Shown: in pieces, positions 1-64,000 of the stretch
How the letters are laid out: every line of letters starts with the position of its first letter
Position numbering within the stretch: position 1 is the stretch's first letter
Source of the DNA: Malacoraja senta
Lineage: Eukaryota
Assembly: GCA_038087875.1 (NCBI GenBank)
Contig: CM075988.1
Span: 22,570,001-22,634,000 of the forward strand
DNA length: 64,000 nt
Direction of reading: 5' to 3'
The notes under the pieces: model-generated
What the model saw: the letters and a program-made list of their open reading frames with translations, nothing else
Told to the model about the DNA's origin: nothing
Databases searched by the model: none
Program-made: the position numbers and the translations under genes

Positions 1-1224
1 GGGGAGAACCAGTGGATGTGGTGTATCTGGACTTCCAGAAGGCTTTCGACAAGGTCCCACATAAGAGATTAGTATACAAACTTAAAGCACATGGCATTGG
101 GGGTTCAGTATTGATGTGGATAGAGAACTGGCTGGCAAACAGGAAGCAAAGAGTAGGAGTAAACGGGTCCTTTTCACAATGGCAGGCAGTGACTAGTGGG
201 GTACCGCAAGGCTCAGTGCTGGGACCCCAGCTATTTACAATATATATTAATGACCTGGATGAGGGAATTGAAGGCAATATCTCCAAGTTTGCGGATGACA
301 CTAAGCTGGGGGGCAGTGTTAGCTGTGAGGAGGATGCTAGGAGACTGCAAGGTGACTTGGATAGGCTGGGTGAGTGGGCAAATGTTTGGCAGATGCAGTA
401 TAATGTGGATAAATGTGAGGTTATCCATTTTGGTGGCAAAAACAGGAAAGCAGACTATTTTCTAAATGGTGGCCGACTAGGAAAAGGGGAGATGCAGCGA
501 GACCTGGGTGTCATGGTACACCAGTCATTGAAAGTAGGCATGCAGGTGCAGCAGGCAGTGAAGAAAGCAAATGGTATGTTAGCTTTCATAGCAAAAGGAT
601 TTGAGTATAGGAGCAGGGAGGTTCTACTGCAGTTGTACAGGGTCTTGGTGAGACCACACCTGGAGTATTGCGTACAGTTTTGGTCTCCAAATCTGAGGAA
701 GGACATTATTGCCATAGAGGGAGTGCAGAGAAGGTTCACCAGACTGATTCCTGGGATGTCAGGACTGTCTTATGAAGAAAGACTGGATAGACTTGGTTTA
801 TACTCACTAGAATTTAGGAGATTGAGAGGGGATCTTATAGAAACTTACAAAATTCTTAAGGGGTTGGACAGGCTAGATGCAGGAAGATTGCTCCCGATGT
901 TGGGGAAGTCCAGGACAAGGGGTCACAGCTTAAGGATAAGGGGGAAATCCTTTAAAACCGAGATGAGAAGAACTTTTTTCACACAGAGAGTGGTGAATCT
1001 CTGGAACTCTCTGCCACAGAGGGTAGTCGAGGCCAGTTCATTGGCTATATTTAAGAGGGAGCTAGATGTGGCCCTTGTGGCTAAAGGGATCAGAGGGTAT
1101 GGAGAGAAGGCAGGTACGGGATACTGAGTTGGATGATCAGCCATGATCATATTGAATGGCGGTGCAGGCTCGAAGGGCCGAATGGCCTACTCCTGCACCT
1201 AATTTCTATGTTTCTATGTTTCTA
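1..1224 (+). mobile_element. CR1-clade LINE (HER1-like), 3' part of ORF2 reverse transcriptase plus 3'UTR and (TTTCTATG)n tail; runs off left edge
   Basis: ORF 12-1127 has the RT motifs YLDFQKAFDKV, GVPQGSVLGP and FADD, the CR1-type C-terminus FFTQRVVNLWNSLP, and an 8-mer repeat tail. Confidence 0.95.
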
Positions 1225-1790
1225 TTCGGCCCTTCGAGCCAGCACCGCCATTCAATGTGATCATGGCTGATCATCCCCAATCAGTACCCCATTCCTGCCT
1301 TCTCCCCATATCCCCTGACTCCGCTGTCTTTAAGAGCCCTATCTAGCTCTCGCTTGAAAGTATCCAGAGAACCGGCCTCCATTTCATCTCATAAGTGATC
1401 GGAGCAGAATTAGGCCATTTGGCCCATCAAGTCTACTCCACCAATCAATCATGGCTGATCTATCTCTCCCTCCTAACCCCATTCTCCTGCCTTCTCCCCA
1501 TAACCCCAGACACCTGTACTAATCAAGAATCTATCTATCTCTGCCTTACAAATCTCCATTGACTTGGCCTCCACAGCCTTCAGTGGCAATGAATTCCACA
1601 GATTCACCACCCTCTGAGTAAATAGATTTCTCCTCATCTCCTTCCTAAAGGAACTTTAGTTCTTTAATTCTGAGGCTGTGACCTCTGGTCCTCGACTCTC
1701 CCACTAATCCCAACATCCTCGCCACAGCCACTCTATCCAGGCCTTTCACTATTCGGTAAGTTTCAATGAGGAACCCCCCTCATCCTTCTA
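1225..1790 (-). mobile_element. Two adjacent CR1-clade LINE 3' fragments (different subfamilies)
   Basis: Reverse complement of CR1 3' ends (ggccattcggccc...gaattccacagattcaccaccctctg). Confidence 0.8.
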
Positions 1791-2811
1791 CTTTGGAGTT
1801 TGGATGTCTGATAATGTCAAAGGAACACAAGAGAAGTCTCCAACGGAGAGGACAGAGCAGCACTAACATCAGCCACGGAAGCACACACTGGAAGTCATAT
1901 TGATTGAGAGCATTTCTGGCGACCTTCACTTGCATCGATCAGTCTTAACCCAGCCTGTGAACCGAATATCTCACAGTCAGCTCATTTATTTTTAATGACA
2001 CAAAGGTTCGGAAGCATTGAGCCAAATTGGCTTTGCACTTGACGCCAGTCTTATGCAGGGATAGAGTGTCACGTCTGTCCACTCACCCCGGACCCACTCT
2101 GGGAGAGACTCCTTCAATCCCACCCTTGGCCATATCTTTTAGAGGTACAGTATGGAAACAGGCCCTTCGGCCCACCGGGTCCACGATCACCCTTTCACAT
2201 CAGTTCTAAGTTATCCCACTTTCTCATCCACTCCCTACACACTAGGGGCAATTTTACAGCGGAGAATTAATCTAAGTGCTTATGTATCGTGATACTTGTA
2301 CTGAAGGGTATACAAAAATGAATTTCACTATACCTCGGGACAAGTGACAAATAAAGTGCCGTACCATAAAGTACCATTCCATACTACAGACTGCACGTCT
2401 ATGGAATTTGAATGGAAACCGGAGCACCCGGAGGAAACCCACGAGGTCACAGAGAGAACGCACAAACTCCACACAGACAGCACCCGAGGTCAGGTTCAAA
2501 TCCAGGTCTCTGCCACTGTGAGGCAGTGGCTCCACCCGCTGCAGCACTGTCTTAATACAAAAGGACATGTTACATGCCCCTGAGCATCTCCCCACTGCGC
2601 GTCCATGTCTCAGGATGTGGGCATGGTGGGCAAGTGGTATCACCCCAAGTGTTGTGTCTGGGGTGAATGGACAGACCTGGCACTCTATTCAGAGGGACCT
2701 GCTCCATATTTGCTACACGGAGGAGGTCAGATTGCTTTCTCTTGAATGAAAGAGGTTGAGGAAGGTTTCTAGGTCAGTTTATTGTCACATGTACCAATTA
2801 AGGTACAGTGG

Positions 2812-3056
2812 AAGGTAGACGCAAAACGCTGGAGTAACTCAGCGGGTGCGGCAGCATCTATGCAGAGAAAGGATGGCCGACGTTTCGTGTCGAGACCCTT
2901 CTTCAGACTGAAGTTTCTTCAGAGTCTGAAGAAGGGTCTCTACCCGAGACGTCGCCAATTCCTTCTCTCCATAGATGCTGCCTCACCCGCTGAGTTACTC
3001 CAGCGTTTTGTGTCCACCTTTGATTTTACCAGCATCTGCAGTTCTTTCTCACACAA
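2812..3056. mobile_element. Penelope-derived repeat, inverted (palindromic) pair
   Basis: gctggagtaactcagcggg...gacgtttcg...cttcttcag followed by its reverse complement. Confidence 0.75.
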
Positions 3057-3444
3057 GCTACAGTGAAATTTGAGTTGCCATACAGCCATGCTAAGTGAAA
3101 AGCAACAAGACACACAGCCACATAAAAGTGAACGTAAACATCCACCACAGTGGATTCCACATTCCTCACTGTGATGGAAGGGAATAAAGTTCAATCTTCT
3201 TCCTCTTTGTTGACAGAAGCATGAAAAATGATGGGAGGCATAGACAGGGTAGACAGTCAAAAGCTTTCACCCCAGGATAGAAACTCAAACACTGGACAGC
3301 ATAGGTTTAAGGTGAGAGGGGCAGAGATGAAAGACGTTGTGCGGGGCAAGTATTTTCCACACAGATGATGGTGAGTGCCTGTTGGGGGCTGGGACTTGAA
3401 GCAGACGTGTCAGTGGCATTTTAAAAAAAAACTTTTGTACTGAT

Positions 3445-4278
3445 ATGTCCGATGCACTACATTTGGAAAATATTAGGCTTGTCTTGGCGGAAAAAGCAGA
3501 TCAATTTCTTAAGACATGGTTCCCTTTTACTGAATTTCTGCAGTAACAGAATGGTTAAACACAAATTTAAACCGGATGCCAGGGATGGGTGAGGTGGGGG
3601 TGGGGGAAGGTATATCTCCATCTTTCTTTCCTTATTTCATTTCTCTTGCACTTCTTTGGTAGCTTAGGGGTCTTTTTCTCGCTTTTTCTTATTTCTCTTT
3701 CTTCATTCTCTTCTTTTTATTTTTTATTTTTTTTATTTTTTTGATTTAGGTTCTTTTTATTTTTTATTTTTTATTTTATTAGAAGTAAGTACAATTGTAT
3801 ACAATCATATTTTCATAATACCTTTTATGTACAGCTTCTTATTTTAAAAAAAATTTGAAATAAAGAAGAAAAAGAAAAAAGTTAGATAATGAAAAATAGA
3901 AAAATGTGAGATATATAGTGTGTGAAAAAGAAAAATAAAGAATGAAATAAGAAAGTTGAGACATAGAAAATAGAAGAAAGAGAATAAAAGAAAAGAAGAG
4001 AAGAAAAGAAAATAGGAGATCATTTATAATCTTGACCATCCGCAGTCACGGATTAGCTTTTACACCTGTTTTGCACCATACGTTTCCAAAAAGACGACAA
4101 ATGGAGACCAACTCGTTATGAATTGGTCAAATTTATCTATTAGGAGGAATCGCATTTCCTCAAGATATAGGTTCTAACGTTAAAAATGAAGCTGTACGAT
4201 AATTGTTTAGCTGTCGTGTCGATCGCCTTATCCTTGTACAATCGCTTCTAATAAAATTAATTCCAAAAAAAAAAAAAA
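3445..4278. mobile_element. Nested L1/Tx1-like 3' ends: a plus-strand copy (about 3445-3715 and 4178-4278) interrupted by a minus-strand copy (about 3716-4172)
   Basis: Plus strand HLENIRLVLAEKADQFLKTWFPFTEFLQ*; minus strand LYLEEMRFLLIDKFDQFITSWSPFVVFL; both have T-rich UTRs, AATAAA and A-rich tails. Confidence 0.6.
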
Positions 4279-4602
4279 GACTTTTGGATAGGTACGTGGA
4301 TATGCTGGGAATGGGGAGATATGTGCTATGTGCAGGTACATGTTTGGCACAGACACTGTGTTCTTGCGCTGCACTGTTCTATATTCTATGTTCTCAGTGG
4401 AAAGTATTTTGCTACACTCCTGACGGGCTGGCCAATTCCATTCTGTGTCTCGGTTTGCGTTATGGTGTGTGTCACGGATAGCAACAACAATACGTTTCAA
4501 ACCGGTGCCCCACCACACGGTGACTGGATGTGAACCTGCCCGAGTCTGTCCCTAGTTCCCCCCCTTGCTTGACGATAAAGTGACTGAAAACATGAGCCTT
4601 AC

Positions 4603-4614
4603 CTAGTAACGGAT
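4603..4614 (-). CDS. SIDT2: SIDT2 12-nt microexon (ATCCGTTACTAG; adds D-P-L-L after exon 10)
   Basis: Long polypyrimidine tract ...tctctctggcttcAG, donor G|GTAAGG, phase 1-1 matching exon 10; resembles the recalled vertebrate SIDT2 ASLL insert at this position. Confidence 0.75.
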   Translation of the reverse strand: MRY

Positions 4615-4859
4615 CTGAAGCCAGAGAGACCAGCAGCCAAAAAAATACACAAGGAAAAGAATTACTGTTCAGACTCAGCAGCGTGGAACAGAGAAGATAA
4701 ACATGCAACGGAGAAACATGTCGTAGCATTTAGTCTCACTTTGCAGTGGGAGGGTAACTGCCCAGGGGTACATCTTGGGGAGACAGAGAATTACAACGGC
4801 AGACGGGTCCCCAACCTGAAACGCCAACCATCCTTCTTCCCCAGAGAAACAGAGACCAA

Positions 4860-5055
4860 TGCTGAAGATAGACACAAAGTGCTGGAGGAACTCAGCGGGT
4901 CCGGCAGCATCTCTGGAGAAAATGGATGGGCGATGTTTTGGGTCAGGACCCTTCTTGAGTCTGAAGACAAGTCCCGACCCAAAACGTCACCCATCCTTTT
5001 TTGTCCAGAGACGCTGCTTGGCCCGCTGAGTTACTCCAGCACTTTGTGTCTATCT
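4860..5055. mobile_element. Penelope-derived inverted repeat pair
   Basis: Same family as 2812-3056, palindromic arrangement. Confidence 0.7.
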
Positions 5056-5212
5056 GAGAATGACACAAACATTTGTTATACCGTTCTGTGTAACGAGTTC
5101 ACAGGCAGCTCAGGAACAGGGAGACCCGGGGTACATGTACACATTCACCTTCGTGATGGGTGAAGTTCAGAGAGATTCGAAAAATGCATGTGGTCTCTTT
5201 GGTTATAAAACT

Positions 5213-5468
5213 TAGAAACATACAAACATAGAAAATAGGTGCAGGAGGAGGCCATTCGGCCCTTCGAGCCAGCACCGCCATTCATTGTGATCATGGCTGA
5301 TCGTCCCCAATCAATAACCCGTGCCTGCCTTCTCCCCATATCCCTTGATTCCACTAGCCCCCAGAGCTCTATCTAACTCTCTCTTAAATCCATCTAGTGA
5401 CTTGGCCTCCACTGCCCTCTGTGGCAGGGGAGGCCAAGTCACTGGATGGATTTAAGAGAGAGTTAACT
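5213..5468 (-). mobile_element. CR1/HER1-like 3' fragment with a short inverted copy at its 5' junction
   Basis: Tail (atagaaac)n; about 5374-5410 is repeated in inverted orientation at about 5430-5466. Confidence 0.8.
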
Positions 5469-5965
5469 TAAGCCGAGCCATCATAAAGTATTGTGCACAT
5501 TTCAGGGTTGCAGTACTCCAGGAAGAAAGCCAATATCTCAGAGGGAGTAGATAGCAGATAAAGTGGAATATCCCAAGGATGAGGGACATCGGTTCTGCCC
5601 AGAAGCTGTAGCAGGTGAGCCTTGCTAACCTTAAAGGAAAGAGTGTGTCTGTGTTAATGTTCCTGGAGACTCTCAGCAATTGTGTAGGTGGAAGTAGGAC
5701 TAGGCAGTAACACACTAAAGATGCTGTGGGAGTGGCGCCTGGGAGAGATGGCACCTCTCTGCCAGCTCTGCCCAGGACAACACTGGGACCTGCAGACGGT
5801 TGAAGTCCTGGGTCTCTGGAATAACCCCAGCTATACATCGGGGAGTTGGGTTACCTCTCCATGTTAAATCCTCTAGAGACCCAGGCCATGAATGCATGAG
5901 TTTCATCCCTGCAATGTGGCGTGGACTGCAGCCACCGGCATCTCAGTGCAATGCCTGGCAGTCTG

Positions 5966-6277
5966 TTTAGTTTAGTTTAGAGATGCAGCGCGGAAACAGG
6001 CCCTTCGGCCCACCGAGTCCGCACCGACCAGCGATCCCCGCACACTCACATTATCCTATACACACATTAGGGACAATTTACAATTAAACCAAGCCAATTA
6101 ACCTACAAACCCGTACGCCTTTGGAGTGCGGGAGGAAACCGGAGATCCCGGAGAAAACCCAAGCAGGTCACGGGGAGAAGGCACAGACTCCGTACAGACA
6201 GCACCCGTAGTCAGGATCGAACCCGGGTCTCTGGCGCTGCGAGGCAGCAACTCTACTGCTGCGCTACCGTGCCGCCC
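5966..6277 (-). mobile_element. tRNA-derived V-domain SINE, near full length
   Basis: Minus strand reads gggcggcacggtagcgcagc...cccgggttcgatcc (A/B box-like), V core ctccggtttcctcccgcac, and (ctaaa)n tail. Confidence 0.85.
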
Positions 6278-6378
6278 CTGGCTGCACAGGGGAACGTTGC
6301 AAAGACACTCGCAACGCATCATGGATCCCAGCCCTAGGTGGGAACAGGCCGGGAGAATCACAGAAACCACGACAGTAA

Positions 6379-6918
6379 AACCCGTCTCACGGTGCGAGTC
6401 CAACCACGAGTGACCCCGAGTTTAAAACAAATCAAACTCGTGGTAATCACGTAGAATTAACGTAGCGGGAACGTCGGAACTCGTAACGCTAACGGCAGGT
6501 ACTCAGGAAACTTGTTAACTCGTGAAAATCTTTCAACATGATGAAAGATTTCCACGAGTCAAATTTACTCTTGATGTAAACATTTTAACCCATTCCTTCT
6601 CTCCAGAGATGCTGCCTGTCCCGCTGAGTTAAAGAGTGCTCACGGTAGACTCACGAGTCACTACGGTAAACTCACGGGCTACTACGTTCTTACAACGAGT
6701 TTAAACGTTTAACATTTTTACTTCAAGAGTAAATTTGACTCGTGGAAATCTTTCATCATGTTGAAAGATTTTTACGAGTTAACAAGTTTCCCGAGTACCT
6801 GCCGTTAGCGTTACGAGTTCCGACGTTCCCGCTACGTTAATTCTACGTGATTACCACGAGTTTGATTTGCTTTAAACTCAGGATCACTCGTGGTTGGAGT
6901 CGCACCGTGAGACGGCCA
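6379..6918. mobile_element. Fold-back MITE with ~200 bp inverted arms (Harbinger-like; TAA/TTA flanks)
   Basis: About 6382-6590 is the near-perfect reverse complement of about 6706-6915; arm sequence is homologous to the interior of the 15057-15365 MITE. Confidence 0.8.
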
Positions 6919-7010
6919 TTACCAACGCAAGCTGTTTCCCTGTGGAATCTACAGCAACAAAATACACAGATCCATTCTCCAAAGAGAGTAAAGTGATGTT
7001 TGTTAGTTAC

Positions 7011-7066
7011 CACACTGATCCGGAGGTGACATTTTGCACAGGAGTCTCTCCCTTTTGTTTTGCTGC
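7011..7066 (-). CDS. SIDT2: SIDT2 coding exon 10 (R QQNKRERLLCKMSPPDQC), start of the cytosolic loop
   Basis: ttcctcctcAG acceptor, G|GTAACT donor, 56 nt, phase 2-1, basic stretch following TM1. Confidence 0.8.
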
Positions 7067-7572
7067 CTGAGGAGGAATTTGAAAAGCAAGATCACTAAAC
7101 CTGGTCATGAGGCAATGTATCTGAAGGCAGTGCATGCAATCATTTAGTGTAGTTAGTTCAGTTTCATTTATTGTCACATGTACCAAGGTACGTGCTAACC
7201 AGTCAGCGGAAAGACAATACATGGCAGTTTGTGTCCTACCACAACTCGAGAGCAGTGCTGATCTACTATCTACCTCATTGGCGACCCTTGGACTATCTTT
7301 GATCAGACTTTACTGGCTTTACCTTGCATTAAACGTTATTCCTTTATCATGTATCTATCTATCTATCCACTGTAAATGGCTCGATTGTAATCATGTATTG
7401 TCTTTCCGCTGACTGAATAGCACGCAACAAAAAGCTTTTCACTGTACCTCGGTACAAGTGACAATAAACTGAAATGATGACAATCAACCCGTCCAGAGTG
7501 AAGTTACAGGATAAAGGGAATAAGGATAAGTGCAAATGCAGGATAATGGGTATGTTTAGTGAAAATACAGGA

Positions 7573-8100
7573 TAATTTGAGGAAGGACATTCTTGCTATT
7601 GAGGGAGTGCAGCGTAGGTTTACACGGTTAATTCCCGGGATGGCGGGACTGTCATATGCTGAGAGAATGGAGCAGCTGGGCTTGTACACTCTGGAGTTTA
7701 GAAGGATGAGAGGGGATTTCATTGAAACATATAAGATTGTTAAGGGCTTGGACACGCTAGAGGCAGGAAACATGTTCCCGATGTTGGGGGAGTCCAGAAC
7801 CAGGGGCCACAGTTTAAGAATAAGGAGTAAGCCATTTAGAACAGATACGAGGAAACACTTTTTCTCACAGAGAGTGGTGAGTCTGTGGAATTCTCTGCCT
7901 CAGAGGGCGGTGGAGGCAGGTTCTCTGGATGCTTTCAAGAGAGAGCTAGATAGGGCTCTTAAAAATAGCGGAGTCAGGGGATATGGGGAGAAGGCAGGAA
8001 CGGGGTACTGATTGGGGATGATCAGCCATGATCACATTGAACGGCGGTGCTGGCTCGAAGGGCCGAATGGCCTACTCCTGCACCTATTGTCTATTGTCTA
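7573..8100 (+). mobile_element. CR1/HER1-like 3' fragment, (ATTGTCT)n-tail subfamily
   Basis: ORF 7559-8011 matches the CR1 ORF2 C-terminus. Confidence 0.9.
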
Positions 8101-8335
8101 AAAGTTAGAATGAGCAGTGCAAGTCTACAAGGCAGTTTTCAAAAGACATTCCAGTAGAGATCTCTACCAGAAAACAACATCCTTTCCAAGCCCTCAGCCA
8201 GACTGCAGCAAGATCGACACCACACCAGGAAAGGTTACAACATTTTAGTTGCAGTATCCGTGCTATTTTTTTAATAATGGGCCGCAGTAGGATCGCCCCG
8301 TGTGTGAAAGATGCAAACAATTGCAGTGCCGTTAC

Positions 8336-8429
8336 CTGCTGTGCTCCCAGCAAGCGATGAGCAGCGTGAGCAGGTAAAACGCCAGGAAAATGCCCAGGCT
8401 GAAGAGCACCCCTTTGACGTAGGCCAGAG
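8336..8429 (-). CDS. SIDT2: SIDT2 coding exon 9 ([31 protein letters not shown]), first transmembrane helix
   Basis: ttccctcttacAG / AG|GTAACG, 94 nt; matches recalled SIDT2 [28 protein letters not shown]. Confidence 0.93.
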
Positions 8430-9014
8430 CTGTAAGAGGGAACAGAAGTTGCAGGATCAAAATATGGTTCATCGGAAATTAATGTGATATACATATGTGA
8501 CATGGACGTAAACACAGGTGGGTTGGTTAATAGGTTACAAACTTATGAACTCTCTTATCTTTGACTCAGAGCGTTAACTAATGCCAACACAGTAGATCAT
8601 AAGTGATAGGAGCAGAATTAGGCCATTCGGCCCATCAAGTCTACTCCGCCATTCAATCATGGCTGATCCATCTCTCCCTCTGAACCCCATTCTCCTGCCT
8701 TCTACCCATAATCCTCAGATAAGATGTTTTTTTTGGAAAAAACCCATGGTTATAACACTGGATGAGTAATCCAGACACCAGGGCGAATGATTCCTGAACT
8801 TGTGTCATGAGTTCCAATCCCAACAGTGCCACTGGGCAACTTTAAACGGAGAGCAAGAGGCATTGAAGTTTTCACACTTTTGAATTGTCACAAAATCCCA
8901 TCTGGTTCACTCATGTCCTTAAGGAAATGAAATCTTCCATCCTTGAAAAATCAATTGAAAATTAAACTAAAATTTAAATGTTGACTCCAGCACAAAATCT
9001 CTGGCACTTGAAAT

Positions 9015-9330
9015 GTGCAGGAAGGAACTGCAGGTGCTGGATTACACCAAAGATTGACACAAAATGCTGGAGTAACTCAGCGGGACGGGTAGCATCTCTG
9101 GAGAGAAGGAATGAGTAACATTTCGGGTCGAGACCCTTCTTCCTGGAAACAGGCCCTTCAGCCCACTTAGACCACGATACCCGTTCACACTAGTTCTATG
9201 TTATCCCACTCTCCCAACCACTCCCTACATATATACCGTCTGAAAAAGGATCTCGACCCGAAACGTCACCCACTCCTTCTCTCCAGAGATGCTGCCTGTT
9301 CCGCTGAGTTACTCCAGCTTTTTGTGTTGC
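9015..9330. mobile_element. Penelope-derived inverted repeat pair with a SINE fragment in the middle
   Basis: Family sequence in both orientations. Confidence 0.65.
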
Positions 9331-9395
9331 TTTTATAAAGTGGTTGGAGAGATCTTGTCTCCAACCAAGGAAACACTCCAAGCTGAAGTACTTAC

Positions 9396-9461
9396 AATTC
9401 ACAGCTGGCACCACAGTTACAGTCAGAATCTTGCTCCGATTTCCCAAGCCCATTGGCTCAT
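9396..9461 (-). CDS. SIDT2: SIDT2 coding exon 8 (D EPMGLGNRSKILTVTVVPAVN)
   Basis: ctcgtcAG / T|GTAAGT, 66 nt, phase 1-1; similar to recalled [22 protein letters not shown]. Confidence 0.88.
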
Positions 9462-9465
9462 CTGA

Positions 9466-9701
9466 CGAGAGAGAAAGAGAGAGGGAGAGAGGGGGAGAGG
9501 GGGAGGAGAGTGAGAGAGAAAGAGAAAGAGAGAGAAAGAGAGAGAAAGAGAAAGAGAGAAAAAGAGAGAAAAAGAGAGAAAAAGAAAAAGAGGGAAAGAG
9601 AGAGAGAGAAAAAGAGAGAGAAAGAGGGAGAAAGAAAGAGAGAAAAAGAGAGAGAGAAAAAAAGAGAGAGAGAAAAAAGAGATAAAAAAAGAGAGAGAGA
9701 G
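9466..9701 (+). repeat. GA-rich polypurine low-complexity tract (CT-rich on the SIDT2 sense strand)
   Basis: Almost pure G/A for ~235 nt, directly abutting the exon 8 acceptor. Confidence 0.95.
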
Positions 9702-10044
9702 TTTAATTTATTGCCACGTGTACAGTGAAAAGCTTTTGTTGCGTGCCAACCAGTCAGCAGAAAGACAATACATGATTACGATTGTGCTATTCAGTGTACA
9801 GATATATGATAAAGGGAATAAAGTTTAGTGCAAGGTAAAGTCCATCAAAGATAGTCCAAGGGTCTTCCATGAGGTAGATGGTAGCTCAGGACCGCTCACT
9901 AGTTGATGGTAGGACGGTTCAGATGCCTGATAACAGCTGGGAAGAAACTGTCCCTGAATCTGGAGGTGTGCATTTTCACACTTCTGTACCATTTGCCCGA
10001 TGGGAGAGGGGAGAAGAGGGCGAAAGACAAATGCACAATCATCA

Positions 10045-10250
10045 GAAGGAACTGCAGATGCTGGTTTAAACCGAAGGTAGACACAAAATGCTGAAGTAAC
10101 TCAGCGGGGCAGGCAGCATCTCTGGAGAGAAGGAATGGGTGACATTTCAGGTTGAGGCCCTAAGGAGGTTTCTCGACCCGAAACGTCACCAATTCCTCTC
10201 CAGAGATGCTGCCTGTCCCGCTGAGTTACTCCAGCATTTTATGTCTATCA
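10045..10250. mobile_element. Penelope-derived inverted repeat pair
   Basis: Family sequence in both orientations. Confidence 0.65.
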
Positions 10251-10312
10251 TCAGATCGAGGCGTTCCGCAGAGCTGCAACTACAGAAAATCTGCATGTTC
10301 TTTCATCTGTAT

Positions 10313-10765
10313 ATGACTGTCATATGCTACGAGAATGGAGCGGCTGGGCTTGTACACTCTGGAGTTTAGAAGGATGAGAGGGCATCTTATTGAAACGTAT
10401 AAGATTATTAAGGGCTTGGACACGCTAGAGGCAGGAAACATGTTCCCGATGTTGGGGGAGTCCAGAACCAGGGGCCACAGTTTAAGAATAAGGAGTAAGC
10501 CATTTAAAACGGAGACGAGGAAACACTTTTTCTCACAGAGAGTTGTGAGTCTGTGGAATTCTCTGCCTCAGAGGGCGGTGGAGGTCGGTTCTCTGGATAC
10601 ATTCAAGAGAGAGCTAGATAGTGCTCTTAAAGATAGCGGAGTCAGGGGGTATGGGGAGAAGGCAGGAACGGGGTACTGATTGGGGATGATCAGCCATGAT
10701 CACATTGAATGGCGGTGCTGGCTCGAAGGGCCGAATGTCCTACTCCTGCACCTATTGTTTATTGT
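10313..10765 (+). mobile_element. CR1/HER1-like 3' fragment
   Basis: ORF 10335-10679 is the CR1 C-terminus. Confidence 0.9.
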
Positions 10766-10988
10766 AGAGTTACATAGCATGGAAACATGTCCTTCACCCA
10801 ACCCATCCAAGATGTCTATCTGAGCTTGTCCCATTTGCTTGCGTTTGGCCCATATCCCTTTCAACCTTCCCTATCCACGTACCCGCCTAAGGTCCTTCCG
10901 CTGCTGGACATTGAGGGGCAGAGTCTGGTGGGGCACCCCTCATACAAGGGAAGGGATCTCACCCCAGGGGGCTACAAGAGTGGCAAGG

Positions 10989-11555
10989 GCACCTGGAGTA
11001 TTGCGCACAGTTTTGGTCTCCTAATGTGAGGAAAGACATTCTTGCCATAGAGGGAGTACAGAGAAGGTTCACCAGACTGATTCCTGGGATGGCAGGACTT
11101 TCGTATGAAGAAAGACTGGATAGACTCGGCTTGTACTCGCTAGAATTTAGAAGATTGAGGGGGGATCTTATAGAAACTTACAAAATTCTTAAGGGGTTGG
11201 ACAGGCTAGATGCAAGAAGATTGTTCCCGATGTTGGGGAAGTCCAGAACAAGGGGTTACAGTTTAAGGATAAGGGGGAAGTCTTTTAGGACCGAGATGAG
11301 AATTCTTTTTTTCACACAGAGAGTGGTGAATCTGTGGAACTCTCTGCCACAGAAGGTAGTTGAGGCCAGTTCATTGGCTATATTTAAGAGGGAGTTAGAT
11401 GTTGCCCTTGTGGCTAAAGGGATCAGGGGGTATGGAGAGAAGACAGGTACGGGATACTGAGTTGGATGATCAGCCATGATCATATTGAATGGCGGTTCAG
11501 GCTCGAAGGGCCGAATGGCCTACTCCTGCACCTGTTTTCTATGTTTCTATGTTTA
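10989..11555 (+). mobile_element. CR1/HER1-like 3' fragment, (TTTCTATG)n-tail subfamily
   Basis: ORF 11026-11460; tail repeat. Confidence 0.9.
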
Positions 11556-12523
11556 TAGACAGAGCAACCACGACTAAATATAACACTAATGAATGTACTG
11601 TACATACACTGGGAATGGAACAAGAGCTTTAGCACAGTTTTTGTTTTGTGTATGTTTTTAATTCTGAATAAACTGTATTATTGGAAAAAAAAATGTATTT
11701 TAAATGTTGACATTGTCTTTCATTCACTCTACAGCAAAAATCTACTTGCAAAGAACTTGGCAGCAAAAACCAAACTCAAAACCGTGGATAACATTACAAA
11801 ACACTGCCCCGTAGGAAATCTGAAACCAAGACCGAAACGGCTTTTGCCAGCGATCAGCCGTGCAATTGGATCCAACACACCAGGGAGTGTGGGAGGAAAC
11901 CGGAGCACCCGGAGCACCTGGAGGAAACCCACGTGGTCACGGGGAGAACGCACAAACTCCGTACAGACGGTATCCGTGGTTAGGATCGACCCCGCCGTCT
12001 CCGGCGCTGTAAGGCAGCAACTCTACCGCTGCGCCCACCCAGGTTGAATGAGCAAAGTTATATCGTTGCATTAAACGTTGGACCCTTCATCCTTTATCTT
12101 TGCGCAGTCGGTGGCTTGATTGTTCGAGAAGGAACTGCAGATGCTGGAAAATCGAAGGTAGACAAAAGTGCTGGAGAAACTCAGCGGGTGAGGCAGCATC
12201 TATGGAGAGAAGGAAATAGGCAACGTTTCGGGCCGAAACCCTTCTTCATCAGAAGAAGTGCTGGAGAAACTCAGCGGGTGAGGCAGCATCTATGGAGCGA
12301 AGTAAATAGGCAACGTTTCGTTCCGAAACGTTGCCTATTTCCTTCGCTCCATAGATGCTGCCTCTCCCGCTGAGTTTCTCCAGCACTTTTGTCTACCACC
12401 GATGGCTTGATTGTATTCTGTATAGTCTTTCTTTGGACAGCAGGCAAACAAAAGCTTTGTATCTTGGTACACAAATAATAATATTACCAATGTAAACTCG
12501 CCCCCACCTCCCTCTGTTCCTAC

Positions 12524-12623
12524 CTTCTTTCAAGGGGTAAAAGGGCAGGGCCCCTCCACACGCCTCGTCCTCCGTCTTCACCACCACCACCACATAAAAA
12601 CTGCTGTTTCGGAAATCCTTCCG
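12524..12623 (-). CDS. SIDT2: SIDT2 coding exon 7 ([33 protein letters not shown])
   Basis: tcccaacAG / G|GTAGGA, 100 nt; near-identical to recalled SIDT2 [17 protein letters not shown]. Confidence 0.96.
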
Positions 12624-13208
12624 CTGTTGGGACAGCAACAATGCTTGACGATCATGAAAGGCATGGAAGTCATTGCGTTCACTTTACACACAACCTATCA
12701 ATAATGTCTTATTATTATTAATATTAATGTTTAGTGTTTTCTGAGTCATTCGCAACTGTCACTGTTTGTCATGTTGTTACTTGTGGGAGGAGCACCAAGG
12801 CAAATTCCTTGTATGTGAATACTTGGCCAATAAACGTACTTAATTACTTTATAGAGACACCAAAGGTGACCTTTCCATGGTTGGGGAGATATTCCCCTTG
12901 GGTCACATCTGCAACGCTTGCCACTGGCGATATTCCCCTTCTCATGGTTCATAGTTTATGTTATAGCAGCCATTCGGCCCATCCAGTCTACTCTGCCATT
13001 TCAATCATGGCTGATCTATCTTTCCCTCTCAACCCCATTCTCCCGCCTTCTCCCCTTAACCCCTGACACCCGTACAGATCAAGAAGTCAGTAGTCTTTCT
13101 CATAAATAGCTTTGTCAAGATGAATGGAAGTGAAGAAGGGTCCCGACCCGAGACGTCACCTATCCATGTTCTCCAGAGATGCTAGCTGCTCCGCTGAGTT
13201 ACTCCAGC

Positions 13209-13842
13209 CAGGGGCGGAAAACCCGGGGGGCCAGAGGGGACGTCCCCATGTTTTGAGAGGTGGGGGACATCCCCCGCCAAGTTTTTGTGATCCGTATTTT
13301 AAAATCTCCGCTTTCCGCGAGACAGTGGAGGGGGAACTGATGATCGAGGGCGTGATGATTGGAGGAGGGAGGAGTGGGGGGTGGGACTGAGGATAGAGTG
13401 CGGTGATTGGAGGAGGGAGACGTGGCACAGACCTGCGCCTCATCCGCAAGCAGGGTCGATCCCGGCCGGGTCTCCGGCGCTTTCCCGTCCCCACCCGAGT
13501 GCCCTCCCCCACCCCCACCACGGGTGGCCAGAGAGGTCGGGAGTCAGACGCGAGCTGTGCCCCTGAGGCCCACAGCCAGCTCAGAGAAACAGCTCAACTC
13601 TGCCTGTCCTGCCTGGGCTTGCGGTAAATATGGCCAGCGTGGAGAAGCAGCGCTGGTGTCCTGTCAGCCCAGGCAGAGCTGTAGGTTAACCCGGCGAGAC
13701 AGGCAGAGTTGAGCTGCATTAGCGCTGGATTGAGCCTCCGAAGCCTCGCGCGCGTGTGTGAGTGTGCGCGAATGCGAGCGCGGCCGCCAAAAAAATTGTG
13801 TCCCCCGTCCCCTCCATGTTTTGATAGCGAGTTCCGCTCTTG
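13209..13842. mobile_element. Non-autonomous hAT-like DNA transposon, GC-rich
   Basis: Perfect 8-bp TSD ACTCCAGC (13201-13208 and 13843-13850); imperfect TIR CAGGGGCGGAA / TTCCGCTCTTG; inserted into a Penelope-derived repeat. Confidence 0.85.
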
Positions 13843-14094
13843 ACTCCAGCACTCTGTGTCCATGTTCTCCAGAGATGCTGCCTGACCCGCTGAGTTACTC
13901 CAGCACTCTGTGTCCATGTTCTCCAGAGATGCTGGTTGCCCCGCTGAGTTACTCCAGCAACGTATGTCTATCTTCAATGAGAGGCAGCCTGACCACCTCC
14001 TCTTGACATCCATTGGCATTCGCCGCACTGCATTCCCACCAATATCACCACTGACCAGCAAGCTAATTAGACCAACTGTGTAAACACTATGGTC

Positions 14095-14445
14095 ATTAAA
14101 TGCTGGAGTAACTCAGCGGGCCAGGCAGCATCTCTGGAGAGATGGAATGGGTGACGTTTCTGGTCGAGACTCCGCTTCAGACTGAGAGTCAGGGGAAAGG
14201 GAAACGAGAGATATAGATGATGATGTAGAGAGAGAGAGAGAGAGAGATATAGAACAAATGAATGAAAGATGTGTGAAAAAGTTACCATGATAAAGGAAAC
14301 AGGCCATTGTCAGCTGTTTGCTCGGTGAGAATGAAAAGCTGGTGTGGCAGGGGAGGGTGGGGGAGGGATGGAGAGAGAGGGAATGCAGGGGTTACTTGAA
14401 GTTAGAGAAATCAATATTCATACCACTGCGTTGTAAGCTGCAAGC
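14095..14445 (-). mobile_element. Penelope-like element 3' part (end of GIY-YIG ORF to terminal repeat)
   Basis: Homologous to 20244-20822. Confidence 0.7.
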
Positions 14446-15056
14446 TGTAAACGCTATGATCACAAAAACTGATTTGTGGCTGTGTCTCACTGCGGCAGCA
14501 ACTTCACAACAAACTGCTTGATTAACCCCCAATGTTACCACTGCTTTTCAATCAAGATGGATTGGGATCACACTGGAGAAGCAGTGTGAACCAAATACCC
14601 ACTGGGGAAGATTTGAACACGTCCCATCAATATCTGCAATGCTGGCACCACGGGGTAAATGCAATCTTTAGAGAAACCGTGTGGAAACAGGCCCTTCAGC
14701 CCATCAACCATCTCCCTACCAGCACAATCCTACACACTAGGGGCAACTCAAGCCAATTAACCTACAAACCTGTACGTATTTGGAGCGTGGGAGGAAACCA
14801 GAGCACCCGGGGAAACCCCGGCGCAGCGGTAGAGATTCTGCCCTCACAGCGCCAGAGACCCGGGTTCGATCCTGACTAAGGGTGCTGTCTGTATGGAGTT
14901 TGTACCTTCTCCCCGTGACCGTGTGGGTTTTCTCCGGGTGCTCCGGTTTCCTCACACGTGCCGAAGACGCGCAGGTTTGTTGGTTAACTGGCTTTAGTAA
15001 AAGTAACCCTGGTTATTAGTTTAGTAAAACTGCCCCGAGTGTGCGGAATGGTGAAA

Positions 15057-15365
15057 AGGGCCTGTCCTACTGTACGAGGTAATTCAAGAGCTCTCCCCAG
15101 TTAAAAAAAAAAATCAAACTCGTGGTAAGCACGTAGAATGTACGTAGCGGGTACGTCGGAGCTCGGCGACGTCTCTTAGCGGCTCGTAATGCTAACGGCA
15201 GGTACTGGGGAAACGCGGTAAGCTCGTGAAGATTTTGCAACATGTTGAAAAATGTCCACGAGAGCCCCGAGTACCTACGAGCGGCTATTACCGTAATTCT
15301 CCGAGTTCGAATCAGGGGAAACACGGGAGAACTCTTGAATTAGCTTGTACAGTGGGACAGGCCCT
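15057..15365. mobile_element. Harbinger-like MITE inserted in a V-SINE (SINE about 14817-15437, plus strand)
   Basis: TIR AGGGCCTGTCC(T/C)ACTGTAC...GTACAGTGGGACAGGCCCT. Confidence 0.8.
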
Positions 15366-15581
15366 TTAGTGCGCTGGTCAGCGCAGACTCGGTGGACCGA
15401 AGGGCCTGTTTCTGCACTGTATCTCTAAAGTCTAAAGATTGGACCTGTGGGCCAAGGGTGGGACTTCATACCACTACCTCCTGACTAGAAGCAAGGGGGC
15501 TGGCTACCAATTCAGCCAAGGAAGTACACACACTGGTTTTCAACACCAACGCAGGTTACTCATGCAAGCAGTGTAGTTTAC

Positions 15582-15665
15582 CTGTATGGTTATGGCTCCT
15601 TTCTTTGTCATGGTTTGATAGGTACCACTAAACGCGACATTGTTGTCTAGGTCATTGACAGGACA
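15582..15665 (-). CDS. SIDT2: SIDT2 coding exon 6 ([28 protein letters not shown])
   Basis: tttcttccAG / CAG|GTAAAC, 84 nt; SID-1 family motif CPVxDLD...YQTMTKK. Confidence 0.96.
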
Positions 15666-16596
15666 CTGGAAGAAATACAAAGTGACGAACATTAGCAAAT
15701 AAACTCCCAATCCAAAGAGACTCTAGTTTTTAAAGAAGATCCCCAGCTCCTGGCAATTCCACACTTTTAATGCATTCCTCCATACCTTACGATTAATGTT
15801 CTCTAATTTCATAATTTCCGCAATTCTATTTTTTTTCTTACATGGGGAGAAGGAGGAGAATGGGGTTGAGAGGGGAAGATAGATCAGCCATGAATGAATG
15901 GCGGAGTAGACTCGATGGGCTGAATGGCCTAATTCTGTTCCTAGAACATAATAGGAGGCCATTCAGCCTTTCAAATCCCTGCCAGCTCTTAGTCCTATTC
16001 CCATGCTTGTTTCCCTATAATGTATTCCCTCTCGAGTGCCCACCAACTCTCCCCGATTCTCCTTCCACCCGTCTACTGAAGCGTCACAGGAGATCGGGAT
16101 CAATCCCAGGTCCCCGGAACCGGGGAACAGCAGCACTACCTGCTGCACTACTCCGCGCTGTTCAAGAAGCCAGCGACGGGGCACTGGCTGCTCGACTGTT
16201 AACTGGGCAGCACCGAGCTTTGACAAACAGTCAACATTAACTTGGTTAAAAGAACTAGACAACAGGACATATTAACAATAAACACTCCACCTTAAGGAGA
16301 GAAACAAAAATGATCCAGACCCACAAAAATCCAGCCCTCTTCTGCCCGATTTTACAAAAAAAATCATTCACAGCTTGGAATGTTTCAAAACTCACTCTCA
16401 GTGATTACTGAAAGAAAGAGAACTGTATCATTCTCTTTCAGGTGATCTTCTTGTCCCTTTACATAAAATGTTTCAAGAGTCAAGAATGTTTAAATGCCAT
16501 ATGTACCTAATGTGAACGATGAAATTCTTCCTTGCAGCAGCATAACACCTCAGCAAACACAGTATCCAATAGATAATATCATTAAAAAAAAGCTCA

Positions 16597-17222
16597 ATGG
16601 AGTATTATGTGCATTTTTGGTCCCCTAATTTGAGGAAGGACATTCTTGCTATTGAGGGAGTGCAGCGTAGGTTTACAAGGTTAATTCCCGGGATGGCGGA
16701 ACTGTCATATGCTGAGAGAATGGAGCGGCTGGGCTTGTACACTCTGGAGTTTAGAAGGATGAGAGGATATCTCATTGAAACATATAAGATTGTTAAGGGC
16801 TTGGACACGCTAGAGGCAGGAAACATGTTCCCGATGTTGGGGGAGTCCAGAACCAGGGGCCACAGTTTAAGAATAAGGAGTAAGCCATTTAGAACGGAGA
16901 CGAGGAAACACTTTTTCTCACAGAGAGAGGTGAGTCTGTGGAATTCTCTGCCACAGAGGGCGGTGGAGGCGGGTTCTCTGGATACTTTCAAGAGAGAGCT
17001 AGATAGGGCTCTTAAAAATAGCGGAGTCAGGGGATATGGGGAGAAGGCAGGAACGGGGTACTGATTGGGGATGATCAGCCATGATCACATTGAATGGCGG
17101 TGCTGGCTCGAAGGGCCGAATGGCCTACTCCTGCACCTATTGTCTCTTGAAAGCTCTCTCTTGAAAGCATCCAGAGAACCTGCCTCCTCCACCGCCCTCT
17201 GAGACAGAGAATTCCACAGACT
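16597..17222 (+). mobile_element. CR1/HER1-like 3' fragment followed by a short inverted piece (17146-17222)
   Basis: ORF 16597-17064. Confidence 0.9.
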
Positions 17223-17279
17223 CGCAAGAATTATGCAAGACCCTGGCGCGGGACACTGACTCTGATGCTCCCCACTCAC

Positions 17280-17381
17280 CAGAACATCCTGAATCGAGAG
17301 GACGGAACAGGGAAACACGGAATCCGAGGTCACTTTCACGATTACGGACTCCTCACCGTCAGAAAACGTGTACCTAAAGTA
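17280..17381 (-). CDS. SIDT2: SIDT2 coding exon 5 ([34 protein letters not shown])
   Basis: ttcaccctcAG / CTG|GTGAGT, 102 nt. Confidence 0.96.
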
Positions 17382-17455
17382 CTGAGGGTGAACAGGAGGG
17401 AGACAATGATGACATCGTAAACTCATCACAGTAGACATCCCAACTTGACATTAGT

Positions 17456-17687
17456 TTACTTGTGGGTCTGCAGATGTCTGTAGAGGCGGATCCGCGATCC
17501 ACACACCTTGGTGCAACGTGGGCAGTGGAGACTGGCGGTGGTTGGTAGTCGTCGAGCCCCCTTTGACTCCACTGGTGTGTGGATCACGGATCGGCCTCTA
17601 CAGACATCCGCAGACCCACAAGTAGACGACCCTATGGAGAGGGGAGGACGGTCATACTGGTTTCGAGTGACCGCCGACGATGATGAC
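17456..17687. mobile_element. RTE-clade LINE 3' end with inverted 5' segment
   Basis: Minus strand CPRCTKVCGSRIRLYRHLQTHK* (C2H2-like ORF end); plus-strand copy of the same ORF end, 3'UTR and (GAT)n tail. Confidence 0.7.
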
Positions 17688-17699
17688 ATTCGTTTAAGG

Positions 17700-18085
17700 C
17701 AGACTCAAAATGCCGGAGTAACTCAGCGGGTGAGGCAGCATCTCTGGAGAGAAGGAATGGGTAACGTTTCGGGTTGAAACCCATCTTCAGACTGAGAGTC
17801 AGGGGAGAGGGAGACTTAGAGATAAGGAAGGGCAAGGTGTGAAAACACAGATCAATGAGGACGTTGATCAAGGAAATGTAAAATGTTATATTGTTAGCTG
17901 AGGGGAAGGTGATAACGAGGTGTATAATCGGTAATATTTAATCAGGACGAGTCGGAGAACTGGGATGGGGTAGGGACGGAGAGAGAGGGAATGCAAGGGT
18001 AATAGAGTTAGAGAAATCAATATTCATACCGCTGGGGTGTAAGCTGCCGAAGCAGAATATGAGGTGCTGTTCCTCCAATTTGCAA
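17700..18085 (-). mobile_element. Penelope-like element 3' part
   Basis: Minus strand encodes KLEEQHLIFCFGSLHPSGMNIDFSN, followed by the terminal repeat. Confidence 0.75.
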
Positions 18086-18369
18086 CAGCTTCCTGACCGG
18101 GGGAGATAGTCAGAGTGTTTTTCTCCTCTGAGACAAAAACTTCAAATACTTGGGAACATAGAATTAAACGGTGAGGAGGAAAGTTTAAAAGAGGTGTTTT
18201 TTTCCCCCAAACACATTGTATTTTTTAACTCATTGTAGCTATTTTTTTTAAAGTACAAAATCCCACAGCCGCACCACCCGCTGCCCGCTCGGAGACGGTG
18301 AACAGAGGGGAAATTCTCCCTGGAGGATTCTCAGCGCAGGTCCTTACAATATTACGTGTCTGTCCTTAC

Positions 18370-18415
18370 CTGCGGTTGAGACGGCGTTGCGTTAAACTTG
18401 AACGGTTCTGCAGTT
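18370..18415 (-). CDS. SIDT2: SIDT2 coding exon 4 (G TAEPFKFNATPSQPQ)
   Basis: tttatccaacAG / CAG|GTAAGG, 46 nt, phase 2-0. Confidence 0.93.
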
Positions 18416-18590
18416 CTGTTGGATAAATGAATATAAAATGTTTAGGGCATTATTCAGACACGAGTCTCACCAGCTGTTATACAAAATCAAACAGTTTATT
18501 TTGGGCGCTTAGTTTAGTTTAGAGATACAGCGCGGAAACAGGCCCTTGGCCCCACCCAGTCCGCGCCGACCTGCGATCTCCGCACATTAA

Positions 18591-18818
18591 AGGGCCTGTC
18601 CCACTTGGGTGTCATTTGCGCGTCACGCAGGTGGCGCGCGAAGATTTTGTGAATCCCAAAATCCTGGGGCACCGCGCGTCACTGACTATGTCACCACGCA
18701 CCATGCGCGCGTAATGCACGCCATCACGTGCGCGTCACGGCGCGCACGTCGTGCGTTTTGACTCATAAATGATGTCGCGTAAATGACGTGCAAATGACAC
18801 CCAAGTGGGACAGGCCCT
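18591..18818. mobile_element. Harbinger-like MITE inserted in a V-SINE (SINE about 18509-19046, minus strand)
   Basis: TIR AGGGCCTGTCCCACTTGGGTGTCATTTGC, flanks TAA/TTA. Confidence 0.85.
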
Positions 18819-19284
18819 TTACACTATCCGACACACACTGGGAAACAGCTACAATTTTACCGATGCCAATTAACCTACAAACCTGGACGTCTTTGGAGTG
18901 TGGGTGGAAACCGGAGCACCCGGAGTAAACCCAGACAGGTCACGGGGAGAAGGTACAAACTCCGAACAGACAGCACCCCGCAGTCAGGATTGAACGTGGG
19001 TCTCTGGCACTGTAGGGTTGCAACTCTACCGCTGCGCCACCGTGCCGTGTTTGTAGATATATTTTTAAAAGGGAATCAGGAACATTGGGAAAGAAGGAGC
19101 CAGGCCCTTGACTCTGTGCCAGGCCCAGAGTATGATAATGATCAAATCCTGCTACCTGCCACCATTGTACAGGTTTGCTGCACAAAACATTCGCTTGTTT
19201 CCTCTAAAGGAGGGTCCCGACCCGATGAGTCATCTATTCACATCCTCCAGAGTTGCTGTCTGAAGAGCTGAGTTACTCCAGCAA

Positions 19285-19915
19285 AGAGTCACACAACGTG
19301 GATACAAACCCTTCCAGCCACCTTGCCCACACCGACCAACACACCCCATCTACACTAGTCCCACCTGCCTGTTCGTGGCCCAGATATCCTTTGAAACCTA
19401 TCCTATCCGTGTAGCTGTCTAAATGTTTTTTTAAACCTGTGATAGTACTTGCCTCAACTAGTTCTTCCAGCAACTCGTTCCATACCCTGACCACCCTTTG
19501 TGTAAATAAAGTTACCCCTAACCATGATCCTCTGGTTCTCAATTCCCATGCAAGTGACTCTGTGCATTTACCCGATCTATTCCTCTCATGATTTTTGCAC
19601 AACTCTAATAGATCAACCCTCATCCTCCTGCGCTCCAAGGAATAAAGACCTATCCGTTCACTTGTACCAGTTTCCTATTACGGAGACCACAGCAAAATGA
19701 CAGAAGTCTCTGCCTCAGAGGGCGGTGGAGGCCGGTTCTCTGGATGCTTTCAAGAGAGAGCTAGATAGGGCTCTTAAAGATAGCGGAGTCAGGGGATATG
19801 GGGAGAAGGCAGGAACGGGGTACTGATTGGGGATGATCAGCCATGATCACATTGAATGGCGGTGCTGGCTCGAAGGGCCGAATGGCCTACTCCTGAACCT
19901 ATTGTCTATCGTCTA
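19285..19915. mobile_element. CR1 fragments (minus strand about 19285-19655; plus strand 19707-19915)
   Basis: ORF 19273-19638 has FTQRVVRVWNEL; HER1-like 3' end. Confidence 0.75.
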
Positions 19916-19969
19916 AGTCCTAAACCTAATGGACACGGAGTTCTAGCCGATGATACTGCGCCACTTTAC

Positions 19970-20134
19970 CCGAGGATGAAGTGCTTGATGCGTTTGACGT
20001 AGAGTTGGACGGAGGCGTTCTTTTCCGACAGGGTGGAGACATCCACATAGAAGTACTGCATCTGCAATTCACTCTTCACCTCCGATTGACAAAGTGTGCG
20101 ACTCACATCCTGGTAGATGTATTTCCTCTGGTAC
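19970..20134 (-). CDS. SIDT2: SIDT2 coding exon 3 (L YQRKYIYQDVSRTLCQSEVKSELQMQYFYVDVSTLSEKNASVQLYVKRIKHFIL)
   Basis: tctttctgcAG / GG|GTAAAG, 165 nt, phase 2-2. Confidence 0.96.
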
Positions 20135-20243
20135 CTGCAGAAAGATACAGTGAGGCAGGCTACGCCACGACTTAACAGCACGGTAACAGCTTTAGTGAAC
20201 CTCGCAGTGTGTGGGAGAAACCTCGGAGAGAGAGGACCAAGCA

Positions 20244-20822
20244 GCCAGAGTGAAGCCCAACGCAAATTGGAGGAACAGCATCTCATATTCCGCTTGGGCA
20301 GCTTACAACCCAGCGGTACGAACATTGATTTCTCTAACCCTTGCTTTCCCTCTCTCTACATCCCTCCCCCACCCAAGTTTCATTATCGCCCTGTTCAACT
20401 TCACATTCTGTATAACTCATTATCACCCTGTTGTGTTTCGGCTGTTGTAAATAACTGAAGCCTTACACCAAGATAAAGGTCCCAAAGACTTTATTAACTA
20501 CATAGGAAGTACGACTTCACACTTGCACGTCTCTAACTCTAAGGGAACCAGGCAAGGAGGGTTACTGTAAAGCTAGTGGGCGTAACTACAAAAACATGAC
20601 TCATAACATGAGTGACACTGATCTACATCACCTCCCCCACAGCCAACAATGGACCATTGTGGGCTCCGCCTTTCCTTGCTCATCGTTGCTTTTTGCGTAT
20701 CTTTCATTCATCTGTTCTGTGTACCGTCTATATCTCTCCTTTCCCTCTCCCCTGACTCTCAGTCTGAAGAAGGGTCTCGACTTGAAACGTCGCCTATTCC
20801 TTTTTCTTCAAAGATGCTGCCT
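20244..20822 (+). mobile_element. Penelope-like element 3' part: GIY-YIG endonuclease C-terminus, spacer and terminal repeat with hammerhead core
   Basis: QSEAQRKLEEQHLIFRLGSLQPSGTNIDFSN resembles the GIY-YIG end of Penelope ORFs; CTGAAGA...GAAACGTC at about 20764-20791. Confidence 0.75.
20429..20630 (-). mobile_element. Candidate solo LTR (~200 bp) inside the Penelope fragment
   Basis: TGTTGT...ACATCA termini; AATAAA on minus strand; absent from other Penelope copies; no clean TSD. Confidence 0.4.
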
Positions 20823-21940
20823 TCCCTCCATAATCTTTGACGCCCGTATCTATCAAGAACCTTTCTAAACTCCGCTTTAAAAATACCCAACGACTTGGCC
20901 TCAACAGCAGTCTGTGGCAATAATAGCGGCATCAATTATACTGTGAGCGTGCAGGATTTTGAGAGTGACAGAATGGCCAGTAATGGGTCTTTAATTAATC
21001 CGCACGGTACTTTTGAACCTAGTTGCCAGGTCTGAGATGTTTGGATGCCATCAGACTGTTTCTGGTTGAACATGTGGCATTGTTGATGCATTATTCATCC
21101 TGCTCCACTGATGAACTGCTGCAGTTCAAACAGAATATACTTCGTAACAGCCCGAGGCACTAAGGCCTCTTGCCTGCTTTCCAAGGAGCAGAGAGGAGAG
21201 GTTCGTGTGGGAAGCGAGAAAAACTGAAGCGGCAAAGGATTGGGCAGAGCAAGTCAGCCCAACTTGCCCCTGCCGACCAAGATGCCCCCCTCTCAGCTTG
21301 TCCCAGTTGCCTGCCTTTGGCTCTGATCCCTCCAACCCTTTACAATTTTAGACATCGAGACAGGTACATGGATAGGACAAGTTTAGAGGGATATGGGCCA
21401 AACGCAGGTAGGTGGGACTCGTGTAGATGGGACATGTTGGCCGGTGTGGGCAAGTTGGGCCGAAGGGCCTGTTTCCACACCGTAAGACTCTATGACTCTA
21501 TAATGTAATGATTCAGTTATATTTTATTGTCATGTGTACATGGGTACACATATTCTTTGTTTCTGCTTACAACCCGGGAAGAGAAATCAATGTTCATATA
21601 GCAGACCTCACCTGGGCATTTCACAAAGTGTCACCACATATCTGGAGATGGCAAAGTTACAAAAAGCTCCTCCAATAGTCTGATCTTCCCGCAGCGGTGA
21701 ACCGGGCCCGGCGCCAGCACGCACGCGGGATTCTCGGATTTGCATTCACAAAGTATGCAAAGAGTGGTCGCCACTTATAGGGTGCTGGCAAGGTCACAAG
21801 TGTCCCGTTAGGTCCCCATTGTTCCCAAGATTACAAGATGACGGGGGCCCACGGATTAAAAGCAGCACAGGGGGTTTACCAGCGACGGGGAGGGGCGGGA
21901 AGGTGGGCTTACACGGGGGGGGGGCTCTAGCAATACTCAC

Positions 21941-22062
21941 AGTCCCCTGAGCATGAGTGGTGCCTGGAAGGAGACCACCGCTTTCTGCTGCCGGATCACG
22001 AAGAGCACGGGGTTTTTGGCTTGCTCAGAGATAACGTTAACATGGACACGCACCCCCTCTGT
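21941..22062 (-). CDS. SIDT2: SIDT2 coding exon 2 ([40 protein letters not shown])
   Basis: tcccttctgcAG / CT|GTGAGT, 122 nt, phase 0-2. Confidence 0.96.
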
Positions 22063-22284
22063 CTGCAGAAGGGACAGAACACAGTTAATTCACACACACA
22101 CTGAACACTAATCCCTTTCACAGACCACCCGTGGCTTCAGACTCTATCAGCGACAACAGGGGCCCCCACCTTTCTCAACCCTAACAATAGACAATAGGTG
22201 CAGGAGTAGGCCATTCGGCCCTTCGAGCCAGCACCTTTTCGCTGTACCTCGGTGCACGTGACAATAAACTAGTCTGAAACGTCA

Positions 22285-22512
22285 AGGGCCTGTCCCACTT
22301 GGCGATATTTTCGGCAACTGCCGGCATCATTGACTGACGTATCAGGTCAATGAAAAATTCGCGGGGTGTCGACGTATTGGCGCGCGGTGTTTTTTCAAGC
22401 GTCGCAACATTTTTTTTTGTCGCCGCTGGATTTTGAAATGTTCAAAATCTTTTGGCGACACTGATATGACGCCGGCAGTCGCCGAAAAAAATCGCCAAGT
22501 GGGACAGGCCCT
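22285..22512. mobile_element. Harbinger-like MITE inserted in a Penelope-derived repeat
   Basis: TIR AGGGCCTGTCCCACTTGGCGAT, flanks TCA/TTA. Confidence 0.85.
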
Positions 22513-22760
22513 TTACCCATCCTTTATCTCCAGAGATGCTGCCCGACCAGCTGAGTTGCTCCAGTACTTTGCATGTATCGAAACTAAACTTTTCCACACA
22601 GTCAAATACATACCGCAACCCACCGTGGAATGCTTAAAGATACAGCACAGGAACAGGCCCTTCAGCCCACAATGTTCGTGCCGAACATGATGACAAACGA
22701 AATGAATCTCCTATGTCTGCACATGATCCATATCCCTCCATTCCCGACATAGCCACGTGA

Positions 22761-23260
22761 CAATAGACAATAGGTGCAGGAGCAGGCCATTCGGCCCTTC
22801 GAGCCAGCAACGCCATTCAATGTGATCATGGCTGATCATCCCCAGTCAGTACCCCGTTCCTGCCTTCTCCCCATATCCCCTGACTCCGCTATTTTTAAGA
22901 GCCCTATCTAGCTCACTCTTGAAAGCATCCAGAGAACCTGCCTCCACCGTCCTCTGAGGCAGAGAATTCCACAGACTCACCACTCTCTGTGAGAAAAAGT
23001 GTTTCCTCGTCTCCGTTCTAAATGGCTTACTCCTTATTCTTACACTGTGGCCCGTGGTTCTGGACTCCCCCAACATCGGGAACATGTTTCCTGCCTCTAG
23101 CGTGTCCAAGCCCTTGTGCTTGTCTATACATTTCGTAAACGCCACTATCGGATCTGCCTCAGCCACCACCTCTGGCAGCGTGTTCCAGGCACCCATCACC
23201 CTCTGTGTAAAAACAAAGGTGCCCCACACATCAACTTCAAACTTTGCCCCTTTCAACTAA
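22761..23260 (-). mobile_element. CR1/HER1-like fragment (22761-23115) joined to an older CR1 fragment
   Basis: ORF 22846-23256. Confidence 0.85.
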
Positions 23261-25199
23261 AGGCTATGCCGTCCGGTCTTTGCTATCTCCACCCTGGGAA
23301 CGATGTAGGAGGATACTCCTTTTAAGGGCGTGTGGGTGTCCGGTGGGCCTTCAGGCTGCGGACATAGTCTGCTGAGAACATTTTTAATTTTCGAACAAAA
23401 GTACCTCAATATTATTAAGGTCTCACCGACACCCCACACGATGTTCAGCTCCCAGATGAGCAGGGGAACCACGGGAAGAAGCACGATTTTCATTAACACC
23501 CAGTGTTAGGGCTTTAAAGGTTATGGGGAGAAGGCAGGGACAATGGCTTTGAGAAGGAAAAATAGATTAGCCATGATGGAATGGCGGAGTAGACTGGATG
23601 GAGCAAATGACCTAATTCTGCCCCTGTATCTTATAGACTATTTACTTAACTACTTATCTTATATTTCAAAGAACATCCCAGTGTTAATCAATTGCAAACG
23701 AGAGAAAAGGCAAATGTTACGTATCCTGCCCGTGTCACCTCCACACTTCTATTTGAATGGATTTTTTGTTTGTATATTATATTATCTCTTGAGTACTACA
23801 TTACAGACCTGTGATGCTGCTGCAAGTAAGAATTTCATTGTTCTGTTTTGGTACAAATGATAACTAAACTCTCGACACCTCTCTTTTTCTGAAAGACTGG
23901 AACACGAGTCGATGTGGGACTGACTAATGTGGGCGAAATTCCTTCCAACTACTGTGGCCTTCATTGCTGGCTCAACTGTGGAGAGAGTTTTATTTTTAGA
24001 GATACAACGTGGAAACAGGCCCTTCAGCCCACCGAGTCCGTGCTGACCATTGCACACCCGTACACTAGTTCTATCATACACATGAGGGACAATTTACAGT
24101 AGCTCACCGCACTTGTGCACTTGACAATAAACTCGACTTGTCTTGAAGTGTGAAGGACAAGTTTAAATTCTGTGTAAACAGATATCAAATCTCAATAATA
24201 GAAATCCTCGCTAAGTAACTCTTGGTTCATAAATTAAAGGCGCATGTATGAAATGGTTCATGTATGAACAAAAAAACAAGTTATAAGGTCATAAGGAATA
24301 GGAGTAGAATTAGGCCATTCGGCCCATCAAGTCTGCTCCACCAATCAATCATGGCTGATCTATCTCTCCCTCCTAACCCCATTCTCCTGCCTTCTCCCCA
24401 TAACCTCCAACACCCGTACTAATCAAGAAAATCAAGTTTGGGACGATATTCTTCCACAACTGTGCTGAAAAAAAATTAATGCCCCAGATGTTTAAAAAAA
24501 TAAAGTAAAGATGTTATTTCCGATTAAAGTTGTTTAACAATTTTAAAGTAAAACAAATTTAATTTAATTTGCTCAGATATTATTGCAGGGTTTATACGCG
24601 CGTGACCAAATCAGAAGCCAAGGCCTCTGGAAGTCTAGTCCAACAGCAGAACCATTGTCTTGTGAATTGCTGAGGACTTTACAACAAAATTAATAATCTC
24701 AGATTAAACAATCCCAACATACATTACCAGTTTCACACGTTATTGGAGTAGAATTAAGCCATTCGGCCCATCATGACTCCGTCATTCATCATGGCTGATC
24801 TCTGCCTCCAAATCCCATTTTCCTGCCTTCTTCCCATAACCCTTGACACCCATTCTAATCAAGAATTTGTCCACCTCAGCTTTAAAAATATCTACTGACT
24901 TGGCCTCCACAACCCTCTGTGGAAATGAGTTCCACAGATTAACTACCCTCTGACTAAAGAAGTTCCTCCCTTTAATTCTGAGGTTACAACTGCAATGAGT
25001 TATTCCAGCACTTTGTGTCTATCTTCAGTGTAAACCAGCATCACCAGTTCCTTCCTACACATGGCCAAAGATTACTGGGAAAATTCACAGTGCTGCTGCC
25101 TTGCTTTGAGCTCAATGCTGTCCGGCACGTCCCCAGAGACCAACGGGACAGTGAGGGGGCGAAGATGCAGCACCTGGGAATCCCATGCAAAAGGTAATG

Positions 25200-25650
25200 A
25201 ATGTGTAGGAAGGAACAGCAAATGCTGGTTTAAACTGAAGATAGACACAAAAAGCTGCAGTAACTCAGCGGGACAGGCAGCATCTCTGGAGAGAAGGAAC
25301 GGGTGACGTTTCGGGTCGAGACCCTTCTTCAGACTGAGAGTCGGGGAGAGGGAGACTAGAGATATGGAAGGGTAAGGTGTGAAAACGACAGTAGATGATG
25401 CTCAAGGAATTGTTAGCTGAGGGGAGGGTGACAACGAGGCGTACAATCAGTAAAATTAATGAGGAGGACAGTGAACTTAGTCGGACAACTGGGGTGGAGG
25501 AGGGTTCAGAAACAGGGAACGCAAGGGTTACTTGAAGGTGGAGAAATCAATATGGTCTGAAGAAAAGTCTATACCCGAAACGTCACCCATTCCTTCTCTC
25601 CAGAGATGCTGCCTGTCCCGCTGAGTTACTCCAGCTTTTTCTGTCTAAAA
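25200..25650. mobile_element. Penelope-derived element with inverted terminal repeats
   Basis: Minus-strand copy about 25200-25552, then plus-strand copy about 25555-25648. Confidence 0.7.
25305..25332 (-). ncRNA. Minimal hammerhead ribozyme core, in SIDT2 pre-mRNA sense
   Basis: Minus strand reads CTGAAGA-A-GGGT(CTCG)ACCC-GAAA-CG-TC. Confidence 0.55.
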
Positions 25651-26799
25651 AAAGGCAGGGAATACTACTTAGAATTCCCTCTACCCATCCCCTCATCCTT
25701 GCGATGGCCACTTGGTTAAATAGTTAGTGAATTAAAGAATCAGCTGGAAATTAGCAGCATTCATTGAGTAGAGATCTCCCAGAGTAGAAACCCGCCACAG
25801 TGCGCTCTCTGGATTTTGTCCCGATCAAAGGAGGTGCCGGACCATCAGTTGCCGGAAAGATTGGTGGTGGACCTGTACTTATTAAAATGCCAGTCTGCCC
25901 TTTAGCATTATCCACACCACTGATATCTTGTCTTCTTTCCATTGAATTCCCTGCTCTACACATGTTGACATAAATTCAATCACAGTTTAATGTGGTTAAA
26001 CAGTGACGTTACACATGATTACAATCATGTTTTCATGGTATCCACCCAGGCCCTTCCGAGAGAGCTCCAACCTTACACATTGGATGTGGCTTATGTATCA
26101 GGTAGAGTCAAAGAAACATAGAAAACAGGTGCAGGAGGAGGCCATTCGGCCCCTTGAGCCAGCACTCCCCCCCCATTCAATATGATCATGGCTGATCAAC
26201 CAAAATCAGTACCCTGTTCCTGCTTTCCCCCCCCCATACCCTTTGATTCAGTTCGCCCCAGGAGCTAAATGTAACTCTCTTGAGTCATAGACTCGTGCAG
26301 CATGGACATAGGCAGCATTTCTGGAAAAAACAGGATGGGCGATGTTTCGGGTCGGGACCCTTCTTCAGACCAAAAATATAGGCCCCAGCTTGAAGAACTA
26401 AGAAATAGGGCGAGAAAGAAGCAAACATTTTGCAGAGAGTCGATGCAATTCCAGATTCACGGGGGCGATGGGAGGACCTTTGTGGTTACGGGGAGAAGGC
26501 ATAGATCAGCCATGAATGAATGGCAGAGTAGACTTGATGGGCCGAATGGCTATAATTCTACTCCTATGATTTATGAACTTCAATCGTGATTATCAAAAGG
26601 GAATCGGAGAGGTAATAGGAAAGGAGGATATCAGGGCTGTTGGGGAGGTGTTGAGGCTGGATTGCTGTTGGAAAACCCACGGCTGGGGAAGGATGTGCCA
26701 AATGTTCTCCCTTCCACTCTGCCTTAATTTCATGAATTAACTCCAGAACTCAAGAAGCGTGCAGGAGGCTGCCTGTTTTTGTTTCGCAAGGCTCTGTTG

Positions 26800-27034
26800 G
26801 CGCTTACAACCCAGCAGCATGAATATTGAAGATATATAGACACAAAATGCTGGAGTAACTCAGCGGGACAGGCGGCATCTCTGGAGAAGATCCTTCTGAA
26901 GAAGGGTTTCGGCCCGAAACGTTACCTATTTCCTTCGCTCCATAGATGCTGCTGCACCCGCTGTGTTTCCCCAGCATTTTTGTGTACCTTCTTCAGACCA
27001 GACTGATTTCTCTAACTTCAACTAACCCTTGCTT

Positions 27035-27074
<40 letters not shown>

Positions 27075-27660
27075 CCTCCCCCCACCCTAGTTCTCTGACT
27101 AGTCTCACTGTCCTACTGATTGATTTTACTGATTGTATCCCTCATTGTCACCTTCCCCTCAACCAACAATGAACCATTCTAAATGTGTGGGAAGGAACTG
27201 CAGATGCTGGTTTAAACCGAAGATAGACACAAAATGCTGGAGTATCTCAGTGGGGCAAGCTGCATCTCTGGAGAGAAGGAATGGATGAGACCCTCCTTCA
27301 GACCATTCTACATTTCCTTAGATAAAAATGCTGGAGAAACTCAGCGGGTGAGGCAGCATCTATGGAGCGAAGGAATGGCTGATGTTTCGGGTCGAGACCC
27401 CCTTCTTCAGACTGATTTCTCCAGCACCTGCAGTTCTTTCTTAAACATTTCTCCATTTCCTTGGTCACCGTTCTGCCTTGATCTGTCGTTTTCACACCTT
27501 ACCCTTCCATATCTCTCGTCCGCCTCTCTCTCTCTCCCCTGACTCTCAATCTGAAGAAGGATCTCGACCCGAAACGTCACCCATGTTGTATCCCTTCTCT
27601 CCAGAGATGAGATCAGCCTGCCCCGCTGTGTGTTACTCCAGCTTTCTGTGTCTATCTCTG
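26800..27660. mobile_element. Cluster of nested Penelope-derived repeats with a (CT)n microsatellite (about 27038-27071)
   Basis: Multiple family copies on both strands. Confidence 0.7.
26896..26923 (+). ncRNA. Minimal hammerhead core variant with UUCG-capped stem II
   Basis: CTGAAGA-A-GGGT(TTCG)GCCC-GAAA-CG-TT. Confidence 0.55.
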
Positions 27661-27862
27661 GCCGGACGCTATCGGATCCGGGTTGCATGGATCGGCCAAC
27701 CCCTTGCTTCCGGGGCCGCCGCCGCCGTTACTGTCACAATAACAGCATCGGTGCTCGTCTTGTGATTTCACCAAATGAGTGGGAGTGGGGGGGATGGGGG
27801 GGATGGGCGGCCAAACTTGCAATTGCCAGATGGAAATAGGAGCAACAGCAATAAGTTAAACA

Positions 27863-27886
27863 ACACACACACACACACACACACAC
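27863..27886 (+). repeat. (CA)n microsatellite ((UG)n in the pre-mRNA just after the exon 1 donor)
   Basis: Direct observation. Confidence 0.95.
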
Positions 27887-27893
27887 AAAATAC

Positions 27894-28097
27894 CTTGTCC
27901 CGGGAAACCGTGTGATTGAAAGCGAATATCTTCTGCACGCTGTTGTTGACAACCACCAGGTAGACTCTGTCGAAAACACCCTTGACTTGGATAATCTCCT
28001 GCCCCAGGACCCCCTTGCCGACGTCCGTGGGCACCAGGGAGCTGAGGAGGAAGACGTTCAGTAATAAAGTCCACGCTGAACGGGACCGCGTTGGCAT
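27894..28097 (-). CDS. SIDT2: SIDT2 coding exon 1, SID1 transmembrane family member 2 (MPTRSRSAWTLLLNVFLLSSLVP...IFAFNHTVSRDK); alternative in-frame ATG at 28157
   Basis: Signal-peptide-like N-terminus; FNHTV motif; AAG|GTATTT donor; 204 nt, phase 0; position next to PAFAH1B2 supports SIDT2 over SIDT1. Confidence 0.9.
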
Positions 28098-28660
28098 GAT
28101 GGTGATGATGAAGATGGTGGTGTCGCCGCCGTGCAATGTGGAATTGTGTGCCCGCATTGCACTGGGATCGGGCTTCAGGCTTCCTCTGTGTGGCCCCGGT
28201 GGGATGCAGCGTCCTCGGGGCAGTGGGAAGAAGCCATGCCCTAGGGGTTTGTGGAGGAAGCGGGCTGGTGGTGGTGCTGGCAGCAGCAGCAGCAGCAGCA
28301 GCGATGATGTTGTGTTGGAGCGGAGACACCGCAAACTGTTACATCGGCCGGAGAATGTAGCACTTTGCCGCCGCCTCCACCAATGGCGTGCGAGCTGCCA
28401 GCCCACACAAAGGTCCAACCAGGAAGTCGCCGCCGACTACACCGCCGACACCGACACCGGTCACTTTGGCCGCCGCTCCTTGTTCATCACAGCCCGGCCC
28501 CAACCTCCTGCATTGCCGCTCCCTCCAGCCCCGTCCTCTCTACCCTGCCGCCGCCGCTGCTGCTGCTGCTGCTGCAACAAGCCGCCCCGGGTAAACAAAC
28601 GTGGCGTCATCCGCCGCCAGCCAAGCCTTCCAGCTGAGCTCCGACCAACACGAAAAGCAG
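28098..28660 (-). promoter_or_regulatory. SIDT2: CpG-rich SIDT2 5'UTR/promoter with (CAG)n and (GCC/GCT)n triplet runs
   Basis: High CpG density; ETS-like CAGGAAGT near 28420; FOX-like GTAAACA at 28591; TSS not determinable. Confidence 0.65.
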
Positions 28661-28916
28661 CCCCCCCATTGACTCCCCCCTGGTTCAATTCCTTCACAAC
28701 CGTCTGCAAGACTCTGCGGAGGGGATTGTAGTGTTCAGAAGGGAGAAAAAAAAAACCATGATATAGATTTATTATATGTCTACTGTGTCACGTTTGCCTC
28801 ATTTCAGGTCGCAGTGTATCAGGCAATGTTGTCTGGAGAGACTTCAGTACAAACAATCTATGCTGGCACTGGGTGCTACACTGTCAGAGGTACCGGGAAG
28901 ATTTTAATCCCAAACC

Positions 28917-30140
28917 CTTAAGAATAAGGAGTAAGCCATTTAGAACGGAGACGAGGAAACACTTTTTCTCACAGAGAGTGGTGAGTGTGGAATTCTCTGC
29001 CTCAGAGGGCGGTGGAGGCAGGTTCTCTGGATGCTTTCAAGAGAGAGCGAGATAGGGCTCTTAAAAATAGCGGAGTCAGGGGATATGGGGAGAAGGCAGG
29101 AACGGGGTACTGATTGGGGATGATCAGCCATGATCACATTGAATGGCGGTGCTGGCTCGAAGGGCCGAATGGCTTACTCCTGCACCTATTGTCTATTGTC
29201 TATTTTCCCACGTGTACGGAAAAAAACATGTTAGAGAACAAGGGTGTGTCTACCACCGAGACACGTAGCTGTTATCCCAACCCCAGTCTAATCAATAACC
29301 ATTTGGAAAACTGCCCATTATATTTATGTAGAGGGTGTTGGTGGAAAGTTGTTTTTCGGACTGGAGGCTATGCGATTGCCTCAGGGATTGGTGCTGGGCC
29401 CATTGCTGGTTGGGGTTTGTAGTCACAATTTGGATGAGAATGTACAAGGCATGATTAGTAACTCGTAACTGGCAATTAAACTGGCTGGTATCAAAGATAG
29501 CAAAAGATGATTACCAAAAATTACAGCAGGACTTTGATCAGTTGGGCAAGTGGGCTGAGGAATGGTTAATGTGGTTGAATGCAGATTAGTGCTCCATTTT
29601 GGGAAGTCAAACCAAGACAGGATGTTCACAGTAAACGGCAGAGCCCTGGGGCGTGTCATAGAGCAGAGAGATCTATGAGTGCAGGTACATTGTACCTAGA
29701 AACGTGCGTCACAGGTAGCTAGGATGGTGAAGAATGCTTTCGGTACATTGCCTTCATCAGTCAGGGTATTGAATATGGAAGCTGGGATGTTGTGTTACAG
29801 TTATACAAGATACTGCTGAGGCTGTGTTTGGAGTATTATGTTAAGTTTTGGTCACCCTGCTTTAGGAAGGATGTTGTTAAAGCAGGAAAGAGTGCAGAGA
29901 GTAGACCAGGAGATGAGGGCCTGAACTGTAGGGTGAGGTTGGGCAGGTTAGGAGGAGGAGGAGGAGGAGGAGGGGTGATGTTATAGAGGTGTGTATGATT
30001 ATGAGGGAAATAGATAGTGTAAATTCACAGAATCTTTTACCCAGAGTTGGGGAACAAGAACCAGGGGACATATGTTTAAGGTGAGAGGGGAAAGATTTAT
30101 TAGGAATGTACGGGGCAATTTTCTCACACAGAGGGTATAT
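28917..30140 (+). mobile_element. CR1 fragments (young 28917-29203; older degenerate about 29330-30140)
   Basis: Homology to CR1 ORF2 (LQLYKILLRLCLEYYVKFWSP). Confidence 0.75.
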
Positions 30141-30267
30141 GGAACGAGCTGTCAAAGGACACTGGCCAGAGGACACTGTCAAAATGGGGGCAGGTAGGAC
30201 TAGTGTAGATGGGGCATCTGGATTAGTATTGGCAAGTTGGACTGAAGACCCCGTTCCTGTCATGTAT

Positions 30268-30915
30268 GATAGACACAAAATGCTGAAGTAACTCAGCGGG
30301 ACAGGCAGCATCTCTGGAGAGAAGAAATGGGCGACATTTCGGGTCGAGACCCTTCTTCAGACTGAGAGTCAGGGGAGAGGGAGACTAGAGATATGGAAGG
30401 GTAAGGTGTGGAAAAGAAAGATCAGAGAGAATGGTTCACTGTTGGCTGCGGGGAAGGTGACAATGAGGCATACAATAGACAATAGGTGCAGGAGTAGGCC
30501 ATTCGGCCCTTCGAGCCAGCAACGTGATCATGGCTGATCATCTCCAATCAGTACCCCGTTCCTGCCTTCTCCCCATATCCCCTGACTCCGCTATTTTTAA
30601 GAGCCCTATCTAGCTCTCTCTTGAAAGCATCCAGAGAACCTGCCTCCACCGCCCTCTGAGGCAGAGAATTCCACAGACTCACCACTCTCTGTGAGAAAAA
30701 GTGTTTCCTCTAATGGCTTTCCTCCGTTCTAAATGGCTTACTCCTTATACTTAAACTGTGACCCCTGGTTCTGGTCTCCCCCAACATCGGGAACATGTTT
30801 CCTGCCTCTAGCGTGTCCAAGCCCTTAACAATCTTGTATGTTTCAATAATCAATACAATCAATAAAATTAATCAGGAGGAGAGTGAAACTAGTCGGAGAA
30901 CTAGGGTGGGGTCAG
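30268..30915 (-). mobile_element. Penelope-derived repeat interrupted by a CR1/HER1-like fragment (30473-30848)
   Basis: Family homology within the window. Confidence 0.75.
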
Positions 30916-31174
30916 CAGTTCCTTCCTACACATTTCGTGCTGTGTGACTCTATGAGTCCCTGGATCGGTAATCCACTTTTCTCTGGCAGTTCAAGCGCTC
31001 ATCCAGATGCTGCTGAAACGTTGTGACGGTCGGTGTGATAGGAATCCCACATCTTGTTTCCCAGCTTGGGTGGGGCTTTACCTTGGTGCCAAAAGGCAGC
31101 TGGTGTGGAATTCACATCAGTGTCCCCACGGCCTCACTCTTCACCACACCCACTGCGTCAAGGAGATGTTTCCC

Positions 31175-31962
31175 TGGCCCTCAACACCAGCAAAACCAAG
31201 GAACTGATTGTGGACTTTGGAAGGAGTAGGATGGGGACCCACAGTCCCGTTTATATCAACGGGTCGATGGTGGAAAGGGTCAAGAGCTTCAAATTCCTGG
31301 GCGTGCACATCTCTGAAGATCTTTCCTGATCCGAGAACACTGATGCAATTATTAAGAAAGCACATCAGCGCCTCTACTTCCTGAGAAGATTACGGAGAGT
31401 CGGTTTGTCAAGGAGGACTCTCTCTAACTTCTACAGGTGCACAGTAGAGAGCATGCTGACCGGTTGCATCGTGGCTTGGTTCGGCAACTTGAGCGCCCAG
31501 GAGCGGAAAAGACTACAAAAAGTAGTAAACACTGCCCAGTCCATCATCGGCTCTGACCTCCCTTCCATCGAGGGGATTTATCGCAGTCGCTGCCTCAAAA
31601 AGGCTGGCAGCATAATCAAGGACCCACACCATCCTGGCCACACACTCATCTCCCCGCTGCCTTCAGGTAGAAGGTACAGGAGCCTGAAGACTGCAACAAC
31701 CAGGTTCAGAAACAGCTACTTCCCCACAGCCATCAGGCTATTCAACTTGGCTCGGACAAAACTCTGAACATTAATACCCCATTATCTGTTTATTTGCACT
31801 TTATCAGTTTATTTATTCATGTGTGTATATATTTATATAATGGTATATGGACACACTGATCTGTTCTGTAGTCAATGCCTACTATGTTCTGTGCTGAAGC
31901 AAAGCAAGAATTTCATTGTCCTATCAGGGACACATGACAATAAACTCTCTTGAATCTTGAAT
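31175..31962 (+). mobile_element. Rex1/Babar-clade LINE 3' fragment
   Basis: NTSKTKELIVDF...FKFLGVHISEDLS*...KKAHQRLYFLRRL...LPSGRRYRSL...RFRNSYFPTAIRL; in-frame stop; (TCTTGAA)n tail. Confidence 0.8.
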
Positions 31963-33136
31963 GTCATTCTTCACTTCATATTTTCTCTTATTTTCCTCCT
32001 ATTTAAGATTTTAAGACCTATTAATGAATGAAGATATATATATTTTTTAATGAGCCAAATATATATACATACAAGGAATTTGCCTTGGTGGTTTGCTCGC
32101 AAGTAACAACACGATCTACAGTACTAGACAATTAAAAATAAAACATTATAATTTACACATGTGAAGAATGAAATAAAATACCAGAGCTCAAGGAGGCTAC
32201 AGACTTTTGGTGTTGAGTGGAGCTATTGCTTGTGGAAAAAAAGCTGTTTTTATGTCTGGCTGTGGCGGCTTTGACAGTCCGGAGTCGCCTTCCGCTCTAT
32301 GATCTTTGGTTGCTGCCTGTGTGTAGTTTGTACATTCCTCCTGTGACCTTGTGGGTTTTCTCCGGGTGCTCCGGTTTCATCCCACACTCCAGACGTACAG
32401 GTTTGTCGGTTAATTGGCTTCGGTAAAAATTGTAAGCTGCCTCTCGTGTGTTGGGTCATGCGGGTGTGCGGGGGTTTCTGGTCAGTGCGATGAAGGGCCT
32501 GGTTGCTAAACTAATCTAATCCTCCTTTGCCTCACTATCAGAATTTCCAGTGCTATGGGGAAGAGAGGTCATGGTGTCGACCTCTCCATAGATGCTGCCT
32601 CACCCGCTGAGTTTCTCCAGCATTTTGTGTCTACCTCAGGGTGTAGACTCATGTTTATTAAGACTTTGATGTGGAAGGGATAGTGCCGAGAAATGTCTAA
32701 CTTGTGTGAGGGTTTTTTAAGACTTATGATTGAGATATGGTTTCATAATGAATGTGTGATCTTGTGGCTGCTCAAAAATAGGGAGTCAATAGACAAACAG
32801 GCTTGGAGAGTGGAGTTGCTCCTTGCTGCATTGGCTTGCGAAACCAATAGTTCCTCACAGCAAGAGAGCACATAGTCTTTATGTTGCAATCTAGGAAGAG
32901 CCCAAAAAGACCCCAGCAACTTCCACAATGTGGTCACATCCAAAGTACATGTTTCAGTAACATTGATTGATGAGTAAGCATTTGCCAGGAAAAGCCAATC
33001 TTTTCAGAACATCTTAAGTCCTCGTAGGTCCAACAAATGTAAATGGTATCTCAGACTTCAGTTTAGTTTATTGTCACGTGTACCGAGGTACAGTGAAAAG
33101 CTTTTGTTTTGTGTAACTTCAGTAACGGATGGGGTT

Positions 33137-33727
33137 AGGGCGGCACGGTGGAGCTGCTGCCTTACAGCGCCAGAAACCCGAGTTCGATCCTGATTACGGG
33201 TGCTGTCTCTACGGAGTTTGCACATTCTCTCCGTGACCTACGTGGGTTTTCTCCGGGAGCTCCGGTTTCCTCCCAAGACACTCCAAAGACGTACAGGTTT
33301 GTAGGTTAACACAAACGTAGACACAAAATGCTGGAGTAACTCAGCGGGACAGGCAGCATCTCTGGAGAGAAGGAATGGGCGGCGTTTCGGGTTGAGACCC
33401 TTCTTTAGACTGATGTCAGGGGAGAGGGCGGGACAAAGCTAGAATGTAGTCGGAGACAGTAAGACATGGGAGAACTGGGAAGGGGAAGGGGATGGAGAGA
33501 GAAAGCAAGGATTAAGTTAGAGAAGTCAATGTTGGAGACAGTAAGACTAGTGGAGAACTGGGAGGAGACAGTAAGACTAGTGTTAGGTTAATTGTAGGTT
33601 AATTGGCTTTGGTAAAATTGTAAATTGTCATTAGTGTTGTGGGTGGGATGGTGTTAGTGTGCAGGGTTCACTAGTTGGCACGGATTTGGTGAGCCTGTTT
33701 CTGCACTGCATCTCTAAACTAAACTAA
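33137..33727 (+). mobile_element. V-SINE interrupted by a Penelope-derived repeat
   Basis: SINE head at 33137, tail ctaaactaaa near 33720, insert about 33312-33580. Confidence 0.75.
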
Positions 33728-34074
33728 GATGCCAACTAGGAGACTGCCACTCTCTCAGTACTTCACTTTATTTTCAAACACATAATTTATGTACTGTTAC
33801 CTCTTTGGTAATTGTGCTTTGATGCTCTGATTTTGTATCATTCACCAGTAGTGAAAACATAACCACTACCTCAATTCTTCCTGTTAATGACACAGGGGTC
33901 TCAGTGGAAATTAAGGCTGTAACGACCTGTAAGTGGAAAACAATAAGCACAAGCCAATTATCCCCAGAAGCAGCTGAGCTACAGGTTCACTGCAATCCCT
34001 TGCTAATATCACATGAATCCCTCAGGTTCAGTTCAGTTTACATTCGGCTGTGCTCCGTCTACACTTCACTAACG

Positions 34075-34765
34075 TAATCAAAGACTCGCCCCACCCTGGT
34101 CATTCCTTCTTCTCCCCACCCCTGTCAGGCAGAAGGTAGAGAAGCTTGAAGGCATGCACCACCAGACTCAGGAGCGAGCGGGCAAGATCATCTCTGACCC
34201 CTCTCACCCTGGCCACAAACTCTTTGAATCACTTCCCTCTGGAAGGCGACTCCGGATTGTCAAAGCTGCCACAGCCAGGCATAAAAACAGTTTTTATCCA
34301 CGAGTAGTTGCTCTACTCAACAGCCAAAAATCTGTAGCCTCCCTTTGATCTGGTATTTTGTTGGTTCACATGCTTGATCAATGGTGTTTTATCATTAATG
34401 TTTTATTATTATTAATGTTTAGTGTTTTCTGAGTCATTCGTAACTGTCACTGTATGTCATGTTGTTACTTGTGGGCGGAGCACCAAGGCAAATTCCTTGT
34501 ATGTGAATACTTGGCCAATAAACTTACTTACTTACTTACTTAACTTCTCCCCTTCAATAGACACAAGACGCTGGAGTAACTCAGTGGCTCAGGCAGCGCC
34601 TCTGGAGGAAAAGGACGGGTGACTTTTCAGGTCGAGAATGAAGGTCTCGACCAGAAACATCACCCATTCCTTTTCTCCAGAGACGCTGCCTGGCCCGCTG
34701 AGTTACTCCAGCTTCTTGTGTCAATCGTCGATGTAAACCGGCATCTGAAGTCCCTTCCTACACAT
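34075..34765 (+). mobile_element. Rex1-like 3' ends with (ACTT)n tail, then a Penelope-derived inverted pair
   Basis: SDPSHPGHKLFESLPSGRRLR...KNSFYPRVVALLN. Confidence 0.75.
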
Positions 34766-36274
34766 TTTGTCTTCTCTACTTTTATGTCAGGCTTCCATAA
34801 ACTAGGGTGCTGTCTGATTCACCTCCACCCCATGCGAACATTGGACTTTGTCTCTGGAACTGATGCGCTACAATGTTGAGAACTGTATTCTGCACTCTGT
34901 GCCTTCCCCTTTGCTCTACCTATTGTAATTGAGTTTGACTTGATTGTATTTGTATTAACTGATCTGATCCGATTGGATGCAAAACAAAGCTTTTCAGTGC
35001 ACTTTGGTACACGTGATGATAATAAATTAAACCTAGTCAAGTAATTGATAACAAACTATCAACGCATCAGTAGTTCCCCACTGACATTTTAAATTCAGCT
35101 TTATAAAATAGTTTCAAGTATATCCCTTTTCTTCTTTTCTGTTCTGTTTTTCTTCTTCTTTTCTTCTCTTTTTTTCTTATTTTTATTCTTTTTTTCTTTT
35201 CTTTTTTCCTCTTTTTTTATATCCTTATGGGTTCTTTCTCTCCATTCTTTCACAGACTATCAATTGTGGTACTCCAGGGGTTTACATATCACTACTTTCC
35301 TTAACCTTCTCTTTTCCCTCTTTTTCTTGCTTCTGTTACTTCTCTATTATTAAATTTAAAAGACGTTGTACACGAAATGTATTATGTTATACGCCACGGT
35401 TTATACTACTGTACATTGCTTCTAATAAAAATATTTTAAAAAAAATAAAAAAAATAAAAAAATAGTTTCACCAAAAGTGAGGTTGAAGTTTATTACTGTC
35501 ACCTGTAACCAAGAAACAATGAAAGACTTTCCTGTGCGTGCTACCTAATTAAATGAAATACTATACATGAATATAATCAAGGCAAACACAAGTGCAACAG
35601 GACAACAATGGCAACAGAACACAGACACAAAGCGCTGGAGTAATTCAGCAGGTCAGACAGCATCTCTGGAGAAAAGGGATGGCTAATGCTTTGAGTTGGG
35701 CCCCATCATTTTTCTCCAGAGATGCTGCCTGACCCACTGAGTTACTCCAGCATGTTGTGTCCATCTTCGGTATAAACCAGCATCTGCTGTTCCTTTCTGT
35801 AAATAAGCAGACTGTACAATCTGGAGTTCAAGATCATCTTTAATCGGTACCCATAATGTAGCGGTACAGCAGGTTGTTAGTTGTTAGTTCATCGTTACTG
35901 CTTCCAAGACTGACCAGTGTAGGCAGTGGGTGTTAGTATGGATCATCCAGTAAGGTGGGGTTAGTGATGCTATTTCTACTATGATTAGTTCACATGCAAT
36001 AACCAATCTACACTTTCTATACAATAACTACAGAACTATTGTATTGTTGCAAAAGGCTGGTTGACTGATAGAAATGTGTTATCCTTCCCCAGTGTAACAA
36101 AGTAGCAAAGCCTAATATTCAGGAGTCTGATCCCTTGATCCACAATATTAGGGGGAAATTAAGATTCCAGTAATTTAATAAATCTGCAATAAAGCTGTTG
36201 ATCTGGATGAGTTTAGGAATGATGACCTTGCATTGATTCAGTGCAGCCAGGGCTGAATGTGAGAAAATAAATGT

Positions 36275-36302
36275 CTGAAGAAGGGTCTCGACCCGAAACG
36301 TC
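36275..36302 (+). ncRNA. Minimal hammerhead ribozyme core at the start of a Penelope-derived repeat (to about 36403)
   Basis: CTGAAGA-A-GGGT(CTCG)ACCC-GAAA-CG-TC. Confidence 0.55.
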
Positions 36303-36619
36303 ACCCATTCCTTCTCTCCAGAGATGCTGCCTGTCCCGCTGAGTTACTCCAGCATTTTGTGTCTATCTTCGGTGTAAACCAGCATCTGCAGTTCTTTCCT
36401 GCATTAGAAATTGCATCTCTTTGGGCCAAGTTGCAAGATGGCATCAGAATGCGGTGATCTCTGCATGCTGTTCCAGAAGAGGACCTATTGAACTCATGTA
36501 GAGTAGGGTTTGACTGGATAGCATACAGAACAAGCTGTTCACAGCATCCCTGTACTTATGACAATCAATACTGTACATGAAGCTGAACAGAGTTGCAGAG
36601 AAAACTTTGAAAGGTGCAC

Positions 36620-37362
36620 AGTTGGCTGTAACACCGCCTGCTTCACTAACTCCGATGTCCAGCAACGGAGATTCCAAGAAGTGGTGAACACTGCCCGGTC
36701 CATCACTAGCACTGACCCTCCCCACCATCAAAGCGATCCACAGGAGGCACTGCCTCAAAAAGGCAGCCAGCATCATCAGAGACCCACACCACCCTGGCCA
36801 CGCTCTCAGCTCATCCCTGCCACCGGGAAGAAGGTGCAGGAGCCTGAAAACCGTGACCTCCAGGTTCAGGAGCAGCTTCTTCCCAACAGCCATCAGGCCC
36901 AGTGCCCAACTTCAATTAACTTCAAGCTCCTTTCATACGTTTACAAAGCCCTTAACGGGCTTGCCCCACCTTATATCGAAAATCTTCTAACCCACCATTC
37001 TACCTCCAGGTCCCTCGGGTCAGCCGACTTGGGGCTACTGACTATCCCACGGTCTAGGTTTAAGCTCAGGGGCGACCGCGCTTTTGTGGTTGCAGCACCT
37101 AAACTGTGGAATAGCATCCCGCTCCTCATCAGAACTGCCCCCTCCATCGACTCCTTTAAGTCACGACTCAAAAACGAATTTTTCTACACCCAAGCGTTTT
37201 TGAGCCCCACTGAGGGGGCGCTGTAAACAGTTTATGTATGTATTGTTAGGTCTGTCGACCGTTGTATGTATCAAATTAGTGCCTGCACTGATGTGAAGCA
37301 CTTTGGTCAACGCGAGTTGTTTTTAAATGAGCTACACAAATAAATGTATTATTATTATTATA
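36620..37362 (+). mobile_element. Rex1-like fragment followed by an L2-clade LINE 3' end
   Basis: INFKLLSYVYKALNGLAPPYIENLL...RGDRAFVVAAPKLWNSIP; (ATT)n tail. Confidence 0.8.
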
Positions 37363-37716
37363 ACTCCACAAACACAAATTCAACTTCAGACCATCAACTG
37401 TCTTGGTCGCTCTGGGATTTTCCATCATTTTCTTTCGCATTAATATTGCTTTTTAAAATGTGTGTATTATGTTATCTGTTAGTGTTGTTTACAGACCTGT
37501 GATGCTTCCGTAAGTAAGAATCTCATTGTTCTGTTCTCGGTACATGTGACCAATAAATACTTTAGTTTGTGGAGATGCAGTATGGAAACAGGCTGGTGGG
37601 CCCACCGAGTCGGTGCCGACCAGCAATTACCCAAACATGTTCTATCCTACACACTAGGGACATTTTACAGAAGCCAATTAATCTGCTAACCTGCACATCG
37701 TTGGAATGTGGGAGCA

Positions 37717-38362
37717 AATGTGGCATGTTGGCCTTTATAACAAGAGGAATCGAATATAGGAGCAAAGAGGTCCTTCTGCAGTTGTACAGAGCCCTAGTGA
37801 GACCACACCTGGAGTATTGTGTGCAGTTTTGGTCCCCTAATTTGAGGAAGGATATTCTTGCTATTGAGGGAGTGCAGCGTAGGTTTACAAGGTTAATTCC
37901 TGGGATGGTGGGACTGTCATATGCTGAGAGAATGGAGCAGCTGGGCTTGTACATTCTGGAGTTTAGAAGGATGAGAGGATATCTCATTGAAACATATAAG
38001 ATTGTTAAGGGCTTGGACACACTAGAGGCAGGAAACATGTTCCCGATGTTGGGGGAGTCCAGAACCAGGGGCCACAGTTTAAGAATAAGGAGTAAGCCAT
38101 TTAGAACGGAGACGAGGAAACACTTTTTCTCACAGAGTGGTGAGCCTGTGGAATTCACTGCCTCAGAGGGCGGTGGAGGAAGGTTCTCTGGATGCTTTCA
38201 AGAGAGAGCGAGATAGGGCTCTTAAAAATAGCGGGGTCAAGGGATATGGGGAGAAGGCAGGAACGGGGTACTGATTGGGGATGATCAGCCATGATCACAT
38301 TGAATGGCGGTGCTGGCTCGAAGGGCCAAATGGCCTACTCCTGCACCTATTGTCTATTGTCA
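37717..38362 (+). mobile_element. CR1/HER1-like fragment inserted in a minus-strand V-SINE (about 37560-38495)
   Basis: ORF 37569-38216. Confidence 0.85.
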
Positions 38363-38567
38363 AACCAGAGCACCCGGAGAAAACCCACGTGGTCACAGGG
38401 AGAATGTACAAACTCCGTTCAGACAGCACCCGTTGTGAGGATCGAACCTGGGTTTCCGGTGCTGTACGGCAGCAGTTCTACCGCTGCGCCACCGGGCCGC
38501 ACAACTCTTGAAATATGGGTGGAGAAAGAGGAGGATGTGTGTTTCTAGGATGGAGAAGGGCTGACAA

Positions 38568-39160
38568 TCATACAGCGTGGAAACAGGCCCTTCGGCCTAA
38601 CTTGCCCACACCGGCCAACATGTCCCAGCTACACTAGTCCCACCTGCCTGGTCTTGGTCCACCCCTCCAAACCTGTCCTATCCATGTACTTGTCTAACTG
38701 CTTCTTAAACGTTGGGATAGTCCCAGCCTCAACTACCTCCTCTAGCAGCTTGTTCCATACATCCACCACCCTTTGTGTGAAAAAGTTACCCCTCAGATTC
38801 CTATTAAATCTTTTCCCCTTCACCTTGAACTTATGTCCTCCGGTCCTCAATTCCCTTACTCTGGGCATGGGACTGTGCATCTACCCGATCCATTCTTCTC
38901 ATGATTTTGTACACCTCTATAAGATCACCCCTCACCCTCCTGCGCTCCAAGGAATAGAGACCCAGCCTACTCGACCTTTCCCTATAGCTCACACCCTCTG
39001 GTCCTGGCAACATCCTCGTAAATCTTTTCTGTACCCTTTCAAAGCGTGACAGTATCTTTCCTCTAACATGGTGCCCAGAACTGAACACAATACTCTAAAT
39101 GCGGCCTCACCAACGTCTTATGCAACTGCAACATGAGCTCCCAACGTCTATACTCAATAT
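38568..39160 (-). mobile_element. CR1-clade fragment whose 3' end matches the SINE tail
   Basis: ORFs 38629-38880 and 38831-39088; gggccgaagggcctgtttcc shared with SINE 3' ends. Confidence 0.8.
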
Positions 39161-39363
39161 TTTAGTGGGGGCCAGCGTACGTTTCAAGTGACGCATTCTA
39201 CTTTCCCAATGCAACGATACTGAATGCAGGGGCCGGATGGAGCTCAGCGAAACATCAGTCTTGGAGATCACGTCCCCACCACACGTCAGAACCAGCTGCA
39301 AAGTTTCAAACTATTTTTTAATATTACAGTATTACATGGAAGCATAAATTACAGTACATGGAA

Positions 39364-39417
39364 GCACAACACACCACTGCTCAGATCTCTGATGACAATT
39401 ACACATTCTTGTTTATT
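39364..39417 (-). terminator. PAFAH1B2: Probable distal polyadenylation signal of PAFAH1B2
   Basis: Minus-strand AATAAA at 39417-39412, followed about 35 nt later by GU-rich GTGGTGTGTTGTGC; marks the edge of a repeat-poor block. Confidence 0.55.
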
Positions 39418-42400
39418 AAATAAGCATATACACACACTACCATTCAGCGAGTCACTCAAAACAAGACACAAATAGTACTGTATGCTTTCTTCACTCTTGA
39501 ATATTACAGACAAGTATTTGGCTACAGCAGAGTTTTTTATCAAGCATCACTATACAATGTGTTTCTGGAAGCATAGTCTGATGCAGAGATCATACATGCC
39601 AATTGTAAAATATGAGCAGGGAGGAAAGACTTTCATAAAAGCAATTGGAGGATATATTTCCCAATCCATGTAGTGCGCCAACAAACGTGGTCCCATGTTT
39701 CAGATAGCCCTCTACAACCATATATGTTTAAAAAATAATATATCAAAGAGTTTCGTTTTATCTGTGTATGGGGAGTGGAGGAGAATAAACCCTCGGAATT
39801 AAGGACTCTGTAAAAGGAACATTTCTCCACACAAAGTATACATTCACCCTCTATTACGAGCTTATAGCCTCGTAGAATGCTGCTCCGTCCATTATTACCA
39901 GAATTTAAGTTGGGGGGAACTTGGTGAGCCACAAACGGTGGGACTACGGACCATGTCTGACGGGTGGGATTAGACCGGGGAGTTCTTTTTCCAAGTAGCA
40001 GGAGATGCGATGGGCCAAATGGCCTCTTCCTGTGTAACAAATCTACGACTCTCAGAGGCTGCTCAGCTACCCAGGGAGGAAGTACATGCAGGAATCCCTT
40101 ATAATTTGACGTCAACATCTACGTTACGGATTTCCCCAGAAAACAGATTTCAGAAGATAGTGTAAAGTCAACATTTCTTATCGTTAGGTTGCAAGGTAAG
40201 TAATGCATCTTGCAATGCAATATAAACTCGGTACATTCAATGTTGATGGAGGGTAATAAATTACATGAAGCTACTACTTTATCCGGCACAAACACACACA
40301 CACCAAATTGTTAATCCTTCACACACAAGAACAGACTCGGTCCCGCTGAAGATACACACTCAGATCATCAGGAAAATCTACAGCCCGCTGGCAAATGACA
40401 CCCTTCGCTGGAGTGGCTCTCGGCTGGCCTTCACGGTTTTGCCGAAGAACTCGGGATCAAAGCAGACGCAAGCAAGTCATTTTCTCATTAGATTTCCGGG
40501 AGCAATGCCGCGACAGGGCACAGTCCTTCTGCAAAGTTCCCTCCCCAACACTTCCCTCAAACCATGAGTGACGTCTCGGTGATACTCGAGAGCAGGGCTG
40601 CCCAAAGCCACACAACTTGCCGGAATTAAGTTAAAAATATATCACAACAACCAGGCATCTAAAAACAGAAAGTGCAACGACCGCATTCGATGTGTCTATA
40701 AAGCCAGTCATGTACGTATTTAAAGGATTTAGTTTATCATGGTCGACTTTCCTCTTTAAGTGAAGCATCTTTTGAGCCTTCTCCTGCGGAGTGCATGTTT
40801 TTATTTAAACAGTACCCGTGCTTCTCGCAAAGACCGCGTTTTTCTCTTTACCAAACCCGTTATAAGCATATCACGCCTATCCTGGGCCCCACACTGTCAG
40901 CCCTGCCCACGCTGGGCCCAGTTCCGGGAATCAGTCCTCTTGCAACCTGCAAAAGTTTCCAAAAAGCATGGAAGTAATGTGCAAGATGAAACCCACAGTG
41001 ACTACCCCACCGACAGACGCTGTCAGTCCGTGACAGCAACTCCATAAGAAAACAGGCCTGTGAATTGAAAGGGGGAAGGAAGTTAAAATACAAGCTTATC
41101 GGGTGCTTCAGAAAGCAGACGTGTATCTGATTCAGCGCATGGGTTAATGGGGTAAGCTGCCAATGCTAATATTTGATAACTTGTACACTTCTAGGTGGAG
41201 TGGGGTGGTTCAGCCACTGGGAGGCGCAGTGATGCAGCGCCTCAGCGGATCCTACAACCCGCAGCCTGTATTCCTTCACCAGGTTCAGTGCAGAGGCCTT
41301 GGTTACAAATGAGGATTTTCAATCAGGATTTAAAAAATAAGGAACCTAAATAAAAGGAGGGTTTTTTTTTCCCCTTCTTAGATTTCTTGCTAGAAAAGCA
41401 ATAATTTTTGTCAGGCTATCGAAGGAAACAAAAACAGGTTGGTGTGAAACATGCGAATTCCAGCCCGCGATGGGTTAGTAGCAGCGTTGGGAAGCACGTG
41501 CTTTGGTCAAGAATTCATCTCTTCCCAAACCTCTCCACAAACTCGGGCTGGGTTTGAGATTCCCAGGGGGTCAATGACAAAGGGGGGGGGGGGGGGGTCC
41601 CTGGTGTGTGGGCTGTGCTACCTTCAAGGGCAAGGTCTTGTACATCTACAGGGACTGGTCCACGTCACATTGAGTTTAAACTGATTAAACGTGACACTAT
41701 TAACAAATGGTCAATTAGCAGCTAATCGATTAACCAAGCCAGGGCAAAGAGGGGGTGGGGTTGTTGCAGAGTCCACCTCTAACTGTGAATGATAGAGCTG
41801 CCACTGTGTGTCTATCACTAAAATGATCAAAGGAATGCCTACAGGCTGGAAAATGATAGCCCAAGAAGCCCATCACAGTGAACCACTTACCAAGTAAACC
41901 TGCAACTAAAATTCACTTACACTCTCTCCCTACCAAATAAACCCCAGGTACTGCTCTCTCCACCTGCCTTTCCATCTTGTTACCTACTGCCGTTAACACG
42001 CAAAATGCTGGAGTAACTCAGCGGGACAGGCAGCTTCTTGGGAGAGTAGGAACGGGTGATGTTTCGGGTCGAGACCAAAGGGTTTCTCCAGAGGTGTTGC
42101 CTGTCCCGCTGAGTTACTCCAGCATTTTGTGTCTATATTCCAGCATCTGCAGTTCCTTCCTAAACCTACTGCCGTTAGTTTGCCAATGCACATTATTGCG
42201 GGCTATTGTCCAGATCTAATGCCCCCAGAGTGAAGATGCCTTGTGGAGTCAAGGGGAACACACACTGGTCAAGGGACGGGGAGAAGGGAGGAGAATGGGG
42301 TTAGGAGGGATAGATAGATCAACCATGATTGAATGGCGGAGTAGACTTGATGGCCTAAATCTACTCAAATTCCTTATGAAACTTTCCCTGAAGGAGGTGA

Positions 42401-44500
42401 TTGACTCAGATTGGGGTTTTATGTTAATCATTTTTGAGACCAGCTTTCTTCCAAAACAAATCCCAGATTCATTTAATGTTTGAATTTGTAATTCTACAGC
42501 GGGATTCAAACTCACGCCTCGACAATAATGGTCCAGATCTCCGGCTGATGTTCCAAGTATCTTAAGCGCTACATTTAACAGTGCCCTGCGCTACATGATC
42601 CCAGCAAAGTACATCCATCAGTGGAGCAAAGTGGGATTAAGCAACAAAAAGAGTTTTAAAATCAGCACAAGCGTTTGCTTCGCGTGATTAGCAAACTAAT
42701 CCAACTTAAATTAGAACGTGAGGGGCTCGCTCAGAACGTTGCTCTCACTGACACACACAAAGATGCCCGCAGACACTGTGCAGGGTAAATAGTGTTCTCT
42801 CTTTGCCCACAGCGAACCCAAGCAAAAGCCACCTAGTAAAGCCAGAGTCAGCATGCAGACGATAACTATTTAATTTATTCTTCCTCAGAGGGGCCAAGTC
42901 CTAACTCATTCTAAACACTCTTCCATTCTCCTGGATTCAATGCCCTGCAAAATCACTGATTGAACCATAACACAAAGTGCCGGAGTAACTCCCAGCGGGT
43001 CAGGCCGCCTCTGTGGAGCACGTGGATGGGCGATGTCTCAGGCCGGGAGCCTTACTTCAAACTGGGAAGCGTCACATATCCATGTCCTCCAGAGATGCCG
43101 CCTGGCCCGCTGAGTTACTGCAGCACCTTGTGTTACACGCAAGATGGCAGCACCCACAGTTCCTTGTGTCCTCACTGATTTAGTCACCTGACCCGCCCGT
43201 AAACACAGCGGCAGCCAAGTTATTCTGGCGGATGGTTTGACGTTGTCAGGAACCTCAACCCTGTGCAACGCTGCAGTTTTACGATATGCTGCGGGCGGGG
43301 AGCCGTGCATGTTATGCAATTGCCGCAAACTCTTTTAACTGCAATGGAGCATCCAGAATCTGGGTCGGCAGCAACTAACTCGAAGATTCAGACAACGTCA
43401 TTCAGGTGTCTAAGCACGGACAGAGCAATCATTTCCCCCGTAGCACAAGTAAGGAGGAACCGGAACTAGCTGGGAGGAGGGCATTTAAAGCGATTAAAAC
43501 TAACTAAAGGCTCACTTTGCAACCCATGTTAAGGTGGCTGATGGACACAAAAAGCTGGAGTAACTCAGCAAGTCAGGCAGCATCTCTGGAGAAAAGGGAT
43601 AGGTGACGTTTCAGTCTGAAGGAGGGTTTCAACCTGAAACGTCAACTATTCCTTCTCTCCAGAGATGCTGCCTGTCCTGCTGAGTTACACCAGCTTTTTG
43701 TGTCTGTCTTTGGTGTAAACCAGCATCTGCAGTCCCTTCCTACACATTAGGGGCCGCGATTCTTGTCCGGGCAAACTGTATCAGAACCAGTTGACGTCTC
43801 AACACGGGCACCAGGGCTTTTCTCCTTCCGATTCAAATACAACAGGTTAAAAACTTGGGAGATGTAAATAGAAAGCCCCCCCCCCCCTCCTGTGTCATAC
43901 TATATTACACAATGCAGGAAATATTGTCAATGTGCAAGCCTGGTGTGATGGGCCCGTGTGTTCCACTCACTACCACTAGACGGCAACTCCACACTGGGCA
44001 GTATTTACTGACAGCAATGTAGACTAGCGTCACCCAGCGGAGAAACTAAATACACACAAGGGAACTCTGCACCAATCAGAAAGAAATATTTTAACTACTC
44101 TGGCTGCTCTACGTTTAAAAGAGAGTTGGCTGGAAGTGGGCCCGTTATATCAAATCAGCTATAAAATCAGTGAGATTCATGAGCGCTTGAATCTAACGCA
44201 TGAAAACCACTGGCTAATTACTGCAGACACACACTTATGTTTAATAGGAAAGACATTTTGCCTAATGACAGTAAAAAGAGCGATGTATATATATATTTAG
44301 CTGCGCTGTGGCCTAATGCATGGACTGCTTTGCTATGGGAAATGAATGCATCCAATTCGGAGGGAACCCTACACTTGTAATGATACAACAAAGGTGCCTT
44401 TACTTGGGTGCTCCAGGCAGTGGCGGGTCGCTGCCGGACTCCAGAGGTTGCTCCGCTCCGCTCCGACCTGGCGATGAGAGGGGGAAGGACCGTGAAGCGA
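39395..44500 (-). other. PAFAH1B2: Probable long 3'UTR of PAFAH1B2 (~5.1 kb)
   Basis: Mostly unique sequence from the stop codon to the poly(A) signal; other AATAAA at 40805-40800 and 42879-42874. Confidence 0.5.
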
Positions 44501-44779
44501 TCACGCCAGGGTGGCCTGCTTCTCTTCGGGTGTCTCCTCCAGCAACTGAACCAGCAGTTCGTAGACGGGCTTGCATACCTTGGCGTAGCCCATCTGGGTG
44601 AGGTGCAGGTAGTCGAACATGTCATGGTGGGAGATGGTGCCGTCCGAGTGCACAAAGCCCGCGTCCACGTTGAGGAGCTGCATCTTGGGGAACTTCACCA
44701 GGGAGCTCTTCAGCAGCTGGTTCACCTGGCCGTTCTTCTCCCGCAGTGGGTTCGGCTTCTCCCCTCGCGGCAGGAGACT
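44501..44779 (-). CDS. PAFAH1B2: PAFAH1B2 last coding exon (SLLPRGEKPNPLREKN...DMFDYLHL...EETPEEKQATLA*)
   Basis: Poly-C gtcAG acceptor; catalytic D-x-x-H (DYLH); TGA stop. Confidence 0.97.
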   Translation of the reverse strand, partial: SLLPRGEKPNPLREKNGQVNQLLKSSLVKFPKMQLLNVDAGFVHSDGTISHHDMFDYLHLTQMGYAKVCKPVYELLVQLLEETPEEKQATLA

Positions 44780-45111
44780 CTGACGGGGGGGGGGGGGGGG
44801 GGGGGGGAAGAGCAAAGCACGGGTCAGCAGGCAGTGAGAGCGTGCAACGTTGTCACCATAACACCAGCACCCGCCGCGGTCTACCAAGAGCGACACAATG
44901 TGCTGGAGTATCTCAGCGGGACAGGCAGCATCGTGGAGAGGTGACGCTCCATGTCGGGACCCAAACCGTCACCTGTCCACAGAAGGTAGACACAATGAGC
45001 TGGAGTATCTCAGCGAGCCAGGCAGCAACACATGGATAGGTGACGTTTCATACCGTCACCCATCCACATTCTCCAGCGGTTTCCTGACCGGCTGCGTAAC
45101 TCCAGCACATT

Positions 45112-45580
45112 ATAGACAATAGGTGCAGGAGTAGGCCATACGGCCCTTCGAGCCAGCACCGCCATTCAATGTGATCATGGCTGATCATCCCCAATCAGTA
45201 CCACGTTCCTAACTTCTCCCCATATCCACAGACTCTGCTATTTTTAAGAGCCCTATCTAGCTCTCTTGAAAGCATCCAGAGAACCTGCCTCCACCGCCCT
45301 CTGAGGCAGAGAATTCCACAGACTCACCACTCTCTGTGAGAAAAAGTGTTTCCTCATCTCCGTTCTAAATGGCTTACTCCTTATTCTTAAACTGTGGCCC
45401 CTGGTTCTGGACTCCCCCAACATCGGGAACATGTTTCCTGCCTCTAGCGAGTCCAAACCCTTAACAATCTTGTATGTTTCAATGAGATGCCCTCTCATCC
45501 TTCTAAACTCCAGAGTGTACAAGCCCAGCTGCTCCATTCTCTCAGCATATGACAGTCCCGCCATCCCGGGAATTAACCTT
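45112..45580 (-). mobile_element. CR1/HER1-like 3' fragment
   Basis: ORF 45253-45615. Confidence 0.9.
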
Positions 45581-46109
45581 GTATTAACATTGTGTCTTTC
45601 TCTGGAATCCAGCATCTGCAGTTCCTTGTTTCTCCGTCAAAACTGCTGGATGAACTCGAAGACTACATCCACCCACTTGTGAATCCCCCCCTCCCCCTCC
45701 GTCTCCCCCCACCAATATCCAACAATCACTTGCAGACTTTGCTTTAAACCAGCATCTGCAGCTCCGTTTGCGGAAGTCCGTGCCAGGCTTTGTGCCCCCC
45801 CCCCCCCCACCCCATGTCCAGCTTTCTCGGCCCTGACCTGAAACGTCACCTATCCTCATTCTCCAGAGATGCTGCCCGACCCGCTGAGTTTACTCCAGCA
45901 CCGTGTCTTTATATTGGTACAGTCAGCTCACCCCAAACCCCATTTACAAAAAGGAGACAGAAGAAATAGGAGAAACAAAATAGAATAGGATAGAAATAAC
46001 AATAGAAATAAAGATGATAAAATAAAAATAGAATATGATAGAAAGAAAAGTAATACTGAAAATAATAATAGAAAAAATAGAATATGATAGAAAGAAAAGT
46101 AATAGAATT

Positions 46110-46526
46110 AATAGAAAATAGGTGCAGGAGGAGGCCATTCGGCCCTTCGAGCCAGCACCGCCATTCATTGTGATCATGGCTGATTGTCCCCAATCAATAA
46201 CCCGTGCCTGCCTTCTCCCCATATCCCTTGTCTCCACTAGCCCCTAGAGCTCTATCTAACTCTCCCTTAAATCCATCCAGTGACTTGGCCTCCACTGCCC
46301 TCTGTGGCTGGGAATTCCATAAATTCACAACTCTCTGGGTGAAAACGTTTTTTCTCACCTCAGTCTTAAATGACCTCCCCTTTATTCTAAGTCTGTGGCC
46401 CCTGGTTCTGGACTCGCCCAACATTGGGAACATTTTCCTGCATCGAGCTTGTCCAGTCCTTTTATAATTTTATATGTTTCTATAAGATTCCCCCTCATCC
46501 TACTAAACTCCAGTGAATACAAGCCT
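46110..46526 (-). mobile_element. CR1/HER1-like 3' fragment inside an A-rich low-complexity tract
   Basis: ORF 46194-46433; a ~33-bp A-rich segment occurs on both sides (46051-46083 and 46526-46558). Confidence 0.85.
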
Positions 46527-46641
46527 AATACTAAAAATAATAATAGAAAAAATAGAATGGTTAGAAATAAAAAGAACAGAATGGAAAAGTGGAACAGAAA
46601 GAGATCTGAGAAGCAGTGGGCGGAGTAAAGCGTCCACTCAC

Positions 46642-46764
46642 CAGCACCAGCACCTTAGCCTGGGGCTGGCGGCCGTTAATCAGCTGTACAATCGCCTCGA
46701 TCCCGCCGACCACTTCCTCTGCCGAGTGCTCGTGATTGTTGGTCCCCACCCAGAGGACGACCAC
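46642..46764 (-). CDS. PAFAH1B2: PAFAH1B2 coding exon 4 (VVVLWVGTNNHEHSAEEVVGGIEAIVQLINGRQPQAKVLVL)
   Basis: cctgcAG / CTG|GTGAGT, 123 nt; SGNH block III GTNN. Confidence 0.97.
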
Positions 46765-47045
46765 CTGCAGGCAGCGAACATCCCGACTCAATGCCAACAT
46801 TCATCCGTCACATTTAACGCGGTGGCCGGCCAAGCCGCCGCCTCACAGCCCGAGACCCGGGCTCGATCCTGAACTCGGGTGCCGTGTGTGTGGGGGTTTG
46901 CACGCTCTCCCTGTGACCGCGAGGGTCTCCGCCGGGTGCTCCCGTTTCCTCCCACATCTCCAAGACGCGCGGCTTGCGCAAGTCGATTGGCCCCGTGTAA
47001 CATTGGGCCCCAGTGTGGAGGGAGCGGATGAGAGAGTGGGATAAC

Positions 47046-48430
47046 TCTCCCACTCTAGAGTCAGTTATTAAAGATGGGATAGCAGCACATTTGGAAAGTG
47101 GTGAAATCATTGGACAAAGTCAGCATGGATTTACGAAAGGTAAATCATGTCTGACGAATCTTATAGAATTTTTCGAGGATGTAACTAGTAGCGTGGATAG
47201 GGGAGAACCAGTGGATGTGGTGTATCTGGACTTCCAGAAGGCTTTCGACAAGGTCCCACATAAGAGATTAGTATACAAACTTAAAGCACATGGCATTGGG
47301 GGTTCAGTATTGATGTGGATAGAGAACTGGCTGGCAAACAGGAAGCAAAGAGTAGGAGTAAACGGGTCCTTTTCACAATGGCAGGCAGTGACTAGTGGGG
47401 TACCGCAAGGCTCAGTGCTGGGACCCCAGCTATTTACAATATATATTAATGACCTGGATGAGGGAATTGAAGGCAATATCTCCAAGTTTGCGGATGACAC
47501 TAAGCTGGGGGGCAGTGTTAGCTGTGAGGAGGATGCTAGGAGACTGCAAGGTGACTTGGATAGGCTGGGTGAGTGGGCAAATGTTTGGCAGATGCAGTAT
47601 AATGTGGATAAATGTGAGGTTATCCATTTTGGTGGCAAAAACAGGAAAGCAGACTATTTTCTAAATGGTGGCCGACTAGTAAAAGGGGAGATGCAGCGAG
47701 ACCTGGGTGTCATGGTACACCAGTCATTGAAAGTAGGCATGCAGGTGCAGCAGGCAGTGAAGAAAGCGAATGGTATGTTAGCTTTCATAGCAAAAGGATT
47801 TGAGTATAGGAGCAGGGAGGTTCTACTGCAGTTGTACAGGGTCTTGGTGAGACCACACCTGGAGTATTGCGTACAGTTTTGGTCTCCAAATCTGAGGAAG
47901 GACATTATTGCCATAGAGGGAGTGCAGAGAAGGTTCACCAGACTGATTCCTGGGATGTCAGGACTGTCTTATGAAGAAAGACTGGATAGACTTGGTTTAT
48001 ACTCTCTAGAATTTAGGAGATTGAGAGGGGATCTTATAGAAACTTACAAAATTCTTAAGGGGTTGGACAGGCTAGATGCAGGAAGATTGCTCCCGATGTT
48101 GGGGAAGTCCAGGACAAGGGGTCACAGCTTAAGGATAAGGGGGAAATCCTTTAAAACCGAGATGAGAAGAACTTTTTTCACACAGAGAGTGGTGAATCTC
48201 TGGAACTCTCTGCCACAGAGGGTAGTCGAGGCCAGTTCATTGGCTATATTTAAGAGGGAGCTAGATGTGGCCCTTGTGGCTAAAGGGATCAGAGGGTATG
48301 GAGAGAAGGCAGGTACGGGATACTGAGTTGGATGATCAGCCATGATCATATTGAATGGCGGTGCAGGCTCGAAGGGCCGAATGGCCTACTCCTGCACCTA
48401 ATTTCTATGTTTCTATGTTTCTATGTTTCT
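47046..48430 (+). mobile_element. Young 5'-truncated CR1/HER1-like LINE with open RT ORF, inserted in a V-SINE
   Basis: ORF to 48326 with QHGF, FQKAFDKV and FADD; TSD ATAAC at 47041-47045 and 48431-48435. Confidence 0.95.
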
Positions 48431-48979
48431 ATAACACGGAACTAGTGTGCACGGGCGATCGATGGTCGGCGTGGACACGGTGGGCCTGTTTCCATGCTGT
48501 ATCGCTAAAATAAACAGATATTCCACCAATCTCAATGAACTTAAAAGTCCAAAATGTGGATCAGTCTCATTTAAAGGCAAGAAAAAAGCTTTTCACTGTA
48601 TCTCGGTACACATGAATCTATCTGGTTACAGGATACAGACTTTAATGGCAACATCAGCAGTAATTGGCCATTCCCAAATACCCCCAACATGGGGATGGCT
48701 GGTTGGCACGGACTCGATGGGCCGAAGGGCCTGTTTCCAAGCTGAATCCCCAAACTAAACTACCCTTGAGGAGGCAACTAACCATATTGGTGAGCCAGCA
48801 CTCACCGAGATGCCAGACCAGGTACATTAATAATTCCGAAAGGAACATTAATACTACAGGCCAAGGTGTTGGCAAACGGGCAGCTTAGGTCGTGCAATTT
48901 CAAGGCAATAACCTGGCCCAAGTGAGGTTGAACGCTGCAACCCCGTGGGTCTGTTTGGGACCGCTCCTCTGCCCCGTAC

Positions 48980-49096
48980 CTTGGGTTTAATGTTTTCCAG
49001 TTCCCCGTTCTCCAGCCTCCAGAGTACGTGCCGCGTGGTGTCGCCGCCGATGCCAAAGTTGAGCGCGTGTAGAGGCGAGAACAGCTCCCTCCAGAT
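48980..49096 (-). CDS. PAFAH1B2: PAFAH1B2 coding exon 3 (IWRELFSPLHALNFGIGGDTTRHVLWRLENGELENIKPK)
   Basis: tttgtcacgacAG / AAG|GTACGG, 117 nt; SGNH block II NFGIGG. Confidence 0.97.
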
Positions 49097-49166
49097 CTGT
49101 CGTGACAAAGAGCGCGGCGGCATAGTTAAATCAGCGCGGACCAGGCGCCAGGACACACACCATTCA

Positions 49167-49457
49167 CCACGGTGGCGCAGCGGTAGAGTTGTTGCCTCAC
49201 GACACCACCAACCCGGGTTTGATCCTGACTACCTACGGGTGCTGTCTGTACGGAGTTTGTACGTTCTCCCCGTGGCCGCGTGGGTTTCCTCCGGGTGCTC
49301 CGGTTTCCTCCCACACTCCAGGTTTGCAGGTTAATTGGCTTCCATAAAACCGGCCCTAGCGTGTAGGATAGTGCAGGTATACGGGGTCATCGCTGGTCGG
49401 TTCGGACCTGGTGGGCCGAAGGGCCTGTTTCGTGCTGTATTTCGAAGCTAAACTAAG
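49167..49457 (+). mobile_element. V-SINE, near full length
   Basis: Head, V core and ctaaa tail. Confidence 0.85.
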
Positions 49458-49897
49458 AGTCTTGTGGTGTCCGCCCTTATTTGCCTTCTACTGTATTGGG
49501 GAAGGACTCTTCCTTAGACGACCGTGTTCCCGGCAACACCAGGGACAGGCGAGTGTCGGGGTCAGCCACAGCCCAGTGGAGCAGCGGTAGCACCGACTCG
49601 CCCACCGTGCGGCTGGCCGAAGCCGGCACGGGGCGAGTGGTCGAGCGAGATGGTGGGGTTGGAGCAGAGGTGGAGTCGGAGTCCCCGCGGACGAGATCTC
49701 AGCCTCGAGGTGGCTTATGTGGAGGGGGTAGGGGGAAATGAGGGGGGGGGGTAGGGGGAAATGAGGGGGGGGGAGAGGCGGGGGGACGAGGACTTTTTGT
49801 AGCGTTATCGACGCCTTTGCGGTGACTCTTTTGTGTACAGAAATAAAGAAGTTCACTGCAGCCAGTCACAGGTGACAATAAAGTGTCATCATCAAGG

Positions 49898-50458
49898 ACG
49901 GAGGGAGGAGGAGGGGTGGCGAGGAGGGAGGGGGGAGGAGTAGGGGAGGGAGGAGGGGGGTGGAAGATGAGGGGGAGAGGAAGAGGGGAGGGGGGGATGG
50001 GGGGGAGGAAGAGGAGGGGAGGAGGAGGAGGGGAGAGGAGGGGGGTAGGAGGGGGGGAAGAGGGAGGGGGAGGAAGAGGAGGGGGAGAGGAAGAGGGGAG
50101 GATTGGGGGATGAAGAGGAAAGGAAGAGGAGGGGGGAGGAGGAGGGGGAGGGGAGAGGAGGGGAGGGGGAGGAGGAGGAGGGGGGGAGGAGGAGGAGGAG
50201 GAGGGGAGGAAGAGGAGGGGGGAGGAAGAGGAGGGGGGAGGGGGAGGGATGAGGAGGGGGGGGTTGGAAGAGGAGGGGGGAGAGGAAGAGGGAGGATTGG
50301 GGGATGAAGAGGAAAGGAAGAGGGGGGGAGGAGGAGGGGGAGGGGAGAGGAGGGGAGGGGGGAGGAAGAGGAGGGGGGGGAGGAAGAGGAGGGGGGGAGG
50401 AAAGGGGAGGGGGAGGAGGGGAAGAGGAGGGGGGAGGAAGAGGAGGAAGAGGGTGGAA
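49898..50458 (+). repeat. G/A polypurine low-complexity tract (~560 bp)
   Basis: Direct observation; source of the poly-Pro/poly-Gly ORFs. Confidence 0.95.
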
Positions 50459-50482
50459 CGAGAGACTGGGACACACACGTAC

Positions 50483-50572
50483 CTCATACTGGTGGAGAAG
50501 CTGCACCATGGAATCGCCCACAAAGAGAATGTCGGGCTCCTTGTCCTTGCAGTCCAAGACGAAGCGGCTGTG
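50483..50572 (-). CDS. PAFAH1B2: PAFAH1B2 coding exon 2 (HSRFVLDCKDKEPDILFVGDSMVQLLHQYE)
   Basis: ctctccgcttgcAG / GAG|GTACGT, 90 nt; catalytic Ser in GDSM. Confidence 0.97.
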
Positions 50573-51984
50573 CTGCAAGCGGAGAGAGCGCTCAGTCCGC
50601 TTCACGCCAAACCCCGCGTAATCCCGTGGTGCTCGAGGTTATCATGGCCGTCACCGAGTGGAGGCGGGGTCAACGGACGGCGCGAGAGCCCCAGGTGGCC
50701 ATTCGGCCCCTCCCGCCTGCACTGACATGCAATGGAGTGGTGGTGGCCCCCCCCCCCCCCCCCCCCCGAGGGATGCCCCATCTAAGCCCAGGGTCACGGC
50801 ATGGACAGAGCGGTGGCGATCGACCCGTCATGTTCATGGTGATCTACCCGCAGAGTGGCGACATGGACAAGATGGCCGTGATCTCTGGGAAGGGTCACAG
50901 TGATCCTTCCTCAGATACAACGCCCAAAATCGCTCACAATATTCCCAATGCAGCCTGACCAGCGCCTTACAGAGCCTCAGCATTACTTCCCCTATTTTAC
51001 AGTATATACATGCCCTCTCAAAATAAACGCTGGCATTGCGTCTGCTTTCTTTACTGCCGATTCGACTTGCAGAATAACTTTTTGGGGGAATCCTGCGCCA
51101 GCAATCCTAAATCCCTTTGCACGTCCGATTTCTGGATTCTCTCCCCATTTAGAAAATAGTCAACGGCTTTATTCCCACTACCAAAATGCATGGCTCCCCA
51201 CTTTGCTGCACTATACTCCATCTGCCACACCTCTGCCCACTCTCCCAATCTCAAATATATCAATCTCTGGAGGTAAGACACAAAAAACTGGAGTAACTCA
51301 GTGGGACAGGCAGCATCTCTGGTGAGAAGGAATGGGTGACGTTTTGGACATCTTCTGAAGGGTCTCGACCCGAAACGTCGCCCATTCCTTCTCTCCAGAG
51401 ATGCTGCCTGTCCCGCTGAGTTACTCCAGCTTTGTGCGTCTCCAGCATCTGCCGTTCCTTCCTGCACAGATCAATCTCTGGTAAGCTGGCGGTCTGGTAT
51501 AATATCAAAGAGTCACCCCTATGAGGGAAGAGTCAGTCTGAAACTATCTACCCCTTATTTGCACCCGCGGGAATTCCCAAACTCTCCAGGGTTGAGATCA
51601 GGAGCCTTTCACCCGCCTGATATCGTTACTCCCATTATATGTTCTTGATTAGTACGAGTGTCAGGGGCTACGGGGGGGAAGGCAGGAGAATGGGGTTCGT
51701 AGGGAGAGATAGATCAGCCGTGATTGAATGGCGGAGTAGACTTGATGGGCCGAATAGCCTCATTCTACTCCTATTCCGTATGACCTCATGACACTGCAAC
51801 GTCTCACCTAAGATGAGTGAAAAGCTATTTGGCAAGTTCACTCCATTTGAAGGAAAGCGGGTCGCGAACATCTCACGAGTAGAGTCGCCGGGAACCAGAA
51901 CTGTCTCGCCCCAACCGGCACGTTTCGGACGTGAGGAATAGGGCGAGGCAGCAGATAGTCAGACTGGACAACAGCACTGGCTGA

Positions 51985-52370
51985 ATACACACATATACAC
52001 ACACTCAAATGTACACACACACGTAGATACACAAATATACATACATATCTAATATATATACAAATATATTGTGTGTATATGCATGTGTGTTTATGTATAC
52101 ATGCACACACATGTACACACAAATATACAAACATATATTATATAAATATGTGTATATATGCGTGTGTGCATGTACACATATACAAATATATATACACCAA
52201 CAAATATATATACACATAGATACACAAATATACATACATATATATAGTGTATATATCTATGTGTTTATGTATACATGCACACACATACACACACAAATAT
52301 ACATACATATATAATATATGTGTATGTATGCGTGTGTGTATGTACACACACACACATATACACCCACACC
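51985..52370. repeat. Degenerate (TA)/(CA) microsatellite
   Basis: Direct observation. Confidence 0.9.
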
Positions 52371-52424
52371 CACCCCAGAGTTGCAGACGTACCAGCGATG
52401 CAAGGCAGGGCCGGGTCCACTTAC

Positions 52425-52505
52425 CAGTGCGTGCCAGCGTCCATCTCCCTGGATGTCCTCGGCATAGAGAGGAACGGCAGCAGAGTTGAGCACCTCTTGA
52501 CTCAT
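52425..52505 (-). CDS. PAFAH1B2: PAFAH1B2 first coding exon, PAF acetylhydrolase IB alpha2 subunit (MSQEVLNSAAVPLYAEDIQGDGRWHAL); spliced CDS 229 aa
   Basis: ATG at 52505; CTG|GTAAGT donor; exons 81+90+117+123+279 nt, all phase 0; EDIQGDxRW motif; exact 5' acceptor ambiguous. Confidence 0.95.
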
Positions 52506-52741
52506 GCTGTCCCGGGGGTGGAGGCCAGGGGTGAAGCCAGGGGGGGGGATGGTCTGCGGCTCCGGTGGGGCCGACGTCCCCGTGGGCTCCGGCGGCTCAG
52601 CTACAAACCCGATCTAAATGTGAGACCAAGATGGCCGTGATGAGTTCAACAGTTTGAGAGCAGGCTTTCCCAGAAAGCAGCTACTGCAGTCACACCTTCC
52701 CAAGCATTAGTGCATTGGGCGTTTAGAGATACACAGGTAAG

Positions 52742-53110
52742 TAGACAATAGACAATAGGTGCAGGAGTAGGCCATTCAGCCCTTTGAGCCAGCACCACCA
52801 TTCAATGTGATCATGGCTGATCATCCCCAATCAGTACCCCGTTCCTGCCTTCTCCCCATATCCCCTGACTCCGCTATCTTTAAGAGCCCTATCTAGCTCT
52901 CTCTTGAAACATCCAGAGAACCTGCCTCCACCGCCCTCTGAGGCAGAGAATTCCAGACTCACCGCTCTCTGTGAGAAAAAGTGTTTCCTCGTCTCCGTTC
53001 TAAATGGCTTACTCCTTATTCTTAAACCGTGGCCCCTGGTTCTGGACTCCCCCAACATCGGGATCATGTTTCCTGCCTCTAGCGTGTCCAAGCCCGTAAC
53101 AATCTTAACA
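52742..53110 (-). mobile_element. CR1/HER1-like 3' fragment
   Basis: ORF 52831-53139. Confidence 0.9.
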
Positions 53111-53114
53111 AAGT

Positions 53115-54225
53115 GACAGGGAGAACATGCAAACTCCACACAGGCAGCAGCCGAGGTCAGAATCGAACTCGGGTCTCTGGCGGTGTGAGGCAGCGCCTCA
53201 TACTAAATAAACTCTAGTTTATTTAGTTTAGTTTAGAGATACAGGGCGCAAACAGGCCCTTCAGCCCACAGAGTCCGCGCCAACCAGCAATCCCTGCACA
53301 CTAATACTACCCTACACACACTAGCGACAATTTATATTTACACCAAGCCAATTAACCTACAAACCTGTAGGTCTTTGGAGTGTGGGAGGAAACCGAAGAT
53401 CTCGGAGAAAAAATAACTGATAATTTATTTCATATTAATTTTGCCTTGTTCCGTCTGATGCGCCTGTACAGCTGCAACAAGCGGTAGAGTTGCTGCCTTT
53501 CAGGGCCAGAAACCCACATTCTCCCAGTGACCGAGTGGGTTTTCTCCGGGATCTCCGGTTTCCTCCCACACTCCAAAGAAGTGCAGGTTTGTAGGTTAAT
53601 TGGCCCTCTGTAAATTGCCCGCAGCATGTAGGGAGTGGATACGAAACTGAGGTAACACAGAATCAGTGAGGACAAATGATCTACGGTCGGCTTGGATCTG
53701 ATGGCTGAAGGGCCAGTTTCCACGCTGTGTCTCTCTAAACTAAAACTAAAATTATTCTCATCCTCATCTCAAGCACTGCCAACAACTTAAAGTTAAATGC
53801 TGGAACTGTTACCATCTGGTTTGCTGCATAACATGTTCTGAGGATATTACATTGATGGTTCTTAAAAGCCAATTTACGGAAAAATCTCATTTTACTGGTG
53901 AACATCCTGACCCCCCTAGTGCAGAGAATGTTTGAGTCTCCTAAGTACATTTAGCTTTCAGTTTAGCGCGGAAACATGCCCTTCGGCCCACCGAGTCCAC
54001 GCCAACCAGCAATCCCCGCACACTAGCGCTATCCGACACACTAGGGACCATTTACAATTTTTACTGAAACAAAGTAACCTGCAAGCCCGCAAGTCCTTGG
54101 AGTGTTGGAGGAAACCGGAGCACCCGGAGCAAACCCACGCGGTCACGGGGAGAACGTACTAACTCCATACAGACAGCACCCGTAGTTGGGATCGAACCCA
54201 GGACTCTGGTGCTGTGAGGCAGCGA
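53115..54225. mobile_element. Cluster of V-SINE copies in both orientations
   Basis: Copies at about 53220-53410 (-), 53480-53750 (+) and 53960-54222 (-). Confidence 0.75.
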
Positions 54226-55334
54226 GTCTACATGGGGAATCTTAGTCAGCAAATCATGTCATGCTTTGACATAGAGTTATAGTGTCAATATAGTTTGGAA
54301 ACAGGCCCTTCGGCCTAACTTGCCCACACCAACCAACATGCCCCATCTACACTAGTCTCACCATTTGGCCCATATCCCTCTAAACCTAATCCGCGCAAAC
54401 TCTCCCTTTATATCCAGGCCCTCGAGTCCTGGCAACATCCTCATAACTCTTCTCTACACCCTTTCCAGCTTGACAACATCTTCACTATGGCAGAGTGATC
54501 AGAACTGAAAGCAATGCTCTGAATGTGGCCTCACCGATGTCTTGTACAACTGCAACAGACAGTCCACAACCATGAGCGACCAATACAACAGACTGGATGA
54601 TAGTCTAACAAGGCATTTAGTGCAGAGATTTACAAGGATGTTGCCAGGACTTGAGGGCCTGGGCTGCAGGGAGAGGTTGGGCAGGCTGGGACTTTATTCC
54701 TTGGAGCGCAGGAGGCTGAGGGGTGATCTTACAGAAGTGTATACAATCATGAGGGGAAAAGATCGGGTCTTTGAGCCGGGGTAGAGGAATCAAGAACCAG
54801 GTGACATTGGTTTAAGGTGAGAGGGGAAAGATTTAATACAACCAGTGGAGCAACTATTTCCACACCTTGTCTCTCGGGAGCTGGAGACAGTGGCCGACCC
54901 CAGTCATCGTGCTTCCCTGAAGCAGATGGAGCAGCATCCCCTGACCCGTTCCCTCTCGCTCCCCCCCCTCCCGCCCGCGCAGAGGCTCAGCTTTCTCCCG
55001 GGAATCAGAGTGATAAACTCAACCCAATGTTGACAACATGTCCTCACGTGTGGCAGCAAAGCTCCCCTCCCTCATTTGTTTCTCTCGTTGGGTTTCGACG
55101 GCTCATCAGACGGTGTAACCGTGAGGGGGCCGGACACGTCGGAAGCCGGGTAGGAGGGTGAACATAGGAGTAATGCCTGCAGTGCCTTCAGGCAAGCTGC
55201 AGGAGGCGCCACCGGGACACAAAGATGGGAGGGGGATGGACGTTGGTTCACGGGAACTGCTCCAGTACAATCGAGCGGGCGGGCGGGCCGGATTTTGGAC
55301 TTAATGGTGGCGCCCGCATGTGTAATTGTGTCCG

Positions 55335-55762
55335 TGGATTGTCACCTTGTCGTGGTGGAGAAGCTTGTTTGGACCTGAGATCCTGAGAGCGATGCCGTCT
55401 GGAGCGATGCCCCTGGTAGGGCCACCCATGGCGGTAAGGTCGAGGGGGAGGTGTCCGACAAAGAGCAATCCAACCAAGACCTCAACGGTGGAACAGGCGG
55501 AGGACGATGGCTGACCTTAGTGGAGCGTCACACCGGCTGGGAAGGCGGATGGATGAAGGCTGCAGCAGAAAAGGGTCTCCGATCGTCTTGGACTCCATGC
55601 CACTGGATCCTGACCCAGATCTGTCAAGGACCATGGGGTGGCTGTCTGTGCACCAGTCTCCCCACGTTACACAAAGTCACGCACTGGCGTCCTCCATATA
55701 GGGATGGAGAGGGGAGGACAGTCATACTCGTTTCGAGTGACCGCCGATGATGATGATGATGA
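55335..55762 (+). mobile_element. Bipartite non-autonomous RTE element (5' end fused to 3' end)
   Basis: 5' gtcaccttgtcgtggtggag...gcccctggtagggccacccatggc resembles Rex3/Expander/BovB 5' ends; 3' end and (GAT)n tail match 17635-17687. Confidence 0.65.
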
Positions 55763-56002
55763 ATATATCCAAAAATAATTTCACTGGGCAGTTGCAAATG
55801 TGACAAACATAGCAGCATTGACAATGACCTGCCCATCAACTCCACCCCGACCCCCCACCTCCCCAACTCTATTAACCTGCATATGTCTGGGATATAGGAG
55901 AGTCTAGAGTTCCCACAGAACGTGCAAACTCCACACAGACAGCAGCAATGGCCACTGCATTACTGTGCCGACCTTTTACAACCATTTCATTCAATGCACT
56001 GG

Positions 56003-56192
56003 TACACAAAAATGCTGGAGAAACTCAGCGGGTGCAGCAGCATCTATGGAGCGAAGGAAATAGGCTAAAGAAAGGTTTCGGCCCGAAACGTTGCCCATTT
56101 CCTTCGCTCCATAGATGCTGCTGCACCCGCTGAGTTTCTCCAGCATTTTTGTCCACCTTCGATTTTCCAGCATCTGCAGTTCCTTCTTTAAC
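56003..56192. mobile_element. Penelope-derived inverted repeat pair
   Basis: Palindromic arms around ...gaaaggtttcggcccgaaacgttg. Confidence 0.7.
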
Positions 56193-56556
56193 ACTTTCTC
56201 ATTCAATGCACTGTTGCATTCAAACTGAAACAACAGTCATTTACCTCAAGGTTTATGATGTTCCGCGTAGACCTTAAGCCAGTCTCGTCGTTCCGTCAGG
56301 GCTCACCGACGACTTCCCGATTAAATCACTGTTTCAATAACAGAATCGGCAAGGGAAAAGGTTTACTAGCAATGAATCTTAACGGCAAAAAATTTGATTA
56401 AAAAAAAAAACACCAAGCAGTCTTACAGTGGGTCAGGCAGCATCCCTGGAGTACAAAGTAGGACACATAGTGCTGGAGCAACTCAGCGGGTCAGGCAGCA
56501 TCTCTGGAGCCTGACCTAGAGTCTATCCCCTTGCACTTCACATTCCTCACGTCATT

Positions 56557-56920
56557 CATAGAAACATGAAAATAGGTGCAGGAGTAGGCCATTCGGCCCT
56601 TCGAGCCTGCACCGCCATTCGATATGATCATGGCTGATCATCCAACTCAGTATCCCATCCCTGCCTTCTCTCCATACACCCTGATCCCTTTAGCCACAAG
56701 GGCCACATCTAACTCCCTCTTAAATATAGTCAATGAACTGGCCTCAACTACCTTCTGTGGCAGAGAATTCCACAGATTCACCACTCTCTGTGTGAAAAAT
56801 GATTTTCTCATCTCGGTCCTAAAAGACTTCCCTCTTATCCTTAAACTGTGACCCCTAGTTCTGGACTTCCCCAACATCGGGAATAATCTTCCTGCATCTA
56901 GCCTGTCCAATCCCTTAAGA
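56557..56920 (-). mobile_element. CR1/HER1-like 3' fragment
   Basis: ORF 56647-56910. Confidence 0.9.
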
Positions 56921-57176
56921 TGTATCCCTTATCATGTCTCTGTACACTGTGGGTGGCTCGATTGTAATCATGTTTTGTCTTTCCGCTGACTGGTTAGCAC
57001 GCAACAAAAGCTTTTCACTGTACCTCGGTACCCGTGACAATAAACTAATCTCAACTCTTTGTAAACCAGCAACTGCTGTTCCTTGTTTTTACACCAAACA
57101 TGTTCACAGGATAGTGTTAACATCCAGTCTTATTTTAGATTTCCCCCAAACTTTAAAGGAGATGTCCTTTAGATCA

Positions 57177-58340
57177 GCACGGTGGCGCAGCGGTAGAGTT
57201 GCTGCCCAACAGCGCCAGAGGCCCGGGTTCAATCCTGACTACGGGTGCTGTCTGTAGGGACTTTGTACCTTTTCCCCGTGACCTGCGTGGGTTTTCTCCG
57301 AGATCTTTGGTTTTCTCCCACACTCCAATGATGTACAGGTTTCTAGGTTAATTGGCTGAGTAAAAAATGCAAAATTGTCCCGACTGCATGCAGGGCAGTG
57401 TTAGAGGTCGGTGTGGATCAGTCTATTCTGCACTCTATCTCCAAACTAAATCTAAACGGCAGAAATAATATATCCTCTTCATCCACGAGCTTGCCCCACA
57501 AAATTTGACGCTGCCTTGGTGGCTCAACATGTAGCACCAACGTCTCATAGCTCCAGGTTCCTGGAGTTCAATCCCGATCTTAGATGTTCGTAAGACATGG
57601 GAGCAGAATTAGGCCATTCGGCCCATCGACTCTGCTCCACCATTCAAACAGTCGATCATTTTTTCCCTCACAATTGCTCTCTCCTGCCTTCTCCCCATAA
57701 CCCCCGACACCCTTATTAATCAAGAATCTGTCAATCTCCACTTTAAAACTACCCAATGATTTGGCCTCTAACGCCATCTGCGGCAATGAATTCCACAGAT
57801 TCACCACCCTCTGGCTAAAGAAAGTCCTCATCTCCTTTGTATACGCACATCTTTATATTCTAAGGTTGTGCCCTCTGGTTCTAAACTCTCCGAGTGGAAA
57901 CATCCTCTCGACATCCACTTTATACAGGCCTTTTACTCTTTGGTAAGTTTCAATGAGATCCCCCCCCACCCATCTAAACTCCAGTGAGTACAGAACCAGG
58001 GCCTTTAATCGCTCCTCATACGTTAACCCCAATCATCACCAGATTATTCTCGTAAACCTCCTTCAGACTTTAGAGATACAGCACGGGAAACAGTCCCTTC
58101 GGCCCACTGAGCCTGCGTAGACCAGCAAACACCTTGTACATTAGCACTATCCTACACACTGGGGACAATATATCATTTTTACTGAAGCCAATTAACCTTC
58201 AAACCTGCACGTCTTTGGAGTGTGGGAGGAAACCGGAGCACCCGGAGGAAAACCCACAGGGTCACAGGGAGTGTGTACAAACTCCGTACAGACAGCACCC
58301 ATAGTCAGGATCGAACTAGGGTCTCTGGCGCTGCGCTCAG
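57177..58340. mobile_element. V-SINE (+, 57177-57455), CR1 fragment (-, about 57590-58062) and V-SINE (-, 58068-58340)
   Basis: Family homology within the window. Confidence 0.75.
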
Positions 58341-58887
58341 TTCAGGCCACCATGCCTCATCTGGACCCTCCCCAACGCCAGCACATCCCCCTCAGATATG
58401 GGGCCCCAAAACCGCTCACAAACGACACCCATTCCTTCTATCCAGAGATGCTGCCTGTCCCGCTGAGTTACTCCAGCATTTAACATCTTTCTTCGGTTTA
58501 ATCCAGCATCTGCAGTTCCTTCCTACACAATGGGTCCGATGGGATTGGTTTGCTGAGAGGTAGCAAGGACTCAAAGGCCTGAATGGCCTCCTATATTGTA
58601 GAACGTTTTAGGACAGGTGCCCATCAGCTTGGTCGGAAGGACAGGCTGCAAAGAACATATGAGGAGTGGGATGGAGTGGTTCGGGGATTAAATACTGCAG
58701 ATTGCTGGAGGAACTCAGCAGGACAGACAGCATCTGGTAAAAACATAAAGCATTGAACCGCCCTTCGGCTCACCGAGTCTGCACTGACCATCGATCACCC
58801 ATTCACACTAGTTATCCCACCTTCTCATCCACTCCCTACAAACAATTTACAGAATTTACAAACCCGCATGCCTTTGGGATGTGGGAG

Positions 58888-59260
58888 GAAACATATAAGA
58901 TTGTTAAGGACTTGGACACGCTAGAGGCAGGAAACATGTTCCCGATGTTGGAGGAGTCCAGAACCAGGGGCCACAGTTTAAGAATAAGGAGTAAGCCATT
59001 TAGAACGGAGACGAGGAAACACTTTTTCTCACAAAGAGTGGTGAGTCTGTGGAATGCTCTGCCTCAGAGGGCGGTGGAGGCAGGTTCTCTGGATGGTTCT
59101 TCAAGAGAGAGCTAGATAGGGCTCTTAAAAATAGCGGAGTCAGGGATATAGGGAGAAGGCAGGAACGGGGTACTGATTGGGGATGATCAGCCATGATCAC
59201 ATTGAATGGCGGTGCTGGCACGAAAGGCCACGTGGCCTACTCCTGCACCTATTGTCTATT
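58888..59260 (+). mobile_element. CR1/HER1-like 3' fragment
   Basis: C-terminal part of ORF 58753-59115. Confidence 0.9.
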
Positions 59261-60576
59261 GAAACGGAGCAGCCAGGGTTTTTTTTTTCTTCTTCTGGCC
59301 GATGCCCCGACAAAAGTCTCATCTGTCTATTTCCCCCCCACAGACGCTGCCTGGCCCACTGAGTTCCACCAGCGCTTTGTTTTGTTCAAGATTCCAGCAT
59401 CTGCAGTTTCTTGTGTTTCCAATAACAATGCAGAGTGTGGAGACCACGAGCGGAATGCTGCCACAACATCACTGACATGAAACATTCACGGGTCATTTCT
59501 CCAAAGACGCCGGCCGCCTGCTTTGCCGTGTGTTGTAATATGTTCAGCTTGTACTTCAGCCACCCAGGCGGCACATACTGTGTCTCTCTCTCTCTCTCTC
59601 ACCCTCGGCAGCGGGACAAATGGCCAGTGAGGCAGGGCCAACATTGCCCAGGAGTCGGGGACGGGATCAGTCAGGCAAGGATTGGGAAGCAAGTATGAAC
59701 ATATTAAGTGGGAATACTGGAGACTATAGATGCCGGAATCTTTTGCAAAGTTAAAATCTGCTGGTGGAACTCAGCGGATCAGGCAGCGTCTGTGGAGGGA
59801 AATGGAGAGTCGACGTTTCAGATAGGCCACCTGACCGGCCGAATTCCTCAAGCACTTCTGTTTTGTTTGATAATTTTTTTTAAAATTTGACTCGCTTCAT
59901 AATGAAGACCAACGCAACTGTTTCTGGGAACATCTGTAGGAATTTGCTCCCAATATAAGTAGGATTAAAAAGTGTATCATTTTGAAGCTACTGTTTGTAT
60001 TTGTAGAAAATTACAAACTATTGGGGGAAATCAGGTCAGGTAGCATCTGTGGAGGGAATGGACAGATGACATAGAAAATATGTGCAAGAGTAGGTCTTTC
60101 GGCCCTTCACGCCAGCACCGCTATACAATATGATCATGGCTGATCATCCAAAATCAGTACCCCGTTCCTGCTTCCTCCCCATATCCCTTGATTCTGTTAA
60201 CCCGTAGAGCTATATTTAACTCTCTCTTGAAAACATCTTCATCTCAGTCCTAAATGACCTACTCCTTATTCTTAACCTAAATGACATTTCAGGTCAGGAC
60301 CACTCTTCAGATTTGGCTTCTTATTTAGCATCAGACCCTGAACACAAGAGTTGGTGTCAGGCTATGAATACTTTCCCCGTGGGAAATTGTCAAATTCATT
60401 ATCAGGGGCTCCAACATCTGGACTGAATATCAATAGTTATATCAGGGAATGAATACCTGTAAGTAAAGTTCCGTCTTCTTTGTCTTAAGACTGGTCCCAA
60501 GATCAAATTTCAGGGTCGGCACCTTCAAATCCTCAAACCTGCCATGTTGTGGCCTCCCCTTCAGGTCTCGAACTTC

Positions 60577-60631
60577 ACAAGGAATTGAAATTGACAAGGA
60601 ATTGAAATTGACAAGGCATTGAAATTGACAA
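60577..60631 (+). repeat. 17-bp tandem repeat x3 (ACAAGGAATTGAAATTG)
   Basis: Direct observation. Confidence 0.85.
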
Positions 60632-61299
60632 ACGATCACTTTGATCAACACCTATTAAACATTGTCACAAACCGTCTTCGGTATTTTTGGCTTGCAGCAA
60701 CAAAAATACAGATTTAGCTGCAGGATAGAACTGCAGATGCTAGTTTAAATTGAAGGTAGACACAACATGCTGGAGTAACTCAGCGGGACAGGCAGCATCT
60801 CTGGAGAGAAGGAATGGGCAACGTTTTGGGTTGAGACCCTTCTTCAGACAATGATACATATTTATAAATACATATTAAGCTGTTAAGTGTCTTTGGAATG
60901 AGATATTCCAAAATAAATAGTGTTTTTTTTGCAAATTAAAAGCCCGGGCCTTCGTTCACAAGCAGCTGGGAATGTCACCTATGTGGCTGCTCCCTCGTTG
61001 GCATCATGTACCTGCAGACATGATTTTGCATCCATTTGTATATCCCTTAAATAGCTAATCTAGTCCCGGATTCTCATCCCACGATGTTTGCATCAATTGT
61101 TGACCCACATTGAGGAAGAGCGGAGGGGGGAGGGGGAGAGGAAGGCGCAAAGACTGGAAAGCAATACGTTTTGCAGAGAAATGTGTAGGAACTGAAAATG
61201 TTGGAGCAACTCAGCGGGACAGGCAGCATCTCTGGAGATAATTTGGGCTGCATAATGTGCATCGTGCATGTACAGGCGGAGCGGGGTGGACAGCATGTC

Positions 61300-62040
61300 T
61301 GTGGTGGGGGGTTGCAGGGCAGGGAGGGTGTATTGCACAGGTCGCGATGGAGAGAGAGGTACCTCCAGGCCTAAACATGGAGAGGATTGCCAGTGAATGG
61401 CGGTGGGAGAGCTACCTGCGGGCCGGGCCGAGTCAAGGGCTGCAGCCGCCGCCGCCGCTCCGTCCCGGGGTTGCAGAGTGAGGAGAGATGGGTGCATTGC
61501 ATGCATAAATGGGGGTGGAGGGGAGAGGTGCCTGCAGGCCAGGCCGAGGGCTTGCAGGGTGAGAAGGACGGGGTGCGTTGCATGGGTCGAGGTGCGCCTG
61601 GCTGCTCTGTGCCGGGGTTGCAGGGTGAGGAGGAGGGGGGGAGAGGTACCTGCAGGCCAGGCCAAGGGCTGGAGGGTGCATTGCACGGGTCGAGGTACCT
61701 GCAGGCCGGGCCAGGGTTGCAGGGTGAGGAGGGGGGGGGGGGGGTGGGGAGAGGTACCTGCAGGCCAGGCCGAGGGCTGCAGGGTGCATTGCACGGGTGG
61801 AGGTGCATTGCACGGGTCGAGGTACCTGCAGGCCGTGCCGGGGTTGCAGGGTGAGGAGAGGTACCTGCAGGCCGGGCCAGGGTTGCAGGGTGAGGAGGGG
61901 GGGGGGGGGTGGGGAGAGGTACCTGCAGGCCAGGCCGAGGGCTGCAGGGTGCATTGCACGGGTGGAGGTGCATTGCACGGGTCGAGGTACCTGCAGGCCG
62001 TGCCGGGGTTGCAGGGTGAGGAGAGGTACCTGCAGGCCGC
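61300..62040. repeat. GC-rich minisatellite with AGGTACCTGCAGGCC core and ~165-bp higher-order unit
   Basis: Eight perfect cores at about 61644, 61693, 61752, 61820, 61859, 61917, 61985 and 62024, plus degenerate copies to the left. Confidence 0.9.
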
Positions 62041-62330
62041 TGCGCTGGGCTGGGCTGGGGCTGCAGCCGCCGCCGCCGCCGCTGTATCTCTGTGTCCCGG
62101 GGACGACACAACGTTCCACTCGCTCCCGGGGACGACACAACGTTCCACTCACTTCCGCCCGCCGCGACCCGTCTCTCACTCACTCGCCGGAAGTCCCGCC
62201 CAGCCGACCCGCTCCCCCCTCCGCCCCTCGGAAACCCGCCCTGCGTTTGGCCGGCCGCGCCGTCACTCAGACCGGCAGAGCCCGCCTCCTGTGCGCCCCC
62301 CAGCGGCCGTGCGGCGGCAGCGCAGCGAGC
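62030..62330 (-). promoter_or_regulatory. PAFAH1B2: CpG-island promoter and probable non-coding exon 1 of PAFAH1B2
   Basis: Dense CpG; ETS motifs CCGGAAGT (62187-62194) and ACTTCCG (62151-62157); GC boxes; first minus-strand donor CAG|GTACCT at 62030; clearest promoter-like island upstream of the first coding exon in this window. Confidence 0.65.
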
Positions 62331-62334
62331 CTCA

Positions 62335-62640
62335 AGTAAGTAAGTTTTTATTGGCCAAGTATTCACATACAAGGAATCTGCCTTGGTGCTCCGCCCACAA
62401 GTAACAACATGACATACAGTGACGGTAACAACATGACATACAGTGACGGTAACAACATGACATACAGTGACGGTTACGAATGACTCCGAAAATACTAAAC
62501 ATTAATAATAATAAAACATTAATGATAAAACACCATTGATCAAGCATGTGAACCAACAAAATACCAGATCAAAGGGAGGCTACAGATTTTTGGCTGTTGA
62601 GTAGAGCAACTACTCGTGGATAAAAACTGTTTTTATGTCT
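62335..62640 (-). mobile_element. Rex1-like 3' end containing a 24-bp tandem triplication (62401-62472)
   Basis: Reverse complement of about 34280-34535; GTAACAACATGACATACAGTGACG repeated three times. Confidence 0.8.
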
Positions 62641-62749
62641 CAACGATCCGATAAATAGATACATAGATACAAGGTGTAGTGGTGGACCATTCGGCCCTTC
62701 CAGCCAGCACCGCCATTCAATGTGATCATGCCTTTTCATCACGATACGA

Positions 62750-63530
62750 TGGAACTTTATTTATCCCAGGAGGGAAATTGATCTGCCAAAAGTCATAAAA
62801 AAGCACAAAATACATGAAACATGAAATTAAAGTGACGAGTGGAAAGGATTGGGGATGTGCAAAGATTGGAGAGGTGGGAGTCAGTCTCAGTCTCAGTCTC
62901 AGTCTGCCCCCACGACAAAAGGGGGAGGAGTTGTACTGTTTGATAGCCACAGGGAAGAAGGATCTCCTGTGGCGTTCTGTGCTGCATCTTGGTGGAACCA
63001 GTCTGTTGCTGAAGGTGCTCCTCAGGTTGACCAGTGTGTCATGGAGGGGGTGAGCTGTATTGTCCAGGATGCTCCGCAGTTTGAGGAGCATCTTCCCCTC
63101 CAAGACCACCCTCCCATGAATCCAAATCCGCCCCCAGGACGGAGCCAGCCTTCCTAATGAGTTTGTTGATCCTATTGGCGTCCACAGCCTTCGCCCTGCT
63201 GCCCCAGCACATGGCAGCGAAGAAGATGGCACTGGCTACCACTGATTGGTAGAACATCTGCAGCATCTTATTGCAGGTGTTGAAGGAGTGAAGCCTTCTC
63301 AAAAAGTACAGCCGGCTCTGTCCCTTCTTGTACAGGGCCTCAGCATTCCTGGACCAGTCCAGTTTACTGTCCAGGTAAACTCCAAGGTGTTAGTACACCC
63401 TGGTAAACTGCACATCCACACCATTGATGGAGACAGGGGACAGGGGTGTTCCTTTCCTCCTAAAGTCCACCACCAACTCCTTAGTCTTGTCAATGTTGAG
63501 CTGCAGGTGATTCAGCCCACACCACTCAAC
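62750..63530 (-). mobile_element. Rex1/Babar-clade LINE 3' fragment, frameshifted
   Basis: MFYQSVVASAIFFA...ILDNTAHPLH...RRSFFPVAIKQYN. Confidence 0.8.
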
Positions 63531-63559
63531 AAAGTCGTTTTGTGTTGGGTGGTGACCAT

Positions 63560-63922
63560 TGGGAACTGCAGATGCTGGTTTACACCGAAGGTAGACACAA
63601 AAAGCTGGAGTAACTCAGCGGGTCGGGCAGCATCTCTGGAGAGAAGGAATGGGTGACGTGAAGAGTCTCGAACCTTCTTCTTACTGAGTCTGAAGAAGGA
63701 TCTCGACCTGAAAAGTCACCTATTCCTTCTCTCCAGAGATGCTGCCTGACCCGCTGAGTTACTCCAACTTTTTGTGTCTATCTTCAGGGCAGAGGATTGC
63801 TTGACTGGCGATAACATGGATTGTATGGACCGAATGATCTTCTGCTTCAAACTGACTGAAAAATCAGTCTGAAGAAGGGTCTCGACCCGAAACGTCACCC
63901 ATTCCTTCTCTCCAGAGATGCT
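63560..63922. mobile_element. Penelope-derived repeats: inverted pair plus a tandem plus-strand copy with hammerhead core (63869-63896)
   Basis: CTGAAGA-A-GGGT(CTCG)ACCC-GAAA-CG-TC. Confidence 0.7.
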
Positions 63923-64000
63923 ACAAATACACTCTTATCTCCTCAAAATAAAATGACCGCCGGAAAAGCTAATATCCCTGAACGTTGCCAAATTGGAAAC

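Follow-up and report, generated by a model that had tools for sequence, protein, structure and literature searches.

Can an exon of 12 nt add a sorting signal to the lysosomal RNA transporter SIDT2, and is that signal then present only in the spliced-in form? The question is raised by the region G000:C12:22,570,001-22,634,000 of the 1.94-Gb genome of the skate Malacoraja senta. We refer to this whole stretch of 64,000 nucleotides as the window, and positions are window positions unless they carry a contig name. A sequence-only reading of the window had proposed that a microexon on the minus strand switches on a dileucine signal in the cytosolic loop after TM1 of SIDT2.

The SIDT2 locus and the microexon

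We first give the evidence for the identity of the gene. A profile search of the genome with the SID-1 family domain (PF13965) matched nine exons at this locus. Among the best candidates scored, the matches of this family were confined to the SIDT2 locus and no separate SIDT1 locus was seen. With Amblyraja radiata SIDT2 X1 (P0138), the nearest named protein, as tblastn query we placed the SIDT2 exons on the minus strand, from position 28157 to ~36 kb left of the window, and over their cores the exons were mostly 90-100% identical to skate SIDT2. SIDT2 sequences from the PDB outscored SIDT1 against the locus; for the 30-aa query of exon 9 we found no PDB match. The domain matches, the identity to skate SIDT2 and the order of the PDB scores confirm that the gene is SIDT2. 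The last coding exon of PAFAH1B2 (44504-44740, minus strand), a neighbour expected for SIDT2, lies upstream on the same strand.

The window contains the 5' part of SIDT2 with exons 1-10 and the microexon (4603..28157, minus strand); the remaining exons lie to the left of it. Exon 9 (8336..8429, minus strand) encodes TM1 and is joined to exon 10 in spliced contigs. Exon 10 (7011..7066, minus strand, 56 nt) is covered by such contigs in 4/4 runs. Exon 11 (72 nt, G000:C12:22561354-22561283) lies outside the window, 13.2 kb downstream.

The microexon ATCCGTTACTAG (4614-4603, minus strand) is a cassette exon of phase 1-1 that adds D-P-L-L between exons 10 and 11. Each of the elements from which it had been recognised is present on the minus strand. 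The 3' splice site (4615..4664) consists of a pyrimidine-rich zone of 48 nt free of AG (4664-4617, 75% C/T over 40 nt) and a cAG acceptor, with a UGC at -21..-19 (4633..4635, minus strand) that is a candidate SRRM3/4 element. The 12 nt end in TAG and are followed by the 5' splice site GTAAGG (4597..4602, minus strand). The phase and the in-frame fit to exon 10 (7066-7011) were equally correct, and with its canonical splice sites, its length and the preserved frame the exon falls within the definition of a microexon (3-27 nt). As exon 11 starts with CGG, the included product reads MSPPDQC-DPLL-AGSYNSQ and the skipped product MSPPDQC-AGSYNSQ, both of which are open; the residue after the leucines is thus Ala, and the Gly that had been predicted there (DPLL-G) has to be corrected. 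The only match to the yTnAy branch point consensus near the acceptor was TTTAT at -84.

We then screened 114 kb on both strands with a strict filter: frame-preserving exons of 3-27 nt, an AG-free zone of at least 30 nt, at least 65% pyrimidine and a G/GTAAG donor, all thresholds having been set after the exon had been seen. The filter retained 2 of the 204 loose candidates, namely the 12-nt microexon and the 3' terminus of a genuine SIDT2 exon. In simulated introns we encountered any strict candidate in 5/200 cases and a 12-nt xxL[LI] candidate in 0/200. The 24-nt string of acceptor, exon and donor occurs a single time in the genome.

Several other characteristics of the locus were noted. The intron upstream of the microexon carries an inverted repeat (6375-6922) with arms of 214 nt that are 94% complementary and 120 nt apart. 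It is MITE-like and, judged by read pile-up, repeated elsewhere; an RNA hairpin formed from it could affect splicing. Exon 13 (G000:C12:22557414-22557528) measures 115 nt where 116 are needed; near DSDK an A-run lacks one base for the reading frame of relatives, which is likely an assembly error. In intron 12 (G000:C12:22557529-22558813) we found no match to the 57-63-nt alternative loop exon of sharks, teleosts and mammals, an exon that was possibly lost in skates and that is hepatocyte-enriched in mouse liver according to the accessible part of the source. In several sharks (P0170, P0180, P0140, P0181) exon 11 begins with two additional residues (VS). Comparison of the sequences suggests an acceptor 6 nt upstream in these species, and there is no AG at this distance from exon 11 in the Malacoraja senta genome.

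Homologous isoforms and optional use

The 12-nt exon is real, and it is the homology of isoforms, as judged from the alignments, that is decisive. RefSeq X isoforms are predicted models for which read support was not seen; among them, pairs that differ solely by the four residues of the microexon were detected in four cartilaginous fishes. These are Amblyraja (X1/X2, 865/861 aa), Scyliorhinus canicula (X1/X2, 862/858 aa), Stegostoma (X2/X3, 858/854 aa, with Pro at -4) and the chimaera Callorhinchus (X1/X2, 847/843 aa, with DPLI as the insert). Included forms are also present for Chiloscyllium plagiosum and Carcharodon. At the same junction we observed ASLL or VSLL in teleosts, coelacanth, frog, birds and cat, and Carassius has pairs with and without the insert. 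Of 125 retrieved proteins that have the loop anchor, 32 carry the insert. The sequence-only reading had named such an insert for mammals and teleosts and had taken the microexon to be ancient. The isoform alignment supports both points: in bony vertebrates the junction reads [E/D]x-[AV]SLL, and the insert occupies the same junction from cartilaginous fishes to mammals. The exon itself is already annotated and hence not new: RefSeq models contain it, and so does a table of human splicing events.

Assembled sequences add a full-length fish protein of 827 aa that includes the insert (P0118; 6 contigs, each of at most 3,028 nt); in some fish runs the major path of the assembly contains the exon. 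A search with the skate loop among short proteins assembled from sequencing runs gave 12 candidates, none of them at E <= 0.01. The listed isoforms of the rays and sharks Mobula, Hemitrygon, Hypanus, Leucoraja, Rhinoraja, Pristis, Narcine, Heterodontus, Hemiscyllium and Heptranchias show no insert; as these isoform lists are partial, this does not amount to absence.

For skates, spliced contigs join exon 10 straight to exon 11 in 4/4 runs (two studies, two related organisms), with a single contig per run that extends from exon 9 through exon 10 into exon 11. As the contigs are spliced they derive from RNA, although two of the runs had been guessed to be DNA. Inclusion was seen in 0/4 of these contigs, and contigs drop minor variants. 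The SIDT2 exons had no coverage in X6 or in the raw reads of X24 (~6% read), from which nothing follows for expression. In human a 12-nt SIDT2 exon is located at chr11:117186989-117187001 between exons of 53 nt and 72 nt (PMC12714141, in part). These flanking lengths match the 832-aa sequence around PES/GHP, and the position is orthologous to that of the skate exon. The inclusion of the human exon rose by a dPSI of +0.189 (FDR 0.003) in HNF1A-knockout EndoC-betaH3 beta cells, and a knockout of A1CF gave a non-significant +0.084 (PMC12714141, in part). Together, the skipping contigs (4/4) and the human orthologue, which is a regulated cassette exon, show that the microexon is optional, as had been proposed.

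In the sources seen, the human exon appears just as a row of a table or in a predicted isoform, and no function is assigned to it. Other reports concern different exons. The Sidt2 exons in the accessible part of a mouse-liver paper are 63 and 69 nt long and hence are not the 12-nt exon, and PMC9402578 deals with an alternative promoter. The accessible part of a dendritic-cell splicing paper does not specify the Sidt2 exon in question, and that of PMC4836006 does not mention the 12-nt exon.

Which factor regulates the splicing is a separate matter, compatible with a dileucine signal. The exon had been proposed to be a neural microexon controlled by SRRM3/4, and it resembles these targets in several respects: it is a frame-preserving exon in the range of 3-27 nt, it has a strong donor and a UGC between the pyrimidine tract and the AG, it is deeply conserved and it belongs to a trafficking-related gene. 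Such a UGC is found in 74-79% of the SRRM3/4 microexons (bioRxiv 2024.09.17.613571, in part). The UGC does lie between the branch point and the AG here, though it is weakly diagnostic: a TGC at -30..-6 occurs in 10/24 of the other SIDT2 acceptors (13/24 if TGCAG is counted). AG-free zones of at least 45 nt occur at 9/24 of them. A further point in favour is HsaEX0058265, an event of unverified gene and length whose PSI in MCF7 was 38.1 and reached 76.6 when SRRM4 was active. This was one match among 4 neighbouring IDs tried; it lies two numbers below the 63-nt SIDT2 exon HsaEX0058267 and is bracketed only by SHROOM1 (58241) and SIDT2 (58267). However, the file that lists it spans six cell lines and a comparison with neurons, and the event appears there once, for MCF7. 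A UGCAUG hexamer at -93 (4702..4707, minus strand), a candidate element upstream of the microexon and presumably of the RBFOX type, also counts against SRRM3/4. Unlike established targets, SIDT2 is not named among the 314 SRRM4 targets in HEK293 (PMC7935315; 18/19 files, the gene-named cell-line list lying outside these), among the 708 zebrafish neural exons (PMC12626424, 12 files) or in the retina microexon tables (PMC9303857, 18 files), and the human exon is partially included in a beta-cell line, which is non-neural. With TGC common in the gene and SIDT2 missing from three published lists, neural regulation by SRRM3/4 is so far not supported; a neural or endocrine SRRM3/4 target is a possibility that we take seriously while leaning slightly against it.

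The motif across the splice junction

To compare the loop with and without the insert we used a panel of 36 proteins, one of which was dropped as it had no anchor. The remaining 35 divide into 15 with and 20 without the insert, and since many are related the 15 represent about eight lineages rather than independent cases. In all 11 included forms from outside the elasmobranchs the loop has a single [DE]xxxL[LI], which arises through the insert, whereas this motif occurs in 0/20 of the forms without the insert. The proposal that the exon toggles a dileucine motif is thus borne out for these proteins. The motifs are ECDPLI in the chimaera, ETVSLL in the coelacanth, ETASLL in the frog and in six teleosts, DTASLL in the bird and ESASLL in the cat. 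They span the junction: exon 10 supplies the acidic residue, with its second-last full codon, and the microexon supplies the leucines. All these rows keep E or D at -4 in exon 10. The first two residues of the microexon vary (D/A/V and P/S), and the sole change in the last two is L to I, which is also the only one that the motif allows.

The elasmobranch forms deviate from this pattern. The acid at -4 required by a strict [DE]xxxL[LI] is missing in 4/4 included forms, among them the copy of Malacoraja senta, and the position is taken by Gln or Pro; all four have Asp at -5, Pro at -1 and the LL pair. The last codons of exon 10 provide positions -5 to -3 (D-Q-C), so the Malacoraja senta copy has Asp-5, Gln-4, Asp-2 and Pro-1. 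The sequence-only reading had called this motif non-canonical. That the acid is missing at -4 is correct, but it is a lesser problem than had been feared, as the chimaera has the canonical E-C-D-P-L-I and the variants are published as tolerated or favourable. In a screen of CD8 chimeras an acid at -5 was nearly as good as one at -4, Gln at -4 was tolerated with a slight loss of strength, and endocytosis was at least doubled by Pro at -1 (PMC2882754, in part). Given that published variants tolerate the missing acid, the skate motif is expected to work like a [DE]xxxL[LI] signal still. The elasmobranchs lost the acid at -4, and we predict that the retained Asp-5 and Pro-1 compensate for it.

Signals of the form [DE]xxxL[LI] are bound by AP-1, AP-2 and AP-3 (PMC2882754, in part). 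The SIDT2 motif shares with these signals the L-L/I pair, the upstream acid, the location in a flexible cytosolic loop and, in cartilaginous fishes, Pro at -1. It differs in that the candidate signal is assembled by splicing and, for the skate copy, in Gln-4 and the Asp residues at -5 and -2. The placement in a cytosolic loop after TM1 agrees with the cryo-EM work, where the TM1-TM2 loop is cytosolic, flexible and not resolved (PMC10272179, in part). The first Leu of the pair lies 25 residues past the end of TM1, and the pair is therefore found in a cytosolic, flexible and membrane-distant region. A motif of the GGA type (DxxLL) places its Asp at -3. We rejected it as Asp is at -2 rather than -3 here and the site is internal. 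Another LL is constitutive and located in exon 10 (7030-7040), 12-13 residues after TM1 and 13 residues nearer to the membrane, with basic residues upstream. It was found in most jawed vertebrates of the panel and is possibly a second, non-acidic leucine signal; its wide occurrence is a point against the proposed role of the microexon.

Proposed sorting effect and competing explanations

Comparing these sequences we consider it on balance probable that the 12-nt exon completes an acidic dileucine signal with predicted binding of AP adaptors. SIDT2 reportedly carries YxxPhi motifs for lysosomal targeting, a finding that is ascribed to Contu in 2017. Dileucine signals use a site on the adaptors that is separate from the one for YxxPhi. 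Inclusion would thus give SIDT2 a second kind of sorting signal, a dileucine site in addition to the YxxPhi motifs. The included form may be internalised faster or routed more directly to lysosomes or lysosome-related granules; for the skipped form a comparatively longer stay at the plasma membrane or in endosomes would be expected. The candidate signal lies in the same loop as the YxxPhi motifs and the same adaptors (AP-1 and AP-2) are predicted for it, whereas the YxxPhi motifs are constitutive and present in the skipped form of 832 aa. SIDT2 is reported to be sorted by AP-1 and AP-2 via these motifs, with YGSF as the binder (PMC12684396 and 10.1101/2023.07.24.550379, both in part), and the 832-aa form already reaches lysosomes via three of them (10.1101/2023.07.24.550379, in part). 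As the skipped form arrives there, inclusion would probably tune trafficking by degrees instead of switching it on or off.

There are several other possible explanations for the exon. The four residues may serve a purpose other than sorting, for example by tuning access to the nearby YGSF as a spacer or a hydrophobic contact, in RNA binding, in dimer contacts or as a modification site, and the dileucine match would then be incidental. The RNA-binding region does belong to the same loop, which may be situated at the dimer interface (PMC10272179, in part); the loop holds several other alternative exons, and the elasmobranch forms are without the acid at -4. However, a spacer needs neither a fixed L-L/I beside variable first residues nor an E/D kept at -4, and we regard a role of this kind as unlikely. 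The motif could also bind adaptors and yet be redundant with the tyrosine motifs, in which case inclusion would have no measurable consequence and the exon would persist as a low-level variant. This would agree with the lysosomal localisation of the skipped form (in the part of the source cited above), with the skipping of the exon in all four skate contigs and with the many rays that have no annotated included form. Inclusion is nevertheless the major assembled path in some fish (P0118) and is regulated in human beta cells. In addition, the sequence and length of the exon have been kept from chimaera to mammals, which implies selection and argues against redundancy; we consider it quite improbable. 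A pseudo-exon, decayed or never used, in the Malacoraja senta genome can practically be dismissed: the inclusion junction was not observed in the skate contigs (0/4), but contigs drop minor variants, the splice sites are intact and the peptide is identical to that of annotated included isoforms from one skate and three sharks.

A completed dileucine signal invites comparison with another 12-nt exon, that of L1CAM, which we take to be the 'RSLE exon' and whose signal is presumably tyrosine-based. Both are frame-preserving cassettes in a cytosolic region that complete a motif across the junction and are found vertebrate-wide. In contrast to L1CAM, the SIDT2 motif is a predicted acidic dileucine in a multi-pass lysosomal protein that has other sorting signals in both isoforms. 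For the L1CAM family the alternative microexon completes an AP-2 sorting signal (PMC7821500, in part). If true, the SIDT2 exon would add a dileucine example beside this tyrosine-type case of sorting switched by a microexon. A link between the 12-nt SIDT2 exon and sorting was not found in the literature searched, with key subscription papers and VastDB lying outside the search; the exon is known and its reading as a dileucine switch appears to be new within that scope.

SIDT2 has been reported at lysosomes and at the plasma membrane, and its functions in RNA uptake, dsRNA export and lipid hydrolysis are debated (PMC12684396, in part). The protein is also of interest for the delivery of oligonucleotide drugs. 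The exon is absent from 4/4 of the SIDT2 sequences in the PDB that matched the loop, and as the solved sequences are without it, conflicting results on localisation and transport may partly reflect the choice of isoform. A dileucine signal built by splicing would offer a cheap and direct test of whether isoform choice sets the localisation of SIDT2. The divergence of the jawed vertebrates dates back ~450 million years. We tentatively suggest, with some doubt, that over this time the exon might have switched the dileucine signal on and so set by cell type how much of SIDT2 resides at the plasma membrane as opposed to lysosomes or secretory granules, and hence whether it acts in the uptake of extracellular oligonucleotides or within lysosomes.

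The constitutive motifs themselves vary among skates. YGSF reads YGSC in exon 11 of Malacoraja senta and of two further rajid skates, Amblyraja and Leucoraja, whereas Rhinoraja, rays and sharks keep YGSF. From their sequences, these rajid skates have apparently lost the AP-binding YGSF sorting signal. In the same three species FLYV replaces the mammalian YLYV. With YGSC and FLYV in place of the tyrosine motifs, an optional dileucine signal would weigh more in these skates, and if the proposed effect on sorting is true they would depend most on the exon.
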